Source of the DNA: Escherichia phage vB_EcoM_G5211
Sequence record: MK327947.1
Length of the DNA: 64,000 nucleotides
Direction: 5' to 3' (one strand)
Shown here: positions 1 to 64,000 of the stretch, one piece after another
Layout: each line of letters begins with the position of its first letter
How positions within the stretch are numbered: position 1 is the stretch's first letter
The notes under the pieces: generated by a model
Seen by the model: only the letters and a program-made list of their open reading frames with translations
What the model was told of the DNA's origin: nothing
Databases searched by the model: none
Made by a program: the position numbers and the translations under genes

Positions 1-37
1 AAATTTTTATTATTCTAAAGATCTTTCTTCGTTTTGG
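1..37. repeat. Copy of a ~25-50 bp intergenic repeat (tctaaagatctttcttcgttttg); other copies at 35926-35976 and 36083-36126
   Basis: Exact 23-mer shared with 36089-36111; 5' part (aaatttttattattc) shared with 35926-35940. Confidence 0.6.
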
Positions 38-106
38 TTATGTTTTAACCAATAACTATATTTTTATACAGTAATAAATAAAACGGGTACTATACGAGGA
101 CTTCTT

Positions 107-361
107 ATGACAGAAGACATTTTGTTAAAACTCTATGATCGTTTGGATAACGAATTAGCAACATTGCGGGGTGAAGTTCTCTATTTGTCTAAATGCAATA
201 CAGATCTGCTTAAGCAGATTGCAGAAAGGGATGATCAAATAAAATCCCTTTCAGGTGCATTACGTGATCGCGACAAGGCATTAGAGATTTTACAGCGTGT
301 TACCAATAAGGAAGAATTAAAAGACTTCTTACATGGTTATGCTCATGCTATCGATCTATAA
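107..361 (+). CDS. Hypothetical small protein (84 aa), charged, predicted coiled-coil
   Basis: ORF with RBS-like gagga upstream; heptad-like charged sequence; convergent with gene 2 and sharing the hairpin at 369-385. Confidence 0.45.
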   Translation: MTEDILLKLYDRLDNELATLRGEVLYLSKCNTDLLKQIAERDDQIKSLSGALRDRDKALEILQRVTNKEELKDFLHGYAHAIDL

Positions 362-392
362 TAAAAAAGCCCGTCAATGACGGGCTTAATGT
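362..392. terminator. Bidirectional rho-independent terminator hairpin (gcccgtc-aat-gacgggc) flanked by A-run and T-rich tract
   Basis: 7-bp GC stem 369-385, A6 upstream; lies between convergent ORFs. Confidence 0.6.
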
Positions 393-1213
393 TATGCATC
401 CTTCCAAACTTTCCTTGCGTCGTATTTCTTGCCTTTTGACATAAACTGATATGTAGGCATATAGATAATATTGCTCCAGTCTTTCGGGCTAATCTCAACA
501 AGTTTTGTTTTAATGTGTCCCGGTAGATATGCTTTGATCATGTGATCACTTCCACGCATACCTTTTACATCGCTCCATTTGATTTTTAAGCGTGTTTTAT
601 TGCTCAAGGTAGGAGTAGATGCATATTGCTTTAAAAGTGCCTCTAAAAACTGCTGACGGGCTTTAGGCGTTACATAGTGTAAGTTAAGACCCAACATTAC
701 AGTATTACCCGCCTTTGTCTTAGAATCACCCAGACAAATGATCAGCGGGAAAACATCCCAATATGGCAAAGTGTCTTTATACTTCGCATCATACATAAAG
801 GTATAGATTCGCCCTACTTGCGGTTTTACAATCTGGTGTCCCTTTATTCCCGCTTTTATTGTTTTAGTAAACCACTCCTGTGATTTTTCTTTAGGACGAC
901 TCTTTGATACAGCACGCATAGACGCACGAAAATCATTAATCATCATCATTGCGCGTTGCTGCTTATTGAGACCCTTTGCACTTTTCCCTTTTAGTTTTTC
1001 AACTTCTATTGCTGTTTTAATTTCGCTGGCATAACGAGACATACTTTTAGTGAAAGTCGCATAGGCTATTCCCTTAGAATCTGCAAATGCTTTAGCTGTC
1101 ATGCCTTTGGCTTTTGCTTTCGCAAATTCTACACCCAATTCGACCCACTGTTTAGACTTTCTTTTTTGGGGAGACGGCTTTTCGTCTTCTGTGATTATTT
1201 CAAATACGCTCAT
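392..1213 (-). CDS. 2: gp2-like DNA end-protector protein
   Basis: 273 aa (T4 gp2 is about 274 aa); position upstream of gene 4/53/5 as in T4; sequence identity not verified. Confidence 0.6.
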   Translation of the reverse strand: MSVFEIITEDEKPSPQKRKSKQWVELGVEFAKAKAKGMTAKAFADSKGIAYATFTKSMSRYASEIKTAIEVEKLKGKSAKGLNKQQRAMMMINDFRASMRAVSKSRPKEKSQEWFTKTIKAGIKGHQIVKPQVGRIYTFMYDAKYKDTLPYWDVFPLIICLGDSKTKAGNTVMLGLNLHYVTPKARQQFLEALLKQYASTPTLSNKTRLKIKWSDVKGMRGSDHMIKAYLPGHIKTKLVEISPKDWSNIIYMPTYQFMSKGKKYDARKVWKDA

Positions 1214-1224
1214 AATATTATCCT

Positions 1225-1698
1225 CTATTTGTTAAGCCCTTTAAAACCGAACACTTTCTTTAATGCATGTTCGGTTATGATCTTAAACTCCATGTTATGC
1301 TTTTGGCATAATTTCACGGCAGCTAACCATTTTTCAGTATTTTTTGTGTATGTCCATACTTCATGCATATATCGTTGCTTTGTCTTCGCGGTCATTCTTT
1401 TTGGCTTTTCCGGTGGCCTTGTCTCTTTAGCTGGTTTAACTTCCCATAAATGCTCCTTGCCATCATCAAACTTAACGTAAAAATCCATAAAGTATCTGTG
1501 TCTTTTCCCGTCTGTTGATGACTCATAAGGAATTACTACGGTCTCAGATCCCCATTTTGCAACTCTAGGATTGCGGTCTAGCCACTGCATGATCCATCTT
1601 TCCCAGCTTGAACGGTATGTGATCTTACGTATATCCCCTTTATACTTTTCCTTATTCTCAGGAACATACTTGCCCTTATAAGTGTTAGATCCTCCCAT
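1225..1698 (-). CDS. 4: gp4-like head completion protein
   Basis: 157 aa (T4 gp4 about 150 aa); synteny between gene 2 and gene 53. Confidence 0.55.
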   Translation of the reverse strand: MGGSNTYKGKYVPENKEKYKGDIRKITYRSSWERWIMQWLDRNPRVAKWGSETVVIPYESSTDGKRHRYFMDFYVKFDDGKEHLWEVKPAKETRPPEKPKRMTAKTKQRYMHEVWTYTKNTEKWLAAVKLCQKHNMEFKIITEHALKKVFGFKGLNK

Positions 1699-1713
1699 TT
1701 TAGCACCCTTTAT

Positions 1714-1721
1714 TATAAATA
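1714..1721 (+). promoter_or_regulatory. T4-type late promoter TATAAATA upstream of gene 53
   Basis: Exact TATAAATA about 33 nt upstream of ATG at 1754. Confidence 0.55.
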
Positions 1722-1753
1722 CATAATACTATTTATCAATTGAGGGTGCTAAA

Positions 1754-2308
1754 ATGCTCTTTTCTTTCTTCCCTGCCATTGAATACAACGGCAAGATGAT
1801 TACTGACATTGTGCGCAATTACCGCGCATATTTCAACGCAATAATTTCTGATTATAACATACAAACATATTACATTCAAGGTAGTCCACGACCGGAACAA
1901 GTTGCATATGAAGTATACGGAAACCAACAACTTTATTGGATCTTGCTGATGCTTAATGACGTATACGATCCGTTCCATGACTGGATCACCGATCAAGAGA
2001 CAGCCTATGAATCAGCCGAACAACGATATGCAAACGTAGGAGGAAATCAAGTATTATACCACGTTGATATTGACGGAAACAAGTATTGGAATCTTACCGA
2101 ATATCCGAAAGGATCAAGCAATTGGTATGATAAAGGGGATATTCATCACCGTCATTTGCAGTTTCAGGGTGCATTATCGGCAGTAGACACACTGGAAGAT
2201 GCGATCCTCCGCAATGAGGAACGACGCAAGATCAAGATCATAGATCCTACACAAATTAAACAATTTATTAACGCATTCATTCGAGAAATGGAAAAGGCTG
2301 ATGTGTAA
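1754..2308 (+). CDS. 53: gp53-like baseplate wedge protein
   Basis: 184 aa; immediately upstream of gene 5 as in T4. Confidence 0.6.
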   Translation: MLFSFFPAIEYNGKMITDIVRNYRAYFNAIISDYNIQTYYIQGSPRPEQVAYEVYGNQQLYWILLMLNDVYDPFHDWITDQETAYESAEQRYANVGGNQVLYHVDIDGNKYWNLTEYPKGSSNWYDKGDIHHRHLQFQGALSAVDTLEDAILRNEERRKIKIIDPTQIKQFINAFIREMEKADV

Positions 2309-2319
2309 GGTGATTAATT

Positions 2320-4119
2320 ATGCTAATGTTTAATAACTCCGTTAAATGGTTTACCGGAATTGTAGAAAACAGGGAAGACCCATTAATGCTGGGGCGTGTT
2401 CAGGTTAGGATTCATGGTATACATCCCTCGCTATCCGCACACGGTGACATTCAAGGTCTTCCAACCGAAGATCTATTATGGATTACGCCAGTACAAGATA
2501 TTACAAGCGCGGCGATCTCCGGTATAGGTCAAAGCCCTACTGGTATTGTTGAAGGTTCAATGGTATTTGGTTTGGCTTTAGATGAACGTTATTTAAACTG
2601 CGTTATTCTTGGTACTATTGCCGGACAATATACAGAGAAACCACTCACTACAGAGGGTTTTTGCGACCCTTCTGGTGCATATCCTCGTTATATTGGTAAT
2701 GATGTTAATATTCTTGCTCGTGGCGGTATTAACCCAGAAACCGGACAAACAACAAAACCTGATAGTGTCTATATTCGAGATGAAAACACTGGAGTTGCAG
2801 TAAATCCAGACGACGAGCCATTAGACCAAATTCCGGTTGATGATAATCCTGATTTTACAATCGAAAAAATGCTGCGGGGCGATGAGGGATATCGCGAGAA
2901 ATGGTATCTTGATTCAGAAGGATATCCGACAATAGGCATCGGGCATTTGATCATTTATAAGAAAACCAGTGATCTGGGTATTATCAATAATGAACTTTCT
3001 AAGCTGGTAGGGCGTGAAGTTACAAACGGAAGACTTACCGCCGAAGAAGTTAGTAAAGTATTTGCCGACGATATAGAAAAGACTCGTCGTGATATGCGCA
3101 AACATCCACGAATTGCACCTGTCTATAATAAATGTAATGCCTCACGTCGTATGGCATTAGAAAATATGGCGTTTCAAATGGGTGTTGGTGGATTGGGTAA
3201 ATTTAAGAATAGTCTTGCTGCGATGTTAGCGGAAGAATGGAAACAAGCCTATGATGGATTACGTCAATCGGTATGGGCTAACCAAACTCCAGGACGCTCC
3301 AGCCGTGTTTCTAAAATTATTTTAACTGGTAACTTAGAATCATATGGCGTAATTGCTCCAAAGAAAGAGGAATCAATTTCTGATGATCCGCGAGCACGTT
3401 TGAGAAATGCCCGTATTGCTGCCTATAAGACGCAGAGAGCAGAAGAAGACCCAGAAGCACCGTTTACCCCACAAGACACACGAATCATGTTTAAAGAGCC
3501 TAAGAGTTCGTATTCTGCTAGGTATCCTTATAACCATGTGTACGAGTCAGAGAGCGGTCATATTATCGAGATTGATGATACTCCTTCTCATGAGCGATAT
3601 CATCGTAAACATCCTTCGGGTACATTTGAAGAAACCAGACCGGACGGAACGAGGGTAGAAAAGATTGAAGGCGATGATTATCTGATCGTTAAACAAGGCC
3701 GGAAAGTAAACGTTAAGGGTAATTTGCAAGTTGTTGTTGAAGGTGACGCGCAAGTTTATTATATGGGCAATGTGATGCAAACCGTTGATGGTAACGTCAC
3801 TGAATTTATTCGTGGCAATGTTAATCAGACCGTTGAAGGTACTGCTAACATGCATGTTGTTGGTGATGTTATCGCACAGCTTGACGCTAATTTGACGGCT
3901 AACGTCAAGGGTAATGCTGAATTAATGATCGAGGGTAACACTACCGAAACAATTAAAGGTAACTATGATTTAACCGTTGAGGGTAATTTTAATATGACCG
4001 TCAATGGCACTAAATCAGATCAGGTTAATGGTGACTGGTCCCGTAATTGTGGTGCAAGCGTTAAAGATATTGCATCTGGTACAGTTCAAATTGATGGTAG
4101 CCGTATTGATTTTGGGTGA
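2320..4119 (+). CDS. 5: gp5 baseplate hub / cell-puncturing protein with tail lysozyme domain
   Basis: 599 aa; N-terminal OB-like region, central T4-lysozyme-like motif (DSEGYPTIGIGHL), C-terminal VxGxxxxx beta-helix repeats. Confidence 0.9.
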   Translation: MLMFNNSVKWFTGIVENREDPLMLGRVQVRIHGIHPSLSAHGDIQGLPTEDLLWITPVQDITSAAISGIGQSPTGIVEGSMVFGLALDERYLNCVILGTIAGQYTEKPLTTEGFCDPSGAYPRYIGNDVNILARGGINPETGQTTKPDSVYIRDENTGVAVNPDDEPLDQIPVDDNPDFTIEKMLRGDEGYREKWYLDSEGYPTIGIGHLIIYKKTSDLGIINNELSKLVGREVTNGRLTAEEVSKVFADDIEKTRRDMRKHPRIAPVYNKCNASRRMALENMAFQMGVGGLGKFKNSLAAMLAEEWKQAYDGLRQSVWANQTPGRSSRVSKIILTGNLESYGVIAPKKEESISDDPRARLRNARIAAYKTQRAEEDPEAPFTPQDTRIMFKEPKSSYSARYPYNHVYESESGHIIEIDDTPSHERYHRKHPSGTFEETRPDGTRVEKIEGDDYLIVKQGRKVNVKGNLQVVVEGDAQVYYMGNVMQTVDGNVTEFIRGNVNQTVEGTANMHVVGDVIAQLDANLTANVKGNAELMIEGNTTETIKGNYDLTVEGNFNMTVNGTKSDQVNGDWSRNCGASVKDIASGTVQIDGSRIDFG

Positions 4120-4127
4120 GGTAACTA

Positions 4128-4697
4128 ATGGTTGAAATTCTTCCGATGAGTTCAAAATTGGAGGATATCAGCGAGCGAGAAATCTTTGAGGTGGTGTTCT
4201 CTTATAAAGCAACGCCACCGGATGCAAATACCACATACACGATTAAAGAGTTTAAGATCAGCGAGTATCGCCCTAATAAGGGCGTTACCGTTGAAGAAAC
4301 TAAAATATCTGGTGAGTATAGGGATAGTTTTTCGCTTGGCGCGGATTCTCTTAAATATATAACGAAAGATCGAATTAAAAAATCTGCCGGAAGTTTTGAT
4401 GATTTACCAGATCCAACTACCGCAGATCTATATTATTTTAACGCTCCTACACGTCTACAGGAGGTTTATACTTATAAAGTAACCCTAACCTATATCCAAT
4501 CTGTTTCAGAGTCTTCTGGTGGTTCTGGTGAAGGAAATAGTGGTGGTTCCAGTAGCCGAGAGGGTGCTGGTGAAACTAATCCGCCTCCGGTAGTAACCGA
4601 GCACACAATAGAGAAAGTTTATACTCAAACCGTTTTTGGAAATTGGGATGTGTGGAGTAAACAGTTAAGAGATTATGTTAGAAGAAGTGAGGGATAA
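4128..4697 (+). CDS. Hypothetical protein in gp5.1 position
   Basis: 189 aa ORF directly downstream of gene 5; Gly/Ser-rich middle segment. Confidence 0.5.
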   Translation: MVEILPMSSKLEDISEREIFEVVFSYKATPPDANTTYTIKEFKISEYRPNKGVTVEETKISGEYRDSFSLGADSLKYITKDRIKKSAGSFDDLPDPTTADLYYFNAPTRLQEVYTYKVTLTYIQSVSESSGGSGEGNSGGSSSREGAGETNPPPVVTEHTIEKVYTQTVFGNWDVWSKQLRDYVRRSEG

Positions 4698-4698
4698 T

Positions 4699-5238
4699 AT
4701 GATTGAAGTAATTCATTACACCAAAGAAGATGAAATTTTATATAATAGACTACATGAACTATTTTATGAAGTTGACGGAAAGGTTTATAGAAGGTTCTCT
4801 CGTGGACGTTCTAAAGCCGGAAGTCTAGTTGGTGGATTGAAGATAAATCCATGTGGATATAGATATTGGAGACTTGCTGTTGATGGTAAAGAGTTTCAGA
4901 GGTCTCATGTTGTTTATCATATGCATCACGGACACACTCCAAAAAAACCACTACAAATAGATCATATTAACACAAACTCCCTTGACGACCGAGTTAGCAA
5001 TTTAAGACCAGTAACAGTTACTCAACAAATGTACAACCAAAATAAACAATCCGATTGCACATCTTCATATATTGGTGTTAATTGGAATAAAAATTCCAAA
5101 AAATGGGAAGCTAGAATTAGAGCTAATGGAAAACGAATCCGTTTAGGTCTATTTGATAATGAAATTGACGCTGCGATTGCCTATAACACCGCTGCATTAT
5201 CTAGAGATTCAAAAGTTAACAAATTAAACGATGTATGA
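4699..5238 (+). CDS. HNH homing endonuclease with C-terminal AP2 DNA-binding domain
   Basis: HNH motif (HHGHTPKKPLQIDHINTN...NLR) and AP2-like motif (YIGVNWNKNSKKWEARI...LGLFDNEIDAAIAYN); ATG at 4699 with RBS gaggga; inserted between 5.1 and 5.4. Confidence 0.75.
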   Translation: MIEVIHYTKEDEILYNRLHELFYEVDGKVYRRFSRGRSKAGSLVGGLKINPCGYRYWRLAVDGKEFQRSHVVYHMHHGHTPKKPLQIDHINTNSLDDRVSNLRPVTVTQQMYNQNKQSDCTSSYIGVNWNKNSKKWEARIRANGKRIRLGLFDNEIDAAIAYNTAALSRDSKVNKLNDV

Positions 5239-5253
5239 GGATGGGGGTGTTTA

Positions 5254-5547
5254 ATGGCTGGATTATCCTACGATAAAGCTAAAACTACAGGGCACGGAAA
5301 CTACCCACCTACTGTAATTAATGCAACTCAATCGAAGGTATTTGTTGAGGGTATCCCTGTATTAGTAGAAGGAGACCCAATTACACCACACACAAAAACA
5401 ACAAAGCCTTATGATACACACGGGGGAACTACGGTCGCCAGTACCCCGAAAGTCTTTGTTACCGGAAAGAAAGCAATTCAAATGGCAGATCGTATTAGCT
5501 GTGGCGATACCGTCGCTATGGCATCACCGAAGGTTTATATCAAATGA
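5254..5547 (+). CDS. 5.4: gp5.4-like PAAR-repeat spike-tip protein
   Basis: 97 aa, same size and position as T4 gp5.4. Confidence 0.7.
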
Positions 5548-7448
5548 CAAAGCAAAAGATTACACAAATTCCTGATATTTTTAATGCTGCTACATTCGAT
5601 GAAATTAAAAGCGCATTAACAGACTGGATGAGAAACCAGGAAGAATTTAAAGATTTTGATTTTAATGGTGCTGGTATTAACGTATTGATGGACTTGCTCG
5701 CATATAATACCCTTTATATTCAGCAATTCGCCAACGCCGCGCTATATGAATCTTTTATCAGAACGGCAATTAAGCGTAGTTCAGTTGTTCAAGCCGCGCA
5801 AGATTTAGGATATTTGCCAGCAAGTAAAACTAGTGCATCAACTACAATTATGTTGCATGTATCACATCCACGAAATCCGGCAAGTATTCGAATCCCACGA
5901 GGAACTAAATTTATTGCAAGTGTGGACCGCCAGACGTCTTATCCGTTTGTTACTACAGAAGACGTTGTGAGCGTTTTAGGTTCAAATGGTTTATATACTC
6001 CTATGCTTAAAGTCGCACAAGGTCGTATTGTTCGTACAGAAATGTTATTTGATCCGAAGAAACAAATTCTGATCCGCGATCCTGATATTGACCGCGCTCA
6101 GGTTAAATTGTGGGTGGATGGGGCTGAATGGAAAGACTGGACGCGAGAAAGTATTGTTAATGCAACTGGCGCCAGTAATATTTTCTATATGCGTGAAACC
6201 GTAGACGGTCATACAGAAATCTTCTTTGGTGAAGGTGAATCAACTTTATCTGCTGCTGGCGGTGCACTGGAAGCAAATTATATTGGTGGACTTAAGCCGT
6301 CAACTGGTGCTAATATTGTTATTGAATATATTAGCACTAAAGGCGCGGAAGCAAACGGATCTGTCAATTTCACATACGCGGATACCCTTGCATCTATCTC
6401 TATTGTTAAAATTATTGAGAATCCGACAAATGATCGTGATTATGTCGGTGCAGATGGTGGTGGTGATCCTGAATCAATCGAACGTATTCGTGAACTTGCT
6501 CCGGTAATGCGTGAATCTCAGCGTCGTTGTGTTACTGCTTCCGACTATGAGGCTTTTGTATCTAGCCGTTTTGGTAGTATTGTTCAGGCGGTACAATGTT
6601 TCACCGATCGAGAAAAACCAGGTTATGCTTTTGTTGCTGTTAAGCCTAAATCTGGTTTGCGATTGACAACTATTCAAAAAGAAGATATGCGGGATTATCT
6701 GGCAAAATATAACCTTGCCCCTATCACACCGAGCATCATTGACCCTAACTATCTGTATATTAAACAGAATATTAAAGTTTCCTATTCAATCAATGACTTA
6801 TCAGAATCAGAGCAGTGGTTGCGCGGTGCGGTTATTGATCAGATTGATGCATATTATACCGACGAAGTGGAAATTTTTAACCAGACCTTTAGTAAGTCTA
6901 AAATGCTTGCGCGTATTGACAAAGCTGATGTATCTGTGATAGGTTCTAGTGCAGAAATAGAGATGGTTCGAGAGATCGACAACTTCTATAAAGCACCTAT
7001 GGCGGGAATCAAGTTTTTAAACCAGTATAAGAGCGGAATCAAGTCTAGTTCGTTCAACTTCGAAAAGGACGGTAAACAATACCCGATCCATTATGTAAGT
7101 ACAGAAATGAACAAAGAATCCGGTTTAGCTAAATTGCTGGTTGGACCTTTCCCTGTTGATTCTACAATCGCTTTACCGCACTATTCCGGCACTGATTTTG
7201 ATAAAGAGGTTATTGACGGTGCGGACCTATACTTTGAGGTTGGAGAGGTTCAGCATTATGACGACCTTATTTCATGGGATCTGGGTAAACTGAATATCAA
7301 TAGCGATCGCTTTACTGGTTCATATATTGAGTTGACAGCTAAACCGATTGCTGATAACATCTTTACTAAAGACGGTTCTTTGATCGTGTTTGAAAACGAT
7401 CTCCGTCCTCAGTACACAACTATTAGTCTGGAGGCAATTGCTCAATGA
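5544..7448 (+). CDS. 6: gp6 baseplate wedge protein
   Basis: 634 aa; order and size match T4 gene 6; overlapping start/stop with neighbours. Confidence 0.8.
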
Positions 7449-10400
7449 TTAAAGCGCCTAGTGTAACTAGCTTGACAATAGAAAAATTGTCTGCTAATCA
7501 GGCGTATATCACATGGGATGACGTAGGCGAAAACTTCTTTTATTTTGTGGAGTTAGCCGAAACCAGAACACGAGACGGGGAGATCATCCCCGTCGATGAG
7601 TTAAGCTGGGTAAACCTGGGATATACTGCCGAACAAAACTGGTTTGAGGATAAAAACCTTTTTCCAGAATATTATTACAAGTTTCGTGTAGCAGTAGCCG
7701 CAGAAGGATTTGAACAAAGTAAATGGGTTGAGACAGAAGAGTTTCAGACATTTAAAACAAACGCATATAATTTTTCTATGATGCGAGAGTTCAACCTTGC
7801 AAACGAGTTTATAAAGGAAAAATTTACATACGATAATCGAGAGTATGTCAAGTTTAATACCGACCTTATTCAAGCATCATTGATGAAGGAAGATTTTGTC
7901 TTTAGTCCTGAATATGCAAACATGACAAATATCTCAAACTACATTGTAGTTGATGAGAACTTTCATGAAATACAGGACCACATAGAAAAAGTTTGTACTG
8001 ATATAAACCACACTATGTTAGCGGAAATGAACGGTGTTTTGTACCTTTTCGAACGGTTCCAGCCGATCGTGAAAGTGTCAAATGATAAAGGCCAATCATG
8101 GAAGGCATACAAGGCTTTTAATGACCGTGTAGGCAATCCGGTTTCCCGTACATGCGTTTATCAGTCTAAAACCACTACTTACGTTTTAGGATATGACCGA
8201 ATCTTTTACGGACGACAAGCGAGCGATACTCGATGGAGCGCGGACGATGTTCGATTTAGTGATGATACGATCACTTTTGCAAAGGTCGGTGACGAAAACG
8301 ATTTAGGCTTTGACGTTGAGGTCTTTGGTGTATTTTCCAGATTAACAGGTGATACCACAAAATACGCCGAAGCTATGGCGTGTAGTGATGACTATTTGTG
8401 GGTTGGTGCTAAAGATGTTATTCGCCGGATTCGTCTTAAGAATACTCCTGTTGATACCGTACAGGGTTCGCCTACGTTTGGAGAAAAAATATTCGATCCT
8501 GATGTTATCCGAGTAACAGGAAATGATAAAGCTGTCATTCAGAAAATGGATGTGGTCGACGGTAAATTGCTTGTATTTGTTACGGGTGAAGTTAAACAGC
8601 GTTATCAAGATCCAACTAAACCAGAAAACGTTGTTCCGTCAGATGATGCGGGTGTATACTTAATAGGGAGTGATGGTCTGTCTTTTCAGAGAGTATTTGG
8701 CAACACTCCGCAGGAAAGGGAATATATTCAGCATGGGTTCAGTAATATGTCAACCAATGGTGATGAGGTGTTCATAAGCCATTATAATCATCACTTCGAA
8801 AGCATTTTACCTGATCCAGAAACTGCCGAGAAATATGAATTGGGAGAAGCTGTAAAATATTCTCATGAGCCAACTTATCTAACTGATAAGAAAATACATC
8901 AAACTACTTTCAGAGCAAGTTATGATGATTTGCGTATTTGGGAGTTAGGACCGCAAGCGTATTATAATGAGGCCGATTATACATGGATGCGTCGAAACGG
9001 TGTCCGTGTGTGGATCACAAATGATAATCGCCCGTTGGTTGTTTATCCAGAGGTTATCTATACTCAAGAAGTTGATACATCTGGCATTCTTGACCAAAAT
9101 AGGATCAACCGAGAAGTTTATGATAAAGGGACCGTGACCTGTTATCTTAACAATGTTAAATTTGAAGGATTCAAACAATATGCATCCGGTGTAATGTTCC
9201 ATAAAAACACAGGAGAGATCATAGGATTCTATCAATTTAATTATCGTGTTCGTGATCAGGTTGGTGTATATTGGAAACCTACAAATGTAGCATTTGTTGC
9301 TGAATTGCAAAATCAGGTTCGAGAGGTTCCCTGGGTTCCGGTTCACTACGATCGAGAGCAAGATCCAGATTTGCGGCCTTTACTGAATAAGATGACCCCT
9401 GATAGCTTTTTACTTGAGAACGAAAATTTCAGAAAATTCTCTGAATATTATCTGCAATTCTTAAGCGATGGTTCAGGAACATATTATAATAAACTAAAAA
9501 ATCTGATTAAAAACAAATATCCACGCGAGAAAGATGCATATGAGTATCTTTGGTCAGAGATGAACAAACGAAACATCTATGCAGATAAAAACAAGCGAGA
9601 TGCGGTAGTAAGATTCTTTGAATCCCGCAAATCAGATTTTTATTCCACTAAGGGCGTGGAGGCTTCTTATAAGTTCTTGTTTAAGTTACTTTATAATGAA
9701 GATGTGGAAATTGAGGTTGAATCACAAGCCGGACTAGAGTATGATATTGTTGTTAGTTCAACGAACATTGACGAGGATATCGTAGGTCGCACGATTTATA
9801 CTCCAACCGGACGGGCTAACGTGACGTATCTTGAAAGGGAATATGAAGGTGGTCGCCTACGCTGGCGAGTAACCATTCATAACCTGATCGGGCGGTTCGA
9901 AGAAGGTCAAGTGATCAAATCAGAGAAAACAGCGTTTGAAGGGATGATCCTTGTTGGTGTACGTGGTAAAGAGTTGTTGAGTAGTTCAATCGACTATATC
10001 AACCGCTCACGAAGCCAATACACCATGAAGATTAAAAGTGCATTGCCAGTTTCGCGCTATGCAAATGATGTAATGCGATTCGTTCATCCTGTCGGCTTTG
10101 GGTTTATCGGTGTTACCCTGCTTACGATGTTCATTAACAGCGGGTTGAGCATGAAGCACACCGAGACGATAATTCAATCTCTGAAAAATTATAAGTTTGA
10201 CAGCGGATTGCCTAGCGTGTATCCTGATCGGGTGGCAGACCTTGACGTTGACGGAAACATTAAGAAAGACCCGCTTACCGGAAAAGCATTATATTTGACT
10301 TCACCTTTAATCGGTGATGAATTTCCGGTTCCTCCTGAATATGATCAGGAGAACAGCGAATTGTTCCACGGACTTAAAGCAAGCGAACGAAGATTTGCAA

Positions 10401-10531
10401 TGAGTCCACTGTTTGACCAGTCGGCGGTAACATTCTCTATGTTCCGTGAGCTTGTGGATAAACGGTTGAAGGATAATATAGGGAATCCACGCGATCCGAA
10501 GAATCCGACACAGAGGAAAATTAATGGCTAA
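7445..10531 (+). CDS. 7: gp7 baseplate wedge protein
   Basis: 1028 aa (T4 gp7 about 1032 aa); synteny. Confidence 0.85.
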   Translation: MIKAPSVTSLTIEKLSANQAYITWDDVGENFFYFVELAETRTRDGEIIPVDELSWVNLGYTAEQNWFEDKNLFPEYYYKFRVAVAAEGFEQSKWVETEEFQTFKTNAYNFSMMREFNLANEFIKEKFTYDNREYVKFNTDLIQASLMKEDFVFSPEYANMTNISNYIVVDENFHEIQDHIEKVCTDINHTMLAEMNGVLYLFERFQPIVKVSNDKGQSWKAYKAFNDRVGNPVSRTCVYQSKTTTYVLGYDRIFYGRQASDTRWSADDVRFSDDTITFAKVGDENDLGFDVEVFGVFSRLTGDTTKYAEAMACSDDYLWVGAKDVIRRIRLKNTPVDTVQGSPTFGEKIFDPDVIRVTGNDKAVIQKMDVVDGKLLVFVTGEVKQRYQDPTKPENVVPSDDAGVYLIGSDGLSFQRVFGNTPQEREYIQHGFSNMSTNGDEVFISHYNHHFESILPDPETAEKYELGEAVKYSHEPTYLTDKKIHQTTFRASYDDLRIWELGPQAYYNEADYTWMRRNGVRVWITNDNRPLVVYPEVIYTQEVDTSGILDQNRINREVYDKGTVTCYLNNVKFEGFKQYASGVMFHKNTGEIIGFYQFNYRVRDQVGVYWKPTNVAFVAELQNQVREVPWVPVHYDREQDPDLRPLLNKMTPDSFLLENENFRKFSEYYLQFLSDGSGTYYNKLKNLIKNKYPREKDAYEYLWSEMNKRNIYADKNKRDAVVRFFESRKSDFYSTKGVEASYKFLFKLLYNEDVEIEVESQAGLEYDIVVSSTNIDEDIVGRTIYTPTGRANVTYLEREYEGGRLRWRVTIHNLIGRFEEGQVIKSEKTAFEGMILVGVRGKELLSSSIDYINRSRSQYTMKIKSALPVSRYANDVMRFVHPVGFGFIGVTLLTMFINSGLSMKHTETIIQSLKNYKFDSGLPSVYPDRVADLDVDGNIKKDPLTGKALYLTSPLIGDEFPVPPEYDQENSELFHGLKASERRFAMSPLFDQSAVTFSMFRELVDKRLKDNIGNPRDPKNPTQRKING

Positions 10532-11519
10532 TGAAAATAGTGTGATCTATCGCTCAATCATTACTAGTAAATTCAGAACGGAAAAACTTCTGAATTTCTA
10601 TAATTCTGTAGGCGATGGGGCAAATCAAATTACAATTTATGGAACGTTTGGACGTTCGGAGCCGTGGTCAGAAAACGAAAAAGAGGTGGGCTTTGCCCCA
10701 CCTTATCCGACCGATTCAACGGCTGGTGTTGTTGACATGTGGACCCATATGATGGGGGCGGTTAAGATTAACAAATCACTTCTTGATGCGGTTATCCCTC
10801 GTAAAGATTGGGGTGATACCGGACAGGATAACCCGCGCACATTCTTTATCAATGACATTGTTGTTGTCAACTCAGCACCATATAACCGAACTGATGTTGG
10901 TAGCGGCTGGATGGTGTATCGCGTAACCGATGTTCCTGATCGCGGTTACTGCTCGATTTCAAGCATTGACGCTAAAGTAGAGTGTTTGAAGTTGGGCGGA
11001 AAGTGGACACCCACTCATGAATCAATTGCGCCACCTGTAGGAAAGGGCGATTCTATTGATATGGGTGATGGGTATCGTTGGGAATATCTGTACACAATTC
11101 CACCTGATGCGGCGATCAACCGTTGCACCAATGAACATATTGTTGTACCGTTCCCCGATGAACTGCGACAAGATCCGGCGCGTTGGGGTTATGACAATGT
11201 GATCACCTGGTATAATGACTATAATCTGCTTTATCGGCTGAAAGTAGTAACTTTGCGTTTTCAGGCTTATATGGACTCTGCGCAATTCCCAACTACCGCG
11301 TTAGTGGGTAATACTGGTTTCCGTCAGTTAAGCATTATCCTTAACCCATTGGAAAAGAAAGCACGCCCTAGCGATCCAGACGTTAAAGCGGTTGAAGATA
11401 AGTACCGACCGCAAGACTTAGAGCCACACTCAGGCGAAATGATCTACATGGAAAACCGACAACCTATCGTTCGGTCATTAGATCAAACAGAACTTGTTTC
11501 TGTATTGTTTGAGTTCTAA
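10524..11519 (+). CDS. 8: gp8 baseplate wedge protein
   Basis: 331 aa (T4 gp8 about 334 aa); synteny. Confidence 0.8.
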   Translation: MANENSVIYRSIITSKFRTEKLLNFYNSVGDGANQITIYGTFGRSEPWSENEKEVGFAPPYPTDSTAGVVDMWTHMMGAVKINKSLLDAVIPRKDWGDTGQDNPRTFFINDIVVVNSAPYNRTDVGSGWMVYRVTDVPDRGYCSISSIDAKVECLKLGGKWTPTHESIAPPVGKGDSIDMGDGYRWEYLYTIPPDAAINRCTNEHIVVPFPDELRQDPARWGYDNVITWYNDYNLLYRLKVVTLRFQAYMDSAQFPTTALVGNTGFRQLSIILNPLEKKARPSDPDVKAVEDKYRPQDLEPHSGEMIYMENRQPIVRSLDQTELVSVLFEF

Positions 11520-11534
11520 GTGTATGATTTAAAA

Positions 11535-11562
11535 AGCCAATTCTAGAGAGTTGGCTTTTTCT
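11535..11562 (+). terminator. Rho-independent terminator after gene 8
   Basis: Hairpin agccaa-ttctagagag-ttggct followed by TTTTT. Confidence 0.65.
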
Positions 11563-11572
11563 ATTTTGGGTG

Positions 11573-11600
11573 TTGACAATCTTGTCTGATAAGGTATAAT
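11573..11600 (+). promoter_or_regulatory. Sigma70-type (early-like) promoter: TTGACA, 16-nt spacer, TATAAT
   Basis: Perfect -35 and -10 hexamers; RBS ggagg and ATG at 11630 downstream. Confidence 0.7.
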
Positions 11601-11629
11601 GCTCACATCTAAACAACGGAGGATAAATT

Positions 11630-11887
11630 ATGGCACGTCGTAAATTTACAGATAATTGTGAAGCAATTCAGGTATCCCCTTGCGGTTGGGATGTGATCGC
11701 GAACGGTGAAAAGATCGGAGAGATCATCGATCATACTCATTCATCACTAGCCGATTACACCGATGAACTATGGGAGGGTATCAACTTCATGAATGACACT
11801 AAACGATTCAAGACTATCGACGAAGCTATCTATTTTGTGTATAATCCAACTTTCGGTATGTGGGGAACTAGAAAATGGCACGCGTAA
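11630..11887 (+). CDS. Hypothetical protein (85 aa), first gene of inserted cassette
   Basis: ORF with RBS; overlaps next ORF; absent from T4 8-9 junction. Confidence 0.5.
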   Translation: MARRKFTDNCEAIQVSPCGWDVIANGEKIGEIIDHTHSSLADYTDELWEGINFMNDTKRFKTIDEAIYFVYNPTFGMWGTRKWHA

Positions 11888-12207
11888 ACATTAAACTACA
11901 CTACACAATGGGTAAAGCTAAGTTCCCAATGCAAAAGCATTACTATGGTCTACGTGCACAAGATCCAAAACTCTATGGTACTCATTGGTTTTGTAAACAT
12001 GATAACCAATGGCACACATACGAAGAAATGCACGAGATGATGAAACAGGGTATTGAATTGAGTTATTCTAATTATGACCATCGTATAACTTGCATTCGAA
12101 AATTGAAACGATGGATTCGTAAGAATCCGCAATTTAAAAACTTTGTGTTCTTTATGTCTCATGTTTATTTGGGACATAGCGTTACCGTCACAGCAAAGGT
12201 TAAATAA
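11875..12207 (+). CDS. Hypothetical protein (110 aa), second gene of inserted cassette
   Basis: ORF with RBS gggga; stop overlaps next start (TAATG). Confidence 0.5.
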   Translation: MARVNIKLHYTMGKAKFPMQKHYYGLRAQDPKLYGTHWFCKHDNQWHTYEEMHEMMKQGIELSYSNYDHRITCIRKLKRWIRKNPQFKNFVFFMSHVYLGHSVTVTAKVK

Positions 12208-13046
12208 TGGCACGACTTTCTAAACAAGAACAAAAATTACACGATCGGGTGATGGAGTTGATTAATTCAGATCGCCCATTGACATATGAAGAAAAAGAAT
12301 TTTGCTATAATAACTATCATGGCGATGGTCTAGGCGGTTCAGGTGCATTCTTTACCCCAGAAGGGCTTGCATGGGATTTTACCATCGATGCACATTGCAC
12401 AGGAAAAGTATTAGATCTTTGTGCTGGGATCGGTCGCTTATCTTTTTGTATGTTACATCGTTGTAAGCCAGAAAAGATCGTATGCGTCGAACTCAATCCA
12501 GAATTTGCGCGGATTGGCAAGCGACTATTACCGGAGGCAGAATGGATCACCAGCGATGTATTCGAATTTGAGTCAAACGAAAAATTCGATGTGGTGATCA
12601 GCAATCCACCCTTCGGGAAAATCAATACAACCGACACAAAGGATGTATTTGAGTACACTGGTGGCGAATTTGAATTTAAGGTTATGACATTAGGCCAGAA
12701 GTTTGCCGATGTAGGTTATTTTATTGTTCCTTCTGGTTCCGCTGGTTTTGCCTATTCCGGCAGACCTTATTATGACGGGACCATGAAGTCTAATAAATAT
12801 CTAAAATGGAGCAAACAAACTGGTTTGGTGACTTATGCCGGATGTGGGATCGATACATCAATCTATCGTGATGAATGGCATAGTACCAACGTTTTAACAG
12901 AAGTGGTTGAGGTTCGGTATTACGAGAAAGAAGCCGTAGAAGCGCCTAAATCACGTCCTAACGAACAAATAGAAGAAAGTAAGGAGATTACCTTACCGAA
13001 ACAGGAAAGCGAGTCTGGGACGCTCTCAGATTTGTTTGACATTTAA
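12207..13046 (+). CDS. Putative gamma-class amino-methyltransferase (likely DNA N6-adenine MTase)
   Basis: Motif X-like GAFFTPEG, motif I VLDLCAGIGRL, motif IV VISNPPFG in gamma order; 279 aa. Confidence 0.65.
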   Translation: MARLSKQEQKLHDRVMELINSDRPLTYEEKEFCYNNYHGDGLGGSGAFFTPEGLAWDFTIDAHCTGKVLDLCAGIGRLSFCMLHRCKPEKIVCVELNPEFARIGKRLLPEAEWITSDVFEFESNEKFDVVISNPPFGKINTTDTKDVFEYTGGEFEFKVMTLGQKFADVGYFIVPSGSAGFAYSGRPYYDGTMKSNKYLKWSKQTGLVTYAGCGIDTSIYRDEWHSTNVLTEVVEVRYYEKEAVEAPKSRPNEQIEESKEITLPKQESESGTLSDLFDI

Positions 13047-13052
13047 TTATAA

Positions 13053-13077
13053 GCCGTCCTTGTGGACGGCTTTTTTG
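13053..13077 (+). terminator. Rho-independent terminator closing the inserted cassette
   Basis: Hairpin gccgtcc-ttgt-ggacggc followed by TTTTTT. Confidence 0.7.
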
Positions 13078-13086
13078 TATGTGTTT

Positions 13087-13094
13087 TATAAATA
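13087..13094 (+). promoter_or_regulatory. T4-type late promoter TATAAATA upstream of gene 9
   Basis: Exact TATAAATA about 28 nt upstream of ATG at 13122. Confidence 0.6.
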
Positions 13095-13121
13095 ATACAT
13101 CATAACATGAGGAATTAAACA

Positions 13122-13976
13122 ATGGCACAAGTTCCAAAGAAAAGAATAGACACAGGTACTGTCGGCAATCCATCGACTGGCGATATCTTATATGATGGCG
13201 GTAATAAAATTAACGATAACTTTGATTCAATATATGACGCATTTGCTGATCAACGTCTAAAAGAGATTGATCATGGTGCTGGTCGAATGGTTATTCATGC
13301 CACGGGATACTATCAGAAACACCCACGACAAAGCTATGCAGGGTCGGCGGTAGAGATTGGTAGCTTACATGATATTGACACAACTCAAGGCGCATTAATA
13401 GCAATTCTTCCTAAAGCTAAAGTCGGTGAGGGTGTTGTGTTCATAAATAGTAACGGTAGCTTTTCGGCAACAACACCACTAAACATTAGAACTCAAGCAG
13501 GAGATTCTATTAGCGGGTATTCCGGTGACGCGGTAATAACTCAACCTTTCTCAAAAGTCACCGTCTGGTGTACTGCCGTCGAAGGTAGTAGAGTTACCTG
13601 GCGGCTAGGCATCGAAAGTATGTTTACCGACACAACCACACCACTAGATAGGACAGTTAATGTAACTGGAGTTGCAACCAACGTTGCTATTGCAGCAAAA
13701 ACAGAATATGTATCAATTAAACTATTAACAACCGCTAGCAATACGACGGGTTCAAAAATGCGCTCAAGCGAAACTCTATTGATGATTGATGCCAGAGCCG
13801 GAAAAGTTTACGCGACAGAATATGCGGTTTTACAGAAAACAGAAGACGAATTATACACGGTTCGTTATTTCATTGGTTCCGGCGATAAAGTATATGCAGA
13901 GTATAAGGCTACTGGCGAAAATATTCGTTTAGCAGTTAAAGCCACAGACACTATTAAAATCGGGGTTGCTACATGA
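13122..13976 (+). CDS. 9: gp9 baseplate wedge / long tail fiber socket protein
   Basis: 284 aa (T4 gp9 288 aa); synteny. Confidence 0.8.
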   Translation: MAQVPKKRIDTGTVGNPSTGDILYDGGNKINDNFDSIYDAFADQRLKEIDHGAGRMVIHATGYYQKHPRQSYAGSAVEIGSLHDIDTTQGALIAILPKAKVGEGVVFINSNGSFSATTPLNIRTQAGDSISGYSGDAVITQPFSKVTVWCTAVEGSRVTWRLGIESMFTDTTTPLDRTVNVTGVATNVAIAAKTEYVSIKLLTTASNTTGSKMRSSETLLMIDARAGKVYATEYAVLQKTEDELYTVRYFIGSGDKVYAEYKATGENIRLAVKATDTIKIGVAT

Positions 13977-15775
13977 AACAATTAATTAATATCGGTAACG
14001 TTGTAGATGACGGTACTGGTGATTATCTAAGAAAAGGCGGTCAAAAGATCAACGACAACTTTTCTGAACTTTATACTAAGCTGGGGGATGGAGATACCCC
14101 CCACGCATCCGGTGCATGGAAAACGCATACAGATCCATTATTAAAGCCTAATTTTGGTGATGCGTGGGCTATCAATACAACAAACAACGCGGTGTCGGTA
14201 GAGCTTCCTAAAGGTGGCGTTGGTGATTATAACAAGACAATTAAACTTCGTGATGTTTGGCGCTCGTGGGCGTCTCATAACGTAACACTTAAGCCAGCAC
14301 AAGGTGATACCATTAAGGGATCTCCAATCGACCGTGAGTTGTATAAAGATTTTATGGATGTTGAATTGGTTTATTGTGCGCCTGGACGCTGGGAATATAT
14401 CGAAAATAAGCGAGTTGACACGATCACCACGTCTGACCTAAGCACAGTAGCTAAGGAAGTTTATATTGCCACAGAAGGGCAAACAGATTTCCCTAATGTA
14501 TTTGGTTCTAACACATATAACACTCGAAATGTTGAAGTATATTATCGAGGAAACCTTTTATATTATGGCAAGTCTTTTAGTAATGACTCTAACTACGGTT
14601 CAATCGGTGAGGATGGATCACTTGTTGAACTTGATGGCAAAAGCATAAAACTTCGTTTTCCTTGTTCGGCTGGGGACACCGTTCAAATTATTACATATAT
14701 GGACGGAATTGCATCATTCCGGTCTAGTTATATCACACACACAATTAGAGTGTATGATACCGGAATGACAGCACTAGAAACTATTCCGGGTGAAGTGTGG
14801 GTAGGTGATTTATCGACGAAAAAAGAATTTACCAATGCTGATTTGGGAGTTAGTAAACGTGATATAATTAACCCAAATTCATTTGAGTTATTAATAAATG
14901 GTACTCAAATGATTAAAGCTGGTGATGCTGATCTTCCTTCGTTTGTTTGTGAAGGTGCTGACGGAGAAACCGAAGAGAGTTGCGCACTTGCTGGCGGTCA
15001 GTGGGTACAGTCTGGAGAAGATTATTCACTGGTATTTGATGAGAATAGCATTGTAACAGGGATTAAATTAGCTAAAGCGTTGGACAATAGAGATACTATC
15101 ACAATTCGTTGGTTTAATAACGATATCGGAACTCTATTAGAATGGGATGGTGTCGGCGGAATTAAAGAAAAAGCAGACAAGATTTATCTCAATAACGAAG
15201 ACGAAGTTAATTTAACAAAACAAATTGAATATACCGACTTCCAGAATCCCAGCCAGAAAAACACTCGTCCGGCAGAAGAGTATTCAGGTCGAATTATGGA
15301 TATATATGCACTGTTTGATATTTTCCATCCGATCGGCACGATATACGAAAACGCACATAACCCAGCTAACCCAGCGACCTATATGGGTATTGGTATCTGG
15401 GTTCGGTATGCGGAAGGAGAATTTCTTGCTGGTTGGTCTTCCGATGCCAGCGACCAGAATTTTGCATTAAACAATAACGATCTTGATATTCATGGACAAC
15501 CTACACACACCGCTGGTGGTACTGGTGGTGAAGTTGCCTATCAAATCAAGAAAGATATGATTCCTGAATTACAATCCAGCGATCGTGTTTTGGTGAAAGA
15601 CGATACAGGGTCAATTATCATTGGTGGTTGTCAAGTTGATCCCGATGCGGCAGGTCCAGCGTTTACGAAATATAGAGAGGATATCGTAAAAGTTAATTCT
15701 GGAAATGCTGATCCATCAATGATGGGCATTCTTCCTCCATATCGCACCGTTCATCGCTGGTTAAGGGTAGGTTAA
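13973..15775 (+). CDS. 10: gp10 baseplate wedge protein
   Basis: 600 aa (T4 gp10 602 aa); synteny. Confidence 0.8.
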   Translation: MKQLINIGNVVDDGTGDYLRKGGQKINDNFSELYTKLGDGDTPHASGAWKTHTDPLLKPNFGDAWAINTTNNAVSVELPKGGVGDYNKTIKLRDVWRSWASHNVTLKPAQGDTIKGSPIDRELYKDFMDVELVYCAPGRWEYIENKRVDTITTSDLSTVAKEVYIATEGQTDFPNVFGSNTYNTRNVEVYYRGNLLYYGKSFSNDSNYGSIGEDGSLVELDGKSIKLRFPCSAGDTVQIITYMDGIASFRSSYITHTIRVYDTGMTALETIPGEVWVGDLSTKKEFTNADLGVSKRDIINPNSFELLINGTQMIKAGDADLPSFVCEGADGETEESCALAGGQWVQSGEDYSLVFDENSIVTGIKLAKALDNRDTITIRWFNNDIGTLLEWDGVGGIKEKADKIYLNNEDEVNLTKQIEYTDFQNPSQKNTRPAEEYSGRIMDIYALFDIFHPIGTIYENAHNPANPATYMGIGIWVRYAEGEFLAGWSSDASDQNFALNNNDLDIHGQPTHTAGGTGGEVAYQIKKDMIPELQSSDRVLVKDDTGSIIIGGCQVDPDAAGPAFTKYREDIVKVNSGNADPSMMGILPPYRTVHRWLRVG

Positions 15776-15776
15776 T

Positions 15777-16421
15777 ATGATTTCTAAAACACGTTCTAAA
15801 GCAAGCGTATTTTCTAGCGACGCAGCATTCATTTCATACGATCCGGGGTCGAAAGACCCCATTATTGGTGACATTCGCCCAATTGGTGGATTAAACGTAG
15901 ACCAATCTCGCAAAGGTTCTTTTATTAACAACGTACAATCAGCCATTGATGATTTGTATAGCATTTCTATGCTTAATGTCGGTGATGTATTGGTAACTAC
16001 AAATTCAACTCCACCGGAAGCGGCTGGACAAATAGAAACTCTTTCTTTCACTGGAACGGTAACAAATAAACACGATCCAGCCGCGACAAAAGTTGTAATT
16101 GAAGTTTTGGGTTATCCATTTGTTGTTAATGTTGGAACATCGAATGTTGCATTATGCGAAATGGTCACAACAAAATTTACTGAATTGAAAGACAAAAGTA
16201 TCTTATTCTCTAAAGTTGAGAGGAAAGGTACTGGCAACGATAAAATAGAGATTCAGTATATTGATTCAAACGCACACGAAGCAACGGTCGTAGAAAAATA
16301 TGGTATTAGCGTTCGTGGGGAAATAAATTCCCCTGCTCGTTATGGTTATGGTGCATGGTCCAGATTGGGAACGGAAGAAAAATTTGATTCAACACTATTT
16401 TATTTTAAGCGTATTGCGTAA
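15777..16421 (+). CDS. 11: gp11 baseplate wedge / short tail fiber attachment protein
   Basis: 214 aa (T4 gp11 219 aa); synteny. Confidence 0.8.
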   Translation: MISKTRSKASVFSSDAAFISYDPGSKDPIIGDIRPIGGLNVDQSRKGSFINNVQSAIDDLYSISMLNVGDVLVTTNSTPPEAAGQIETLSFTGTVTNKHDPAATKVVIEVLGYPFVVNVGTSNVALCEMVTTKFTELKDKSILFSKVERKGTGNDKIEIQYIDSNAHEATVVEKYGISVRGEINSPARYGYGAWSRLGTEEKFDSTLFYFKRIA

Positions 16422-16432
16422 GGTGTAAAATT

Positions 16433-17836
16433 ATGAATAACACTATTAATCACGTAAAAGACGATGCACAGTATGTTAAGTTTGACCCTACCGGAAATTG
16501 GCCTAGCAATATAAAAAACGTACAAGCGGCATTAGCCGCTATTCAGGGATTTGCGATTGCAGGTCTTCCAACGGCAACCGAAGAAACAGCGGGTATTGCT
16601 GAAATTGCTACTCAACAAGAAGTAGATGATGGGTTGGATGGAACGAAAATTGTTACCCCAAAAACATTGGCTGTTAAGCTGTCAAGACCGGACGCAACAA
16701 AACTTGTCAAAGGGATCACTCGCTATGCTAATAACGATGAAGCTATGGGCGATACTCCAAATATTGCAATTGGTCCTGATACATTAACCCATGTATTCGA
16801 GAACAAGAAAGCAACGGAAACCGTACAGGGTACAATTAAAATCTGTTCTATGGATGCGGCAAAAATAGGTAGCGATGACACTATGGCAGTAACGCCTAAA
16901 AAGATGCACGCTGCTATTGCTCAGATTGTTCCAGGGTTGATTCCAGAACAAAACACGGCGACCGAGTCCCGTGAGGGTTTAGTTAGACTGGCGACAAGCC
17001 AACAAACGCTTGCTGGTACTATCAGAGAAGGATTTGCCGTTAGTCCATATGCATTTTCCAACGCAAGAGCCAATGAAAATCAGGCGGGTACTGTTAAAAT
17101 TGCCTCATCCCAACAAATGATTGACGGCAATGACAACACAGTAGTAGTATCAGCACAAAAATTTGCGAACACTAAAGCAACCACTGGACAATTCGGTGTT
17201 GTTAAGCTAACAGATAACCCAGGATCAGGCGAGGCAAACACAGCACTGTCGGCAAACGCTCGTGTATTGCCTCTAAGTGGTGGTGTCGTTACTGGTGATG
17301 TGTATCGTCATAGCGGAGGCGACGGAAACCAGTTTATCATTAAAAATGAACTGGATGGTCTTTGTATGCCTATTGGTGGCATCATTCTTACAGCATTTAA
17401 CAGTTTCGACCACGCACAATTCAAAATCTGTAACGGTCAATGGTTAAATAAACACCAATATCCAGTATTATTTTCACGAATCGGTTTCACTTATGGCGGA
17501 GATGGTGGAGACAACTTTGCTCTACCCGATATGCGAGGGCTTGTTGCTAGAGGATGCGACCACGGTCGAGGACTAGACCCAGGTCGTGGATTTGGTACTT
17601 ATCAAGACGACACCATGCAACATATGACAGGTAACTTCCCTGTAGCTAACCGTTGGCGCGGTTGGACTGGTGGTGCATTTGCCATCACAGGCGGTCAATG
17701 GAGCACGAACTATAAAAACGGTGGTGGCGATGATTGGGGTAGTATTGTTAACTTTGACAGCGCAAGACAGGTTAGAACGTCTGGCGAAACTCGCGTTAAA
17801 AGCCTTGCATTAAACTACATGATAAGGGTACAATAA
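16433..17836 (+). CDS. 12: gp12 short tail fiber
   Basis: 467 aa; position between gene 11 and wac; shorter than T4 gp12 (527 aa). Confidence 0.75.
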   Translation: MNNTINHVKDDAQYVKFDPTGNWPSNIKNVQAALAAIQGFAIAGLPTATEETAGIAEIATQQEVDDGLDGTKIVTPKTLAVKLSRPDATKLVKGITRYANNDEAMGDTPNIAIGPDTLTHVFENKKATETVQGTIKICSMDAAKIGSDDTMAVTPKKMHAAIAQIVPGLIPEQNTATESREGLVRLATSQQTLAGTIREGFAVSPYAFSNARANENQAGTVKIASSQQMIDGNDNTVVVSAQKFANTKATTGQFGVVKLTDNPGSGEANTALSANARVLPLSGGVVTGDVYRHSGGDGNQFIIKNELDGLCMPIGGIILTAFNSFDHAQFKICNGQWLNKHQYPVLFSRIGFTYGGDGGDNFALPDMRGLVARGCDHGRGLDPGRGFGTYQDDTMQHMTGNFPVANRWRGWTGGAFAITGGQWSTNYKNGGGDDWGSIVNFDSARQVRTSGETRVKSLALNYMIRVQ

Positions 17837-19605
17837 TGATCGAACAGTTAAACATTCGAAAGATCCCTAACGTCGATGGTGTCCCTGGAGAGGGACAGCA
17901 TTCTATTAGCTGGATTAAAAATGGTGAATGTCTAAGCGCAGCAACCACAGAAACAGGACACGAGGGGACGCTTAACCGCGCCCCTTATGCGATTCAAGAA
18001 AATATTGTTCGTCTGGATGAAAATTCTAAGACAACGGTAACAAAAGTTAACGAAGTTGTTACAGCAGTTAATGATATTAAAACTACTTTAGGCGCGGTTG
18101 CTGATGGTAGTATTATTGATATTGTCAATCAAACTATTGCAAAGGTTGAGTCTGTAGAAGAAAATTTAGGAGAAACTTCAAGGACATTACAAACCACAGT
18201 AGATGAACTGGCGGAGACAGGAAAGAAAATTGGTGTTCGTCCGGCAGCAGATCCGAGTACACGAACAATATATGATGATATTTCTTTCATCAAACAAGAA
18301 TTGGGCGCTTTCCCTAACTTCAATATCAACGGTTCTCCAGATCCGGGTAGTTCCGGTTCCGGTATCAAATATCGAGTTATCCAGAATACGGAAGCATTAA
18401 ACAACCACGGTCAGCGAATCCGCCAACTAGAAAACGACTGGCAAGATTCTGACGTTGGAGAGCTAACAAAACAAGTTAACAAAATGCGAAGCGAGCTAGG
18501 CGATACATCACTAGCAACACAGGACAATGTTTATCTTCGTCTTCGCACAAATACTCGCAATATCGCTAGTATATCAAACGAAGTTCAGGAAGTAAAGAAA
18601 GCGATTCTATTTGAATCAATTCCTGATATCGGGACTAAAGTAACTAAGCTACAATCTGATTATACACAGCTTAATGATGAAGTCAACGGCGTTGACGCTG
18701 GTATCCGTCCTCGTTTAACTCTTCTGGAAAATAATATTGGCAATCCTCAAGCCGCTGGAAGTATTGATTATCGATTGACTAATCAAGAACGGGAATGTGT
18801 AGATCTTAAATCTGTTGTCGGTGTTAGTGGTGCTGATGGCCTACGTGGTGAGGTTGCACGAATATCTAACACAGTTGGTACTGATAGTGAGCGTCATACT
18901 ATCGCAGGTCGTCTAAAAATTGTAGAAAACACACAGGGACGACTAGAAGCTAGCGTACAGGATATCGAGCAAATGATCGGCGATCGAGATTCCGGTCTAA
19001 CCGCCGGGGTTATTAAGCTGTCAAGCGACATGTACGGTAATCCAGAAGGAAGCACGCAGCTTGAACAAGATGGGATCGTGAAAACTGTTAAGGAATTGAG
19101 CACATCCAATGCAAGTAAGGTAACAGACGTTCCTGATGATGGTTTCCATTATCTACGTAAGCACGGGGAATGGGTTCAGGTCGCATGGGCGGCTGGTGCA
19201 TTTAAAAACACCGCTCAGATTGATATTACTCTCGACGGACAAGATCAATACAAAGGAATCCCGCTAAACGATATGACCGAAGAAGTTCCTGCGCGTGGAA
19301 TGGTTAAGAGCGAATCTATTGTTACGGTTAACGACAAAGGCTTATTCCGTTGTGTTTTCCGTTGTTCTGTACATGCTGCACATAACGCTACTTTCGTAGT
19401 CGGTATTGCTAAAAATGGTCAGATTGTACATGAGGTACGAAATGGTCAGTATGGAACTGATGATTTAATTAGCTATTCTACCAGTGCTTTCCTAAATATT
19501 GAAAAGGGCGACCGGATCGATATTCGCATTAAGGGCGTATCCGAAGAAACATTAGCGCAACAGCTACAAATTAAAGAGTTCCTCTTTGGAATTTCTCCGG
19601 TATAA
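17836..19605 (+). CDS. wac: Fibritin (whisker/collar protein) with extra C-terminal domain
   Basis: N-terminus matches T4 Wac pattern (GEGQHSISWIKNGE); coiled-coil middle; foldon-like GFHYLRKHGEWVQV followed by about 135 extra residues. Confidence 0.8.
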   Translation: MIEQLNIRKIPNVDGVPGEGQHSISWIKNGECLSAATTETGHEGTLNRAPYAIQENIVRLDENSKTTVTKVNEVVTAVNDIKTTLGAVADGSIIDIVNQTIAKVESVEENLGETSRTLQTTVDELAETGKKIGVRPAADPSTRTIYDDISFIKQELGAFPNFNINGSPDPGSSGSGIKYRVIQNTEALNNHGQRIRQLENDWQDSDVGELTKQVNKMRSELGDTSLATQDNVYLRLRTNTRNIASISNEVQEVKKAILFESIPDIGTKVTKLQSDYTQLNDEVNGVDAGIRPRLTLLENNIGNPQAAGSIDYRLTNQERECVDLKSVVGVSGADGLRGEVARISNTVGTDSERHTIAGRLKIVENTQGRLEASVQDIEQMIGDRDSGLTAGVIKLSSDMYGNPEGSTQLEQDGIVKTVKELSTSNASKVTDVPDDGFHYLRKHGEWVQVAWAAGAFKNTAQIDITLDGQDQYKGIPLNDMTEEVPARGMVKSESIVTVNDKGLFRCVFRCSVHAAHNATFVVGIAKNGQIVHEVRNGQYGTDDLISYSTSAFLNIEKGDRIDIRIKGVSEETLAQQLQIKEFLFGISPV

Positions 19606-19611
19606 GAAATT

Positions 19612-19635
19612 AAAGGGGCGTTAAGCCCCTTTTCC
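19612..19635 (+). terminator. Rho-independent terminator after wac
   Basis: Hairpin ggggc-gttaa-gcccc followed by TTTT; same hairpin in opposite orientation at 53588-53607 and 57610-57630. Confidence 0.65.
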
Positions 19636-19651
19636 GTTTATAGGTGATATT

Positions 19652-20584
19652 ATGTCAGGATATGTAACCAATAACCCAAGAGAATTAAAAGACGCTATTC
19701 TGCGTCGTTTAGGCGCACCAGTAATTAACGTAGAAGTCACAGAAGACCAGATTTACGATTGTATTCAGAGAGCACTAGAACTCTATGGGGAATATCATTT
19801 CGATGGTGTGAATAAAGGATATAAAGTATTTCGTGTTAGTGCAGAGCAAGCGCAACACGGGGTATTTGATTTAAGCGATTCTGGAGTATTCGCAGTAACT
19901 AAAATAATTCGAACAAACGTAGGTAGCGCGGCTACGATGGATGGTACTGCCGTTTATCCGTGGTTTACTGACTTTCTGTTGGGTTTAGCGGGTGTAAATG
20001 GCGGTTTAGGATCTGGCTGTAGTAAATTTTATGGTCCAAATGCAATGGGCGGTGATCTGGGATATTTCGAACAGCTTATGAGCTATCGCGCAACTATGCA
20101 AAATATGCTCAATCCGCTTCCAGATTATTGGTATAATAGCGCAAACGGACAACTTAAGATTACAGGAAACTTCCGAGAAGGTGATCTCATTGTTGTTGAA
20201 TTATATGTTAAAAGCTATATAGACGTTCCTGATATGATCGGTGCGGTTGCTGGTTATGCTCATGCGGGAGGATGTTCTACCGCTGGCGGGATTAGCGCCG
20301 TTTATGATAACCCAACTGCTGGTTTAAGCGGGATTGTTGCTGGCATGGGACCGATCCGTGATAACAAGCAGGGCGCATATAATAACCGTTGGGTTAAAGA
20401 CATGGCAACCGCTTTCACTAAGGAGGTGTGGGGGTCCATCATGGCTAAACATCAAGGTCTGCAATTACCCGGAGGTGTCACTGTTGATGGTATCCGAATC
20501 ATTGAAGAAGCACGCGCCGACATTGAGAAATTGCGACAAGAACTACTTGACTTAGATCCACCATTTGGTATACTAATGATTTGA
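19652..20584 (+). CDS. 13: gp13 neck protein
   Basis: 310 aa (T4 gp13 309 aa); synteny. Confidence 0.8.
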
Positions 20585-20601
20585 TTTATTGGGGGAGTAT
20601 T

Positions 20602-21246
20602 ATGAAAAGACGAAACACATTTTTACGATTGTATGTTACCGAATTTTTATCATCCTCCGGCAAAAAGATATATGGAGGGAAACGACACTCTCCATATAAA
20701 AATTTCGAATCAGACCCGTATGTCGGGTCTGGAGTGATTATAAAACGAGCAATAGAAAAATATGGAAAGGATTGTGTAATTTCCATATCTTGGTCAAAAC
20801 CATTTGAAACACCAGAATTATTGAAAGAGGCCGAAGAATTATTAATAGACGAACTCAAAGACAAATATTCCTATTTTTGCGCTAATTTGGTTAAAGGTGG
20901 ACAAGGTGGTTCATATTATGACAAAGACAAAAATCCACGCGTAGGAAAAAAGAGAACTAAAGAAAGTCGAAATAAAATGTCAGAGGCAGCAAAAAATAGA
21001 AAATGGACAGAAGAAGGGTTGAAACGTAGAATCGAAGCAACAATTAAAATGAAAAAAACAGCAAAAGTCCCAGATTTTTCTGGCGACAAAAATCCAGCCG
21101 CAAAGAAAATACAGGTAGGAGATCTTATTTTTAATACTGGAAAAGAATGCGCGAAATATTTTAATATATGTCAAGCAACGGTCATAGATAGGTGCAAAAA
21201 TCAACGTCCTAAATGGAAAGAATGGAGATATTATGATTCAATATAA
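20602..21246 (+). CDS. Seg-type GIY-YIG homing endonuclease-like protein
   Basis: KIYGGKRHS...DPYVGSG...KRAIEKYG parallels the GIY-YIG core of the ORF at 39653; NUMOD3-like [14 protein letters not shown]; ATG 20602 with RBS ggggag; inserted between genes 13 and 14. Confidence 0.6.
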
Positions 21247-21979
21247 TTCTAACTTATTCGCAAGACTAGAAAATGGTAGCGGATATGATAAAACATACGC
21301 GACGGAGATTTTAAATCCGTGGGTGAATTTTAATTCACATACAAACACCCAGACGTTAGCCGACGTTATGGTCGCCGAAGCTATTCAGATGCGAGGTGTA
21401 GAATTATATTACATCCCTCGTGAATTTGTCAAACCAGATATGATATTTGGTGAGGATGTTCAAAGCAAATTTACTAAAGCATGGAAATTTGCGGCTTATA
21501 TTAACTCATTTGATGGGTATGAAGGAGCGGGTAACTTCTTCTCTAGTTTCGGTTATCAAGCCAATGATGAACTAACTTTTACGGTTAACCCCAACCTATT
21601 CAAGCATCAAGTAGATGATCAAGAGCCAAAATCAGGTGACTTGATTTATATTCCAATGAGTAATGATTTATTTGAAATCTCATATGTAGAGCCATATCAG
21701 CCGTTTTTTCAGGCTGGCAAAAATGCCATGCGTAAAATTATTGCAGAGAAATTCGTGTATAGCGGCGAGGAATTGCGACCAGAATTACAACGCAATGAGG
21801 GAATTAATGTTGATGAGTTTGCGGATCTGGACCTTGCACCGATCACTAATCTGGACGGATTAACAGATATCAACTTAGAACAGTACAAAGAAGATAAGCA
21901 ATTCAGAAGCGAAGGACAAGATTTTATTGACCCGTTTGATCCTATTAATGGCAAGGGTTCACCTTTTGCTAATTTTTGA
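21233..21979 (+). CDS. 14: gp14 neck protein
   Basis: 248 aa (T4 gp14 256 aa); synteny. Confidence 0.8.
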
Positions 21980-22839
21980 TAAATACTCATAAACAAGGGG
22001 GTCAAATGTTCGGTTGGCACTATAATTCGTCAATTAGACGGTATATTGTATTGCTGGGTAATTTATTCTCCGGCGTACAAATTAAAAGGGTGCGTAGTGA
22101 CGGTGAGCGTTTTATTAAAGTTCCTATCACCTACGCAAAGAAAGAAAAATTCATGATGAGTCTGGACAAATATAACAATATCTCAAGCGAGGAAGACGTA
22201 GCAAAGGTAGAAACTATTTTACCGCGTATGTGTCTTTCTTTGATTGATATGACATACGCCCAGAACTTTAAAACAAATATTGCAAATAAGACAGTACCAA
22301 AATATACGGCTGATGGAATCAGGAGTGTGACACAATATAATCCTGTACCATATAAGTTTACTTTCGAGTTGGGGATTTATACACGTAACGAAGATGATAT
22401 GTTTCAGATAATTGAACAGATTCTCCCTTACTTCCAGCCTCATTTTAACTGTAAGATTAAAGAACTACACGGCAATGATGTATGGATTGATCGAGATATT
22501 CAGGTCACAATTAGTTCTATTACTCCAGATGAACAGGTAGGCGAAGATAAGTTTTCTCGTCGTCGTCTTGAGTGGACCATCATGTTTGAGTTCATCGGGT
22601 TTATCTATCCTCCAGCTACCGACGTTAAGGGGGAAATCAGAACGATTTATCTCGATTTTCATGCTAATTCTCGTGAATTAAATCCTAGCGGTAATTTTGA
22701 ATCTGTGGATCATGAGGTCGTTAAACGTGATGTTGAGCAAGAAGAATGGGATGGAACAATCAAAGAATCATATTCTAGTGATATTCCAATACCAGTTGCA
22801 CCAACTCCACCGGGTCCACGTATTGTAAGAGAATTTTAA
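21976..22839 (+). CDS. 15: gp15 tail sheath stabiliser / tail completion protein
   Basis: 287 aa; synteny. Confidence 0.8.
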
Positions 22840-22852
22840 GAGGTAATTTATT

Positions 22853-25170
<2,318 letters not shown>

Positions 25171-25204
25171 ATACGATAATGCATAAAAAGATGAGGAAAT
25201 TCTA

Positions 25205-27202
25205 ATGACTCTATTATCACCGGGTTTCGAAACGAAAGAAACTACTCTCTCCACTACCATTGTGCAATCTGCGACTGGTCGCGCGGCACTGGTGGGTAAA
25301 TTCCAATGGGGTCCAGCTTTCCAGATTGTTCAAGTAACTAATGAAGTTGAATTAGTTAATAAATTTGGTCAGCCGGATAATAACACCGCAGACTATTTCA
25401 TGAGCGGGGCTAACTTCCTCCAGTATGGCAATGACCTGCGTGTTGTTCGTGTACTCAATAAAGAAAAAGCAAAAAACGCAACTGTCCTAGCTGGTAACGT
25501 AGAGTTTGAAATCACAAACGAAGGTTCTAACTACAAAGTAGGCGATTCAATTAAAGTAAAATACAATCGTCAGGATGTTGAAACCGCTGGCAAAGTAACC
25601 AAAGTAGATACCGAAGGTAAAATTAAAGGTATTTTCATCCCAACCGGGAAAATCATTTCTCTGGCTAAATCCATTGGTGTTTACCCTAATCTGGATGGGT
25701 TTACCGTAGAAATCACTTCCGGCACTGGTAACTCAACTGCGGCAATTACCATTTCCAAAATTGTAACCGATTCCGGTCTTCTCTTAACGGATCTGGAAAC
25801 TTCCCGTGCCAATATCACAAATCAAACTTTCTTGACTAAACTCAAGAAATATGATATGCCAGCGGTAAGTGCAATCTATGCGGGTGAGATCGGGGACTCT
25901 CTGGAAGTCGAGATCCTAGCACGTAGTGCGTTTAAGAACACCGCACCGGATCTGACAATGTATCCTTACGGCGGTACTCGCACCGCAGCACGCAACCTGA
26001 TTCCATATGCACCGCAGAATGATAATCAATATGCGTTTATTGTTCGTCGTGATGGTGTTGTGGTAGAATCCTATGTACTGTCTACTCTGAAAGGGGATAA
26101 AGACGTATACGGCAATTCTATCTATATGGACGACTTCTTTGCTCGTGGTTCTAGCCAGTACATCTATGCAACCGCTCAGGGCTGGGTAGATGGTTTCAGT
26201 GGTATTATCTCTCTTGCTGGTGGTGTGTCTGCTAACGAAGCAACGATCGGTGGAGTTGGTGCTGATCCGTTCATCGGTGCGATGATGCAAGGTTGGGATC
26301 TGTTTGCTGAACGAGAATCTATTCACGTAAACCTGTTGATTGCTGGTGCATGTGCTGGCGAAGGCGATGCGTTCTCTACCGTACAGAAACATGCTGTTTC
26401 CATCGGTGATGAGCGTCAGGATTGCTTAGTAATGGTTTCTCCGCCGCGTAGCACTGTTGTTAATATTCCGGTGACTACTGCAATTGATAACCTGATTGCA
26501 TGGCGCGAAGGTTCAGGAAACTATAATGAAAACAACATGAACATTAATACCACTTACGCGGTTATTGATGGTAACTACAAATATCAGTATGACAAATACA
26601 ACGACGTAAACCGTTGGGTTCCGTTGGCTGCTGATATTGCTGGTTTGTGCGCTCGTACTGATGCTGTATCCCAGCCGTGGATGAGTCCGGCAGGTTATAA
26701 CCGTGGTCAGATCATGAACGTGGTTAAACTGGCAATTGAGCCTCGTAAGGCGCACCGCGATCGTCTGTATCAGGCCGCAATTAACCCGGTAATCGGTGCT
26801 GGCGGTGAAGGGTTTATCCTAATGGGTGATAAAACCGCTACGACTGTTCCTAGCCCGTTTGACCGCATTAACGTTCGTCGTCTGTTTAACATGCTGAAAA
26901 AGAATATCGGCGATTCAAGCAAATACAAACTGTTTGAAAACAACGATAACTTTACTCGCGCTTCCTTCCGTATGGAGGTTTCGCAATATCTCAGCACGAT
27001 TCGCTCTCTGGGTGGCATTTATGACTTCCGAGTACAATGCGACACCACGAATAACACGCCGGATGTAATTGATCGTAACGAATTTGTTGCTAGTATGTTC
27101 ATCAAACCAGCAAAATCGATCAACTATATCATGCTCAATTTCACTGCTGTTGCAACTGGTTCTGATTTTGACGAAATTATCGGTCCAGCTAACCAGGCAT
27201 AA
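25205..27202 (+). CDS. 18: gp18 contractile tail sheath protein
   Basis: 665 aa (T4 gp18 659 aa); synteny. Confidence 0.9.
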   Translation: MTLLSPGFETKETTLSTTIVQSATGRAALVGKFQWGPAFQIVQVTNEVELVNKFGQPDNNTADYFMSGANFLQYGNDLRVVRVLNKEKAKNATVLAGNVEFEITNEGSNYKVGDSIKVKYNRQDVETAGKVTKVDTEGKIKGIFIPTGKIISLAKSIGVYPNLDGFTVEITSGTGNSTAAITISKIVTDSGLLLTDLETSRANITNQTFLTKLKKYDMPAVSAIYAGEIGDSLEVEILARSAFKNTAPDLTMYPYGGTRTAARNLIPYAPQNDNQYAFIVRRDGVVVESYVLSTLKGDKDVYGNSIYMDDFFARGSSQYIYATAQGWVDGFSGIISLAGGVSANEATIGGVGADPFIGAMMQGWDLFAERESIHVNLLIAGACAGEGDAFSTVQKHAVSIGDERQDCLVMVSPPRSTVVNIPVTTAIDNLIAWREGSGNYNENNMNINTTYAVIDGNYKYQYDKYNDVNRWVPLAADIAGLCARTDAVSQPWMSPAGYNRGQIMNVVKLAIEPRKAHRDRLYQAAINPVIGAGGEGFILMGDKTATTVPSPFDRINVRRLFNMLKKNIGDSSKYKLFENNDNFTRASFRMEVSQYLSTIRSLGGIYDFRVQCDTTNNTPDVIDRNEFVASMFIKPAKSINYIMLNFTAVATGSDFDEIIGPANQA

Positions 27203-27235
27203 TCAGTAAATTAGCATAGATTAAAAGTTAAATCA

Positions 27236-27256
27236 AGCGGGGAGAAAATCCCCGCT
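27236..27256 (+). other. GC-rich stem-loop (agcgggga-gaaaa-tccccgct) between genes 18 and 19
   Basis: 8-bp perfect stem; near-identical hairpin at 27783-27801; no strong T-run. Confidence 0.5.
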
Positions 27257-27275
27257 CTATTAAGGAATATCAATT

Positions 27276-27770
27276 ATGGCACTCGATTTGAATGATATTA
27301 CACGCGGTTTCGAGTCTGGCGATTTTGCTCGTCCTAACCTGTTTGAAGTTGAGATACCGTATCTGGGGCAAAACTTTAAGCTGATGTGTAAGGCTGCGAC
27401 TGTCCCGGCTGCTACCGTAGAAAAAATTGCTGTAGGCTATCAAAACCGTAAAATTAACATCGCTGGCGACCGTGTATACGACGACTGGACCATCACTGTA
27501 TTCAACGATGACGCACACAAGATCCGTGATGCTATCGTTGCATGGAGCGATCAGACACACGGCACTGGTTCGGCGATCACTGGTGCAACTCCTGCACAAT
27601 ATAAGAAACAAGCTATTGTTCGTCAACTTAACCGTAACACCGAATCAACTAGCGAAAAAACATTGTACGGTATTTTCCCAACCAACGTTGGTGAAGTAAC
27701 CCTCGATTGGGAACAAAACAACGAAGTTGAAACGTTTGAAGTTACTTTTGCTATCGATTGGGTAGAATAA
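27276..27770 (+). CDS. 19: gp19 tail tube protein
   Basis: 164 aa (T4 gp19 163 aa); synteny. Confidence 0.85.
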   Translation: MALDLNDITRGFESGDFARPNLFEVEIPYLGQNFKLMCKAATVPAATVEKIAVGYQNRKINIAGDRVYDDWTITVFNDDAHKIRDAIVAWSDQTHGTGSAITGATPAQYKKQAIVRQLNRNTESTSEKTLYGIFPTNVGEVTLDWEQNNEVETFEVTFAIDWVE

Positions 27771-27782
27771 ATATATTATCAT

Positions 27783-27801
27783 GCGGGGAGAAGTTCCCCG
27801 C
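27783..27801 (+). other. GC-rich stem-loop (gcgggga-gaagt-tccccgc) between genes 19 and 20
   Basis: 7-bp perfect stem, paralogous to hairpin at 27236. Confidence 0.5.
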
Positions 27802-27828
27802 CTAATTTCTCCCAATTCGAGGTGAATA

Positions 27829-29394
27829 ATGTTTAGTAGATTAAAAATGCTTGCGCGTTGGGCTGATTTTGACAACGACAAATACGAAGAACAAATTAAA
27901 GATAAAGCAGAGTCTATCGCCGCACCTAAAAACAATGATGGTGCTACGGAAGTAGAAATTAATGATAATTCACCTGCTAGCTCGTGGAACTCTCTTACCC
28001 AGCAATTTTACAGCACCGACCAGAAAATCAGCACAACTAAGCAATTAGTTAACACATATCGCGGTTTGATGAATAACCATGAAGTCGAAAACGCTGTACA
28101 AAATATCGTTAACGATGCGATTGTATTTGAAGAAGGTCATGAAGTTGTTTCATTAAATCTTGAGGCGACTGGCTTTAGTGAATCTGTAAAAGAGCGCATT
28201 CATGAAGAATTTAAAGATCTTTTAAACACTATCCAGTTTGATAGACGCGGTCAGGATATGTTCCGTCGCTGGTATGTCGATTCTCGTATTTTCTTCCATA
28301 AAATCATCGGCAAAAATCCAAAAGATGGTATCATAGAATTACGCCAGCTTGACCCACGTAATCTTGAATACGTTCGAGAGATCATTACAGAAGACACACC
28401 GGAAGGTAAAATTTATAAAGCAACGAAAGAATATTTCATTTACACTGTAGGCAATAGCTCTTATTGCGCAGGTGGTCAAGTATTCTCTCCTAATAGTCGC
28501 GTTAAAATCCCGCGTAGTGCTATTACATACGCTCACAGCGGCTTGATGGATTGCGATGATAAATATATCATTGGTTATTTGCATCGGGCTGTTAAGCCAG
28601 CAAACCAGCTTAAATTGTTGGAAGACGCAATGGTCGTTTATCGTATCACGCGTGCACCGGAACGCCGAGTGTTCTTTATTGATACCGGAAACATGAACAA
28701 CCGCAAGGCTGCACAGCACATGAACTCAGTGGCACAGTCTTTTAAAAACCGCGTTGTTTATGATGCATCGACTGGTAAACTTAAAAACCAGCAAGCAAAT
28801 CTATCAATGACAGAGGACTACTGGTTACAGCGTCGAGATGGTAAAGCAATCACCGACGTTACTACTTTACCAGGTGCATCCGGTATGAGTGATATCGATG
28901 ATATTCGCTACTTTAACCGTAAATTGTATGAAGCGTTGCGTGTGCCATTGTCACGTAGCAATCTCTCCGATGCAAATATGGTGATCGGTGGTGACGGTTC
29001 AGAAATTACTCGCGATGAGTTGGAATTTTCGAAATTCATTAGAACTCTGCAATCACAGTTTTCGGAAGTATTGCGCGATCCGCTTAAATATAATCTGATT
29101 CTCAAAAATGTAATTACGGAAGACGATTGGGATCGTGAAATAAATAATATCAAGGTGGTTTTCCATCGGGACTCTTACTATACAGAAGTTAAAGACGCGG
29201 AAATTTTAGAGCGTCGAATCGGTCTAATCGAACGTATTACACCTTACATTGGTAAATATTTCTCTAACCAGACAGTGATGCGTGACATTCTGAAATATAC
29301 CGATGACCAGATGGACACCGAGAAGAAACAGATCGAAGAAGAAGCGAACGATCCGCGCTTTAAACAAACTCCCGATGAAATAGAGGATTTTTAA
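27829..29394 (+). CDS. 20: gp20 portal vertex protein
   Basis: 521 aa (T4 gp20 524 aa); synteny. Confidence 0.9.
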   Translation: MFSRLKMLARWADFDNDKYEEQIKDKAESIAAPKNNDGATEVEINDNSPASSWNSLTQQFYSTDQKISTTKQLVNTYRGLMNNHEVENAVQNIVNDAIVFEEGHEVVSLNLEATGFSESVKERIHEEFKDLLNTIQFDRRGQDMFRRWYVDSRIFFHKIIGKNPKDGIIELRQLDPRNLEYVREIITEDTPEGKIYKATKEYFIYTVGNSSYCAGGQVFSPNSRVKIPRSAITYAHSGLMDCDDKYIIGYLHRAVKPANQLKLLEDAMVVYRITRAPERRVFFIDTGNMNNRKAAQHMNSVAQSFKNRVVYDASTGKLKNQQANLSMTEDYWLQRRDGKAITDVTTLPGASGMSDIDDIRYFNRKLYEALRVPLSRSNLSDANMVIGGDGSEITRDELEFSKFIRTLQSQFSEVLRDPLKYNLILKNVITEDDWDREINNIKVVFHRDSYYTEVKDAEILERRIGLIERITPYIGKYFSNQTVMRDILKYTDDQMDTEKKQIEEEANDPRFKQTPDEIEDF

Positions 29395-29637
29395 ATGAAA
29401 CAATTTATCGAAGCAATTGAAACTCGCGATCTAACGCTGATCGAAAAAGAATTTGATAAGATCATGGAGGCTAAAAAAGCCCAGATCATCGAATCCCAGC
29501 GTGTCGAAATCGCATCCAGTATCATGATCGAAGGTGAAGAAGAAAAAGACCGCGATGATGAAAAAGATATGGATGATGAGGACGACGAAGACGAAGATCG
29601 CAAAGACGATAAAAAAGACAAAGAAGACGACGAATAA
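29395..29637 (+). CDS. 67: gp67-like prohead core protein (highly acidic)
   Basis: 80 aa with Asp/Glu-rich tail; position after portal as in T4. Confidence 0.7.
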   Translation: MKQFIEAIETRDLTLIEKEFDKIMEAKKAQIIESQRVEIASSIMIEGEEEKDRDDEKDMDDEDDEDEDRKDDKKDKEDDE

Positions 29638-29649
29638 TAGGAAGCCAAC

Positions 29650-30057
29650 ATGATTAAAGATTTTACTCCTAAAGCTGACTTAGAAACTTTTCTGCCGGAA
29701 GCACAGGAAAAATTGGACATGTTGGCTATGTTTGAGTCAGAAGAACTATTGAAAATCGTTGAAGGTATCTCCGAGGATGAGCCGGAACTGGCGGTAGCAA
29801 TGCTGTCTATCATCGACGGAATTACTGTAAATGAAGCAATGGTTAAACATGTAAACGCACGCGGGGAAGTTGCACGTAAGAAAGATCGCAAAACCCGTGA
29901 GCGTAATGCTTACATGACTACTGGCCTAAGCAAAGCTAAACGCCGTCAAATTGCCCGTCGTGCTGCAAAAACCAAACGCGCAAATCCATCTATCGAACGT
30001 CATGCGGAACGTAAGCGCAAAAAAGCAATGCGTAAACGTAAGGCGTTAGGATTATAA
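29650..30057 (+). CDS. 68: gp68-like prohead core protein
   Basis: 135 aa; basic C-terminus; synteny. Confidence 0.7.
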   Translation: MIKDFTPKADLETFLPEAQEKLDMLAMFESEELLKIVEGISEDEPELAVAMLSIIDGITVNEAMVKHVNARGEVARKKDRKTRERNAYMTTGLSKAKRRQIARRAAKTKRANPSIERHAERKRKKAMRKRKALGL

Positions 30058-30068
30058 CAGGAAACAAC

Positions 30069-30764
30069 ATGGAAAAGAACGAATTACTGATCGAACAATG
30101 GGGCGTTCCTGGTGCTCGCGGTAGTTCGTCATTGCTTGAATCATTTGATGATAAGGCTACAGGAAATCTCTATATTCAAGGGATTTTCCTGCAAGCCGAA
30201 ACGGTAAACCGCAATAAACGCTGGTATCCTCGCAGTGTTCTAGAAAATGCGGTTACTAAATACATACATGAACAAGTTGAGACACATCAAGCTCTAGGCG
30301 AACTTAATCACCCAGCAAGAGCAATGCCAGATCCATCTAATGCTTGCATCATAATTGAAAAATTATGGTGGGAAGGTAATAACGTGATGGGTAAAGCCCG
30401 TGTTATTGAAGGGGATAAAGGCGCAGGTGATAAACTTGCGGCACTGATTCGCGCTGGCTGGATTCCTGGCGTTTCCTCCCGTGGGTTGGGTCGGTTGAAA
30501 GACTCTGGTCGCGGATACAATATTGTACAGGAAGGTTTTGTGTTGACGGTTGGTGTTGATGTTGTATGGGGTCCGAGCGCACCAGATGCGTGGGTAACTC
30601 CGGTGGTTGAGTCAACGGATAGCGATTCTAGCGCGTCAGACGCACCAGAAATCGATAAAACCGAAAAAGTGACTAACCCTACAGCCTCACAACAAAACAT
30701 CGTAGAATTGAATAATAGCGCGTTTATGGCGCTCGCAGAAGCGTTATCTAAACGCTATAAATAA
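30069..30764 (+). CDS. 21: gp21 prohead core protease
   Basis: 231 aa; synteny between 68 and 22. Confidence 0.8.
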   Translation: MEKNELLIEQWGVPGARGSSSLLESFDDKATGNLYIQGIFLQAETVNRNKRWYPRSVLENAVTKYIHEQVETHQALGELNHPARAMPDPSNACIIIEKLWWEGNNVMGKARVIEGDKGAGDKLAALIRAGWIPGVSSRGLGRLKDSGRGYNIVQEGFVLTVGVDVVWGPSAPDAWVTPVVESTDSDSSASDAPEIDKTEKVTNPTASQQNIVELNNSAFMALAEALSKRYK

Positions 30765-30795
30765 TAACGTCGTTATCAACAAGAAGGTTATAACC

Positions 30796-31590
30796 ATGCT
30801 TAAAGAAATGCTGCTCGAAGAAGCAAAACAGATCACCGTAGACGTTGCTCTCGATGACCTGTTTGAATCCGTCGAACTGTCGCCGGAAGTAAAAGAAAAT
30901 TTTGGTACTATCTACGCTCAGGCGGTAAAAGCTAATGCTGTTGCACTGGCAGAAAGCCACATTGAAAAAATCGCCGCTAAAGCCGATGAACTGGTAGAAT
31001 CAAAGGTCGAAGAAGCACGCACCGAGATTGAAACCAAACTGTACGAAGATGCAGATAAATTCCTGAATCACTTAGGCGCTAAATGGCTGGCAGAAAATAA
31101 AGAAGCCGTTACCCGTAATATTAAAGCGGATCTGTGCGAATCCCTGATTGGTTCTCTGAAAGATGTTTTCGTTACTCACAATGTTGTAGTACCGGAAGAA
31201 TCTGTAGACGTTGTTGCTGAACTTGACGAAGCACTCAAAGAAGAAAAAGAAAAAACCTCTGAACTCTTTGATGCCAAACTGCAACTTGAAAGCGAAATTC
31301 GTGGCATGAAGCGCGAACAAGCGATCAATGAAAGCACTCGTGATCTTTCCGATACTCAGAAAGAAAAAGTAACCGCGCTGATTGAAGGTCTGGAATATAG
31401 CGAAACTTTCGATAAGAAATTAACTGCAATTGTCGAAATGGTTGCTAAGAAAGAAGACAAACCAGCGAAGATTGAAGAATCACTAAATACTGATGCCGAC
31501 AAGCTGAATGTTATTGCAGAAGCTGTCGAAGAATCAGAGAAAAAGGCAACTGTAGATTCCGGCGTATCCCGCTACCTGAATTTCATCTAA
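30796..31590 (+). CDS. 22: gp22 prohead scaffold core protein
   Basis: 264 aa, Glu/Lys-rich helical; synteny. Confidence 0.85.
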   Translation: MLKEMLLEEAKQITVDVALDDLFESVELSPEVKENFGTIYAQAVKANAVALAESHIEKIAAKADELVESKVEEARTEIETKLYEDADKFLNHLGAKWLAENKEAVTRNIKADLCESLIGSLKDVFVTHNVVVPEESVDVVAELDEALKEEKEKTSELFDAKLQLESEIRGMKREQAINESTRDLSDTQKEKVTALIEGLEYSETFDKKLTAIVEMVAKKEDKPAKIEESLNTDADKLNVIAEAVEESEKKATVDSGVSRYLNFI

Positions 31591-31608
31591 TGTAATTCAA
31601 ATCTACTT

Positions 31609-31616
31609 TATAAATA
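31609..31616 (+). promoter_or_regulatory. T4-type late promoter TATAAATA upstream of gene 23
   Basis: Exact TATAAATA about 34 nt upstream of ATG at 31650. Confidence 0.6.
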
Positions 31617-31649
31617 CTTTAGGTTAACAACAAACAAGGTTTAAAGAAC

Positions 31650-33233
31650 ATGAAAACTACCAAAGAACTGATGGAAAAATGGTCCCCGCTGCTGGAGAAC
31701 GAAAAACTGCCGGAAATCGCAACTGCGTCTAAGCAGAAACTGGTTGCTAAAATTCTGGAATCTCAGGAAGCGGATTTTGCTGTAGACCCGATCTATAAGG
31801 ATGAAAAAGTTGTTGAAGCATTTGGTGGCTTTATCACCGAAGCAGAAGTTGCTGGCGACCACGGTTACGATGCATCCAAAATCGCCGCAGGTCAGACCAC
31901 TGGTGCAATCACCAACGTAGGTCCGGCTGTTATCGGTATGGTTCGCCGTGCTATCCCTAACCTGATCGCATTTGATATTTGTGGCGTTCAGCCGATGAGC
32001 ACTCCGACTAGCCAGATCTTTGCAATCCGTTCTGTATACGGTGGCGATCCGCTGAAATCCGATGCTCGCGAAGCATTCCACCCGATGTTTGCGCCGGATG
32101 TATATCATAGCTCTCTTGCCGCTAAAGACGCAACCGCAAGCTCTCCGACTGGTACTGCATTCCAGAAACTGCAAAACAGCCAAGCAATCAACGAAGGTGA
32201 TATTGTATATCACGTATTCGAACAGACTGGTATTGCATATCTGCAAAACGTTAAAGGTTCTACCGTAACACCTACTCAGGCGGGAGATACCCTTGATGAA
32301 TGCGTAATGAAGCTGATCGAAAAAGGCGAACTGGCTGAAATTGCTGCTGGTATGGCTACTTCCATCGCTGAATTGCAGCAAGGGTTTAATGGTTCTCAGA
32401 ATAACCCGTGGAACGAAATGTCAATGCGTATTGACAAACAGGTTGTTGAAGCGAAATCTCGCCAACTGAAAGCCCGTTACTCTATCGAAGTTGCGCAGGA
32501 TCTGCGTGCTGTACACGGTATGGATGCTGACGCTGAACTGAATGCTATCCTGGCTAACGAAGTTCTGCTGGAAATCAACCGTGAAATCGTTGACGTCATC
32601 AACTTTACCGCTCAGGTTGGTAAGACTGGTATGACTCAGACCGTTGGTTCTAAAGCTGGTGTATTTGACCTGCAAGACCCGATCGATACTCGCGGTGCTC
32701 GTTGGGCTGGTGAATCCTTCAAATCTCTGATCTATCAGATCGACAAAGAAGCTGCTGAAATCGCTCGTCAGACTGGTCGCGGTGCTGGTAACTTTATTAT
32801 CGCTTCCCGTAACGTTGTAAACATTCTGGCTTCTGCTGATCAGGGTATCAGTCTTGCTATGCAGGGTGCTGCACAGGGTCTGAACACCGACACCACTAAA
32901 GCTGTTTTCGCTGGTGTTCTGGCTGGTAAGTATAAAGTATTCATCGACCAGTATGCTCGTCAGGACTACTTCACCGTAGGTTACAAAGGCGACAACGAAA
33001 TGGATGCTGGTATCTACTATGCTCCGTATGTTGCTCTGACTCCGCTGCGTGCAACTGATCCGCAGTCTTTCCACCCGGTTCTGGGCTTCAAGACTCGCTA
33101 CGGCATCGGTATTAACCCGTTTGCAGACAGCAAATCCCAGGCACCGTCCGCTCGCATCACCTCCGGTATGTTGAGCAAAGACAGCGTAGGTAAAAACGCA
33201 TACTTCCGTCGTGTATGGGTTAAAGGTTGCTAA
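31650..33233 (+). CDS. 23: gp23 major capsid protein
   Basis: 527 aa (T4 gp23 521 aa); sequence strongly T4 gp23-like. Confidence 0.95.
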   Translation: MKTTKELMEKWSPLLENEKLPEIATASKQKLVAKILESQEADFAVDPIYKDEKVVEAFGGFITEAEVAGDHGYDASKIAAGQTTGAITNVGPAVIGMVRRAIPNLIAFDICGVQPMSTPTSQIFAIRSVYGGDPLKSDAREAFHPMFAPDVYHSSLAAKDATASSPTGTAFQKLQNSQAINEGDIVYHVFEQTGIAYLQNVKGSTVTPTQAGDTLDECVMKLIEKGELAEIAAGMATSIAELQQGFNGSQNNPWNEMSMRIDKQVVEAKSRQLKARYSIEVAQDLRAVHGMDADAELNAILANEVLLEINREIVDVINFTAQVGKTGMTQTVGSKAGVFDLQDPIDTRGARWAGESFKSLIYQIDKEAAEIARQTGRGAGNFIIASRNVVNILASADQGISLAMQGAAQGLNTDTTKAVFAGVLAGKYKVFIDQYARQDYFTVGYKGDNEMDAGIYYAPYVALTPLRATDPQSFHPVLGFKTRYGIGINPFADSKSQAPSARITSGMLSKDSVGKNAYFRRVWVKGC

Positions 33234-33318
33234 TATAAGCCAATTCCTGAAAACTCCGGTCGGGTGCAATACCCGACTTATCATAAACCTTATGACAGTG
33301 TAAAGTGTTAATTCCAAA

Positions 33319-33347
33319 GGGAAGACTCGAAAGGGTCTTCCCTTTTT
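33319..33347 (+). terminator. Rho-independent terminator after gene 23
   Basis: Hairpin gggaagac...gtcttccc followed by TTTTT; extra hairpin gtcgggt-gcaat-acccgac at 33259-33277. Confidence 0.65.
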
Positions 33348-33363
33348 GCGTATTATATCCCGT

Positions 33364-33371
33364 TATAAATA
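33364..33371 (+). promoter_or_regulatory. Late-promoter-like TATAAATA in 23-24 intergenic region
   Basis: Exact TATAAATA; no ORF immediately downstream. Confidence 0.35.
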
Positions 33372-33449
33372 AGGTTGCAAGCCTATATTCTATTGGGAGC
33401 GAAAATAGATACACACAACAAAGACAGGAAGATGCAGAACATCGGTGGG

Positions 33450-33477
33450 TTGCTAGCCTAAATCCGGTGGCTATAAT
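33450..33477 (+). promoter_or_regulatory. Possible sigma70-like promoter (TTGCTA, 16-nt spacer, TATAAT)
   Basis: Hexamers read from sequence; about 255 nt upstream of small ORF at 33733. Confidence 0.3.
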
Positions 33478-33732
33478 ATGTGATTTCTTTTGATGCTGGA
33501 TTTATTAAAACACAACAAACAATTCCACCAATTTTCGTAGTAACTGCATGGCAAAGGGACAAATGAATGAAATGAGCGTTCATGTTGATATTGGGTCGGA
33601 TAGATTTTGTAGATATACAGATCTGGTGTATGCCGACCTTGTTATGACATTCCAGCGTGACGCTAGCGGTAATTTTTGGTTTTGGTACGCTGTTCCCTGA
33701 ATTAACCCAAAATTCTCCATAAGGAGGAATGC

Positions 33733-33885
33733 ATGAGTAAGAAAGAAAACAGCTATGTTATGACTCGTAAGGAATACAACGAATTGATGTTAGCATTAGC
33801 TTATGCAATTATTCGTTCTGATCATGCAATTAATCTGGTAAACAAAGTTAACCGTAGCGTTGATAATGTTTCTAGGAAGAAGTAA
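33733..33885 (+). CDS. Small hypothetical protein (50 aa)
   Basis: Strong RBS aaggagg 7 nt upstream of ATG; followed by UUCG-type hairpin terminator; below the 60-aa cutoff of the ORF track. Confidence 0.4.
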   Translation: MSKKENSYVMTRKEYNELMLALAYAIIRSDHAINLVNKVNRSVDNVSRKK

Positions 33886-33894
33886 GTTTATTTT

Positions 33895-33916
33895 GGAATC
33901 CTTCGGATTCCTTTTT
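33895..33916 (+). terminator. Rho-independent terminator (ggaatcc-ttc-ggattcc + T-run)
   Basis: Perfect 7-bp stem with TTCG-type loop followed by TTTTTCTTTTT. Confidence 0.6.
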
Positions 33917-33923
33917 CTTTTTG

Positions 33924-33931
33924 TATAAATA
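33924..33931 (+). promoter_or_regulatory. T4-type late promoter TATAAATA upstream of gene 24
   Basis: Exact TATAAATA about 38 nt upstream of ATG at 33969. Confidence 0.6.
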
Positions 33932-33968
33932 TGATATATCCATTAAGGCAAATACAGGATTCATAAAC

Positions 33969-35210
33969 ATGACTCATATTTTTACTGAACTGTTGCGGGA
34001 ATCTACTTCCTCAGTAGCTAACCAGACAGCGCGACCGCAACTATTATCATTAACTCGCGCGGTAAACAACCTGATTTTCTCTGATCTGGTAGCAATCCAG
34101 CCAACGGATCAACCAGTATCTGCATTGTACGGCCTACGTTATCTTAATCGTGATGGTCAGATGACTTTCCGAACTGCTGCGACCTACGGTGGCGCGGCTG
34201 GTGATCGCACAGAGATTGAAGAGTTTTCAAAAGAAAAATCTTATGACGAAGGCGCACTGTTCAAATCAGGCGATGTTGTATACGAAGTTGTGACCGCTGG
34301 TACAGTCGGTGAAGATGCCGAAACTCCAGAATCTGCAATCTTTAAAGGCGTAATGACAAACAAAATTCGTTTCTATAGCGATTGTGCATCGGTAGAATAC
34401 TTTGAAGATAAAAACACCGAAATTGCGTCTACCTCTATGCAGTTTGACAAGTGGCAAGTTAATGTAGGTTCTCGTAAACTGAAAACCTCGTTCACCACTG
34501 AATTAATGCAGGATCTTGAGGCAAGCCAAATCAACTCTGAAAACTCTGTAATTGATCTTCTGGCTACTGTTGCTTCCGAAGAGATCAACAAAGATATTAT
34601 TCAGAAGTTGATCACTGTATCATCTCGCTATAAAATTAAAGGGATCACCCCTGATGGCGTACTTTCTCTCGTTAGCGTTCAGGATGCACCAACACAATCG
34701 CGTGAACTTTACCGCTATGCTTGCGAGATGAGCAATCAAATGTTGCGGACTTCCTCCTTTGCTGGTACATACGTTTTGGCGTCTTCTCGCGTGGTTGGCC
34801 TCCTGCAATCATCCGGTTGGATGGAAGAAACCGACAATGCTCTAAGCGAAGGTCGTCTACGTTGCGGTCTGGAAGTGTACGCAGACACGACAACACCTTT
34901 CGATTATATGCTCGTTGGTTGTAAGCACATGATCGGTGATATGGAGAGTGTCGGTTCTCTGTTCTACTCCCCATATACAGAAGCCGACGGCGCTGGCGCG
35001 TATAAGAGCGTAATTGACCCTAATAGCTTCCAGCATCATGTAGCTATTATGAATCGTTATTCACTCTCTGTCAACCCATACACATCAAAAGTTGATCAGG
35101 AAGAACACCAGGTCATCAAGGGTGACGATTGGGGTAAAATGGCTGGACGTTCAGAAATGTCCTACATTTTAGGAATCGAACTGCCACCACTTGAGATTGA
35201 CAACGCTTAA
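33969..35210 (+). CDS. 24: gp24 capsid vertex protein
   Basis: N-terminus ELLRESTSS...ARPQLLSLTRA parallels T4 gp24; ATG at 33969 preferred over TTG at 33921. Confidence 0.85.
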   Translation: MTHIFTELLRESTSSVANQTARPQLLSLTRAVNNLIFSDLVAIQPTDQPVSALYGLRYLNRDGQMTFRTAATYGGAAGDRTEIEEFSKEKSYDEGALFKSGDVVYEVVTAGTVGEDAETPESAIFKGVMTNKIRFYSDCASVEYFEDKNTEIASTSMQFDKWQVNVGSRKLKTSFTTELMQDLEASQINSENSVIDLLATVASEEINKDIIQKLITVSSRYKIKGITPDGVLSLVSVQDAPTQSRELYRYACEMSNQMLRTSSFAGTYVLASSRVVGLLQSSGWMEETDNALSEGRLRCGLEVYADTTTPFDYMLVGCKHMIGDMESVGSLFYSPYTEADGAGAYKSVIDPNSFQHHVAIMNRYSLSVNPYTSKVDQEEHQVIKGDDWGKMAGRSEMSYILGIELPPLEIDNA

Positions 35211-35798
35211 CTAAATATCTAACCAAGACAAGTCAGATCCGCCAAAGATTTTTTCGACGGCGGATCTATTTTCTTGATGATATAAGTTAAAACATGGTAT
35301 CCCATGTCTACGGGCAACATAAACAGCAATTCTAGTTCCTCCCGAAACGATTCCATTAACTTCTTTCGCCCAAAATATCACACAATCTACAGGGTCATCA
35401 AGTGTCTCACCTAAGACTTGAGCAACATTTCTAGAAAACAGATTTTGCATGTATAACGGTATAGAACGAGGATTATCATAAACGTGTTCTAATTCATCCA
35501 TCGCCAGATTTTTTTGTTCTAAGGTTTGCCATGCAATCACATCATGACCGTTATGCTTGTGGTCATAAAACTTCCAATTTGGAATGAAAATTTTTCTATA
35601 ATCTGGATCGTAATACTTCATGAAAGCATTGTCCATACCGTAAGCCCCTCCAGAATGCGCTACAACGCGATTTTCTGACAATACCCTCCCAATGGTACTA
35701 GCCATTATCAAAATGTCGCTAGGCGCTTTTCTAGAGCCTATTAAAGCACATCTACGAAGTGGTTTTACTCCAAATAGATCTTGTAACTGGTCAAACAT
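35211..35798 (-). CDS. DprA/Smf-like (SLOG superfamily) Rossmann-fold protein
   Basis: Motifs LIGSRKAPSD, VVAHSGGAYGMDNAF and FSRNVAQVLG resemble DprA core; 195 aa; occupies T4 rnlB position. Confidence 0.5.
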   Translation of the reverse strand: MFDQLQDLFGVKPLRRCALIGSRKAPSDILIMASTIGRVLSENRVVAHSGGAYGMDNAFMKYYDPDYRKIFIPNWKFYDHKHNGHDVIAWQTLEQKNLAMDELEHVYDNPRSIPLYMQNLFSRNVAQVLGETLDDPVDCVIFWAKEVNGIVSGGTRIAVYVARRHGIPCFNLYHQENRSAVEKIFGGSDLSWLDI

Positions 35799-35925
35799 AA
35801 TATTTCCTCCATAGAAAGCAATATCATACTACAAGTTAATAACAAATACAAGTATCCGCGTAGCGGAAGCGAGCACAGCGAGCAATAAAAACACTTCCAG
35901 TAATTGATTAATAAATGTTCGAAAC

Positions 35926-35976
35926 AAATTTTTATTATTCTATAAGATAAGTCTTCGTTTTGATCATAATTTAATC
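35926..35976. repeat. Intergenic repeat copy A (aaatttttattattc...cttcgttttgatcataatttaatca)
   Basis: 25-mer cttcgttttgatcataatttaatca identical to 36102-36126; 5' 15-mer identical to window positions 1-15. Confidence 0.6.
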
Positions 35977-36082
35977 ACACATGTAAAAACTACACAAAAG
36001 GATATCGCTTCGCGAACTCCTACGGAGTATAACATTTGTGTTACAATATGTAGTGATTAATAATTAACCAAAGATACATTTT

Positions 36083-36126
36083 CTATGTTCTAAAGATCTT
36101 TCTTCGTTTTGATCATAATTTAATCA
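36083..36126. repeat. Intergenic repeat copy B (tctaaagatctttcttcgttttgatcataatttaatca)
   Basis: Shares a 23-mer with window 14-36 and a 25-mer with copy A. Confidence 0.6.
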
Positions 36127-36180
36127 AACAGTATTAATATTGTGCACATGTAAACTAAAATTATGTTAATAACATATACA

Positions 36181-36205
36181 AAAAAAGCCGCCCCGAAGGA
36201 CGGCT
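36181..36205 (-). terminator. Rho-independent terminator (minus strand)
   Basis: A-run then hairpin agccgcc-ccgaagg-acggct, i.e. hairpin + U-run on minus strand; near-identical copy at 37335-37360. Confidence 0.6.
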
Positions 36206-36213
36206 AATGTTAA

Positions 36214-36651
36214 TTATTTGTTGATAACGATCTGATTTCGGCGAATGGTAACATTACTCTTAGAGATGATCAGATCATCCGGCACTACGTTAGTTTTGTA
36301 TGGTTGGAAGCGAACAAGCATCTGATTGCGTTTAGACCCTTCCTTAATCTTGATTTCCATCTGGATATTGTTGCCTACGTGAGCAACCGCAATTTCACCT
36401 TTATTCTCATAGACCCACTTGCTGGTAACGTCTCCAGCAAAAGCCTTAATAACTTGCAATGCTTCGTCGTATGCGGTAGAGCTGTGAACTTTCAGAAGGC
36501 CAGCCGTAGCAAGACGGGAGCAGGTGATCGCCGGAGATTGCCAAACATCAACATTAATTTGCTCAATCAGAGTAACACCGCCCTGATCAACTGCTTTGAA
36601 TGCTTCGAACATTGCCTTTTTCATTGCTACGTGGTTTTTACGGAATTTCAT
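36214..36651 (-). CDS. Hypothetical protein (145 aa)
   Basis: ORF with terminator downstream. Confidence 0.45.
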   Translation of the reverse strand: MKFRKNHVAMKKAMFEAFKAVDQGGVTLIEQINVDVWQSPAITCSRLATAGLLKVHSSTAYDEALQVIKAFAGDVTSKWVYENKGEIAVAHVGNNIQMEIKIKEGSKRNQMLVRFQPYKTNVVPDDLIISKSNVTIRRNQIVINK

Positions 36652-36697
36652 AATTAGTCACCTCTATTGATTAGTTATTCAGAATATTAATTACAAA

Positions 36698-36973
36698 TCA
36701 GGACATTGCCCGTTTGAATGCGTCCATTATAACAGTGTTATTTGGCTTGTCAACACGTTTTTGAACTTTATTTTTAAATTTTTTGTTGATGTGGTGTTTA
36801 CGATAAACAACCTTTTCACGGTTGGCGTAAGCCTCGCGTGCATCTTTTACCATCAACCATGCCTTAGCCGCATCTTGTCCGCTGATCCCGCCAATCTTTT
36901 TAGCAATATCAACAAAATTAAGACCGTGGTCTTCTCGTAGCATGTAAACCATTAACGCTGTTTTCTTGTCCAT
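36698..36973 (-). CDS. Hypothetical protein (91 aa from internal ATG of the 127-aa ORF)
   Basis: ATG at 36973 overlaps the stop of the upstream ORF (ATGA), suggesting translational coupling; longer ORF 36698-37081 is the alternative. Confidence 0.4.
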   Translation of the reverse strand: MDKKTALMVYMLREDHGLNFVDIAKKIGGISGQDAAKAWLMVKDAREAYANREKVVYRKHHINKKFKNKVQKRVDKPNNTVIMDAFKRAMS

Positions 36974-37170
36974 CACTTCGCCCCATTGACGATTAACAGG
37001 ATAGTGATCAGCACCGGAAACTGGATCATGATAGTGCCAATAAACCGGATAAACGCATTTTCTGACTTCCACACATGACATGCGACTAGCTGATATACCA
37101 TTGTTGCCACCAAAGCCAGAAAATACATCTCGATTGGTGTTTCTTTGATCAATCGTACAATCTCATTCAT
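36973..37170 (-). CDS. Small hydrophobic (probable membrane) protein, 65 aa
   Basis: Hydrophobic stretch FLALVATMVYQLVA and C-terminal FPVLITILLIV; preceded by strong promoter. Confidence 0.4.
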   Translation of the reverse strand: MNEIVRLIKETPIEMYFLALVATMVYQLVACHVWKSENAFIRFIGTIMIQFPVLITILLIVNGAK

Positions 37171-37297
37171 ACTTCACCTCATACATTCATAAACACAACA
37201 ACGAATAATACAGTAACAGTTATCAACGCCATTTTCAACCCCACATTCATAATATTTTCTTCGCCTCACTATGGACAGTAGCATGTCGATGTGTGCC

Positions 37298-37325
37298 ATT
37301 ATAGGCATCTAAATCGCTCTGTCAA
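37298..37325 (-). promoter_or_regulatory. Sigma70-type promoter on minus strand (TTGACA, 16 nt, TATAAT)
   Basis: Reverse complement of tgtcaa at 37320-37325 and attata at 37298-37303. Confidence 0.6.
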
Positions 37326-37334
37326 GCACAAAAA

Positions 37335-37360
37335 CAAAAAAGCCACCCCGAAGGATGGCT
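37335..37360 (-). terminator. Rho-independent terminator after hoc (minus strand)
   Basis: A-run + hairpin agccacc-ccgaagg-atggct; paralog of 36181 terminator. Confidence 0.6.
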
Positions 37361-37371
37361 GATATATTTCA

Positions 37372-38586
37372 TTAAGCAGGATGCATTTCACGAATGCGTA
37401 GAACTCGCTCTAACGTCTCTCGGTCCAGTTTATGTAACTCTTTGGAATGATACATGAAACCATTGCGAGATTCCATGCAAGTGCAATCACTATATTTTTC
37501 TTCCGCTGCCGCGATTGTCTCCAGATCTTTGGCGTACTTGCTGGTTGAATAAACTTCTCGATCACGCCACTCTAACCCAGCCTCATTGAATTTAACAATC
37601 TCGTCAAATACCCACCATCCAATGTAGATAAATGAAGTTTTGCGCCACGGGATCGGGTGTACGTAACGAAACATTTTAACAACTTCCATTGAACATTTTC
37701 GGCTTGTACTTGCTGCAACTTCTACTGTTTCATCTTCGATCTGTTGATATAGTTTAGCAACACACCAGAATTTGGCTGTGTCATCGTAAGTAGCACTCTC
37801 TTTGAACAGATGACCGTCTGGCATGATAGAAAATCCTTCCAGTGCTTCGCCGGCCTCACTACCGATTAGAGTCGGTGACGGTTGCCCTTCGCGCTGCAAA
37901 TACCAGTTATATTTGATCGTCAAATTAGGCATACCGCTAGAATCGCCTACAATGTCCTCTGACACAACATAATTAAGTGATATCTCATTACCTAGTGCCA
38001 CGGTCTTTGATTCCACCACATCCTGATCTACGTTCATTGTTGCCAGCATGATTTTAGTCGATGCGCTAGCGGCTGAATCTTCCGACTCACCCCACACTTT
38101 TACAGTATACAAGCCGTTTTTATCTGCTGTAAATTCTCGGATTGTAATATCCTGTTTTGTGTCTATAACGTCTTCGCCCTTACTCCAACTATAATGTAGT
38201 TCATAGTCGTCTGCTGGAGTCTTCCCACCAGAAAATTTTACTGTTGCATGTAATTCTACGTCTTTTTGTGATGATACGTAAAAATGCTGCGGTTCGGTGA
38301 TATTTACGATTAATTCAGCTTCTTCCATGAGGAAAACTTCAGATTCTACTGATTCCGTCGTATCGGTATCTTGTACCGTTACTTTATAGCTACCCGCATT
38401 TTCACTTGTTGCGTCTGCTACAGTTAGCGTAGCTGTGTTATTTTCATGCGGTTGGTCGTCTTTTGTCCATGTATATGTCAAATTGCTGGGTAATGGTTCG
38501 TCACCCGCTACAGTCGCCGTTAAGGTGAAACCATCTCCAGCAAGAAAACATCTTTTGTTAGATTGTATTGATACTGTGAAAGCCAT
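37372..38586 (-). CDS. hoc: Hoc-like outer capsid decoration protein with Ig-like repeats
   Basis: 404 aa; repeated Ig-like segments (YTWTKDD...TLTV...NAGSYKVTV; HYSWSKGE...YTVKVWG); position as in T4. Confidence 0.75.
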   Translation of the reverse strand: MAFTVSIQSNKRCFLAGDGFTLTATVAGDEPLPSNLTYTWTKDDQPHENNTATLTVADATSENAGSYKVTVQDTDTTESVESEVFLMEEAELIVNITEPQHFYVSSQKDVELHATVKFSGGKTPADDYELHYSWSKGEDVIDTKQDITIREFTADKNGLYTVKVWGESEDSAASASTKIMLATMNVDQDVVESKTVALGNEISLNYVVSEDIVGDSSGMPNLTIKYNWYLQREGQPSPTLIGSEAGEALEGFSIMPDGHLFKESATYDDTAKFWCVAKLYQQIEDETVEVAASTSRKCSMEVVKMFRYVHPIPWRKTSFIYIGWWVFDEIVKFNEAGLEWRDREVYSTSKYAKDLETIAAAEEKYSDCTCMESRNGFMYHSKELHKLDRETLERVLRIREMHPA

Positions 38587-38851
38587 ATAAAGCCACTCCC
38601 ATCGAAAATCCGAATTTAATTAATTGAAATAGTTGATTGTCATCAACCAGATAACCATTGCGAGATTCCAATACATGAGTATTAGAATAGTGATGCAACG
38701 AGGCCGAAATAGTATCGATCTCGTCTGGGTATTTGTTCTGTTTGATGTAATACATTGATTTTGTTAGACATGTAGTATCCTCTTTTTAATTGCATAACGG
38801 AACTACAATTAAAATTATAACAAATATTTCACAACTTTTATCACCCAAAAA

Positions 38852-39580
38852 TTACTTGAGTGTGTGGAATTGGCTATGTTTAGTCTCTCGCACCTTGACA
38901 GACCCATCGCGTTTGATATAATAGATCAGTGACTTGAGGGTGTCGTGTACATACGCGTGCGGGAAACGCTCTGGATACTTCTTCCAATCTGGAGTATTAA
39001 CGATCCAGTCGAAAATCCACCACGGGCAGGAGTAGTAACCACGACCGCCACCGATCAAGCAAATGGTTGGACGGAAGCCGGTAAGATCGCAAAATGAATC
39101 AGTGTCATGTGCTGGGGAACGATGTTCTGCTTCGTCAGATAAAATGTTGGCTACCTGAGATTCCACTTTAACTTCCGGTACAACCACAATTTCAACTGGT
39201 ACTGTGTGTGGTTTGGCTTCTTCTACAACTGTAACTGTAACTGTAATTGGTTCTTCTTTTTGTTCTGGTTCTTTCATTGCTTCAACCAGAGACGGATCAA
39301 CTTCGTCGAATACTACTTTATCATCTGCGGTATCTGCTGCCAGAATAAGATCGTTAATACTGGTTCCTTCTGCCGGAGTTTCTTCTTCCATTTCGGATGC
39401 CAGTTTAGTTAATTCTGTTTCTACGAACTCGATCATGTTCTCTAGTGATAGCGTCTTTTTGACCTTGATGTCAAATTGTTTTGCGTAGTCCGCTAATTCT
39501 GTTTTAGCGGCTTTCTGTGCTTCTTTGTCGTCGGACGCCGCAATAGCGCGGAGTTCTTCGAAATATTCTTTATCAAACAT
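38852..39580 (-). CDS. Hypothetical acidic protein; possible Inh-like head protein by position
   Basis: 242 aa; acidic low-complexity centre; C-terminal WWIFDWIV motif resembling Hoc WWVFDEIV; adjacent to hoc. Confidence 0.4.
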   Translation of the reverse strand: MFDKEYFEELRAIAASDDKEAQKAAKTELADYAKQFDIKVKKTLSLENMIEFVETELTKLASEMEEETPAEGTSINDLILAADTADDKVVFDEVDPSLVEAMKEPEQKEEPITVTVTVVEEAKPHTVPVEIVVVPEVKVESQVANILSDEAEHRSPAHDTDSFCDLTGFRPTICLIGGGRGYYSCPWWIFDWIVNTPDWKKYPERFPHAYVHDTLKSLIYYIKRDGSVKVRETKHSQFHTLK

Positions 39581-39606
39581 GTTATTCTCCTGATTGGGGG
39601 TGTTTG

Positions 39607-39614
39607 TATAAATA
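39607..39614 (+). promoter_or_regulatory. Late-promoter-like TATAAATA upstream of Seg-like gene
   Basis: Exact TATAAATA about 39 nt upstream of ATG at 39653. Confidence 0.4.
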
Positions 39615-39652
39615 TTTGTATACTGTATTTATTGCATACGGAGATTTTTACT

Positions 39653-40384
39653 ATGGCTAAAAGATTTCATTATGTTTATGAGATAAAGAATCTTGTAAAC
39701 GGCAAGCTGTATATAGGTAAACATTCTACTAACAATATGCATGATGGATATATGGGGTCTGGTGACCTTCTTCGTGCTGCATTTGAAAAATATGGCATTG
39801 AGAACTTCGAGAAGCGCATATTAAAAATGTTTGATACCGAGCAGGATGCTTACCTATACGAGAAAGAACTTGTCACTGTTGACATTGTAAAAGATCCCAA
39901 TTATTATAATGTAGTTACTGGCGGTCGTTATGACGGAGACCAGGTATACTCAGACTCTGTACGCGCTAAAATGTCTTCTTCTGCCAAAGAGCGCGTAGAA
40001 CGTGATATGAAAACTGGAAAACTAAAAAAAGCAATAGTAGGTATGCGAGAGAGTGTTTCCGGTAGCTCATGGTATAATGACGGTGTTAAATCTATACGAG
40101 TTCGAGATGGAGAAACTCCACCTGACGGATTCGTCAAGGGTAATTTACATGCTGGGTGGGACCATATAGAATGGACGGAGGAACGCAAAGCCGCTAACAG
40201 GGAAATATGTCTAAGACAAGTCCAAAAGGATCGTGAGTCCGGTGCTCTCGCCGAGCGTGTAGCAAGGCTTAACGATTTTCATACTGGCAGTAAGTGGTAT
40301 AACAACGGGGTAGTTAATAAGGTCGTGAAACGCGGTGACACCCCTCCTGATGGTTTTGTTCTTGGAAAACTTGTTAAAAGGTGA
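39653..40384 (+). CDS. Seg-type GIY-YIG homing endonuclease (SegE-like position)
   Basis: GIY-YIG core HYVYEIKNLVNGKLYIGKHS...YMGSG...EKYG; repeated WYNxGVxxxxVxxGxTPPDGFV modules; between hoc/inh and uvsW as T4 segE. Confidence 0.8.
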   Translation: MAKRFHYVYEIKNLVNGKLYIGKHSTNNMHDGYMGSGDLLRAAFEKYGIENFEKRILKMFDTEQDAYLYEKELVTVDIVKDPNYYNVVTGGRYDGDQVYSDSVRAKMSSSAKERVERDMKTGKLKKAIVGMRESVSGSSWYNDGVKSIRVRDGETPPDGFVKGNLHAGWDHIEWTEERKAANREICLRQVQKDRESGALAERVARLNDFHTGSKWYNNGVVNKVVKRGDTPPDGFVLGKLVKR

Positions 40385-40388
40385 TGTG

Positions 40389-41891
40389 ATGCAAGATATT
40401 CATGTGCATTTTATGAATTATAGTTTTGTTAAAATTGAATGTTCTGATTCAATATCTATGGAATTACGAGACTATTTTTCTTTTGAGATTGAAGGTGCAA
40501 GATTTAATCCTCGTTATCGCTACGGGCAATGGGATGGGCGAATCCGGCTATTTACCTATGAAAACACTCTTCCTATCGGACTGATCAAAACTTTGGGTAT
40601 CTTTGCTAAGAATATGAGCTATTCTGTTTGGATTGATCCCCGTCTTCTGGAAAAGGAGAAAATCACTAAAGAAGATATTGATAGTTGGATCGGTTCGTTG
40701 GCGATATATTCTGGCGCTAATAAGATCACCCCTCATTGGTATCAAAGTGAAGCTGTATTTCAGGGTATACATAATCGTCGTAGAATGTTAGTTTTGCCTA
40801 CTTCTGCTGGTAAAAGTTTGATTGCTTGTTTATTATCTCGATGGTATCTGGAAAACTACGAGGGAAAGGTACTAATCATCGTTCCAACTACTTCTCTTGT
40901 TCTCCAGATGCGTGATGACTTTATTGATTATAGGCTATTCCCTTTTGAGGCTATCCATACAATGATGAGTGGTAGCCAAAAACATCCAGGGGAACGATTG
41001 ATAACTGTTTCAACTTGGCAATCTGCGTGTAAGATGCCTAAAGAGTGGTTCCAGCAATACGGAATGGTTATTGTCGATGAATGTCACAAAGCAACCGCCA
41101 AAAACCTTCAAAATATTGTAAATGATATGACTCATTGCCAATTTAAGATTGGTATGACTGGTTCACCTCGTGACGGTAAGTGTAATGCTTTACAATATGT
41201 TGGATTATTTGGCGATATATCTAGGATCGTAAGTATTGATCGTCTTATGGATGAAGGACAAGTTACAAAACTGAAAATTAACTGTCTATTCCTAAAATAT
41301 ACTGACGATGAATGTACGTCGATTAAGGGGAAAGAATACGCGGAAGAGATCAAATATATAACTTCACACGGTAGACGGAATAAGTTTGTGTGTAATTTGG
41401 CACTAAAACTAGCTAAGAAGGGCGAAAACGTATTCCTGATGTTCCGCAATACTAAGCACGGAAAACTTATGTATGACGCGTTACAGAAGGTACACGACAA
41501 GGTTTATTATATTGACGGTGGAGTTAAGACAGAAGAACGTGATGAATTTAAGAAATTAGCGGAAGGGGAAACAGGGATCATTTGTGTTGCTTCCTATGGT
41601 GTTTTCTCTACTGGTGTTTCAATTAAGAATTTGCACCATGTTATTTTCGGTCATCCCGTGAAGGAATCAACTATCGTTCGTCAGAGTATCGGTCGTGCAT
41701 TGCGTAAACATGGTTCTAAGGATATTGCAACGGTCTGGGATCTTATAGATCATCTGGCGGTGAAGACAAAGAGCAATAATGCTAAGAAACAGTTTAGCCA
41801 CCTTAATTATGCTCTTAAACATGCGCTTGAAAGAATAAAAATTTACAACACCGATCGATTCGAATATGTCACGAAAACAATCGAGATTTAA
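40389..41891 (+). CDS. uvsW: UvsW DNA/RNA helicase
   Basis: N-terminus and core parallel T4 UvsW (HWYQ...RRRMLVLPTSAGKS, DECH box, VASYGVFSTG...KNLHHV); ATG 40389. Confidence 0.9.
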   Translation: MQDIHVHFMNYSFVKIECSDSISMELRDYFSFEIEGARFNPRYRYGQWDGRIRLFTYENTLPIGLIKTLGIFAKNMSYSVWIDPRLLEKEKITKEDIDSWIGSLAIYSGANKITPHWYQSEAVFQGIHNRRRMLVLPTSAGKSLIACLLSRWYLENYEGKVLIIVPTTSLVLQMRDDFIDYRLFPFEAIHTMMSGSQKHPGERLITVSTWQSACKMPKEWFQQYGMVIVDECHKATAKNLQNIVNDMTHCQFKIGMTGSPRDGKCNALQYVGLFGDISRIVSIDRLMDEGQVTKLKINCLFLKYTDDECTSIKGKEYAEEIKYITSHGRRNKFVCNLALKLAKKGENVFLMFRNTKHGKLMYDALQKVHDKVYYIDGGVKTEERDEFKKLAEGETGIICVASYGVFSTGVSIKNLHHVIFGHPVKESTIVRQSIGRALRKHGSKDIATVWDLIDHLAVKTKSNNAKKQFSHLNYALKHALERIKIYNTDRFEYVTKTIEI

Positions 41892-41896
41892 TAAAT

Positions 41897-41920
41897 AGGG
41901 GCTTTAATGCCCCTTTATTC
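41897..41920 (+). terminator. Rho-independent terminator after uvsW
   Basis: Hairpin aggggc-tttaat-gcccct followed by T-rich tract. Confidence 0.6.
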
Positions 41921-41934
41921 TACGGAGATTAAAA

Positions 41935-42171
41935 ATGATTAGCTTTAAACGTTTTTTGGTTGAGGCCGCTATTGACGGTTTCATGCGTAAGATTTATTCT
42001 TGTAATACTATCGAGGGATTAAATGAACTTGAGGCATATTATGAGAAGCGCAAGAAAGAAACAGAATTGAAACCTGCTGATGATATTTCGATCCGTGATG
42101 CCATCGCTGGACGCCGTAAGCAATTGGAAGCGGACAACGAGCCAGAAGAGGAGCCGGAAGAGGATTTTTAA
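41935..42171 (+). CDS. UvsW.1-like small protein
   Basis: 78 aa ORF directly downstream of uvsW as in T4; acidic C-terminus. Confidence 0.5.
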   Translation: MISFKRFLVEAAIDGFMRKIYSCNTIEGLNELEAYYEKRKKETELKPADDISIRDAIAGRRKQLEADNEPEEEPEEDF

Positions 42172-42175
42172 GATA

Positions 42176-42201
42176 TAAAAAAGCCCCATCAATGATGGGG
42201 C
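42176..42201 (-). terminator. Rho-independent terminator (minus strand)
   Basis: A-run + hairpin gccccatc-aat-gatggggc; resembles the hairpin at 369-385. Confidence 0.55.
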
Positions 42202-42234
42202 AAAATAAACCAATTAAAATCGGTTATCAACAAA

Positions 42235-42411
42235 TTACATTAACAGCATTGTTTGCTCTACGAGTTGTTCTTGTTCTTCGCCGTTCGCATCTTCACTAAT
42301 CGAACGTTCTGTTACTAGCTGTAAGCAGTAGCCAGTGTGAACAACGCCGTTTTCTGTCTGGACGGATAACGCATCCTCGACAGGTTGTTTACAACAAATA
42401 CAGATTTTCAT
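42235..42411 (-). CDS. Small Cys-containing hypothetical protein (58 aa) upstream of uvsY
   Basis: ORF MKICICCKQP...; below the ORF-track cutoff; position like T4 uvsY.-2. Confidence 0.35.
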   Translation of the reverse strand: MKICICCKQPVEDALSVQTENGVVHTGYCLQLVTERSISEDANGEEQEQLVEQTMLLM

Positions 42412-42432
42412 AAAAATTCCTCCTGCATGTAT

Positions 42433-42840
42433 TTAGCGACCAGATTCCAGCATACGCAATTCTATAGCATTCTTGATCGCAAATCCACGAGATTTAACGA
42501 TATCAAGTGCGCGACCAGCGAAATCCATTACCATCTGGTAATATGCAATTTTCGTATCAAGCGGTAAGATCTCGTCGTCTGCTGCCATGACAACTTTCAA
42601 TTCTGATTTCTCATATTCAGCACGACACCAGTCATCACTACGGTTAGTGTAAAAGTCAAGACGATTTTTCATAGCCTTTTTCTTTTTAGCCTCAAGAGCA
42701 ATCGTCTCTCTTTTCGCCTCGCTGTAAATCCTTAACCACTTTGAGTATACTACCGGATTATTCAGCGCCTCCCATTGCAACTTAGTCGCATCGATCTTCA
42801 TGTCAGCTTCTAATTGTTCTTTCAAATCGTTTAGGTCCAT
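42433..42840 (-). CDS. uvsY: UvsY recombination mediator protein
   Basis: 135 aa; sequence parallels T4 UvsY (KLQWEA.NN...YSKWL...KSRGFAIK). Confidence 0.9.
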   Translation of the reverse strand: MDLNDLKEQLEADMKIDATKLQWEALNNPVVYSKWLRIYSEAKRETIALEAKKKKAMKNRLDFYTNRSDDWCRAEYEKSELKVVMAADDEILPLDTKIAYYQMVMDFAGRALDIVKSRGFAIKNAIELRMLESGR

Positions 42841-42887
42841 AATATCCCCTTATTCACACTAAGACCTATATCATATCACACACAAAA

Positions 42888-43286
42888 TCACTTTGCAAGT
42901 CTTATGCGTAGTTGTTCAAGATCATCTGGGTTATCTATTACTGAAAAGTAGATTGATACTATGATTGAGTTATCGTCGTACTGCGGGGTTACTTCTACTG
43001 TCAGGTTTCGGACCCGTGGTTCATAGTTTCGGATCGCCTCATTGATGTTTTTTGATAAGGTATCCACTGTCAGTGGGTTCATGTTCTCAAACAGTGATTT
43101 ATTGAGATCGCATCCAAACAGTGGATCAAATGGACGAGATCCCTTGCGAGTAGTCACGATCAGTAGAATAGAATCCTTAACCGCTTTAATCCCTATGTTC
43201 TTTTTAACGTCGTTATTCCACGATCTGGATATATTGAGATCCAAATCAGTATACATCTGATTAATAGTTGCCATGTTATACCTCAA
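42888..43286 (-). CDS. 25: gp25 baseplate wedge protein
   Basis: 132 aa, same as T4 gp25; TTRKGSRPFDP...FSVIDNPDD conserved. Confidence 0.9.
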   Translation of the reverse strand: MRYNMATINQMYTDLDLNISRSWNNDVKKNIGIKAVKDSILLIVTTRKGSRPFDPLFGCDLNKSLFENMNPLTVDTLSKNINEAIRNYEPRVRNLTVEVTPQYDDNSIIVSIYFSVIDNPDDLEQLRIRLAK

Positions 43287-43912
43287 AGAATTTTAAGGAA
43301 ACTGGATAGACCTGATAATGAATATACACCAGATTCCCCGCATTCGCACTTGATCGGTACTGCCAGTGTGATTTGATTTCTTGTTAGCTCGTCGATCACT
43401 TCTTCCACTTTATCCGTGGTAAGCATATCCAGCACGCGGTCAAAGTCCTGTGCGTTCAGGTCGTCTATATTGAATTGCTGATCGCCTATCACGATATATT
43501 CGATACATGCAATTACCATCTGCATAATATCAACATCTTCTGTAAACTTAGGTTGACGAAATTTGATTTTTACTTGCCCTAAGTCCAGAATATACGGTTC
43601 AACTTCTGGTATCTGTGTGCGTGAAACATCAAGAGAGTATACTTTCTCTTTATTGCATACACCACACACCCAAGTAGCATCAATTTTCATCTTATTGAGG
43701 CTGTGACACCATAAGAGAAGAAAAATATATTCTGCTTCGCATTTCTCTAGCTCTAATGCATTGATCCCCGTACATTCATGTATGATCTCTATAACAACCT
43801 CTGACAGCTTGCCAGTCTCTTTTGCTGCTACCAGTTTTTGAAATTCGCCGAAGGTGAAAGCACGGGCGTGTATCAACTTTTCGCCTAATTGGATCTTGAA
43901 AAAGTATTGCAT
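43283..43912 (-). CDS. 26: gp26 baseplate hub protein
   Basis: 209 aa (T4 gp26 208 aa); synteny. Confidence 0.75.
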   Translation of the reverse strand: MQYFFKIQLGEKLIHARAFTFGEFQKLVAAKETGKLSEVVIEIIHECTGINALELEKCEAEYIFLLLWCHSLNKMKIDATWVCGVCNKEKVYSLDVSRTQIPEVEPYILDLGQVKIKFRQPKFTEDVDIMQMVIACIEYIVIGDQQFNIDDLNAQDFDRVLDMLTTDKVEEVIDELTRNQITLAVPIKCECGESGVYSLSGLSSFLKIL

Positions 43913-43954
43913 AATAAAACACCCTTTATAAACACATAGAATTATTTAGTATTT

Positions 43955-43962
43955 TATAAATA
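43955..43962 (+). promoter_or_regulatory. T4-type late promoter TATAAATA upstream of gene 51
   Basis: Exact TATAAATA about 21 nt upstream of ATG at 43983. Confidence 0.55.
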
Positions 43963-43982
43963 CCCGAAAGGGGGATTATACC

Positions 43983-44753
43983 ATGAATATTATCAGAATA
44001 AAACTACCGGAAGGTGTGCAGAGATTTAAACCATTCACGGTAAAAGATTATAGAGATTTCCTTCTGGTGTCAACTGAAATTAAGATGAATCCAGAAGAAG
44101 AACAAACGATTCTTGATGAGCTATTAGAAGAAATATATCCAGACGTAGATCCGGCATTTCGTGAATATATTTTCCTGAATGTCTTTACTAGTTCAATTGG
44201 TAAAACTAAAATACCTCTTTGTTTTACTTGCCCGACTTGCAACAAAGAAAGAAAAATGTTGCTTAACTTACAGGTTGAAGCACTAAAACCAATCGTTCTA
44301 GAGGCCGCAGGGCTTAAAATAACTTTCCGGTATGTTAAACCATCAACCGACTATGCAAAAACGTTTCTGGATGCGATAGAGCGTGTATCTGATGGTATTA
44401 ATGATTATCTATGGACTGAATTACCGGAAGAAGTTAGAGAACAGGTTATCGATTCAATCTCATTTGCTGAATTTGAAGAAGTTGTTAAGCAGATGCACAC
44501 AATCAAGATCGAACAAAAGATATCTTGTTGTGAAAGTCATGACCTGAAATACATAGGTCTTCTTCCATTATTCAAATTGTTGTTGAATCCAGATGAGTTA
44601 TTCATCTTTTATCGAATAAACCATCTATTGGCAAAATCAAATTATTCTATCAGTGATCTTATGGATATGTTACCGGTCGAGAGAAACATTGCACTGACAC
44701 TGGTCGAGAAAGACGTAAAAGAGGCAAATAATGCAAAGAACGGGGTTTCCTAA
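43983..44753 (+). CDS. 51: gp51 baseplate hub assembly protein
   Basis: 256 aa (T4 gp51 249 aa); synteny. Confidence 0.7.
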   Translation: MNIIRIKLPEGVQRFKPFTVKDYRDFLLVSTEIKMNPEEEQTILDELLEEIYPDVDPAFREYIFLNVFTSSIGKTKIPLCFTCPTCNKERKMLLNLQVEALKPIVLEAAGLKITFRYVKPSTDYAKTFLDAIERVSDGINDYLWTELPEEVREQVIDSISFAEFEEVVKQMHTIKIEQKISCCESHDLKYIGLLPLFKLLLNPDELFIFYRINHLLAKSNYSISDLMDMLPVERNIALTLVEKDVKEANNAKNGVS

Positions 44754-45840
44754 TGTCTCAATAAAACTTTATCAGGATTATGAGGCATTTCTAAATCATC
44801 GCTTTATAGAATTGGGTGCTACCTTTGTTACAATGACTCTGCGTGATTCGATTCGTGGGGTGAACGAAGGATTGTTGCAATTCTATGATAATAAGGCGAT
44901 GCATACAAAATTAAACGGGAGAGAGATCATTCAGATTTCGCTATCAACTGCTAATACAGATGAAGTGTTTAACCGAATCTATGGGATCTCTCATAGTAAT
45001 GTAACAATTGACCAAAAATCCGACAACATTTTAACATTCCAGTTAAAGAGCTATCACGAAACACTAAACCTTAAATTTTCCCGCTCATTGACAAATAACG
45101 CTGTTAATAACGTAACTAGCATGATTGATGCCATCTATAAGGAAGTTCCTTTATGGAAACCTACTATAAAGGGTGATAACGTTGTTATTCCTCGTTGTCC
45201 GTGGGTTAGTACCATAAATGACTATATGGATTTTGTGAGGGCATACGGGCAAAGCGTAGAAACAGAGTCTTTCGTGTATTGCTGGGAAGATTTTGATGGT
45301 ATAACGATCGCTGGACACGATACAATATTAAAAAATGAGCCAATACCAGCTATAATCTGTGAGCCTAGACTCATGGGGCAATTTATTGATATGTCGCCTA
45401 ATCTGATGGTTTTTAATTTCGAGTGGAAGACTAAGAGCAATGCTAAAGTTAAAAATTCATTTAGCAATGTGACATACACAACTATTGATTTTGTTACTAA
45501 GCAGTATAATAAAATTATTGTTGGTAATGGGGATAATATTGCACACTTTGCTCATGGTGGCGCTTATGGCGATTTAACTTATAAGAATGCGTTTTTGGAA
45601 GGTTCTAAACTTGCCACAATAGAACAATATGATTCATATGCTACCGCCGTGTGTCACGGTAATTTTTCGTTGCGCCCCGGTATGGTTATTCGATTCTTTG
45701 ATGAGAAGCAACAAGCACGCAATGATTTTATTGTTGACGAAGTGGTGCATGAAATTAGCCGAGAGCAATCATTAACTCACCTGTATATGATCGGTAACAG
45801 CGAAGAATTACAGGAAGTCAAATTTGAAGGTAAGATATAA
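44731..45840 (+). CDS. 27: gp27 baseplate hub protein
   Basis: 369 aa; synteny. Confidence 0.8.
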   Translation: MQRTGFPNVSIKLYQDYEAFLNHRFIELGATFVTMTLRDSIRGVNEGLLQFYDNKAMHTKLNGREIIQISLSTANTDEVFNRIYGISHSNVTIDQKSDNILTFQLKSYHETLNLKFSRSLTNNAVNNVTSMIDAIYKEVPLWKPTIKGDNVVIPRCPWVSTINDYMDFVRAYGQSVETESFVYCWEDFDGITIAGHDTILKNEPIPAIICEPRLMGQFIDMSPNLMVFNFEWKTKSNAKVKNSFSNVTYTTIDFVTKQYNKIIVGNGDNIAHFAHGGAYGDLTYKNAFLEGSKLATIEQYDSYATAVCHGNFSLRPGMVIRFFDEKQQARNDFIVDEVVHEISREQSLTHLYMIGNSEELQEVKFEGKI

Positions 45841-46358
45841 TGACAGAAACTAAACCTATGTTAAAATTTGTTGTTCCTGTAAAAAAATTAGAGATAAACG
45901 GGAAACATATCAAGATCCCAAAAATGGGGATTAAGCAACATCGATTATTAAAAGATGTTCGTAGCTGTGATGAAACATTAAAGATTCTTCTTGATTCAAT
46001 CTGTCCTGGGTTAAACGCTGCCGAGTCTGAATTGGTTATGCTTAACCTTTGTGCGTTTAATGGTAAGTGTCTGGAAGAAAAAGATGGTCTTAAGCTGTCT
46101 GATGTGTATATTTGTACAGAGACTGAATTTACTTTAAATGGTAAAGTCTTTAAATTTAAAAATCCAATGTACACTTCTGACCCCATTATCGATGACGCTG
46201 ATTTCTTGAGTCATCATTATCACGATCCTAGTGTAGACTTCCATGATTTCCCAGCTTTTATTATGGATTGGGCTACAGGATTAAGAAAAACTATTGCGCT
46301 GGATACACCGGAAGGTACTATCTATGGTGGAATTAACATATTGGATCGCCTATCATGA
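45840..46358 (+). CDS. 28: gp28 baseplate hub distal protein
   Basis: 172 aa (T4 gp28 177 aa); synteny. Confidence 0.7.
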   Translation: MTETKPMLKFVVPVKKLEINGKHIKIPKMGIKQHRLLKDVRSCDETLKILLDSICPGLNAAESELVMLNLCAFNGKCLEEKDGLKLSDVYICTETEFTLNGKVFKFKNPMYTSDPIIDDADFLSHHYHDPSVDFHDFPAFIMDWATGLRKTIALDTPEGTIYGGINILDRLS

Positions 46359-48088
46359 ATGACGCATTAACATCATTTCGCGGGATGCGCAAGGAAGCGG
46401 AAGAAAACCCGATTGATAAACTTAACAAATTAGATAAACTTGATTCTATTGATAATTTGCAAGCCGCTACCGAATTGGTGGCAGAGACAGTAGAACAAAA
46501 ATCTAATGAAGTTGTTGGTGCGGTAGAGGATAACACCGCAGCCAATGAATTGACGGCAGAAAATACACAATCTACCGCTGGCAATACCCAAAAAACTTAT
46601 GAAGAATTGCAAAAACTCAATAATTTCTCTTCTCAGATGAATGAGAAATTACGTGGTTTTGGTGTTATGATGGAACGTAGATTTGGTGTTGTCAGTAAAA
46701 TGGCTAGCGGTATTGGTGCGATTGAAGAAGCACTGAAAAAACCGGAACAACCGCAAACAATGCCATCACCTCAGCCAGTTTTGCCTACTGTACCGGAACA
46801 GCCTAATAATGACAACTATCAAGGTCTTCCAAAGAAAAAACCGGATGTTGAGGAACGGAAGAAAAAGAACGCCGCAGATAAGCGCAATGCAGATTCTATG
46901 GAAAATCTTCTTAAAGTTGTTCGTGGAGGATTTAAAGAAACCATAGGTATCTCTAATAAGGTCTTAGGGATGTTATTTAAGATCACCTTGACCGCTATGG
47001 CAGAAGCCGCAAAATGGGGCGCTATTTTGATGGGTATTGTTTTTGCCATTGATACCCTTATGATTCATTTCAGATATTGGAGTGATTTATTCGAAACAAA
47101 ATTTGATGAATTTATGGATAAAGCCGGAGAATGGGCTGGACCAATTAGTGATATTCTAACAACTATTCGTCAAGTTCGAGATTATTGGTCTAAAGGCGAA
47201 TATGGAGAGTTAATTAAATCTCTTGTTATGGGTATTGGTGATGCATTCTATAAAACCTTTATCCAACTTGATCGAATTATCACTACTGGTATTGCTAAAA
47301 TTCTTCGCATGATCCCTGGTATGGGTGATTATGCCGATAAGTTAGAATATGGTGCTTTAAAATCTGCTGTCGCTCAAGGCTATACGCCAAATGAAAGAGA
47401 ACTCGAATTAATGGATAAGGTCGAGTCTGAACACGAAGAGGACAAATACGGGGAGCGTACTGGTTGGACCGGAAAAGCCCGTGATATTGGTGAGGCTATC
47501 GGTGACTCCATTAAAGATAAAGTTAACGAGGGTCTTGTTAGTCTGGGTTGGAGAGATCAAAAGGATGTTGACGCAGAGAAACGACAAGAAGAATTAAAAC
47601 GCGGGGAATATAAGTCTGTTTCTGCTGAACAACGATCTGCTAGTCGTAAACTTAGAATTAAAAGCGAGGGCGCGATCAATAATATTAATGAAGTTATGGA
47701 GAATTTGAGCGGTGACTATGACAAAGAAAGAATGGAAGAGTTGAAAAAGGATATTGATGTTTACCGTGAGCAAGTTCAAGATCCTACATTAGTTGAAAGT
47801 GATCGTTCTCAGTTAGAGCGTCTTATTGAAAAATTTGATGAGATGTATGCTGATAAAACTAAGGGTGCGGTTCCAACTAATCCTGTTCCTGCAACTGAAA
47901 CGGAAACAGCAAAACAAGCGGAACGTACTGAACAAATGCAGAAACAAGCTGCAATCCAGCAACAAACGACAAATCAGACCTCAAACGTAAATAATACACA
48001 AATTGTAACAAACAATAGAACTATTAAACAGGGTGCACCAACAACTAGAATTGATGCCCCCGGTACAATTAATATGGGGAACTTTTAA
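46355..48088 (+). CDS. 29: gp29 baseplate hub / tail length determinator
   Basis: 577 aa (T4 gp29 590 aa); synteny. Confidence 0.8.
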   Translation: MNDALTSFRGMRKEAEENPIDKLNKLDKLDSIDNLQAATELVAETVEQKSNEVVGAVEDNTAANELTAENTQSTAGNTQKTYEELQKLNNFSSQMNEKLRGFGVMMERRFGVVSKMASGIGAIEEALKKPEQPQTMPSPQPVLPTVPEQPNNDNYQGLPKKKPDVEERKKKNAADKRNADSMENLLKVVRGGFKETIGISNKVLGMLFKITLTAMAEAAKWGAILMGIVFAIDTLMIHFRYWSDLFETKFDEFMDKAGEWAGPISDILTTIRQVRDYWSKGEYGELIKSLVMGIGDAFYKTFIQLDRIITTGIAKILRMIPGMGDYADKLEYGALKSAVAQGYTPNERELELMDKVESEHEEDKYGERTGWTGKARDIGEAIGDSIKDKVNEGLVSLGWRDQKDVDAEKRQEELKRGEYKSVSAEQRSASRKLRIKSEGAINNINEVMENLSGDYDKERMEELKKDIDVYREQVQDPTLVESDRSQLERLIEKFDEMYADKTKGAVPTNPVPATETETAKQAERTEQMQKQAAIQQQTTNQTSNVNNTQIVTNNRTIKQGAPTTRIDAPGTINMGNF

Positions 48089-49146
48089 TGAAAATTAGTG
48101 TTATCAATGATGCCGTTGATAGCTTTAAAGCGGGGGTTAAAACCTCCGCTGGTTTTACCTCAAAAAATAAAGGGAAAACATTAACCGCTCAATTCCCCGC
48201 TGAACGTGCTAGCGGTAATGATGCTAGCGGTTATTATATCAACGACTTATATAATAATGGTCTGTTATTCACTGCATACGATTATACATCTCGTACTACC
48301 GGATCGTTGCGTGATTTCAGGAAAAAGAAAAATGTTGCTAGCGGTTTTGGTGGTAGCGTTAATATCGCTGGTTTTGATTTAAATTTGGGTGGGAGAAATG
48401 CTGCATTTGACCGAGAGGCAATTGCTAATATTCTTCTTCCTCGTAGTCAATCTGACGTTGACGCTGCTAGCCATAAGTTTAATGATGTTGGTGAATCTGT
48501 CATTTCTCGCGGCGGTGGTACTTTAGGCGGTGCTCTTTCTAATATGGCATCTACTGCCGTTTTTGGTGGTATCGAAAGTATTACTGGTGGATACCTTGCC
48601 GACCACGGTGAACAGATTTATAATACTGCGCGAAGCATGTATGCGGGTGCTGACGCACGAACTAAAAACTACGTATGGCATTTAACCCCACGTAGTATTG
48701 AAGACCTTCGCAATATTCTGATCATATACGAAACGTTTTTAGAATTGTCTTATGGATCTAGTGGTATTTCCAGCACCGCAAAAGAATTAAAAGCGGAAGT
48801 TGATGCGTGGTATAAAAATACACTATTGAGAAAATCCACCCCAGAGGAAGCGAAGAGAAATGATACTCTGTTTGAAGGGATCACCGATTTTCTATCAAAC
48901 GCAATTACTGTATCTAACCCGACAATATGGATGATCTCTAACTTCGGTAAGCGTACATCGTTTGAAGGGCGTAGCGATGCATTTGGTCCCGCTCAGATCT
49001 CAAGTGTACGTCTGGACAAGTCGCCTGATGGTAAGTTTAATGGTCTTGCTATTTCTCCTAACTTGCCTAGTACATTTGTTCTGGAAGTATCATTTAGAGA
49101 GATCTTGACACTTTCCCGTGGTACTATATTTGGGAGTGCGGCATAA
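48088..49146 (+). CDS. 48: gp48 baseplate tail-tube junction protein
   Basis: 352 aa (T4 gp48 364 aa); synteny. Confidence 0.8.
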   Translation: MKISVINDAVDSFKAGVKTSAGFTSKNKGKTLTAQFPAERASGNDASGYYINDLYNNGLLFTAYDYTSRTTGSLRDFRKKKNVASGFGGSVNIAGFDLNLGGRNAAFDREAIANILLPRSQSDVDAASHKFNDVGESVISRGGGTLGGALSNMASTAVFGGIESITGGYLADHGEQIYNTARSMYAGADARTKNYVWHLTPRSIEDLRNILIIYETFLELSYGSSGISSTAKELKAEVDAWYKNTLLRKSTPEEAKRNDTLFEGITDFLSNAITVSNPTIWMISNFGKRTSFEGRSDAFGPAQISSVRLDKSPDGKFNGLAISPNLPSTFVLEVSFREILTLSRGTIFGSAA

Positions 49147-50078
49147 TGTTTGATTTAAATGACTTTAACGAACAAGCCGCTAACCTTGACTTTCAGCGAT
49201 CTAACTTATTCAGCGTGGCATTTGCCACCACTCCAAGTAATAAGACACAAGCGATCCTAGAAAGTATGGGCGGTGCGGTATATGATATTATACCAAATGC
49301 ATTAAATGACTATTTCGGGATTACTCGTGGTGATTATACTGACGCATTAACAAATCTTGCTGTACAGGGTGTTAGGCGTGCTGTTGATTCATCCGGTGTC
49401 AAAAAGTATCTTTTAGGTGCAATGTCATCCCGCGTAGTTCAATCTCTTCTGGGGCAATTTGATGTTGGTACATATGCGCTTGACTGGTTCAATATGGCAT
49501 ATAAGACAAGCGGTCTTCTGGTGTATGCTGTTAAGGTTCCAGAAAACAGATTGAATTATGAAATGGACCGTAACCACAATGCGCCAAACATTCGAATTAC
49601 CGGACGTGATTTTGATCCGCTTGTATTGAGCTTTAGAATGGACTCTAGCGCATCAAACTATAGAGCAATGCAGGATTGGGTTAACTCAGTAGAAGACCCC
49701 GTGACAGGGCTTCGTGCGCTTCCTGTTGACGTTGAAGCAGATATTCAGGTTAACTTACATAACCGAATGGGAGTTCCTCACACAATCATGATGTTTAATG
49801 GTTGTGTTCCTGTTGGTGTGAGTGCACCGGAATTAACCTATGAAAACAACAACGAAATTACAACATTCGATGTTACTTTTGCGTATAGGACTATGCAAAC
49901 TGGTGCTGTAGGAGAGCAAGCCGCGCGAGAATGGATTGAGGATAAGGCAATAAACGCAATAACAAACACTTTCGGCAATAATTTACTTGATAGTGGGTTA
50001 TCTGCTGCTGGTAATGCTTTATCGCGTCTAAATGGCGTTGGTGGGCGTGTGGTGAATACTGTCACTAACTGGTTCTGA
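49146..50078 (+). CDS. 54: gp54 baseplate tail-tube initiator
   Basis: 310 aa (T4 gp54 320 aa); synteny. Confidence 0.8.
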   Translation: MFDLNDFNEQAANLDFQRSNLFSVAFATTPSNKTQAILESMGGAVYDIIPNALNDYFGITRGDYTDALTNLAVQGVRRAVDSSGVKKYLLGAMSSRVVQSLLGQFDVGTYALDWFNMAYKTSGLLVYAVKVPENRLNYEMDRNHNAPNIRITGRDFDPLVLSFRMDSSASNYRAMQDWVNSVEDPVTGLRALPVDVEADIQVNLHNRMGVPHTIMMFNGCVPVGVSAPELTYENNNEITTFDVTFAYRTMQTGAVGEQAAREWIEDKAINAITNTFGNNLLDSGLSAAGNALSRLNGVGGRVVNTVTNWF

Positions 50079-50087
50079 TAAGCGAAA

Positions 50088-50111
50088 GGCGGGGATTATC
50101 CCCGCCTTTTT
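50088..50111 (+). terminator. Rho-independent terminator after gene 54
   Basis: Hairpin ggcgggg-attat-ccccgcc followed by TTTTT. Confidence 0.7.
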
Positions 50112-50595
50112 ATTTTGCTAAATCATTGCAATATTTTAGTGCCTTAGTTTGAAATTCTGCGCTGTTAAGTTCTTCATAACGGTCATAATCACCGTTTAAT
50201 GCTGCTTTTCTTGCTTCTTGCTCTATCTGCATGTCAGACATGATAATACAGCGATCCCGCGCTTTCATCTTCTCAAGTTGTATAGACTCTTCTTTCTGCT
50301 TGCGCAATTCTTCTTGACGCTTCTTTTCTTCTTGTGCTTTCTCTTCCCGCGCTTCTTTGATTGCATCCTTGAACATCTGCGTTTGTGGTGCTAAACCAAC
50401 TTTAACTCGATCTACGTCTCGACGTTCCATTTTAGAAATAAAGCATGATTCGATCTGATCATCACTTGCATATGCTGCTTTACATTCACGAAGCAAGAAA
50501 ACCGGATCTGATTTAGCATTCATCATAGCTTCCATGTTGGCACAACCAGTAAGCATGAATGCAGCCGCAAGACCAATCAGTTTAATCATTTTCAT
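50110..50595 (-). CDS. Putative lipoprotein (signal peptide with LTGC lipobox)
   Basis: N-terminus MKMIKLIGLAAAFMLTGC; charged coiled-coil-like middle; 161 aa. Confidence 0.6.
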   Translation of the reverse strand: MKMIKLIGLAAAFMLTGCANMEAMMNAKSDPVFLLRECKAAYASDDQIESCFISKMERRDVDRVKVGLAPQTQMFKDAIKEAREEKAQEEKKRQEELRKQKEESIQLEKMKARDRCIIMSDMQIEQEARKAALNGDYDRYEELNSAEFQTKALKYCNDLAK

Positions 50596-51416
50596 TTAGT
50601 CACCTCACCGAAAATTGTAAATTGTCTACGATTCTCATCGCCGAAAGATTCTACTACGTCGTTTACCTTGACGCAAGTCCCGCGCGGTAAAATTACTTCA
50701 CATTCGCAAGGGTTCCATGCAATGGACCCAACAACAAAACCTTTATGATCTTTTACATCAATCACCCATGATACATTACAAGAATGTTGCATCTTTCCGG
50801 TCATGGATTCATATCGATTCTCACAATAAAGGCTAGTGCTGTTTGATAGCCAGCCTCCAAAGATGATCGGTGTCATGCTGGTCGATACAAAGTTTTTAAA
50901 GGTAAACTCCTTATCTTCAATGATACGCTCTATTGTCTGAATGTCAAGATGTTGACCGCGATAAAGAGTACCGTTTAACTTTTCGGTTTTATCCATGACG
51001 CAATCCATCAAATCGACAATCTCTGATATCTCATCGGTCATGTCTTCTTCCCCTAAGAGAGCACCATTTACCCATTCGTATTGCTCAGACACATAATCAC
51101 AGATTGCATTATATTCTGCTGGGGTTATGTTGTTATGTTTGTAATGTTTGAATACATTATCTCCAAAGTCTTCGGAGTGTACTTCATACATCACATTAAT
51201 GATTTTCTTGACAAATCCATAATCTTGTGTCTCACGCTCAAGGAAGCGGATAACCTTCACATAATCATCAAAGTTAATCTGATCGCTGATCATCTCAGTG
51301 ATCATGTAACCATTAATACCCTCAATGTCATATGTTTCGATGTAATTATCCATACGTTCCATCATTGATTCGCGTGATTCTTCTGAAAGACGAAAATCCT
51401 GTAATTTCTTGAACAT
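50592..51416 (-). CDS. Short Alt-like ADP-ribosyltransferase (R-S-E class)
   Basis: LYRGQ (Arg), FVSTSMTP (STS), ECEVILPRG (ExE-like) parallel the Alt catalytic region; 274 aa. Confidence 0.7.
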   Translation of the reverse strand: MFKKLQDFRLSEESRESMMERMDNYIETYDIEGINGYMITEMISDQINFDDYVKVIRFLERETQDYGFVKKIINVMYEVHSEDFGDNVFKHYKHNNITPAEYNAICDYVSEQYEWVNGALLGEEDMTDEISEIVDLMDCVMDKTEKLNGTLYRGQHLDIQTIERIIEDKEFTFKNFVSTSMTPIIFGGWLSNSTSLYCENRYESMTGKMQHSCNVSWVIDVKDHKGFVVGSIAWNPCECEVILPRGTCVKVNDVVESFGDENRRQFTIFGEVTK

Positions 51417-51494
51417 TTTAAACCTCCCATATAACAGAAAACGGGGCTAGTATAAAACTAGTCCCCGTTTGAGTCAACCATTATTTCTTAAAAA

Positions 51495-53546
51495 TTACAT
51501 TTTAAATTTATCTGGCATTGCGTCTACAGATACCAGATCAGCGATAAGCTGACGTAGAGTTGCCTTATCTGCTTTCTTACGTTCGGTTTTAGCTTCGCTA
51601 ATGAAGCTGGAGAAAGACAGGTCAGAAGCAGGTTTAATAACACCTTCACGGATGAATGCATCACCGTCCGCGATCATCTCGCCAGATTCTTGTAATGCTG
51701 CCAGTTCATTTTTGTTCATAATATGTGCCTCAATGTAATAAGTTTCTTGTGAATCCGTCGATGCCGTAGCACGAGTTACCGTATCAAAGGATAACACAAC
51801 ACCGCGAGGAAGTAAAATCTCGCATTCTTTGTAAGCAAATGCTTTGTTACCTACTGGCAATACAGGGATGTTTTCCGCGCCAGCAATGGAGAAAGCAACA
51901 TTAGCGCCACCTTCACCGCGAGAGCCAGCCATAGAATCAACACCAGCAACGGCACTAGCCACGTTTGCATTCCAGCCGCCAAAAATGTTAGGTGCAAGGG
52001 AAGTGCTCACATAGTTTTTAAAGTAAAACGCTTTTTGCTTACGTGCAGTTTCCCACATTTGCGACCGGAAGTCCATACCACGATACAGAATAGTACCCGG
52101 ATCAAGTTTAACGCCATAGTTGGAGAAGGCATTATCCAGTGCATCGCACATCTTGACCAATTCTTCTGGATCTGCGATGCCTTCAAACTCTTCCAGCTTA
52201 CGGTCGGTTAGGAAGTTGTTCATATTGATGTATGCTGCATCGGCATATTCGCTCAACACAAAACCTTCCGCGCCCGGCAGATCAAGATCAATATCTGCCA
52301 TCATTTCACCCATGTTGCTAGCAATTGCTTCAAACATACCGGAAGCAACATTACGTAGGGCATCGGTTTTAATCTGGGTGATGTGACTACGCAGCATTTC
52401 AGCTTTTACATCTGCTGGCATAGACTGGTCTACTCGATCCATTGCCAGGGCGGTGATCTTGTTTTCGAATACTTCCTCGCTCATGATTTCTTTTAAGCGT
52501 TTGATTGATGCTGCGATAACTTCCGCAGACAATGGATCATATTGATCCTGAACTTTTACCAGTTCGCTTACTGCGTATTTTGCATCGGCTTCGCTTTCAA
52601 AAATAGTACGCATGAAACCATAGCGAGTGATAATATCACTTGTCCAGTCATTCAGAGAACGGGCGGTTGAACGTTCTAAGGCTTGACGATCAATCAGAGT
52701 ATTAAACTGTTTCTTAGGTTCGGCTTCGGTGATATCTTCTTCCGGTTTAAGATTAATTTTTTCTGGATGATTCACATAGTCGCTGTTATAGGTCGCTTGA
52801 GTTTTCAGCATTTCTTCTTTAGTCAAACGAGATTTAGCCGCTACGCGTTGTTCTGCTTCCGCGTTTCGTTCTTCTTCTGACACAAGACTAGCCGCATATG
52901 CCTCATCTTTAGTCAGAGATTCACCAGTAGCCTTAGATACCCAGCGATCACCTAAATCACTTTCTACTTTAGTGAACAAGGATTCATCAAGTTTAATCCC
53001 TTTAATCTTATCAATCGCCATCCCGCGACGCTTGACAACAACTAAAGCGATCTTTTTGCTGGTCATTACTTCCTGCTGGAATACTTCAAACTTCGGTGTA
53101 CGACGCACCAAACGCTCTATAACGCGCTTAACCAGTTCGGTCTTACCTTTCATGCGGGATACGTTAAAACGGAACATAACAGCGTCTAATTGCGCTTTAC
53201 GGGCTGTTTCCATAACCACATCAAAAGCACTTGACATAACTGCAATCGGGTTATCGCCTAGACCATTTTTAAGCTGTACAATACGACCGCTTTTGTTCAT
53301 TTCGCACAGTACAACATGTGCGGTCTTGTCACCCATACGAATGATTTTAGGTGTTTTGTTGGTGAAGTTACAAAGACGGACAATCACATCTTTATCGCGT
53401 GTCTGTACTGCAAAAAGCTGTTTAGGATTCTGCTTAGGCTTTAAGCACTGTACCGGAGCAATACTGCCAAAGTTTTCTTCCTCTTCCGTCAACAGCCATT
53501 TCTCGAAAGATTCAATCATTAGATCGTCGATTTCTAAGTTAAACAT
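51495..53546 (-). CDS. alt: Alt ADP-ribosyltransferase
   Basis: 683 aa (T4 Alt 682 aa); ILYRGMDFRS, YVSTSLAP, ECEILLPRG motifs; position next to gene 54. Confidence 0.85.
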   Translation of the reverse strand: MFNLEIDDLMIESFEKWLLTEEEENFGSIAPVQCLKPKQNPKQLFAVQTRDKDVIVRLCNFTNKTPKIIRMGDKTAHVVLCEMNKSGRIVQLKNGLGDNPIAVMSSAFDVVMETARKAQLDAVMFRFNVSRMKGKTELVKRVIERLVRRTPKFEVFQQEVMTSKKIALVVVKRRGMAIDKIKGIKLDESLFTKVESDLGDRWVSKATGESLTKDEAYAASLVSEEERNAEAEQRVAAKSRLTKEEMLKTQATYNSDYVNHPEKINLKPEEDITEAEPKKQFNTLIDRQALERSTARSLNDWTSDIITRYGFMRTIFESEADAKYAVSELVKVQDQYDPLSAEVIAASIKRLKEIMSEEVFENKITALAMDRVDQSMPADVKAEMLRSHITQIKTDALRNVASGMFEAIASNMGEMMADIDLDLPGAEGFVLSEYADAAYINMNNFLTDRKLEEFEGIADPEELVKMCDALDNAFSNYGVKLDPGTILYRGMDFRSQMWETARKQKAFYFKNYVSTSLAPNIFGGWNANVASAVAGVDSMAGSRGEGGANVAFSIAGAENIPVLPVGNKAFAYKECEILLPRGVVLSFDTVTRATASTDSQETYYIEAHIMNKNELAALQESGEMIADGDAFIREGVIKPASDLSFSSFISEAKTERKKADKATLRQLIADLVSVDAMPDKFKM

Positions 53547-53587
53547 TTTATATCCTCTAGTTGATAACCTATAAACCTATATTTATG

Positions 53588-53607
53588 AAAAGGGGGCTTA
53601 ACGCCCC
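53588..53607 (-). terminator. Rho-independent terminator (minus strand)
   Basis: A-run + hairpin gggggc-ttaa-cgcccc; identical motif at 57610-57630. Confidence 0.6.
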
Positions 53608-53612
53608 ATTTA

Positions 53613-53825
53613 TTATAATGCACCATCGAGCAATTGCTCTAAGGTGTATCCTGAATAGTCTTTTTCAATCAGGATATATTTTCCTACTCGTTTAATACAA
53701 CCACGCATTTCAACGTATTCTGCGTAGTTGATGGTACGAGTTGTTCCATCTTCCAGTAATGCAGTACCGATTTCGTTAATGCGGTCATAAGTTACGTCGG
53801 TAATGATGATTTCGATGTTAGCCAT
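53613..53825 (-). CDS. Hypothetical early protein (70 aa)
   Basis: RBS aaggag; own promoter cassette upstream. Confidence 0.5.
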   Translation of the reverse strand: MANIEIIITDVTYDRINEIGTALLEDGTTRTINYAEYVEMRGCIKRVGKYILIEKDYSGYTLEQLLDGAL

Positions 53826-53861
53826 TTGATACTCCTTAGTAGTTCGTTTCGGTATGGGTGT

Positions 53862-53890
53862 ATTATGATATACACCCTCTGTTATGTCAA
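53862..53890 (-). promoter_or_regulatory. Early promoter cassette (TTGACA, 17 nt, CATAAT) on minus strand
   Basis: One of nine near-identical cassettes: -35, -10, conserved leader with RBS. Confidence 0.65.
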
Positions 53891-53896
53891 CAACTT

Positions 53897-54076
53897 TTAG
53901 AACATTTTTGAAATTAATTCTGCTTTGATTTCGCAGAGAACATCTAAAGATTTCTCGTCACCCGCTTTTGCTGCTTCTGCTTGCATTTTTGAAATGGCTT
54001 CAATGTCAGTGCAATTATAAGCCGCTTGAACTTTAGCGATTGCGATGATTGCCGATTCGATGGTTAAGTGTTTCAT
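53897..54076 (-). CDS. Hypothetical early protein (59 aa)
   Basis: ORF MKHLTIESAI... with RBS ggagaatc and promoter; below ORF-track cutoff. Confidence 0.4.
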   Translation of the reverse strand: MKHLTIESAIIAIAKVQAAYNCTDIEAISKMQAEAAKAGDEKSLDVLCEIKAELISKMF

Positions 54077-54108
54077 GTTTGATTCTCCTTTCGTTTCGGT
54101 ATGTGTGC

Positions 54109-54138
54109 ATTATAGGGGATCTCCGACCCCCCTGTCAA
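54109..54138 (-). promoter_or_regulatory. Early promoter cassette (TTGACA, 18 nt, TATAAT) with GATC palindrome in spacer
   Basis: tgtcaa at 54133-54138, attata at 54109-54114; spacer ggggatctccgacccccc. Confidence 0.65.
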
Positions 54139-54145
54139 CAACTTT

Positions 54146-54664
54146 TTAGTTATTTTTTAATTGCTCATCTTGCAATAGGGCAATCACATGCTGGCGATGT
54201 TCTTCCGATTGAGGAACACCGAAAAAGTTTGTTTTGTAGAAATACTCTAATCGGTCTTCTCGTGTGCTCTCTTCCATCATGATCGCGGGTAGTCCGAGAT
54301 TTCGGAAACGTCGCTTTTCTGCTGGCGTAAAATCACTGTAATACAACATAGAATCATCATTACCAGCAATGCTAAACTCATCATTCATGAAGGAGAATAT
54401 TGCGTTTAAACGCTGTTTACCGTCCACGATTTCGATCTCATAGCGAGAGCCATCATCAATCTTAGCCATTGCGATAGCACCAACCGGAAAATCATTAATC
54501 AGGTTTTCGATAAACATACGTTTGTTTTCGGTGTCCCATACCAAAGGACGCTGATAATCTGGGTTCATGTTGATATAGCCATCTTCTAACCATGCATCAT
54601 AAACAGAGATGACAAAGTTTTTAGTATTGGTATAGTAACGGCGTTTAGGCGTTAAACGGTTCAT
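54146..54664 (-). CDS. DUF262 / ParB-like nuclease-domain protein (DGQQR-type motif)
   Basis: PDYQRPLVWD and IVDGKQRLNAI motifs; ATG at 54664 immediately follows upstream stop (alternative start 54700); about 172 aa. Confidence 0.6.
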   Translation of the reverse strand: MNRLTPKRRYYTNTKNFVISVYDAWLEDGYINMNPDYQRPLVWDTENKRMFIENLINDFPVGAIAMAKIDDGSRYEIEIVDGKQRLNAIFSFMNDEFSIAGNDDSMLYYSDFTPAEKRRFRNLGLPAIMMEESTREDRLEYFYKTNFFGVPQSEEHRQHVIALLQDEQLKNN

Positions 54665-54665
54665 G

Positions 54666-54995
54666 TTATAGTCTCCTGAATGGATCATCACGTAAATCAA
54701 TATCTTTTAAGAACTCATCCCATGAATGGCGGATATTGTTCTTAATTCTCCAGATAAGCGCAGGGATTGAACGCTCTCCCATCTGGAAGTAAGGATCATA
54801 TGATCCGTATGCCCAATATGCTACTACAATTCCACAGTCAGCGCAATAGTATTCTATTTCACTTGCTGGCGACCAAAGTCCATCAATATGATCAGTGATC
54901 TTGCTTTCGATGTTATGACTATGACAATCAGGGCAACGGATGCAATGACCTTGTTTATCGTAATTTGACGTTAGAGAATACTTAAACAATCTCAT
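54666..54995 (-). CDS. Cys-rich zinc-ribbon protein (109 aa)
   Basis: CIRCPDC and CADCG Cys pairs; start overlaps upstream stop (TAATG). Confidence 0.5.
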   Translation of the reverse strand: MRLFKYSLTSNYDKQGHCIRCPDCHSHNIESKITDHIDGLWSPASEIEYYCADCGIVVAYWAYGSYDPYFQMGERSIPALIWRIKNNIRHSWDEFLKDIDLRDDPFRRL

Positions 54996-55711
54996 TATAG
55001 ATCCTTATTGGCTTCAAATACTGCCTTTGCGAATCCTCGCGGGGTAAGTGACCTGATAGTCTTTGTTCTGGTTCCTTTCCCGCCTAGCTTAGAATGCTGT
55101 TTACTGTACCCTTTATTAATCTGCAACGGTTTCTTTTCTGGCATTATAAAGCCTTGTCCGGTCCATAAGCAAGTCTTTTTCGGGTACATATCACGGGCGG
55201 CAATATACTCAGGAAACGTAGGATGCTTATCATCTTCCGGCAAATAACCGCCATATTCCCACGGATGGAACATGTAATCAGGCTTACGCCACATACTAGA
55301 GATAACGCTTACAGGATTCTCTATCATGTAGGGAACTCCTAGCCATTCACCCAAATAAGCGGTTATTTTAGCTGTCCGTACATCATGAACTTGAATCAAT
55401 GGTCCTTGTTCTCGTTTCTTTCGTTCAAAGTGTGCAGCGCCACTAACAGCTAAATTGGTGCACGGTGGGAATGCAAAGATAATATCCGGTTTCCCCCATT
55501 CAAGGTCCATTGCTCTTTCCAGCCAGTTCAAATCAATCCAGGTGTTTACATAAGTAATGTTTGGATGTTCAAATCTGGTATTATACTTTTTGTATGTACC
55601 GTGGTCGGCGTCATCCGCATTAAAGCAGACTACCTTATGACCTGCTTTAGCCCATTCTAGCCCCATTATCCCCGATCCGTCAAAGTTGCAGAATATTAAT
55701 TTTTGTTTCAT
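54995..55711 (-). CDS. Compact DNA cytosine-5 methyltransferase-like protein
   Basis: Motif I-like FDGSGIMG, motif IV PC (FAFPPCTN), motif VI-like IENPV, C-terminal RSLTPRGFAKAV; 238 aa, short for a canonical C5-MTase. Confidence 0.5.
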   Translation of the reverse strand: MKQKLIFCNFDGSGIMGLEWAKAGHKVVCFNADDADHGTYKKYNTRFEHPNITYVNTWIDLNWLERAMDLEWGKPDIIFAFPPCTNLAVSGAAHFERKKREQGPLIQVHDVRTAKITAYLGEWLGVPYMIENPVSVISSMWRKPDYMFHPWEYGGYLPEDDKHPTFPEYIAARDMYPKKTCLWTGQGFIMPEKKPLQINKGYSKQHSKLGGKGTRTKTIRSLTPRGFAKAVFEANKDL

Positions 55712-55949
55712 ATACCACCCTTTAACCCAGCACAGATTTTAGTCGGTTCTTTACCGTGCCACATTAAGTAAAGTCCGTTAATGCGACCTTGTTTTGTGTG
55801 TGATTCTTTTCTAATCTTCTTATAGTGTCGTGCTTCCTCAACTTATTGTTTAGAATACCAATCATAAAGGAAGAGGCACAAAGGCCAACCATTAGCGGCC
55901 TTAATGCAGTTATTAAGAAATTCCTTATTGCGTTTAATTAATTTTCTTT

Positions 55950-56201
55950 TCACGCTACCCCCATTGGTTTGATAGTAACAGAATCTAAAAGACCTTTGTT
56001 AGCCAGTTCGCGGCAAGTTTTCAGATCCGCAACTTCCCAGCCAGCCGCAATCAGGTTATCAATCAGGCTGTTAGCAACTTCTTCGCTCATGAAAGAGCAC
56101 TGTTTGCCGATGGTGTAGCGCACACGCTGTAATTTCAGTTTACGGAAGCCTTTAACGTTCAGGTCTTTAGCGATTTTCTTTGCGGTTTCGATGTTAGCCA
56201 T
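55950..56201 (-). CDS. Hypothetical early protein (83 aa)
   Basis: ORF with promoter cassette upstream. Confidence 0.5.
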   Translation of the reverse strand: MANIETAKKIAKDLNVKGFRKLKLQRVRYTIGKQCSFMSEEVANSLIDNLIAAGWEVADLKTCRELANKGLLDSVTIKPMGVA

Positions 56202-56241
56202 TGTTTGATTCTCCTAAGTGGTATCTCGTCTTGATGGTTGT

Positions 56242-56270
56242 ATTGTAGGGGAGTTATCCTCCCCTGTCAA
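56242..56270 (-). promoter_or_regulatory. Early promoter cassette (TTGACA, 17 nt, TACAAT) with palindromic spacer
   Basis: Spacer ggggagttatcctcccc is an inverted repeat. Confidence 0.6.
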
Positions 56271-56284
56271 CACTTTTTATAAAA

Positions 56285-56452
56285 TTATTTGTTAATTTCT
56301 GGTGCGTTGCTAGGATAGTAACCTTCTTTAACTCCGAGGTATTTCGCAACCATCCCTACAATCTTCTGTGCTACTACAATGTCAAATTTCAGATAATCTT
56401 CGCCGTGGGTTTCAATGATATATGCTTCACATGCTGCTTTAGTCTCGAACAT
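56285..56452 (-). CDS. Small protein (55 aa), paralog of 59551-59718
   Basis: MFETKAACEAYIIETHGEDYLKFDIVVAQK...; 48/55 residues identical to the second copy. Confidence 0.55.
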   Translation of the reverse strand: MFETKAACEAYIIETHGEDYLKFDIVVAQKIVGMVAKYLGVKEGYYPSNAPEINK

Positions 56453-56485
56453 TTTGATTCTCCTATTTCGTTTCGGTATGTGTGT

Positions 56486-56514
56486 AGTATAGGGGATCTC
56501 CCGATCCCCGTCAA
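56486..56514 (-). promoter_or_regulatory. Early promoter cassette (TTGACG, 17 nt, TATACT) with GATC palindrome
   Basis: Spacer gggatcgggagatcccc; conserved leader and RBS. Confidence 0.6.
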
Positions 56515-56528
56515 CAACTTTTTTAAAA

Positions 56529-56810
56529 TTATTCGTGATTAGTTTCGATATTGTGCATTTTGCACCAGTTCAGCCAATCGCCCAGATCTTTATAGTTGAT
56601 GCTTTTATCTGCTGCCATCGTTTTTGTCTTGATACCCATATGTGCGTTATGAGTAAGCATTTTTACAGTGAACTCAATTTTATCGCCTTTAGCTTTAACA
56701 TCAACCAGTTTGGTCCACTGGCTACCAGCGCCGCGAATGTTCATACCAACGATGTTTCCGATGTATGCTTCTTTGTTTTTCAGGATTTCGGTTGCTTTGA
56801 TGAATTTCAT
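56529..56810 (-). CDS. Hypothetical early protein (93 aa)
   Basis: ORF with promoter cassette upstream. Confidence 0.5.
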   Translation of the reverse strand: MKFIKATEILKNKEAYIGNIVGMNIRGAGSQWTKLVDVKAKGDKIEFTVKMLTHNAHMGIKTKTMAADKSINYKDLGDWLNWCKMHNIETNHE

Positions 56811-56843
56811 TTTTGATTCTCCAGTTCGTTTCGGTATGGGTGT

Positions 56844-56872
56844 ATTATGCTATGTTCTTACTTTGGTGTCAA
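56844..56872 (-). promoter_or_regulatory. Early promoter cassette (TTGACA, 17 nt, CATAAT)
   Basis: tgtcaa 56867-56872 and attatg 56844-56849 on plus strand. Confidence 0.65.
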
Positions 56873-56880
56873 CAACTTTT

Positions 56881-57150
56881 TTAGATATTTTCAGAAATAA
56901 ATTTTAAAACTTGACGTAAATGTTTCTCATCTTTGATAGTCGCCGGAAGTTCTTCTTTTACTTCCTGTGCAAGATAGATATTTCCGTTCCAAGTGAAAGA
57001 TCCGTCTTTGTTTACGCGATAGCTGAACATCCACTCGCAATCATTTTCGATTTCATATACACACAGAAGGGTGTAATCGTTAAAGCTATTGATTTCAAGG
57101 TCGAAGCCGTGACGTTTTGCAAAGTTGGTAGTGGTTTTAGTCAGTGCCAT
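56881..57150 (-). CDS. Hypothetical early protein (89 aa)
   Basis: ORF with promoter cassette upstream. Confidence 0.5.
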   Translation of the reverse strand: MALTKTTTNFAKRHGFDLEINSFNDYTLLCVYEIENDCEWMFSYRVNKDGSFTWNGNIYLAQEVKEELPATIKDEKHLRQVLKFISENI

Positions 57151-57190
57151 TGTTTGATTCTCCTAAGTGGTATCTCGTTTCGATGGGTGT

Positions 57191-57219
57191 ATTATGCTAT
57201 AGGCTAGATCAGGTGTCAA
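57191..57219 (-). promoter_or_regulatory. Early promoter cassette (TTGACA, 17 nt, CATAAT)
   Basis: tgtcaa 57214-57219 and attatg 57191-57196. Confidence 0.65.
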
Positions 57220-57242
57220 CAACTTTTTTAATTTTTTGGAAA

Positions 57243-57270
57243 TAAAAAAAGCCGACACTAAGGTCGGCTA
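57243..57270 (-). terminator. Rho-independent terminator (minus strand)
   Basis: A7 + hairpin gccgac-actaag-gtcggc. Confidence 0.6.
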
Positions 57271-57276
57271 ATAAAA

Positions 57277-57585
57277 TCATTTAGACAAATAATCATTCTG
57301 TGCAATCCGGTCGGCGTATGCTGGTGTTATGTCAATCGCCAGCACTTTAACGCGTGCTTTCTTGCGACCTGTGTTTTCTCGTAACCAGTGCTCATGACCG
57401 TGAACATTTTTATACTGCGATGCTTCTTCGAAGGTACGGATCGGACCTGGATAATCTGCGTAAAGGATCTCTAGGTCTTCGGTGATGTAAAAATATACAT
57501 CATAATTACTGTTCTCTAGTTTAAGCAGAGACTTTCGGAACATTGGGAGATTTTCGCGGGTAAATTCAAAGATATTATCTTTCAT
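57277..57585 (-). CDS. Small protein of the H-x-H-W paralog family (102 aa)
   Basis: YDVYFYITEDLEILYADY...HGHEHW...VKVLAIDI; paralogs at 58005, 58298, 59016. Confidence 0.55.
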   Translation of the reverse strand: MKDNIFEFTRENLPMFRKSLLKLENSNYDVYFYITEDLEILYADYPGPIRTFEEASQYKNVHGHEHWLRENTGRKKARVKVLAIDITPAYADRIAQNDYLSK

Positions 57586-57609
57586 AGTATTATCCTCAAT
57601 AGTTGGATG

Positions 57610-57630
57610 AAAAGGGGGCTTAACGCCCCC
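57610..57630 (-). terminator. Rho-independent terminator (minus strand)
   Basis: A-run + hairpin gggggc-ttaa-cgccccc; same motif as 53588. Confidence 0.6.
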
Positions 57631-57635
57631 ATATA

Positions 57636-57923
57636 TTAAAACAGACCTTCCTGTACACCGTAGTAGAGTTCATCGCTGATAATTTCATTAATGCGACGGT
57701 GTGCATATTCCTGATTTGCGAAGTTGTCAGCAAGTTCTACTTTAGTTTCGCCGTCATGAGTCCATTTAGTGATAACTTTACCATCTGCAAATTTGAAGTT
57801 GAACTCTTTAGCTACCGCATCGCGTACCAGACGTGCAAACTTATTGTTGCGGATTGCATTGTCGGTTTCGTGTGCAGCGTGAGCGAATTTGTTAACTTTC
57901 AGAGTGATAGTAATGTATGCCAT
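57636..57923 (-). CDS. Hypothetical early protein (95 aa)
   Basis: ORF with promoter cassette upstream and terminator downstream. Confidence 0.5.
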   Translation of the reverse strand: MAYITITLKVNKFAHAAHETDNAIRNNKFARLVRDAVAKEFNFKFADGKVITKWTHDGETKVELADNFANQEYAHRRINEIISDELYYGVQEGLF

Positions 57924-57969
57924 AATTTGATTCTCCTAGTTAGAAAGTGTATCTCGTTTCGATGGGTGT

Positions 57970-57998
57970 ATTATGCTATACACCCAACCTCATGTCAA
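57970..57998 (-). promoter_or_regulatory. Early promoter cassette (TTGACA, 17 nt, CATAAT)
   Basis: tgtcaa 57993-57998 and attatg 57970-57975. Confidence 0.65.
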
Positions 57999-58004
57999 CA
58001 CTTT

Positions 58005-58283
58005 TTATAAAATAATTTTTTGATATTTTTCTATGATGTTCGTGTAATTCACATCAACCGCTAGCACCGTTGCTTCGAATCCACCGTTTAGCCAATGGCT
58101 ATGATCGTGATCGTGAAAGAAACCTAGACCAGTACGAAGACCTTCTTTATATTCGGCGCGTACATTTAGATCATCATCGATAAACAGATAAAACCATGAA
58201 TTTTTACTAGGATTGATGATACAACCTTTCAGATTCGGGAGAATATCACGACTAAGAATAAACTTATCACCTACTTTGAACAT
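58005..58283 (-). CDS. Small protein of the H-x-H-W paralog family (92 aa)
   Basis: SWFYLFIDDDLNVRAEY...HDHDHSHW...TVLAVDV. Confidence 0.55.
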   Translation of the reverse strand: MFKVGDKFILSRDILPNLKGCIINPSKNSWFYLFIDDDLNVRAEYKEGLRTGLGFFHDHDHSHWLNGGFEATVLAVDVNYTNIIEKYQKIIL

Positions 58284-58297
58284 AATATTTTCCTCAC

Positions 58298-58606
58298 TTA
58301 TAAAGTTTGACCGTTGTTTTTCGCATAATGCTTAATGCGTGCTTGATCTGCTTCCGCTGGTGATAGATTCCATGCAACCACTACAACTTCTGACGCATCG
58401 TCATCCGTTTCTGATACCCAATGGTTGTGATTCATACAGTTATTTGCTATCGAGTGAGCAAATGATTTCATCACTGGAGACGTATAATCATAGTAACGGA
58501 TTTTCAGATTTTCATCAACATACAAGTAGATCGTATAAGGTTTATATTCAGTAACCAGTAACAGACAGTTACGCAATTCTGGGAAAATCTTTTTAGTTAA
58601 TTTCAT
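58298..58606 (-). CDS. Small protein of the H-x-H-W paralog family (102 aa from ATG 58606)
   Basis: YTIYLYVDENLKIRYYDY...NHNHW...VVVVAWNL; ATG 58606 with RBS gagga, 1 nt after upstream stop. Confidence 0.5.
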   Translation of the reverse strand: MKLTKKIFPELRNCLLLVTEYKPYTIYLYVDENLKIRYYDYTSPVMKSFAHSIANNCMNHNHWVSETDDDASEVVVVAWNLSPAEADQARIKHYAKNNGQTL

Positions 58607-58607
58607 T

Positions 58608-58817
58608 TTATAATCCTCGGTCGCGGCTATAGTACACGGTACGCCATACAATTTCATGTTTCGTGTCGCTCCAGCACACGATCTCATTTACTCTTAAATC
58701 TTTGTTATCAACAAAAGATGAACATTGTGACGCTTCTTTCATCATTTTATCTGCTGTTTTCTCATCAAATACAGCACAGATTTCTTTATACACTCGATAA
58801 TCTTTAAACTTGCTCAT
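58608..58817 (-). CDS. Small protein, MSKFKDY family copy B (69 aa)
   Basis: MSKFKDYRVYKEICAVFDEKTADKMMKEASQC...; paralog of adjacent copy. Confidence 0.45.
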   Translation of the reverse strand: MSKFKDYRVYKEICAVFDEKTADKMMKEASQCSSFVDNKDLRVNEIVCWSDTKHEIVWRTVYYSRDRGL

Positions 58818-58819
58818 AA

Positions 58820-59035
58820 TTAACACCAATCAAGAGTTTTTGAGAAAACCTCTATCCATTGTTGAGTATATGCGGTTTCTTTCCATGATACAATACCAGT
58901 AGAATAATGGTTTTTGTTTCCAGAAAATGACGGGCATTTTGATGCATCTTCCATCATCTTTTCGGCGAACTCTGGTTCGTATACTCGCAAGATCTGTTGA
59001 TATGCTTTATAATCTTTAAATTTGCTCATAATCAT
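58820..59035 (-). CDS. Small protein, MSKFKDY family copy A (71 aa)
   Basis: MIMSKFKDYKAYQQILRVYEPEFAEKMMEDASKC...; tandem to copy B. Confidence 0.45.
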   Translation of the reverse strand: MIMSKFKDYKAYQQILRVYEPEFAEKMMEDASKCPSFSGNKNHYSTGIVSWKETAYTQQWIEVFSKTLDWC

Positions 59036-59294
59036 TCACTACCTTATCAGCTTCTTTTGTTGTTTTTACATCAACTGCGATAACCCGTAAAGGTTCGTCA
59101 TGGTTCCACCAATGATCGTGAATATCGGCTTGTGATTTATCACCAAAGGAATCACGAATATCATTTTTACTTTTATAGCTAATGTGACCGTCATAGTCAA
59201 CATAAAGGTAATTATCGAAAATCGGCGTTTTTAAGATCATGCCGAAAAATCTTTCTTTGTGTGTCTTATCCAGCGTTGCAGTAATTCGCATCAT
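59016..59294 (-). CDS. Small protein of the H-x-H-W paralog family (92 aa)
   Basis: NYLYVDYDGHISYKSKND...HDHWW...RVIAVDV. Confidence 0.55.
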   Translation of the reverse strand: MMRITATLDKTHKERFFGMILKTPIFDNYLYVDYDGHISYKSKNDIRDSFGDKSQADIHDHWWNHDEPLRVIAVDVKTTKEADKVVNDYEQI

Positions 59295-59306
59295 AATATA
59301 TTCCTC

Positions 59307-59486
59307 TTAGAAAGGGATGGTCATTTCTTGAGCTTGTACATTCTCGTTAGGATTAAACTTCATCCAACCAATATTGTCTACCAGCATATGCACATTTTTA
59401 TCATATCCTACGTGAGTAGTCAACACTAAATGTGATTTACCTTCAACGATGATTTCCATGTACTTCTGAACTTCGATAGCTTTCAT
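59307..59486 (-). CDS. Hypothetical early protein (59 aa)
   Basis: ORF MKAIEVQKYMEII... with RBS ggagaatc; below ORF-track cutoff. Confidence 0.4.
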   Translation of the reverse strand: MKAIEVQKYMEIIVEGKSHLVLTTHVGYDKNVHMLVDNIGWMKFNPNENVQAQEMTIPF

Positions 59487-59518
59487 TTTGATTCTCCGTT
59501 TGTTGTCTTGATGGGAGT

Positions 59519-59547
59519 ATCTTACTACTCCCTTTAATCATTGTCAA
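59519..59547 (-). promoter_or_regulatory. Early promoter cassette (TTGACA, 17 nt, TAAGAT)
   Basis: tgtcaa 59542-59547; weaker -10. Confidence 0.45.
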
Positions 59548-59550
59548 CTA

Positions 59551-59718
59551 TTATTTGTTAATTTCTGGTGCGTTGCTTGGATAGTAACCTTCTTTAACAC
59601 CCAGATATTTTGCAACCATTCCGGTGATCTTCTGTGCTACTACGATATCGAATTTCAGGTAGTCTTCACCGTGTTTTGCTACAATGTATGCTTCGCATTC
59701 TGCTTTAGTCTGGAACAT
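59551..59718 (-). CDS. Small protein (55 aa), paralog of 56285-56452
   Basis: MFQTKAECEAYIVAKHGEDYLKFDIVVAQK...; own promoter. Confidence 0.55.
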   Translation of the reverse strand: MFQTKAECEAYIVAKHGEDYLKFDIVVAQKITGMVAKYLGVKEGYYPSNAPEINK

Positions 59719-59752
59719 TTTTGATTCTCCTATATCTCGTTGGTATGTGTGT

Positions 59753-59782
59753 ATTATAGGGGATCTCCCGATCCCCTGTCAA
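59753..59782 (-). promoter_or_regulatory. Early promoter cassette (TTGACA, 18 nt, TATAAT) with GATC palindrome
   Basis: Spacer ggggatctcccgatcccc, identical to the 56492-56508 spacer core. Confidence 0.65.
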
Positions 59783-59795
59783 CAACTTTTTTGAA

Positions 59796-60272
59796 TTATT
59801 TTTCTTGATGCTCGCGCTCGTACTTTTCGAAATAAAATTCTACTGGCTGGTCATGAATTGACAGCAAGCCAAAGCGTTTAGCCGCTCGCAATCCCATATT
59901 GCGCTGAATGTACTTCTGGAAGTTCTCGCGTATACACTTACGCCAGTATTCTAAGCCCATACAGCTTTTATAAAGATTGCATTGTACACACGCCGGATTC
60001 ATGTTATCAAGTATATCATGTTCCGGTTTATGCATTCCTACAACCTTATACTTCCACGACCCATCATCATTACGGGCAATTCGTCCATTTTCATCATAGA
60101 CTACCTTTGAGCGTCGCAATACTGGTTTGATATGGTCTGCGTGCCAGCGATCCCCTAGTTCCTCGCCACAATAGGCACAACGCCCACCGTATTTCATTTT
60201 CAGGATCTGGCGTTGCTCTTTCTTTGACAATTTTTTAGGTTTAGGGGCTTTCGCCCCTTCATTATCACACAT
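59796..60272 (-). CDS. HNH endonuclease (possible homing endonuclease)
   Basis: CAYCGE...HADHIKPV...N...CVQCN: Cys pair-HNH-Cys pair architecture; 158 aa; overlaps ligase stop. Confidence 0.7.
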   Translation of the reverse strand: MCDNEGAKAPKPKKLSKKEQRQILKMKYGGRCAYCGEELGDRWHADHIKPVLRRSKVVYDENGRIARNDDGSWKYKVVGMHKPEHDILDNMNPACVQCNLYKSCMGLEYWRKCIRENFQKYIQRNMGLRAAKRFGLLSIHDQPVEFYFEKYEREHQEK

Positions 60273-61767
60273 CGAATACCTCTTTTACTGTATTTGCCGT
60301 GGTCTTGTCGTAGCGAATACGTTTGATGATTGGGAGAAATAAAGAGAACTCCGGTTCATCTTCTTTACGTGATTTGCTGCGGATATACCCGTTGCATGTC
60401 ATCTCAATGACTTTTCCAATCAGGTTATGACGGTCAGCCCATAACATTTCTCGGTCGAGTTCATTTCGACGATCGAACGGAATTACACGTTCGATACCAT
60501 CATCACCTTTTTCGGTTGTGGTGTCGGTTAATCCCGATCCGGTGTTAGTCATCATTCGTCCGCACGCACTACGGACAGTAAAACCGCCTACCTTATTGGG
60601 GTCTTTACTATGCGGATATACATCAACAATTTCCGCGTCGAAGTCAATAACTTCTTTAAATTTAACCTGATCTTTACTGCGACGATCTTCAAATACACCA
60701 TGTAAATTTTTAAGGATAATACCTTCTAAGCCCATGTTTACATAGCGATGATATACTTCGCGAGCTTCATCGATATTGTTAACTACAGTGTTTTCGATTA
60801 TCTGAACACGAGGATCGTTAAGTTCTTCAACAATCTGTTTTAGTTCTTCGAATCGATCTTTATATTGCTTCGTTGCTTTCTCGTTTCCGTAATACACATC
60901 ACGGTCGATAACATCCCAGACAGTGTAAACAATACATTGGGCTTCTTCTTTTGGAATAGTTCCTTTCAGTGATTTGTTGAGGATACCATTTCCGGTCTGA
61001 CGATCTGCAACAACGGATTCTTTCACTGCTTCCGCTACTGGCGTTAATGGCATTTCATCTTCTTCAAATATCCATGACAGAGTACCATCATAAACGCTCT
61101 CAACGAAGTTCTGCGCTGGTGTTTGCGAAAGGGTAGGCATATATACCAATTCGCCATCTAGAACAATTCCACGGCCTCGTAGACGCTCTAAAACCACAAA
61201 CAAATCATCAAGCCCTTGATAGGTATTACCTGAACGGGTATAGATTGCTAATGTTTCCCCGTCAATATCAGCCATCCCACGAGCGCCATCGCTTTTAAGT
61301 TGTGCATACGCCGGATATTTGATATTGGCAATGGTCTTATCAGAACATGACGATGCAAGGTGGCACGGCTGCTGAGGAATCAGTTTCTTCCATACCTTGT
61401 TTGCGGTGGTAGCGGAACAACCGCATTCTAGGTCTCGATTCAGGACCATCATTGCAACTTTAGCATCGTCTTCCGACAAGCAAGTCAGAGTATCGGTAAC
61501 TAGCTGTAATGCTGCATTACCAGTTATTTGACGCGTGGCAAGTTTATTTTTAAAGACCTGTAATGCGCCAGATAAAGACAATACAGATGAATAACGCGAC
61601 GGTTTATCGTATTTCTTTACGCCAAACGTAACCTGTTTGCAATATGCCAGATAAAAGCATTCTTTCAGCGTTTCATTGCTTGCAGATTCTTTCAGGATCT
61701 TTTCTTTCAGCGATGTTTTGTCTGTTGCTGCAAGCTGATTAATGATATTAAGAATTGACATTTTCAC
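60265..61767 (-). CDS. 30: ATP-dependent DNA ligase
   Basis: 500 aa; adenylation motif AQLKSDGARG; LATRQITGNAA and DLECG segments parallel T4 ligase. Confidence 0.9.
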   Translation of the reverse strand: MKMSILNIINQLAATDKTSLKEKILKESASNETLKECFYLAYCKQVTFGVKKYDKPSRYSSVLSLSGALQVFKNKLATRQITGNAALQLVTDTLTCLSEDDAKVAMMVLNRDLECGCSATTANKVWKKLIPQQPCHLASSCSDKTIANIKYPAYAQLKSDGARGMADIDGETLAIYTRSGNTYQGLDDLFVVLERLRGRGIVLDGELVYMPTLSQTPAQNFVESVYDGTLSWIFEEDEMPLTPVAEAVKESVVADRQTGNGILNKSLKGTIPKEEAQCIVYTVWDVIDRDVYYGNEKATKQYKDRFEELKQIVEELNDPRVQIIENTVVNNIDEAREVYHRYVNMGLEGIILKNLHGVFEDRRSKDQVKFKEVIDFDAEIVDVYPHSKDPNKVGGFTVRSACGRMMTNTGSGLTDTTTEKGDDGIERVIPFDRRNELDREMLWADRHNLIGKVIEMTCNGYIRSKSRKEDEPEFSLFLPIIKRIRYDKTTANTVKEVFDV

Positions 61768-62227
61768 CTCGTTTTGTTAAACGTTCACGAATATCATTGA
61801 GGATACTACAAAATTCCGATTCAGTCAATATAGTCTTTAACGGATCAGTTCCACCTATGCTATGACGTAATTTCTTATTTCCGGTAGCGAGTAATGCTTT
61901 ACAAAATTCTGGGTTATTCCGTGCCATCGTAACAAATGCCAGATGTACCAGTCTGTAATAATGCTCACTCATTCGATGAATAGGGCGACCCTGAAAATAT
62001 AACATGTGATTCTCAATCTTTTCAGTTCTTCCGGTTCTTTTTGCTTTGCCACCGTGCATCAAAAAGATTTCTCTTTGTCTCTGAGGGTTCTTAAATCTTA
62101 GCCCCTGTAAAAATCCTTCTGTGCTGTTAATATCGCAACCAAATAGACGGAATGGTCTTTTATTGAAATTGCTCAATTCACCCGATGGATAAGGTCCACC
62201 CGCATAGATATCAATTTCAGAAGTCAT
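61748..62227 (-). CDS. NADAR (YbiA-like) domain protein
   Basis: GGPYPSGELSNF...STEGFLQ...F and LLATGNKKL resemble YbiA/NADAR core; 159 aa. Confidence 0.5.
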   Translation of the reverse strand: MTSEIDIYAGGPYPSGELSNFNKRPFRLFGCDINSTEGFLQGLRFKNPQRQREIFLMHGGKAKRTGRTEKIENHMLYFQGRPIHRMSEHYYRLVHLAFVTMARNNPEFCKALLATGNKKLRHSIGGTDPLKTILTESEFCSILNDIRERLTKRGENVNS

Positions 62228-62381
62228 TGAAACTAATCTCGCTAATCAGAGAGAACGGATCATAATCGTCATTAGGAATATCGATAGTAATCGAATGAGG
62301 ATTTACCCATACACCAAACTGGCCTTCTTCGGTGAATACTTCGGTATGGATTTCGTGGATGTTTACATTCATAGTTTTCAT
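62217..62381 (-). CDS. Small hypothetical protein (54 aa from ATG 62381)
   Basis: ATG with RBS aagga; longer ORF starts with TTG. Confidence 0.35.
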   Translation of the reverse strand: MKTMNVNIHEIHTEVFTEEGQFGVWVNPHSITIDIPNDDYDPFSLISEISFNDF

Positions 62382-62419
62382 AATAAATTCCTTAATAATC
62401 AATAACTTACAAAATCATA

Positions 62420-62451
62420 TAGCCAAAATATAGGCGGGATTATTTCCCGCC
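62420..62451 (-). terminator. Rho-independent terminator after gene 31 (minus strand)
   Basis: Hairpin ggcggga-ttatt-tcccgcc followed (on minus strand) by T-rich tract. Confidence 0.55.
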
Positions 62452-62462
62452 GTTTAAAATCA

Positions 62463-62786
62463 TTAACCGTAAACTACCACAATATTCTGTTTGTGTGTTA
62501 CAGTCCATTTCAGGTCGATCTCTTCTTCCTTCTTAACGCCATTAATAACGTCTGGATGAGGAACTTTATTCATCTTGCCATGTGGCAGTAAAACAGTTTT
62601 ACCCAGCAATTCTTTATCTACCGTTTCACCAATATCAATAATCTTACCTACCAGCGGAATCTCACCCATAGTGCGCTTTTGCTCAATAATGATCCCCATA
62701 GAGCTTTTTACTTCGGTCCCTGCGCTTTCTGCTTTAGCTTCGATAATTACATAATCACCAAGTGCTTTAGGAGTTTTAACGGTCAT
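62463..62786 (-). CDS. 31: gp31 GroES-like co-chaperonin
   Basis: 107 aa (T4 gp31 111 aa); GDYVII start and mobile-loop-like region; position between gene 30 region and cd. Confidence 0.8.
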   Translation of the reverse strand: MTVKTPKALGDYVIIEAKAESAGTEVKSSMGIIIEQKRTMGEIPLVGKIIDIGETVDKELLGKTVLLPHGKMNKVPHPDVINGVKKEEEIDLKWTVTHKQNIVVVYG

Positions 62787-62827
62787 AATTTTATTACCTC
62801 TTCAAATCAATACAGTTTAATGATGAA

Positions 62828-63148
62828 TTATTTATAAATTTCGACGATCTGCTCTGTAGTCAGCCCGTCTACATTAATCAGACTATCAAGCCCAAAACTA
62901 CGGAAACCTTCAACTGCAATTTCATATACTGGCAAAGATGTTTCTGATTCTTTACGCGGTTTTTCAACATTCGGAACTAACCACTTTTCGTATGTTTCAA
63001 ACGGCATCAGTGCCGGATCTCGCGTGGCGATCATCTCACAGACAGTACCATCTTTCTTAGTAAACTGCAAAGAGTGAGTACCGACCGAAAACATTTTCTT
63101 TAGTGCTTCACGAAGTGCGATATTATCAACTTGTTCAGTCATTATCAA
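62828..63148 (-). CDS. Hypothetical protein (106 aa)
   Basis: ORF between cd and gene 31, as T4 31.1/31.2 region. Confidence 0.45.
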   Translation of the reverse strand: MIMTEQVDNIALREALKKMFSVGTHSLQFTKKDGTVCEMIATRDPALMPFETYEKWLVPNVEKPRKESETSLPVYEIAVEGFRSFGLDSLINVDGLTTEQIVEIYK

Positions 63149-63641
63149 TACCCTTCAAATCAGTCAATAATGCTTTTGGAATACGCGTGATCGTAATATC
63201 TGCATTATTCAGAATATCAGCCCAATCACGCCCACCATTTCGATCATATGTGTCGCAATAGTATAGATGTTTAATACCACTGTTTGCAATTGCTTTAGCG
63301 CAATCTGGACACGGTGAAGCAGTACACCACATACTAGCGCCTTCAATCGATACACCGCTACGGGCAGCAAACAAAATAGCATTTAATTCAGCATGGATCT
63401 CGTTTTTCTGTGACCATGCACTATGCTCTGGTCGTTTTTCTGGGATCATTTTGCCGTCATCATCCAGCCAACCGTTTTTATGTGCATGACAGCTACAATT
63501 TACTTGCCCTGCTGGAGTTCCGTTAAATCCAGTAGAAATGATTCGCCCGTCTTTTTCGATCAGTGCGCCTACCTTCCACGAAACACATTTAGAGTTCTTT
63601 GCGATCAGATAGGCGATCTGCATGTAAGTTTGTGACAACAT
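63135..63641 (-). CDS. cd: dCMP deaminase
   Basis: Zinc-binding deaminase motifs HAELNAI and PCPDCA; 168 aa. Confidence 0.85.
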   Translation of the reverse strand: MLSQTYMQIAYLIAKNSKCVSWKVGALIEKDGRIISTGFNGTPAGQVNCSCHAHKNGWLDDDGKMIPEKRPEHSAWSQKNEIHAELNAILFAARSGVSIEGASMWCTASPCPDCAKAIANSGIKHLYYCDTYDRNGGRDWADILNNADITITRIPKALLTDLKGIDND

Positions 63642-63662
63642 AATATAATCCTCACATAGTAA

Positions 63663-63865
63663 TTAACCGTATACGCGAAAGTATTCTACTGATCCGTCGC
63701 TATACTGTTTTACATTGAATGTATTCACACCATGATTATTTCTCATGATGACATATACACTGCGACGTTCATCGCTAAACGGCATAACTGGCGCTGGTTC
63801 AATATCAACACTAAAACCACGTTTAGCAAGTGCTTCGCCTAATTGCTTGAGTTTATCGGTAAACA

Positions 63866-63866
<1 letters not shown>
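63663..63866 (-). CDS. Hypothetical protein (67 aa)
   Basis: ORF with RBS ggagaa; start overlaps upstream stop (TAATG). Confidence 0.4.

Positions 63867-64000
<134 letters not shown>

Follow-up and report, generated by a model that had tools for sequence, protein, structure and literature searches.

A free-standing HNH-AP2 homing endonuclease cassette at the 5.1/5.4 junction of Escherichia phage vB_EcoM_G5211, with a scattered distribution in Krischvirus

Results

An HNH-AP2 reading frame between two baseplate genes

The DNA analyzed here (the window) is a stretch of 64,000 nucleotides from Escherichia phage vB_EcoM_G5211 (MK327947.1). The closest match to the region is Escherichia phage vB_EcoM_G37-3, at 99.7% identity; about 60 records of Krischvirus, the RB49-like relatives of T4, match it at 97-98%. 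Near its beginning, the genes for gp53, gp5 (with its OB, lysozyme and C-terminal repeat domains) and a gp5.1 homologue are followed by an intact ORF of 179 aa plus a stop codon, and then by the genes for gp5.4, gp6 and gp7. The ORF, its functional parts and its immediate neighbors map as follows.

4128..4697, + strand: gp5.1 homologue, 189 aa (PHROG 1168; annotated 5.1 in RB49)
4689..4693, + strand: GAGGG, Shine-Dalgarno sequence of the endonuclease ORF, read from the sequence; it sits inside the new C-terminal codons of gp5.1
4699..5238, + strand: HNH-AP2 homing endonuclease ORF, 179 aa (Pfam, PHROG, phmmer, Foldseek)
4906..5031, + strand: HNH_3 nuclease domain, aa 70-111 (Pfam PF13392)
4960-4965, + strand: D88-H89, conserved HNH motif residues
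4999-5001, + strand: N101 (of NLR), conserved
5026-5028, + strand: Q110, in place of the usual metal-binding Asn (alignment)
5035-5037, + strand: N113, conserved
5065..5202, + strand: AP2 DNA-binding domain, aa 123-168 (Pfam, phmmer, Foldseek; three strands and a helix in the model)
5254..5547, + strand: gp5.4 PAAR spike-tip protein, the downstream flank (PF05488 PAAR motif, 3.1e-11)

The gp5.1 stop codon (TAA, 4695-4697) is separated from the ATG at 4699 by a single nucleotide. A mechanical list of ORFs offered an alternative upstream ATG at 4675, for a product of 187 aa; the start at 4699 is favored by alignment with a paralogue in phage Whisky (MKENVIHYTEED...) and by the Shine-Dalgarno sequence. 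The record of phage Ec_Makalu_003 has an annotated ribosome-binding site at the position matching 4689-4693. A tblastn search of the window found no second copy of the 179-aa protein.

The two domains were identified by several independent routes. Pfam assigned HNH_3 to residues 70-111 (E 6.4e-10; 39 bits against a cut-off of 24.8) and AP2 (PF00847) to residues 123-168 (E 9.1e-8), the latter at 32.7 bits, 0.6 below its cut-off of 33.3. Independent support for AP2 came from phmmer searches of the PDB, which matched the AP2 domain of Arabidopsis WRI1 (E 3.9e-6) and, more weakly, that of AtERF1 (E 0.05). The ORF also matched PHROG 99, 'HNH endonuclease' (2.4e-46); NCBIfam held no family for it and none for gp5.1. 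In an AlphaFold model of the protein (mean pLDDT 81.2), the HNH region forms two strands (residues 85-89 and 102-106) and a helix (107-114), and the AP2 region three strands (127-130, 135-142 and 145-152) and a helix (155-169). Foldseek aligned the N-terminal half of this model with I-HmuI (1u3e; probability 1.0, 98 columns, 28% identity), and the AP2 part with AtERF1 (1gcc; TM 0.76 on the target, probability 1.0), TEM1 AP2 (7et5, probability 1.0) and WRI1 AP2.

A preliminary description of this DNA, made from its letters, had proposed a free-standing HNH nuclease fused to an AP2 domain, lying in the gene 5 - gene 6 interval between a gp5.1-like ORF and a PAAR gene and tightly packed behind the upstream stop codon. 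The Pfam, phmmer and Foldseek matches bear out the fusion, PHROG 1168 and PF05488 confirm the neighbors, and the packing is as described. A terminase-associated HNH packaging factor was considered and rejected. Such proteins adjoin the terminase genes of cos-type phages and have no separate sequence-specific DNA-binding domain, whereas this gene lies between baseplate genes 5.1 and 5.4 and encodes an AP2 domain; terminase genes 16 and 17 of RB49 are about 17 kb downstream of the 5.1/5.4 junction. The combination of an N-terminal HNH and a C-terminal AP2 domain in one free-standing ORF is instead that of the HNH-AP2 class, known from phages, bacteria and protists (Magnani et al. 2004; PMC2993671).

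A rare glutamine at the metal-ligand position

The nuclease domain has the beta-beta-alpha fold of its family with a catalytic Asp-His dyad and a structural Asn (NLR), and D88, H89 and N101 were invariant in two alignments. The position 21 residues beyond H89, which aligns with the metal-binding Asn of HNH nucleases, is Gln110 in all five carriers of the gene (described below); the equivalent residue was Asn in 13 of 13 aligned relatives. A word-indexed homologue search gave only 12 matches, but an exhaustive search of representatives showed a very large family, with 110,302 representatives at E <= 1e-3. The best 150 of these representatives held 126 instances of the motif, with Asn at this position in 123 and Gln in 3: one was the cluster of the 179-aa protein itself, and the other two were unrelated members (P0034 and P0158).

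I-HmuI has the canonical Asn as metal ligand, and Gln110 occupies the position equivalent to its N96. Glutamine keeps the amide oxygen that asparagine uses. Because of this, and because the protein is under purifying selection (see below), we consider it likely, judging from the sequence, that the Gln110 protein is an active nuclease; the substitution might conceivably change the chemistry without abolishing it, for example by restricting the enzyme to nicking or by shifting its choice of metal.

The same residue invites another explanation, that of a decaying homing gene, which would have arrived by homing, had its catalysis crippled by the change from Asn to Gln, and since persisted and moved by ordinary homologous recombination, which is very frequent in T4-like phages. 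The presence of Gln in every carrier, against Asn in 123 of 126 instances, speaks for it. The retained amide oxygen, the recurrence of Gln in two unrelated proteins and the intact remainder of the motif (D88, H89, N101 and N113) speak against it, and together with the population data below lead us to regard decay as unlikely.

Anatomy of the inserted cassette

We determined the boundaries of the insertion from an alignment of 17 sequences spanning gene 53 to gene 7.

4679..5243, + strand: cassette of 565 nt, inserted where the empty allele has ACATA (net gain 560 nt)
5243..5247, + strand: GGGGG run, ribosome-binding site of gp5.4; on the right the cassette is bounded at 5243/5244, and GGGGTGTTTAATGG is common to the empty allele
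1714..1721, + strand: TATAAATA, T4-type late promoter consensus upstream of gene 53 (pattern search; consensus only)

The empty allele reads ...AGAGATTATGT-ACATA-GGGGTGTTTAATGG... and the carrier allele ...AGAGATTATGT-(565 nt)-GGGGTGTTTAATGG..., the cassette consisting of a new end of gp5.1 that holds the endonuclease ribosome-binding site, the ORF, and five bases entering the G-tract ahead of 5.4. Within the cassette gp5.1 ends in ..DYVRRSEG* (189 aa), compared with ..DYVHRGV* (188 aa) in the empty allele. Both flanking virion genes thus appear intact and translatable after insertion, and they would stay expressed because the cassette gives gp5.1 a replacement C-terminus and stop codon and spares the gp5.4 ribosome-binding site. 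The gp5.4 gene itself has zero carrier-specific substitutions.

The late promoter consensus at 1714 is the only + strand copy of TATAAATA before 13087, and for this reason it likely drives a 53-5-5.1-HEG-5.4-6-7-8 transcript, HEG standing for the endonuclease ORF. With the nearest late promoter consensus at 1714 and the next at 13087, the cassette looks promoter-less and would be read from the late baseplate transcript. A scan of 1600-5700 for sigma-70 promoters and terminators showed no excess over shuffled sequence (13 versus 12.5, and 2 versus 2.2, respectively). Seven free-standing endonuclease genes of T4 are read from the transcripts of their neighbors, and several are translationally coupled to the upstream gene (PMC2988022).

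Presence and absence across Krischvirus

Across 50,697 phage records the gene occurs in six only, which represent five phages (G37-3, MIZ4, MIZ5, KFS-EC and Ec_Makalu_003) with 98-100% protein identity. All other matches fell below 60% identity, and over the full length at most 45% was reached outside the five carriers. Three of the records, MIZ4, the KFS-EC RefSeq entry and Ec_Makalu_003, already annotate an HNH endonuclease; in the literature we found no paper on the insertion of the 179-aa gene at 5.1/5.4. Krischvirus also has paralogues 39-42% identical to the protein, which adjoin dam and the helicase-loader gene.

The preliminary description had suggested comparing this junction in related phages, and the comparison revealed a presence/absence polymorphism. 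Counting occupancy over all records with a 101-nt junction probe, we found the 179-aa gene (type A) in 5 of about 51 sequenced Krischvirus phages, a 246-aa HNH gene (type B) in 6, and an empty site in about 40. The empty phages comprise RB49, JSE, Phi1 and a further 37 or so; in them the stop codon of 5.1 overlaps the start codon of 5.4 as TAATG. A gene present or absent at one fixed site, with precise boundaries and intact flanks, in phages otherwise 97-99% identical, has the profile of a free-standing homing endonuclease.

Presence and absence alone give no direction, and the gene might instead be ancestral and have been lost from most lineages. We consider this very improbable: the compact TAATG junction is common to the roughly 40 empty phages, the most divergent ones included; the cassette brings a replacement gp5.1 C-terminus and has a foreign GC content (below); its carriers are scattered over flanking haplotypes; and relatives above 60% identity are absent outside the five carriers.

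Horizontal spread and purifying selection

Difference matrices for genes 53-5, 5.1, 5.4, 6 and 7 placed individual carriers next to empty phages. For genes 53-5, G37-3 was nearest to empty MIZ2 (9 differences in 2366) and the window to empty G2248 (12 differences); MIZ4 was nearest to empty E26 for gene 6 (12 differences in 1899) and identical to empty Phi1 for gene 5.4. The carriers are not monophyletic in their flanking genes, and the incongruence between the distribution of the gene and the flanking phylogeny points to horizontal spread. In KFS-EC the 179-aa gene directly precedes a 5' end of 5.4 that has been recoded (5262-5314 holds 17 substitutions), a tract seen elsewhere only behind the 246-aa gene in JEP8 and Whisky. 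This indicates that recombination has taken place at the right edge of the cassette, no more than a few bases from 5243, and KFS-EC seems to be a recombinant of the type-A and type-B alleles. The base composition of the ORF (34.3% GC, GC3 21.7%) also differs from that of the neighboring genes (40-43%, GC3 30-39%).

Four distinct alleles of the gene contain 14 variable sites, of which 4 alter the protein and 10 are silent. Set against 424 non-synonymous and 113 synonymous sites, this corresponds to a dN/dS of about 0.11 (binomial p 7e-5), so the 179-aa protein is under purifying selection while diversifying. The window allele differs from those of the other carriers by 1.1-1.7% (6-9/540 nt), and the same pairs differ by 1.4-3.5% in genes 53-5 and 6. 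As the divergence of the gene is only slightly under that of its flanks, there is no sign of a very recent sweep. The earlier characterization of the element as a recent mobile insertion therefore holds for insertion and mobility, and "recent" only in relation to the flanking genes.

These data also bear on the decaying-gene explanation. In its favor are the modest frequency of the gene (about 10%), an allele divergence similar to that of the flanks, and the lack of a visible extended co-conversion tract. Against decay, the ORF is intact in all five carriers, and the low dN/dS implies selection on the protein. That selection could in turn signal domestication, with the protein kept because it benefits the phage (for example by sequence-specific binding of DNA or a regulatory role via AP2, or by attacking competitor genomes) and not for its own spread. 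The well-preserved AP2 domain and the atypical nuclease motif agree with such a role, and there are precedents in the co-option of homing-endonuclease DNA-binding domains (PMC10448857) and in I-TevI acting as an autorepressor (PMC2988022). Yet the gene is dispensable, being absent from about 90% of close relatives, six of which have a different endonuclease gene in its place, and the catalytic D-H dyad has been kept; domestication therefore seems to us improbable.

Mosaicism and further insertions outside the cassette

Several differences between the window and its relatives lie outside the cassette. From gene 5.4 through gene 7 the window shows 0 differences from G37-3 in gap-free columns (window 1754-10531 compared), and in genes 53-5 it has 23, G2248 being closer (12); the genome is thus a mosaic and differs from a plain copy of G37-3. 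In the G37-3 record, which over that span is 2 nt shorter, gene 6 is annotated as two CDS; gene 6 of the window is intact (634 aa). From 5.4 to gene 13 (5241-20601) the window is 88.7% identical to RB49 overall, compared with 97-99% elsewhere, indicating a strongly diverged segment within this block. Part of the small-ORF region of RB49 (117.4-123.7 kb) has been deleted or rearranged in the window (56500-59800).

Two further ORFs of the window are insertions relative to RB49.

20581-21246, + strand: 221-aa ORF, in a 700-nt insertion between genes 13 and 14
39632-40384, + strand: 250-aa ORF, in a 754-nt insertion between inh and uvsW

The first has a weak match, below the cut-off, to the I-TevI DNA-binding domain (E 3.4e-4) and is probably a seg-like free-standing endonuclease gene. 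The second, with SegE-type GIY-YIG (5.4e-8) and GIY-YIG (9.4e-6) domains, is a candidate free-standing homing endonuclease. Relatives in turn have extra ORFs that are missing from the window. MIZ2 has an annotated homing endonuclease between genes 4 and 53 (locus 3404-4099), and JSE, Phi1, G2248, ECD7 and G37-3 have an ORF of 340-380 aa between ORF130w and gene 2 (loci about 1590-2800), where the window has only 361..392 between the corresponding genes.

Flanking substitutions and a candidate target site

We compared the five carriers with 10 empty phages over 8216 gap-free columns, which extend leftward from the insert for about 2.9 kb and rightward for about 5.3 kb. The only fixed differences between carriers and empty phages in these columns were at 4679-4693, the recoded end of gp5.1 that we counted as cassette. 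This patch and a cluster just upstream of it are the two densest patches of variation in the 8.2 kb alignment.

4656..4665, + strand: seven-SNP cluster, AGTAAACAGT in the window and GCGCAGCAAC in most empty alleles; gp5.1 A-Q-Q-L becomes S-K-Q-L

We saw no extended co-conversion tract: across genes 53, 5, 5.1, 5.4, 6 and 7, carrier-specific SNPs did not extend beyond 45 nt on the left and 0 nt on the right. If self-immunity rests on sequence differences within the 8.2 kb, its determinants would be the insertion itself and the adjacent changes only.

The 7 substitutions in 10 nt at 4656-4665 remove a GC-rich motif, GGGCGCAGC. Over all records, 5/5 type-A carriers, 4/6 type-B carriers and 8/40 empty phages have the cluster, an association with occupancy that is significant by Fisher tests ignoring relatedness (p 0.001 for type A versus empty, 0.0003 for any occupant versus empty). 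The cluster may determine recognition or immunity, or it may be a marker co-converted tightly with the cassette. It could equally be the haplotype in which the cassette first landed, dragged along by tight linkage, because it also occurs in eight phages whose site is empty. AP2 domains are reported to prefer GC-rich sites, a statement made in PMC10448857 with Magnani 2004 as its source; as the cluster destroys just such a motif, we propose that the AP2 domain may read GGGCGCAGC. By default one would not expect the target to lie at the junction, because the characterized free-standing endonucleases of T4 usually cleave at a distance of hundreds to thousands of bp from the gene that encodes them (PMC2988022).

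A second HNH gene at the same junction

The type-B gene occupies the 5.1/5.4 junction in six phages (JEP8, Skers, G2494, W115, Whisky and GEC-3S), and Whisky alone has a third gene nearby.

Whisky locus 7162-7902 and JEP8 locus 7162-7902: 246-aa HNH_3 ORF at the 5.1/5.4 junction
Whisky locus 8200-8754: third HNH-AP2 gene, 184 aa, 41% identical to the 179-aa protein, between 5.4 and 6

The 179-aa and 246-aa proteins both belong to HNH_3 and are 31% identical. An AP2 match to the 246-aa protein was weak for the JEP8 copy (E 0.006, 17.3 bits) and lacking for the Whisky copy; the alignment suggests degenerate AP2-like repeats. The 246-aa gene is preceded by a GC-rich hairpin (GGCGGGTGTCGATGCCCCGCC) and an AT-rich promoter-like stretch, unlike the promoter-less cassette of the window.

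The two genes may compete, as the KFS-EC recombinant hints. One could go further and read 5.1/5.4 as a contested site at which two HNH genes displace each other, with the 4656-4665 cluster as a circulating allele of cleavage resistance, since it accompanies both endonuclease genes and also occurs in about 20% of the empty genomes. We regard this extended reading as doubtful; if it is true, resistance at the target site would here have evolved naturally against a homing element.

Discussion

The cassette as a probable homing element

We conclude, with a probability of roughly three in four, that 4679-5243 is a promoter-less, free-standing HNH-AP2 homing endonuclease cassette that homes into empty 5.1/5.4 alleles. 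It is mainly the replacement of Asn by Gln at the metal ligand that keeps us from rating active homing higher. The mechanism that we infer would begin with transcription as part of the late baseplate transcript from the promoter at 1714 and with translation coupled to that of gp5.1. In a mixed infection, the AP2 domain would bind the empty 5.1/5.4 allele of a co-infecting relative, probably contacting the GC-rich GGGCGCAGC ... ATAGGGGTG stretch. The HNH domain would then nick or cut nearby, at or near the junction 15-40 bp from the GGGCGCAGC motif, and recombinational repair off the carrier genome would copy the cassette together with a few tens of bp of its left flank. The carrier allele would be immune, the insertion splitting the junction and the 4656-4665 cluster removing the GC-rich motif. 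The predicted outcome is intronless homing with localized marker exclusion.

Comparison with known systems

HNH-AP2 homing genes have been noted explicitly in RB49 and RB43 (PMC1524935) and counted for RB49, JSE, RB43, RB16 and KP15 (PMC2993671, Table 5). The 179-aa gene resembles these T4-related genes (e.g. RB49ORF040c, and those of JSE, RB43 and RB16) in architecture, phage group, free-standing state and patchy distribution. It differs from them in lineage (<=45% identity), in its late-operon site between 5.1 and 5.4, and in having Gln for Asn.

The nearest solved relative of the nuclease domain is I-HmuI of Bacillus phage SPO1 (PDB 1u3e), an HNH nicking enzyme with the same order of nuclease followed by DNA-binding module; I-HmuI, however, is intron-encoded, and its C-terminal module is a helix-turn-helix instead of AP2. 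I-HmuI, MobA and MobE nick a single strand and are over-inherited in crosses (PMC2988022). With mobA-E of T4 the cassette shares the form of a free-standing, promoter-less element, and like them it would be coupled in its translation to the gene upstream and transcribed along with host genes. The T4 mob genes encode other C-terminal DNA-binding regions, without AP2, and are not detectably orthologous to it, and most mob genes in Table 1 of PMC2988022 adjoin genes of nucleotide metabolism or replication and not a virion-structural operon.

Alternative occupancy of one position also has a counterpart. According to Sandegren et al. 2005, as cited in PMC2988022, SegH and Hef stand in place of mobC and mobE at the same positions in T4-related phages. 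The 179-aa and 246-aa genes are likewise alternative endonuclease genes at one intergenic position, with the difference that both occupants of 5.1/5.4 are HNH_3 proteins, whereas the SegH/Hef and mobC/mobE genes are unrelated. The IPA-HNH proteins of Vibrio phage ICP1 (PMC10448857) resemble the 179-aa protein in having HNH before AP2 and in lying where genetic exchange between related phages has its boundaries; the HNH domains from ICP1 have diverged too far to match the HNH_3 profile (PMC10448857), which the 179-aa protein matches directly.

Implications for Krischvirus

The element is an ordinary free-standing HNH-AP2 homing endonuclease cassette of an already described class, and even if this interpretation is right little changes in the general picture, because HNH-AP2 homing genes were already described in RB49-type phages between 2004 and 2010. 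It accounts for a length difference of 560 bp within a conserved virion operon in phages used in therapy cocktails, and it predicts a localized marker bias around genes 5.1 and 5.4 in mixed infections. With three allelic states, a stretch of 10 nt that may determine immunity, and a seldom-seen Gln at the HNH metal-ligand position, the junction offers a small natural test system.

Follow-up and report, generated by a model that had tools for sequence, protein, structure and literature searches.

The wac locus and the domain layout of its product

In the 64,000-nucleotide stretch of DNA that was analyzed (the window), an open reading frame on the plus strand at positions 17836..19605 encodes a protein of 589 aa plus the stop codon. 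The gene was identified as wac, encoding the fibritin of the neck whiskers and collar, by means of the ORF list, the orthologue of phage JSE and the PHROG profile 1056 'fibritin neck whisker', which was matched with E 1.2e-179 over positions 1-574 of 582. It is flanked upstream by the gene for the short tail fiber gp12 (16433..17836, plus strand), whose product matches the Pfam family Collar (E 3.9e-16) and is annotated in this way in JSE and RB49, and downstream by the gene for the neck protein gp13 (19652..20584, plus strand), which was assigned by the annotation of orthologues. The end of gp12 and the start codon of wac share one base. The order gp12-wac-gp13 deduced from the ORFs of the window is the same in the annotated phages JSE, RB49, PS2 and 92A1 and on metagenomic contigs. 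The window is 100% identical to Escherichia phage vB_EcoM_G37-3 (MK327941), which belongs to Krischvirus, the genus of T4-like phages around RB49 and JSE. At the nucleotide level, wac shows 100% identity with MK327941 and 99% with the annotated wac gene of JSE. Its product is labeled 'hypothetical protein' in the GenBank record of G37-3; the identity as fibritin is now established, and the significance of this point beyond annotation is small. The T4 protein gp13 is the anchor protein of fibritin (PMC12929629). Compared with its counterparts in nine other isolates, gp13 of G37-3 has an amino acid identity of 97.4 to 99.0%.

Four segments were distinguished on the protein. The N-terminal domain (17836..17985, plus strand; approximately aa 1-50) aligns with T4 fibritin (PDB 2bsg, 1ox3, 2ibl), and a role of this domain in attachment to the neck, i.e. 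to gp13, has been described (PMC3797505; PMC12929629). It is followed by the shaft (17986..19110, plus strand; approximately aa 51-425), which is collinear with the segmented shaft of T4 and, judged by this homology, is probably a coiled coil as well. The foldon-like segment (19111..19182, plus strand; aa 426-449) was delimited by the Pfam family Fibritin_C, the alignment with T4 and a modeled hairpin. The remaining part, hereafter called the head (19183..19602, plus strand; aa 450-589), includes the short linker AWAAG (aa 450-454), continues with AFKNTAQ from aa 455 and ends with ...FGISPV.

Phmmer searches of PDB sequences aligned T4 fibritin (2bsg_A, 487 aa) with wac in two stretches, namely T4 residues 6-436 with aa 7-431 (E 1.5e-51) and T4 residues 456-480 with aa 425-449, while the N-terminal fragments 1ox3 and 2ibl were matched with E ~1e-14. 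Since T4 fibritin aligns up to aa 449 of wac, aa 450-589 are without a T4 counterpart. Fibritin_C (PF07921) was matched by aa 368-450 over profile positions 2-91 of 93 (E 1.4e-24; 86.5 bits, cut-off 21). Because the match extends to position 91, we concluded that the foldon-like motif GFHYLRKHGEWVQV (aa 436-449, nt 19141-19182) is truly homologous to the foldon region of T4. An earlier note on this DNA had described a fibritin of 589 aa, compared with 487 aa in T4, in which a distal domain follows a foldon-like motif. The ORF, the alignment with T4, the Fibritin_C match and the length of the T4 fibritin chains in PDB agree with this description. The extension, given there as about 135 residues from position 19135, measures 140 aa; position 19135 corresponds to Asp434, two residues ahead of the motif. 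What is new here is the evidence for a foldon that has been kept, with the domain added behind it. Thus, this type of fibritin arose by extension of a T4-like fibritin and not by replacement of its C-terminus.

Predicted fold of the C-terminal domain

A monomer model of aa 421-589 was generated with AlphaFold2 using an alignment of homologues, which had been collected with the full-length protein as query (17 clusters with 30-95% identity, all of 587-589 aa). The model reached a mean pLDDT of 87.3 and a pTM of 0.78. It comprises the β-hairpin of the foldon (model residues 18-22 and 25-29, corresponding to aa 438-442 and 445-449) and behind it a sandwich of about ten strands. Sequence searches of PDB with the head alone and with the profile of its family gave no meaningful match, and for this reason a comparison of folds was needed. 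Foldseek returned 233 PDB matches of the head model at E<=0.001. Among the matches listed were mainly BxpB/ExsFA, C1QL1/3, cerebellin, RANKL, 4-1BBL, EDA, APRIL and BclA, and the phage heads among them were the receptor-binding protein (RBP) of the lactococcal phage 1358, the spike knob of phi812 and the tail fiber of cyanophage A4. The fold comparison with BFVD disclosed many C-termini of phage fibers, several of which are annotated as collagen-repeat or C1q-domain proteins.

The head model exhibits the ten-strand jelly-roll β-sandwich with C1q/TNF topology. Pfam scores of wac remained below the thresholds, both for BclA_C (PF18573; 16.0 bits, cut-off 38, E 0.016) and for C1q (PF00386; 15.9 bits, cut-off 23.7, E 0.013). 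When nine diverse members of the family were inspected, six matched BclA_C at E<=1 (best 2.7e-7) and four matched C1q. As wac lies below the Pfam thresholds and the family profile is without a sequence match in PDB, the head has to be regarded as a relative at the level of the fold and not as a formal Pfam member. On the strength of the model, we predict with high confidence that aa 450-589 constitute a C1q/TNF-like jelly-roll head. The structure prediction and fold comparison that had been suggested for this domain thus yielded a fold with receptor-binding heads among its neighbors, and they bear out its description as β-rich. It had also been called Cys-containing. Cys506 and Cys510 are indeed present; both are replaced by Val, Ile, Ala or Thr in relatives, so that they are unimportant. 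A structural disulfide between them was rejected, since the residues are unconserved and occupy positions i and i+4 on one strand. A literature search yielded no assignment of a C1q/TNF fold to the RB49-type domain, though such an absence is weak evidence. The predicted C1q/TNF-like fold appears to be new, and it provides a concrete structural hypothesis for a C-terminal domain that has long been known and has stayed uncharacterized.

Two explanations for the additional domain are directly affected by its fold. The first is that the domain is an intramolecular chaperone, which assists in folding and is then cleaved off in the manner of the peptidase S74 domains known from endosialidases and certain tail fibers. 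The sole support for this is the general precedent of C-terminal chaperone domains in trimeric phage fibers and the reported dependence of RB49 fibritin folding on its C-terminal domain (PMC3797505). A signature of Peptidase_S74 or of another protease was absent in Pfam searches at E<=1, the fold is predicted to be a C1q/TNF jelly roll instead of the helical S74 chaperone, and the junction between foldon and head, which carries the linker AWAAG or AYAAG, lacks a conserved Ser-Lys cleavage motif. A cleaved chaperone of the S74 type was therefore rejected because of the Pfam result and the different fold, and we consider removal of the domain in general to be highly improbable.

The second explanation was already proposed in the earlier note, where the domain was thought to be an accessory receptor-binding or environment-sensing module. 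According to this idea, the C1q-like knob would be a lectin-like head directed against a surface structure of the host, for example LPS, O-antigen or capsule, and would bring about a reversible pre-adsorption or a sensing of the cell surface, besides or instead of binding to fibers. The structural neighbors speak in its favor. They include the RBP of lactococcal phage 1358, to which GlcNAc is bound, the CBD of the short fiber of cyanophage A-1(L), the receptor-binding domain (RBD) of TM4 gp23 and PRD1 P5, and also a TNF-like lectin of Photorhabdus and fiber tips of Bdellovibrio. Moreover, accessory-adhesin roles have already been proposed for other fibritin types: variant C-termini acting in this way are a published idea for the RB43 and Aeh1 types.

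Distribution and mosaic structure of wac

Full-length matches to the 1770-base wac gene were obtained by megablast for 57 out of 57 Krischvirus records of the phage collection. Using the 140 aa of the head as query, tblastn also covered it completely in 57 phage records, all of which were of the Krischvirus type, and each of the ten isolates whose gene was extracted and translated possesses a wac product of 589 aa. In none of the 57 records was the head exchanged for a non-homologous tip. A more distant query (P0021) additionally recovered the Serratia phages 92A1 (591 aa) and PS2 (Muldoonvirus, 595 aa), in which the foldon-like motif, the AAG linker, the head and the gp12-wac-gp13 synteny are all preserved. 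Metagenomic relatives with the same architecture have lengths of 587-591 aa, and two of them, P0018 (52% identity) and P0019 (30%), share the same gp9-10-11-12-wac-13-14 locus. Overall, the length of wac ranges from 587 to 595 aa down to identities of 20-30%, always with gp12-wac-gp13 synteny. In P0019, the most distant relative, the foldon has decayed and its GEW is lost, while the head is kept; a tblastn search of phages with this head gave no match. When 1.84 billion representative proteins were searched exhaustively with HMMER for the head alone, fibritins were detected exclusively, apart from one artefact (P0020), which was rejected as the translation of a tandem repeat. With the same query, a word-indexed search for homologues retrieved just two fragments of 110 aa.

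The wac product is approximately 78% identical to that of RB49 (AAP04366) at the amino acid level. Residues 450-589 align with RB49 without gaps at 77% identity and thus represent the expanded C-terminal domain of the RB49 type, which is one of the eight fibritin C-terminal types of Letarov & Krisch 2013 (PMC3797505). Accordingly, a wac product with this terminal domain is the standard, already published RB49-type architecture and typical of the lineage. The domain is hence no peculiarity of this phage. According to the earlier note, its reading would be refuted if related phages throughout had the same length and if the domain was a known structural part of fibritin, and both turned out to be the case.

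To describe the variation of the head, wac genes of ten Krischvirus isolates were aligned without gaps and dN/dS was determined by the method of Nei and Gojobori. In the more distant comparisons, values of 0.07-0.28 were calculated for the head and of approximately 0.08-0.10 for the shaft, which suggests that the head is under purifying selection at these distances. Close pairs gave higher values for the head, based on few changes, namely 2.06 for G37-3 and JSE (seven replacements) and 0.47-0.55 for G37-3 against Makalu_002 and ELT4. Positive selection as a reason for the value of 2.06 was rejected: only seven replacements are involved, and the JSE-specific residues 507, 513 and 529 are common to ELT4 and Makalu_002. 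The value is therefore read as a recombination patch. Among 25 ungapped sequences of 589 aa, 64% of the sites were variable in the head, 69% in the shaft and 60% in the N-terminal domain. The presumed apical loops, which were taken from the DSSP string without coordinates, were as variable as the strands (63% each, Fisher p = 1).

As far as sequence variation can tell, this pattern is unlike that of a hypervariable receptor-binding tip, and several of these data argue against an adhesin. The apical loops are not hypervariable, the variability of the head equals that of the shaft, and the dN/dS values in the more distant comparisons are low. Furthermore, the head was never swapped for a tip of other ancestry, in contrast to gp37, whose distal part is unalignable in many Krischvirus records. 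Members of the sequence family were seen solely among fibritins, and the length is constant.

The region encoding the head contains a zone of staggered recombination breakpoints (19200..19550, plus strand), which was recognized by sliding-window identity and with which the domain distance matrices agree. Identity to G37-3 climbs to at least 95% at approximately position 19,250 in ELT4, 19,330 in Makalu_002, 19,480 in JK32 and 19,550 in RB49 and SSG23. G37-3 and RB49 are 97-100% identical in most parts of the structural region that was compared, whereas from gp9 (approximately 13,200) to a point within wac (approximately 19,500) the identity is just 70-85%. The breakpoint zone is the right edge of this diverged gp9-wac cassette. 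As breakpoints fall within the head region, ELT4 and Makalu_002 have a JSE-type head behind a shaft and foldon of the RB49 type, and in JK32 a third wac allele is located downstream of an RB49-type gp12. This mosaic structure of the wac locus is also new. The deeply diverged wac alleles exchanged among otherwise nearly identical genomes are in line with an adhesin. On the other hand, the divergence of wac belongs to a larger cassette including gp9 to gp12 and may simply be linked to the gp12 alleles. LPS-specific k-mers in gp12 and the fibritin gene have been reported in a preprint.

Putative function of the head and relation to known systems

In T4, the C-terminal end of fibritin touches the long tail fiber near the knee (PMC3797505). 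Within Krischvirus, alleles of the head differ by up to 26%, those of gp34, gp35 and gp36 by up to 8%, and the distance matrices of these phages revealed no co-variation of the head with gp34, gp35 or gp36 (Spearman -0.01 to 0.05). ELT4, for instance, possesses a JSE-like head together with an RB49-like gp36. This outcome lends no support to docking of the fibers and does not refute it either. Consequently, if the knob binds to the fibers, it must do so by positions that are conserved across the head alleles. The gp36 protein has 496 aa, and its match to the T4 gp36 family is limited to aa 57-153. Letarov et al. are said to have observed in 2005 that a novel C-terminus of wac accompanies a novel C-terminus of gp36, with which the restricted match of gp36 agrees.

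The missing co-variation can also be cited in favor of both alternatives to fiber binding. With regard to the adhesin, the arguments on both sides taken together make it an unlikely explanation in our opinion. In a more specific form of the idea, the knob would act as a lectin-like accessory adhesin or sensor on a conserved glycan of the host envelope and couple contact with the cell surface to the release of the retracted long tail fibers. We regard this form as quite improbable; if it held true, whiskers of the RB49 type would be a second organ of host recognition beyond their function as an assembly jig. Hence, the anatomical part of the original interpretation, i.e. a wac product with a foldon and an added β-rich distal domain, is confirmed, while its receptor-binding or sensing role is retained as a candidate.

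The other alternative is that the head is nothing but a folding nucleus, which trimerizes and registers the protein at its C-terminus and stably caps the coiled coil without having a partner in the virion or at the host surface. The fibritin of RB49 forms trimers, and its folding needs sequences of the expanded C-terminal domain, while the foldon alone suffices for folding only in the fibritins of T4 and JS98 (PMC3797505). Heads of the C1q type fulfill such a task in BclA and in collagens VIII and X, which are structural neighbors, and the foldon has decayed in P0019. However, the distal end of T4 fibritin is a functional contact site for the fibers (PMC3797505), and a head of 140 aa, whose sequence including many surface positions is conserved across a wide clade, is larger than a mere nucleus should have to be, as 27 residues of foldon suffice in T4. 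A folding nucleus without any further function therefore seems rather doubtful to us.

We favor the explanation that the head is probably both the obligate-trimer nucleus for folding and registration of the whisker and a distal contact knob. It would top the trimeric coiled-coil whisker, lying coaxial with the foldon that has been kept; the retention of the foldon and the linker of only five residues ahead of the head were counted in support of this explanation. By analogy with BclA, C1q and collagens VIII and X, whose C-terminal heads are of the C1q type, the head may be an obligate trimer, and the trimeric stalk and the foldon just upstream likewise point to a compact trimeric arrangement around a three-fold axis. 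From the C-terminal end, it would nucleate and register trimerization, a role that it may largely have taken over from the small foldon. The decayed foldon of P0019, in which the head is kept, fits the head as the essential trimerization unit, and an added trimer nucleus of the C1q type would explain why the foldon is insufficient in RB49. In the virion, the head would then give the six whiskers (and the collar fibers) a knob at their distal end. There, the knob might make the contact that is made by the foldon end in T4, docking the long tail fiber near the knee during attachment and holding the fibers retracted. The nearly invariant length of wac is what would be expected for a strut reaching a fixed point on the virion. 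Also counted in favor of this explanation were the dN/dS values in the more distant comparisons, a variability equal to that of the shaft without enrichment in the presumed apical loops, the restriction of the sequence family to fibritins and the limited match of gp36 to its T4 family. Counted against the favored explanation were the lack of co-variation, the raised dN/dS of close pairs and the fold class, which is typical of receptor-binding heads. Owing to the predicted C1q/TNF fold, docking of the fibers and accessory adhesion, the two live ideas, are both directly testable.

With T4 fibritin (gpwac; PDB 2bsg, 1aa0, 1avy) the protein has in common the neck-binding N-terminus, a shaft built as a segmented coiled coil and the hairpin of the foldon, and presumably also its place in the virion. 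T4 fibritin stops a few residues past the foldon, whereas the wac product described here carries the head of 140 aa at this position. Its foldon ends at aa 449 compared with 483 in T4, i.e. 34 residues earlier, and a head with a height of a few nm could roughly make up for the difference in whisker length. The heads of BclA, ExsFA/BxpB and C1q as well as the TNF ligands have 9-18% sequence identity to the head and a different biological context; in systems of the BclA/C1q type the stalk is collagen, while here it consists of an α-helical coiled coil and the foldon. The tail-needle knob of Sf6 (gp9, PDB 3rwn) and PRD1 P5 are without sequence relation to the head. Moreover, they reside at the tail tip and the capsid vertex, respectively, where they contact the cell envelope, whereas the head of the whisker is located at the neck. 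The closest known system is the fibritin of the RB49 type (RB49, Phi1, JSE), with which family, architecture, the length of 589 aa and the gp12-wac-gp13 locus are identical, and nothing essential differs. The allele studied here belongs to the JSE group and diverges from the RB49 group by approximately 21% of the amino acids over aa 1-449. Published accounts describe the C-terminal moiety of the RB49 type as 'alien' or 'unrelated to T4', whereas in our analysis a T4-like foldon was found to be retained in front of it.

Exchange of the gp9-wac cassette

Comparison of the window with the genome of the Krischvirus RB49 revealed a 6.3-kb block (13200-19550) exhibiting just 70-85% nucleotide identity, while the rest of the structural region compared was mostly 97-100% identical. 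The block comprises gp9, gp10, gp11, gp12 and wac, and is a diverged cassette of genes for the baseplate periphery, the short fibre and the whisker. It is swapped as alleles between JSE-type and RB49-type lineages. A third wac allele was detected in the isolate JK32, where it resides downstream of an RB49-like gp12.

The cassette is closed by staggered recombination breakpoints (19200-19550), all of which lie inside that part of wac (17836-19605, plus strand) encoding the C1q/TNF-like head of the fibritin (aa 450-589; nt 19183-19602). They were located at approximately position 19,250 in ELT4, 19,330 in Makalu_002, 19,480 in JK32 and 19,550 in both RB49 and SSG23. The final ~35 residues of the head were almost invariant across the ten isolates aligned. 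The exchange of the cassette qualifies the published view that fibritin evolved by slow vertical divergence only.

Two short patches of low identity to RB49 (approximately 75-76% at the nucleotide level) were also found within gp18 (25501-25800) and gp23 (32101-32400), genes which are otherwise 92-100% identical to those of RB49. The patches in the sheath protein (gp18) and in the major capsid protein (gp23) may represent surface-exposed segments that have been exchanged or evolve fast.

In the GenBank record MK327941 of phage G37-3, which the window matches at 100% identity, wac is labelled 'hypothetical protein' and gp12 'putative long tail fiber, proximal subunit'. For this region (16433-19605) the deposited labels are wrong or uninformative.

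Candidate homing endonuclease genes

Between gp13 and gp14, and overlapping both, an ORF encoding 221 aa with a TTG start was identified on the plus strand (20581-21246). A weak match of its product to the DNA-binding domain of I-TevI (E 3.4e-4) suggests that this is a homing endonuclease of the seg type. The ORF is missing at this position in RB49, JSE, UPWr_E1, ELT4, JK32 and SSG23, in all of which gp14 immediately follows gp13. In Makalu_002, gp13 is followed by a gene annotated as SegB, and in KFS-EC by a hypothetical gene of 816 nt. A second ORF (4675-5238, plus strand; 187 aa) is inserted downstream of gene 5.1. By its predicted HNH_3 (E 6.6e-10) and AP2 domains, the product is classified as an HNH homing endonuclease. 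A counterpart of the window segment starting at 4801 was absent from RB49.

A candidate partner and relatives of the whisker head

Outside the window, gp36 of G37-3 (L011:5218-6708) is 496 aa long, while its T4 counterpart has 221 aa. Its match to the Pfam family Phage_T4_gp36 was limited to aa 57-153. The uncharacterised C-terminal remainder of approximately 340 residues is a candidate for the partner to which the whisker knob would bind.

The closest relatives of Wac (P0003-P0006) carried PF28231.1 in addition to Fibritin_C in the precomputed Pfam list. In the most distant relative, the metagenomic P0019 (L023:4001-5767; 588 aa, 30% identity), the foldon motif (...DGSYYIRDNVLTPMTV...) no longer contains its GEW core, but the C-terminal head is retained. 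Among the predicted viral structures in BFVD, A0A1J0MHA5 and A0A7S9SPP9 were closest to the head model. The second of the two is a protein of 594 aa, the other a stand-alone protein of 159 aa from Klebsiella phage KPV15 (25% identity; target-normalised TM 0.75). The protein from KPV15 could represent a homologue of the head that occurs on its own in another T4-like lineage.

Follow-up and report, generated by a model that had tools for sequence, protein, structure and literature searches.

An endonuclease gene between neck genes 13 and 14

What is the gene that separates the two neck genes of an RB49-like phage, and does it still encode a working homing endonuclease? The window analyzed here, 64,000 nucleotides from Escherichia phage vB_EcoM_G5211 (MK327947.1), matches Escherichia phage vB_EcoM_G37-3 (MK327941.1), an RB49-like Krischvirus, at 100% identity, and we refer to the locus by the latter name. 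The gene, termed here the 13/14 ORF, begins with an ATG at 20602 and ends with a TAA at 21244-21246. Its GenBank entry is QBO64748.1, labelled "putative group I intron endonuclease." An original prediction, made from the letters of the window, had placed a Seg-type GIY-YIG endonuclease-like gene at this position between genes 13 and 14. Its coordinates, motifs, and context all proved correct, and gp13 and gp14 were clearly identified (Table 1).

RB49 lacks the insert, and only 36 nt separate its genes 13 and 14. The Shine-Dalgarno (SD) sequence of the 13/14 ORF is the left arm of the stem-loop GGGGGAGTATTCCCCC found in RB49, and at its other end the ORF shares its last 14 nt with gene 14. An alternative TTG start at 20581, overlapping the gene 13 stop, would give a protein of 221 aa. 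Since the ATG at 20602 has an SD sequence and agrees with the family alignment, the shorter, 214-aa form is the likely product. Relative to most homologs, the G37-3 protein has an N-terminal extension of 3 to 6 residues (MKRRNTF).

Table 1. Features of the gene 13/14 region of G37-3 (positions in the window)
Feature	Position	Strand	Basis or detail
Gene 13 (neck/head-tail adaptor), upstream flank	19652..20584	+	PHROG head-tail adaptor, 4e-40
30-bp patch, gene 13 3' end, 12 substitutions versus RB49/Brandy	20546..20575	+	Putative sigma-70-like promoter
Shine-Dalgarno sequence GGGGGAG of 13/14 ORF	20591..20597	+	Comparison with RB49 empty site
Free-standing GIY-YIG homing endonuclease gene (13/14 ORF), 214 aa	20602..21246	+	ORF/translation, PHROG 314, 11 homologs
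N-terminal catalytic domain, SegF-type GIY-YIG, aa 1-105	20602..20916	+	Y11, Y24, G26, R28, Y40-G42-S43-G44, K53-Y54-G55, E78, N95
NUMOD3-like linker motif, aa 110-127	20929..20982	+	Pfam NUMOD3, E 0.011; conserved in family alignment
C-terminal I-TevI-type helix-turn-helix DNA-binding domain, aa 161-210	21082..21231	+	Pfam I-TevI_DNA-bd, E 3e-4
Gene 14 translation start (SD GGAG 21224-21227, ATG 21233-21235)	21224..21235	+	Inside last 13/14 ORF codons
Foreign 5' segment of gene 14	21233..21349	+	About 59% identical to RB49, then 95 nt of perfect identity
Gene 14 (neck/head closure), downstream flank, probable target gene	21233..21979	+	Pfam T4_neck-protein, 4e-101

The 13/14 protein belongs to the Seg group

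The whole 13/14 protein matched PHROG 314 ("homing endonuclease") with an E value of 9e-36, and its N-terminal 105 aa alone matched the same family at 5e-20; T4 SegA to SegF match it at 1e-23 to 5e-57. The original prediction had also held that the protein shares a core with the clear Seg-type enzyme encoded at 39653 of the window. All of the quoted motifs are present in the translation, and BLASTP aligned the two proteins at 31% identity over 166 aa (E 1e-8); with the PHROG matches, the likeness goes well beyond chance. SegA to SegG, I-TevI, and I-TevII were taken from the T4T record and compared by BLASTP, and the homology to the Segs was found to run end to end, beyond short motifs. A search of 5.8 billion proteins returned eleven full-length homologs with 55 to 65% identity.

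Neither Pfam GIY-YIG (PF01541) nor SegE_GIY-YIG (PF19835) matched the 13/14 protein or its relative P0007 at an E value of ≤1. Three canonical Segs, namely, that at 39653, the Makalu type described below, and T4 SegC, passed the PF19835 cut-off, and the 39653 Seg also passed that of PF01541, indicating that the nuclease domain of the 13/14 protein is atypical. Among these five proteins, the miss was specific to the 13/14 family. It is no evidence against the fold. An AlphaFold2 model built from 13 sequences was confident over residues 10 to 90 (pLDDT about 90), with its elements in the order strand-strand-helix-strand-helix, as expected for the GIY-YIG core fold. Sequence searches of the PDB returned the I-TevI DNA-binding domain as the only match. 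The canonical Seg at 39653 reached 1LN0 only at an E value of 0.69; catalytic residues were therefore not settled by sequence comparison with I-TevI, and a fold search was used.

The NUMOD3-like motif of the original prediction recurs across the family alignment and is a putative NUMOD3, its Pfam match of 16.1 bits being under the cut-off of 20.4. For the C-terminal domain, the single sequence scored 20.9 bits with Pfam I-TevI_DNA-bd, below the cut-off of 27, and a family profile matched the I-TevI DNA-binding domain in the PDB (1I3J) with an E value of 1.3e-5. No Cys4 cluster or zinc finger was found in the 13/14 protein, in which cysteine occurs only at positions 58, 93, 183, 190, and 198. 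Judged by these alignments, the protein is composed of a SegF-type nuclease, a NUMOD3-like motif, and an I-TevI-type helix-turn-helix (HTH).

Comparison with T4 endonucleases

T4 SegF is a free-standing GIY-YIG endonuclease encoded between soc and gene 56, where it brings about intronless homing and the exclusion of T2 gene 56. SegF, and not SegC, was the closest T4 protein for the N-terminal domain: residues 1 to 103 aligned with SegF residues 1 to 101 at 37% identity, with only two gap positions. Unlike SegA to SegE, both proteins have F-Y/L-R-x-Y in place of GIY and Y-[AG]-G-K-[HR] in place of YIG, with 13 rather than 11 residues between the tyrosines, and both carry N-P..D.Y.GSG, WSK, E-x-E, C-x-N, and GGQGG. 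They are also alike in that the N-terminal domain matches only PHROG 314, with no secondary GIY-YIG PHROGs, and in that the cassette lacks a late promoter of its own and lies beside an essential or conserved gene. SegF is listed as active, with gene 56 as its homing target (PMC2988022, Table 1), and it has been described as a hybrid (PMC2988022). The C-terminal halves of SegF and the 13/14 protein are unrelated (BLASTP E 0.35), and the genomic site is 13/14, not soc/56; because both the C-terminal domain and the site differ, the 13/14 protein is not a SegF ortholog.

The internal terminator hairpin of segF is not found at the same place in the 13/14 ORF. A perfect 11-bp hairpin, UAUAUGGAGGG...CUCUCCAUAUA, occurs at 20669-20698, over the YGGKRHSPY codons, and similar hairpins with different bases are present in the homologs of phages Prick1 and SP18. 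As a conserved element this hairpin was rejected: it is missing in phage MX01 and in L017, it has no U-tract, and it lies off the position of the segF internal terminator.

After SegF, the best full-length T4 match was SegC (32% over 195 aa), which has a similar C-terminal layout of NUMOD3 and HTH but a canonical GIY-YIG motif. The T4T record shows T4 segC flanked by genes 5.1 and 5.4, and a review places it at 5.1/5.3 (PMC2988022). I-TevI is the td intron endonuclease of T4, whereas the 13/14 gene is not intron encoded. The similarity of the I-TevI nuclease domain to the 13/14 protein is marginal; a short loop replaces the I-TevI helix with R27 and H31, and the I-TevI zinc finger is absent.

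The Seg at 39653-40384 (+) is itself a SegE homolog (38% identity over the full length, E 8e-53), with the ...NNG...PPDGF.KG repeat duplicated at its C terminus. The gene immediately downstream encodes a UvsW homolog (40335-41891; 55% identity to T4 UvsW), just as uvsW follows segE in T4. A perfect late-promoter motif, TATAAATA, is found at 39607-39614, 39 nt upstream of its ATG.

Putative catalytic residues are conserved

The original prediction had described the first GIY element (RLYV) of the 13/14 protein as degenerate. This part was not borne out. The RLY/IYGG pair is invariant across the family and matches the corresponding motifs of the active T4 SegF (RTY/WYAG), and it is not degenerate. 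On the alignment, the RLY element is a conserved subtype signature and not a lesion.

Residues Y11, Y24, G26, Y40, G42-S43-G44, K53-Y54, E78, N95, and G99-G100 were invariant in 11 family members and two canonical relatives. E78 and N95 align with E75 and N90 of I-TevI and with the Glu and Asn of SegF. Y24 and G26 are the Tyr and Gly of the second motif (Y17 and G19 in I-TevI), with Gly as the middle residue instead of Ile or Val. Position 28 is H or R in every Seg and R in the 13/14 protein. Residues 20 to 28 of I-TevI are missing from all of the Seg proteins in the alignment, and with them the I-TevI helix that carries the catalytic R27; R28 may stand in for it.

The first tyrosine is ambiguous in sequence alignments. 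Ungapped alignments put T13, which is variable, at the position of I-TevI Y6, while Y11 is invariant in all of the family members and in SegF. In the AlphaFold2 model, the hairpin (strands 7 to 17 and 20 to 30, joined by a two-residue turn) has a register that places Y11 opposite G26. The family alignment, the invariance of Y11, the variability of position 13, and this modelled register lead us to favor Y11 over T13 as the first catalytic tyrosine. The original prediction had named loss of catalytic residues, with no homology beyond short motifs, as its refutation, and the alignments show the opposite: E78, N95, both motif tyrosines, and the basic residue R28, the putative counterpart of the catalytic Arg, are all kept.

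Insert junctions and mosaic flanks

The foreign block of G37-3 is 748 bp long (20602-21349) and comprises the 13/14 ORF together with the first ~117 nt of gene 14. This gene 14 segment is identical in phage Brandy (MZ504876.1). The left junction, after position 20601, falls in the loop of the RB49 stem-loop. In the RB49 13-14 spacer (L003 1492-1507), the stem-loop at the empty site reads GGGGG-AGTATT-CCCCC. Arbiol et al. found RB49 recombination crossovers in the loops of GGGG...CCCC stem-loops (PMC2839356), and the "PeSL" cassettes of RB49 and phi1, which carry GGGG...CCCC stem-loops, are reported to be recombination hot spots with crossovers in the loop (PMC2839356).

Carriers from other genera were compared with relatives that lack the gene. 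In Prick1 compared with KLB21 (Slopekvirus), the cassette lies exactly at the gene 14 start, the original GGAGGAAAA-ATG is reused, and gene 14 differs only at nt 5 to 7. In MX01 compared with QL01 (Dhakavirus), the endonuclease ATG stands in place of the gene 14 ATG. Gene 14 then shows 21 mostly synonymous differences in nt 4 to 90 and none from there to nt 470, and the 496 nt compared in gene 13 differ at only 2 positions. In SP18 compared with P896 (Gaprivervirus), the differences are concentrated in two stretches, the final 21 nt of gene 13 and nt 4 to 90 of gene 14. Dense tracts of polymorphism abutting an insert are the pattern left by homing with co-conversion, which suggests that the target is either the 13/14 junction or the gene 14 5' end. 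A search of phage records and two metagenomic contigs revealed no donor of the foreign block closer than ~67% nucleotide identity.

Sporadic distribution of the 13/14 family

A tblastn search of 50,697 phage records returned family-level homologs with 52 to 60% identity. Among the matches listed, nearly all of the homologs adjoin a gene whose annotation reads neck protein or head closure. The location was gp13/gp14 in every context examined, representing four phage genera and two metagenomic contigs. These contexts included those of MX01 (Dhakavirus), SP18 (Gaprivervirus), Prick1 (a Klebsiella T4-like phage), and the two contigs; for Prick1, the genus context comes from its closest relative without a homing endonuclease gene (HEG), KLB21, a Slopekvirus. 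The last codons of the endonuclease gene (TGGnnnTATG) contain the gene 14 start in MX01, SP18, Prick1, L017, and L018.

Records were counted as carriers when they matched at least 80% of the HEG-containing query. By this measure the endonuclease gene was carried by 2 of 63 records in the Krischvirus search, 4 of 75 in the search with MX01 (Dhakavirus), 9 of 36 with SP18 (Gaprivervirus), and 16 of 129 with Prick1 (Slopekvirus). The gene is therefore present sporadically among near-identical relatives. With sequence, fold, genomic context, and presence or absence among relatives all in agreement, the assignment of the 13/14 ORF as a Seg-type GIY-YIG homing endonuclease gene is well backed. It is probably an ordinary selfish mobile gene, not a decaying relic, of a family that is widespread in T4-like phages.

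Homologs already are annotated as homing endonucleases in many records. Our literature search found no paper describing the 13/14 family; only a different "segC," that of Phi1, is mentioned (PMC2839356). The "segC" of SP18 is a member of the 13/14 family (55% identity), and the label is a misnomer. In the SP18 record (GQ981382.1), the annotated start of gene 14 lies ~100 nt too far downstream (L006 1826-1928); its real start, MRNSYDASLFARLEDG..., lies within the end of the endonuclease gene, matching the overlap in the other phages.

Proposed homing pathway

We consider the 13/14 ORF probably to encode an active free-standing (intronless) homing endonuclease of the T4 Seg group, whose target would lie either where genes 13 and 14 meet or in the gene 14 5' end. 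The N-terminal, SegF-subtype GIY-YIG domain would cut, and the NUMOD3-like linker would join it to the I-TevI-type HTH that reads the target DNA. When a carrier and a relative without the gene infect the same cell, the enzyme would cut at the unoccupied gp13/gp14 junction or within the initial ~100 nt of gene 14. Repair of the break from the donor genome would transfer the gene along with the neighboring start of gene 14. Carriers presumably are protected because the insertion splits or rewrites the target site. The cassette is placed exactly at the gene 14 start and has taken over the old ribosome-binding site (RBS), and its last endonuclease codons give a new SD sequence and ATG to the essential gene 14. 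The comparisons establish the identity and fold of the protein, its retained motif residues, and the conserved position, sporadic distribution, and mosaic flanks of the gene; cleavage activity, target location, and promoter use are inferred.

The G37-3 copy is intact and probably active

The original prediction had left open whether the gene is active or decaying. Clustering at 90% identity yielded, on about 22 contigs, six distinct alleles with an intact 214-aa ORF, namely, those of G37-3, G5211, and four further alleles. Decay was seen only in Brandy, the one frameshifted copy on record, which is otherwise 99% identical. A 1-bp deletion in an A-run at ~20661 (L004 ~1562) changes GGCAAAAAG to GGT-AAAAG and shifts the frame at codon ~20, and the Brandy annotation keeps only the last 141 aa. 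This frameshift may reflect genuine decay or an error in sequencing the homopolymer. The frameshifted element persists nonetheless, which indicates that it can survive without the nuclease, plausibly because the SD sequence and ATG of gene 14 lie inside it.

Selection was assessed across the family. Nonsynonymous divergence (pN) was 0.23 to 0.36 in the nuclease domain and 0.20 to 0.38 in the binding domain. Synonymous divergence (pS) was saturated (0.6 to 0.87, with 0.66 to 0.82 set against the nuclease-domain pN), so that dN/dS can be given only as an upper bound. Low pN against saturated pS in both domains indicates that both are under purifying selection. The sequence evidence thus favors the active side of the original alternative in G37-3, whose copy is intact and probably active.

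The strongest competing explanation is that the gene is inactive or decaying and is kept since its 3' codons carry the RBS and start codon of the essential gene 14. We judge this improbable, though not negligible. It would account for the truncation of the nuclease domain in Brandy, the position of the gene 14 SD sequence and ATG inside the ORF, the missing Pfam GIY-YIG match, and the rarity of the element in Krischvirus. However, the Brandy lesion, situated in a homopolymer, could have arisen in sequencing, and the ORF is full length in all six alleles noted above. Every family-invariant residue is kept, the nuclease domain is constrained like the binding domain, and the unusual motif is the SegF motif rather than a lesion.

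Much less probable is a domesticated derivative that now acts mainly as a DNA-binding or regulatory protein of the neck-gene operon or as a weapon that excludes competitor phages, in neither case spreading itself. In favor, I-TevI also represses its own expression, the 13/14 protein retains an I-TevI-type DNA-binding domain, and in all of the genera its gene is closely tied to the start of gene 14. Against this, a gene found so sporadically among near-identical phages is unlikely to have a host-beneficial core function, a pure binder would not need conserved catalytic motifs, and marker exclusion is simply the phenotype of homing. The remaining alternative, a group I intron-encoded endonuclease as in the GenBank record, draws on that annotation and on a DNA-binding domain resembling that of intron-encoded I-TevI, but it can be dismissed, since the ORF lies between two complete, separate genes, neither of which is interrupted, the RB49 empty site is only a short spacer, and an Rfam scan of 19400-22200 gave neither a group I intron nor any other credible match, even at an E value of ≤1. 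Contrary to its GenBank label, the 13/14 ORF is not intron encoded.

Other endonuclease genes at the same site

The gp13/gp14 gap of Krischvirus holds at least three alternative endonuclease genes across isolates. The G37-3 type (slot 20585-21232) encodes the 214-aa protein with a SegF-like nuclease. In Makalu_001, KFS-EC, and PHB13, the same gap is occupied by a gene for a canonical Seg of 271 aa (L002 1486-2390 in Makalu_001; L015 1912-2816 in PHB13). This type combines GIY-YIG, NUMOD3, and HTH, a layout like that of the 13/14 protein with its putative NUMOD3, and uses the same intergenic slot of the same genus, but it is only 30% identical to the 13/14 protein, has the canonical motif HYVY...IYVG, and is inserted upstream of the GGGGG/CCCCC stem-loop without overlapping gene 14. 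The third type, in Phi1, ECD7, and kvi, is the 194-aa "segC," which lies in the 13/14 slot and overlaps the gene 14 ATG (L014 1916-2558 in Phi1). The Phi1 protein has a canonical Seg nuclease domain, 49% identical to the Makalu type; its likeness to the G37-3 family, to which it comes closest there, is confined to the C-terminal domain.

Putative promoter of the 13/14 ORF

The nearly synonymous substitutions of the patch at the 3' end of gene 13 create the sequence TTGACT-16-TGgTATACT (20547-20574) just upstream of the 13/14 ORF. In a promoter scan it scored 10 of 12 matches plus an upstream TG; sigma-70-like consensus matches were not enriched in the region (8 found versus 6.8 expected). Apart from G37-3, the patch was found only in Krischvirus phages with the 271-aa Seg (KFS-EC, Makalu_001/002, MIZ4/5, and PHB13). 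This putative sigma-70-like site probably serves the 13/14 ORF in G37-3. The patch also may be a cleavage-resistant site of the rival 271-aa enzyme.

No T4-type late promoter (TATAAATA) for the 13/14 ORF was found nearby; the nearest perfect site on the + strand is at 13087, and a site with one mismatch occurs at 20695, within the ORF. The SD sequence and AUG of the 13/14 ORF would be sequestered by a predicted hairpin (z -2.7). It was rejected as a shared element, as it was not consistently present in relatives.

These observations allow a broader, more speculative proposal, which we put forward tentatively. The gp13/gp14 junction may be a contested landing pad on which at least three endonuclease lineages replace one another. 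The 13/14 lineage would combine a SegF-type nuclease cartridge with a junction-specific, I-TevI-type binding domain and would be inserted exactly at the gene 14 start codon, hijacking the gene 14 RBS and supplying a new one, so that the host is left without a clean deletion. G37-3 would in addition carry a rival's 30-bp promoter-bearing, and possibly immunity-conferring, patch.

Implications

The analysis corrects the database labels "group I intron endonuclease," "segC," and "hypothetical protein" given to members of this family. It also shows that the odd SegF motif marks a nuclease subtype wider than SegF itself, able to pair with another kind of DNA-binding domain. The case offers a testable target, either the junction of genes 13 and 14 or the gene 14 5' end, and in G37-3 and Brandy it supplies a natural pair of intact and frameshifted copies for homing experiments. 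If the patch in gene 13 is the resistant site of a rival enzyme, the G37-3 locus would be a mosaic of two homing histories, and if the junction is indeed a contested landing pad, the locus would preserve a natural history of competition between endonucleases. The mosaic genomes of T4-like phages are shaped by free-standing homing endonucleases, which also account for the local exclusion of markers in mixed infections. The 13/14 ORF is no new kind of system, but it adds a well-delimited example inside a conserved virion module.

Follow-up and report, generated by a model that had tools for sequence, protein, structure and literature searches.

A stand-alone, DprA-like SLOG protein convergent with gene 24 in a Krischvirus and its association with the RNA ligase 2 gene of related phages

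We analyzed a 64,000-nt stretch of the genome of Escherichia phage vB_EcoM_G5211 (MK327947.1), referred to here as the window, and characterized an ORF next to gene 24 that encodes a protein with the SLOG fold (the SLOG gene). The window comes from a phage of the genus Krischvirus (RB49/Phi1 group). Over the 4.7 kb surrounding the SLOG gene, it is 98-99% identical to 58 deposited Krischvirus phages, including RB49, Phi1, and GEC-3S, and the gene itself is 98-100% identical to the deposited Krischvirus genes. It corresponds to Phi1 ORF164 (phi1p164; DNA identity to Phi1 98.7%), which RefSeq names "DprA-like DNA recombination-mediator protein". In the Phi1 annotation, the local gene order is 23 and 24 followed, on the opposite strand, by ORF164, ORF165, 24.3, ORF167, hoc, and inh. 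The features of the locus are as follows.

33969..35210, plus strand: gene 24 (head vertex protein), the convergent neighbor (ORF listing and Phi1 annotation)
35211..35798, minus strand: SLOG ORF, 195 aa, ATG start, TAG stop (ORF listing), orthologue of Phi1 ORF164
35235..35276, plus strand: hairpin AGATCCGCC...GGCGGATCT followed by AUUUUCUU (folding and sequence)
35799..36213, minus strand: AT-rich non-coding gap of 415 nt, 5' of the SLOG ORF, the rnlB slot in relatives
35806..35810, minus strand: Shine-Dalgarno sequence GGAGG, 7 nt 5' of the SLOG ATG (read from the sequence)
35846-35851 (TTGTAT) and 35823-35828 (TATGAT), minus strand: weak sigma-70-like promoter candidate with a 17-nt spacer
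35835-35851 and 36165-36181: 17-nt repeat, each copy preceded by a hairpin
35944-35981 and 36093-36130: direct repeat of 38 nt, copies 89% identical
36186-36205, minus strand: intrinsic terminator, a strong hairpin AGCCGTCC-TTCG-GGGCGGCT with a T-run

The ORF listing of the window contains a single ORF over 35211..35798, on the minus strand, in agreement with the 195-aa protein proposed in the initial annotation. That annotation had also placed the gene convergent with gene 24 with zero intergenic bases, and indeed the two stop codons abut (gene 24 TAA at 35208-35210, SLOG TAG as the complement of 35211-35213). The hairpin at 35235-35276 has a folding energy of -20.4 kcal/mol (z -4.83), and none of 200 shuffled sequences folded as well. 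It is probably the terminator of gene 24. This candidate terminator sits within the last ~20 codons of the SLOG ORF, at its 3' end, and the C-terminal tail encoded over it is the sole low-confidence part of the structural model described below (pLDDT 56-78). Further along the minus strand, a mechanically called ORF of 127 aa at 36698-37081 carries DUF2774 at aa 42-104; the corresponding Phi1 gene 24.3 is only 276 nt long, and the true start is probably an internal ATG.

The 415-nt gap separates ORF165 from the SLOG gene. A promoter scan found no coding-strand site at or above the consensus threshold directly upstream of the SLOG gene; the candidate listed above, read by eye, has 8 of 12 consensus matches and falls under the scan threshold. 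A search of the gap against Rfam returned nothing near a gathering score. In RB49 and Phi1, promoter-early stem-loop (PeSL) cassettes drive gene shuffling (PMC2839356), and by analogy the gap looks like such a cassette. It may mark the route by which rnlB was lost.

We then considered the fold of the protein, which the initial annotation had described as a DprA/SLOG-like Rossmann protein. Structure prediction bore this out. The AlphaFold (AF2) model (pLDDT 94, pTM 0.89) has the three-layer Rossmannoid alpha/beta architecture and parallel sheet of solved SLOG structures, with glycine-rich loops after strands 1 and 2 and a GG(x)T helix cap, and no unrelated fold ranked best. Foldseek placed H. 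pylori DprA first, followed by a MoCo-carrier protein, LOG, ShosA, and ThsA. In the viral structure library BFVD, the nearest models were other phage "DprA-like" proteins (TM 0.75-0.80), with YspA-type SLOGs at only TM ~0.45.

At the sequence level, the expected match to DprA PF02481 was the only one in Pfam, but it was below the cut-off (22.2 bits vs 29.6) and confined to aa 15-60. All 32 relatives examined gave the same weak match, and a profile built from them aligned to PDB structures of DprA over their first 50 residues only; the same profile search gave no significant LOG match (9us2, E 0.15). The score against TIGR00732 was 14.3 bits, with a cut-off of 191. Bacterial DprA/Smf proteins (PDB 3maj, 4ljk/4ljr, 3uqz) are multi-domain, and E. 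coli Smf has 374 aa, whereas the phage protein is a single domain of 195 aa in the model, with no SAM domain and no C-terminal winged-helix. Compared with DprA, it has an additional N-terminal helix, a ~40-aa family-specific insert (aa 73-114), and C-terminal helices. The protein is a stand-alone SLOG-superfamily domain on the DprA side and is no DprA orthologue. The name "recombination mediator" is a homology-based label transferred from DprA. PHROG 768, which includes Phi1 ORF164 (YP_001469510) and RB16p235, matches the protein over its full length (E 3e-60; aa 15-186 on profile positions 4-180 of 191) and is the same family, with no differences.

We examined the motifs quoted in the initial annotation. 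GSRKAPSD (aa 21-28), SGGAYGMDNAF (aa 49-59), and FSRNVAQVLG (aa 121-130) are all present, and the predicted C-terminal Rossmann strand was found as a strand-helix unit with SGGT (aa 152-155). Four motifs line the pocket.

35730..35738, minus strand: motif 1, G21-S22-R23 after strand 1, invariant, aligned to DprA IGTR
35631..35654, minus strand: motif 2, S49-G-G-A-x-G-x-D56, glycine-rich loop after strand 2 (DprA: SGLAxGID)
35418..35432, minus strand: motif 3, R123-N124-x-x-Q127, invariant, aligned to the DprA/ShosA 'RN' motif
35325..35342, minus strand: motif 4, G153-G154-T155-x-x-A158, with Ala at the position of the LOG catalytic Glu

Across 32 homologues with identity down to 26%, the residues G21, S22, R23, S49, G50, A52, G54, D56, R123, N124, Q127, G153, G154, T155, and A158 are invariant, and the quoted motifs are kept in 164-175 of 176 family members. 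Judged by this conservation, they are no chance matches. In a MAFFT alignment that included E. coli Smf, S. pneumoniae DprA, R. palustris DprA, and ShosA, all four motifs were in register. In HpDprA, R52, R143, and R170 (ShosA R139, R234, and R261) bind ssDNA. Mutating the first two of these in ShosA and HpDprA eliminates both ssDNA binding and function; among the ShosA substitutions, R139E and R234E destroy function but R261E leaves it intact (PMC12961424). The invariant R23 aligns with the core ssDNA-binding arginine HpDprA R52 / ShosA R139 and the invariant R123 with HpDprA R143 / ShosA R234. The third arginine (HpDprA R170 / ShosA R261) aligns to no conserved basic residue. A Gln three positions after the Asn of motif 3 is common to the phage family and ShosA. 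LOG enzymes, which are cytokinin riboside 5'-monophosphate phosphoribohydrolases, carry a catalytic Glu in the motif PGGxGTxxE; the equivalent position in the phage protein, three residues after T155, is Ala158, and the family has Ala there in 167 of 175 members and Asp or Glu in none.

A word-indexed protein search returned only 6 relatives. The true size of the family became apparent when 1.84 billion cluster representatives (clusters at 50% identity) were searched exhaustively by HMM, with 4,319 matches at E <= 1e-3 and 2,728 at E <= 1e-10. The window SLOG gene, which had been deposited and named before, belongs to a very large family, most members of which are stand-alone proteins of 170-200 aa. 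Using tblastn, we found the gene in 1,330 deposited phage genomes, from phages of Klebsiella, Pseudomonas, Escherichia, Aeromonas, Acinetobacter, Vibrio, and other hosts. It also occurs on large plasmids (23-32, of which twelve are typed as conjugative), where its neighbors include genes for ssb, SOS-response-associated (SRAP) peptidase, RdgC, DUF1071, CoiA, and ParB. Nine SLOG loci inspected in bacterial genomes resemble prophages or nucleotide-metabolism islands. Clustering of 1,515 ORFs from 83 loci identified no conserved neighbor outside T4-like phages, and the neighbors in distant phages (PTH2, GapR, GMP reductase, NAMPT, SF1 helicase) are lineage-specific only. In two metagenomic phage loci (L021 and L024), NAMPT lies at most three genes from the SLOG gene.

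Among ten long members of the family, four are fused to NADAR, one to DUF4326, and one to a complete RecJ (DHH, DHHA1, OB). A further DUF4326 fusion is an Achromobacter protein with this domain at its end, and two plasmid copies are annotated as Macro-domain proteins. Two of the four NADAR fusions, the metagenomic proteins P0040 (1,475 aa) and P0042 (1,488 aa), combine the SLOG domain with YAcAr, LDcluster4, and a C-terminal NADAR, and are reminiscent of the polyvalent proteins that phages and conjugative elements inject. Iyer, Burroughs, Anantharaman, and Aravind described the same fusion network for viral SLOG domains and read it as processing of ADP-ribose derivatives (PMC9503650). The T4 NADAR protein gp30.3 (AdfN) has since been shown to strip ADP-ribose from DNA and to defeat DarTG1 (PMC11825919). 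Since AdfN acts on DNA, a nucleic-acid-binding partner domain is at least as plausible as a small-molecule one.

The fusions bear on what the pocket might hold. Iyer et al. (2022) preferred small ADPr derivatives as ligands of viral SLOG domains (PMC9503650), which counts against a nucleic-acid ligand. Following the proposal of Iyer, Burroughs, and Aravind, the protein could be an enzyme or sponge for a small soluble ADP-ribose-derived or nucleotide molecule (cADPR isomers, ADPr derivatives, or AMP), cleaving or sequestering an immune signal or toxic metabolite. We consider this unlikely. The LOG catalytic Glu is absent family-wide, the nearest structure and the sole sequence match are DprA rather than LOG, YpsA, or ThsA, YspA-type SLOGs are structurally remote in BFVD, and NADAR targets DNA-linked ADP-ribose and not a soluble signal. 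The SLOG domain of ThsA, the Thoeris cADPR sensor, binds 3'cADPR as part of a SIR2-effector fusion; it is more distant from the phage protein and gave no sequence match.

Small-molecule action has also been proposed, in the EVADES preprint, for the anti-AVAST protein ORF83. Deletion of ORF83 from phage DruSM1 lowers plating on AVAST type III, the only phenotype we found for a phage "Smf/DprA" gene, and the later preprint predicts a LOG-like AMP hydrolase. We traced ORF83 to its CAjan homologue gp82 through the knock-out primer sequences. Like the window protein, ORF83 is a stand-alone phage SLOG, with the analogous motifs TGGRD, HGDADGVD, YRNQ, and PGGAGTMD, and relatives with a DUF4326 fusion also occur; both domain types are found together in P0040 and P0042. 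However, ORF83 is a YspA/YAcAr-type SLOG of 130 aa that keeps an acidic residue after GT. No PF10686 match was found in the window protein or its relatives. Membership in one family was rejected, as a search of all CAjan ORFs with the family profile (A2) reached E 0.46 at best and hhalign a probability of 0.7%, with gp82 undetected. Because the families differ, the anti-AVAST phenotype cannot be transferred to the window gene and bears on the superfamily only.

The closeness of fold and motifs to DprA, the RdgC, DUF1071, and ssb genes among the plasmid neighbors, and the suggestion of Iyer et al. (2021) that phage DprA/Smf is an extra ssDNA-binding protein (PMC7824862) would fit a true recombination mediator, which binds phage ssDNA and, like DprA in transformation, loads UvsX or host RecA. 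Such a role is improbable. The Pfam and TIGR00732 scores of 22 and 14 bits fall short of 29.6 and 191, only aa 15-60 align, the SAM and winged-helix domains are missing, and the ~40-aa insert is specific to the family. Krischvirus already has UvsX and uvsY-region genes for this task, and its clusters of recombination and replication genes do not include the SLOG gene.

ShosA and PsyrA are DprA-like antitoxins of abortive-infection systems, and by analogy with phage NADAR (AdfN) acting against DarTG1, the protein could be an orphan mimic of their DprA-like antitoxin domain that neutralizes ShosTA/PsyrTA. This seems highly improbable, as ShosA has 328 aa, a SAM domain, a dimerizing helix alpha-14, and a PRTase toxin as its partner, whereas the phage protein is solitary and its matches span only ~45 N-terminal residues. 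It has neither the SAM domain nor the C-terminal helix, which ShosA needs for stability and dimerization. In none of the nine bacterial loci was the SLOG gene paired with a recognizable toxin; neither a PRTase nor a RecQ toxin was found among the neighbors scanned against Pfam.

We next turned to the position of the gene. T4 carries rnlB, directly convergent with gene 24, at this site, as the initial annotation stated. The same annotation suggested that the SLOG gene replaces rnlB; this holds for the position but not for substitution, since both genes coexist in other T4-like phages. In Citrobacter phage Moon, Klebsiella phage kv_tblp8, and RB16, the SLOG gene is located directly downstream of rnlB on the same strand, with a reading-frame overlap of 1 nt in kv_tblp8 and 11 nt in RB16. 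Rnl2 was found within 6 kb in 14 of 85 SLOG loci, all 14 of them T4-like, and conversely the SLOG gene is directly downstream of rnlB in 25 of 62 Rnl2 loci. The RB16 pair is away from gene 24, between srd and a NAMPT gene (L005:2938-7282); it lies beside srd and three genes upstream of nicotinamide phosphoribosyltransferase. A functional substitute for RNA ligase 2, which the shared position and orientation with T4 rnlB, the lack of rnlB in Krischvirus, and one GenBank record reading 'putative RNA ligase' might suggest, is effectively refuted by this coexistence, with the genes adjacent in no fewer than 25 phage loci, and is further opposed by an unrelated fold without nucleotidyltransferase motifs and by T4 having rnlB and no SLOG gene. 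The record is that of the orthologue in Escherichia phage Skers (MW748999; L002:4311-4898). Its label is apparently a positional carry-over from T4 rnlB, because the protein lacks a ligase fold.

Searching with three Rnl2 proteins by tblastn, we found no rnlB elsewhere in the window or the rest of Phi1 (best E 3.4) and no Rnl2 remnant in the 415-nt gap. Because the pair is adjacent in relatives and Rnl2 is absent from Phi1, Krischvirus is best described as having lost rnlB and kept the neighboring SLOG gene. Phi1 keeps rnlA and pseT, together with gp30.3 (NADAR), in the absence of rnlB (L091:617-1096 and 2737-5601). Retention of the tRNA-repair pair and of the DNA de-ADP-ribosylase is therefore independent of Rnl2. 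In Aeromonas phage 44RR2.8t.2 (L086:3540-5482), the SLOG gene overlaps the start of a 479-aa ORF beside gene 55 that has no Pfam match, and in Phi1 the same place beside gene 55 is occupied by ORF044, a 489-aa DEAD-box-like ORF (L089:27724-29193).

Our search of the literature found no paper linking rnlB with a DprA-like SLOG gene. The adjacency in 25 of 62 loci, the overlapping frames in at least two genera, and the presence of the pair at a different site in RB16-type phages raise the question of whether rnlB and the SLOG gene form a two-gene cassette for nucleic-acid repair or counter-defence, in which the SLOG protein would hold the in vivo target of Rnl2. The same proposal has the SLOG protein acting alone in Krischvirus, or with NADAR, Macro, or DUF4326 against ADP-ribosylated nucleic acid. 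Taken together, we regard this more specific proposal as doubtful.

The best explanation, which we put forward tentatively and at somewhat less than an even chance, is that the SLOG protein binds single-stranded nucleic acid, has no catalytic activity, and aids repair or counter-defence. Binding is favored over LOG-like hydrolysis mainly because the LOG Glu position is Ala and never acidic, and work on nucleic acids is suggested by the fusions, the adjacency to rnlB, and the plasmid neighbors (ssb, SRAP peptidase, RdgC, DUF1071, and ParB). The median pI of the family, 8.5, is in line with this explanation. Under it, the protein would keep in full the phosphate-binding pocket that DprA and ShosA use for single-stranded DNA, and the family would never have had the LOG-type catalytic glutamate. 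The ligand would be single-stranded nucleic acid, or a nucleotide or ADP-ribose-bearing lesion on a single strand. The protein, probably made early in infection, would hold this substrate for enzymes nearby or fused to it, such as RNA ligase 2, NADAR, Macro, DUF4326, or RecJ, so that phage nucleic acids are repaired or shielded against host attack. In Krischvirus, it would work without Rnl2. The analysis establishes the ORF, its fold and motifs, the gene order, the fusions, and the size of the family; the ligand, the absence of catalysis, the timing, and the role in infection are inferred.

Several observations count against a nucleic-acid binder. The same type of pocket also binds mononucleotides (LOG), cADPR (ThsA), and Moco (MoCo carrier), so the motifs alone are no proof of a nucleic-acid ligand. 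The invariant Asp56 could be a catalytic residue, and the adjacency to rnlB, seen in Straboviridae only, may be inherited synteny. The third ssDNA-binding arginine of DprA is not conserved, and the window protein is mildly acidic, with a pI of 6.4.

The window itself adds nothing beyond the existing RefSeq annotation, and apart from the association with RNA ligase 2 that related phages conserve, the find is an ordinary one. The family, on the other hand, is among the commonest uncharacterized accessory domains of large phages and conjugative plasmids, and showing its ligand would annotate thousands of genes. The ligand might also account for the association of the domain with RNA ligase 2, the infection role of which has been a question since 2002, and with enzymes that strip ADP-ribose from DNA.
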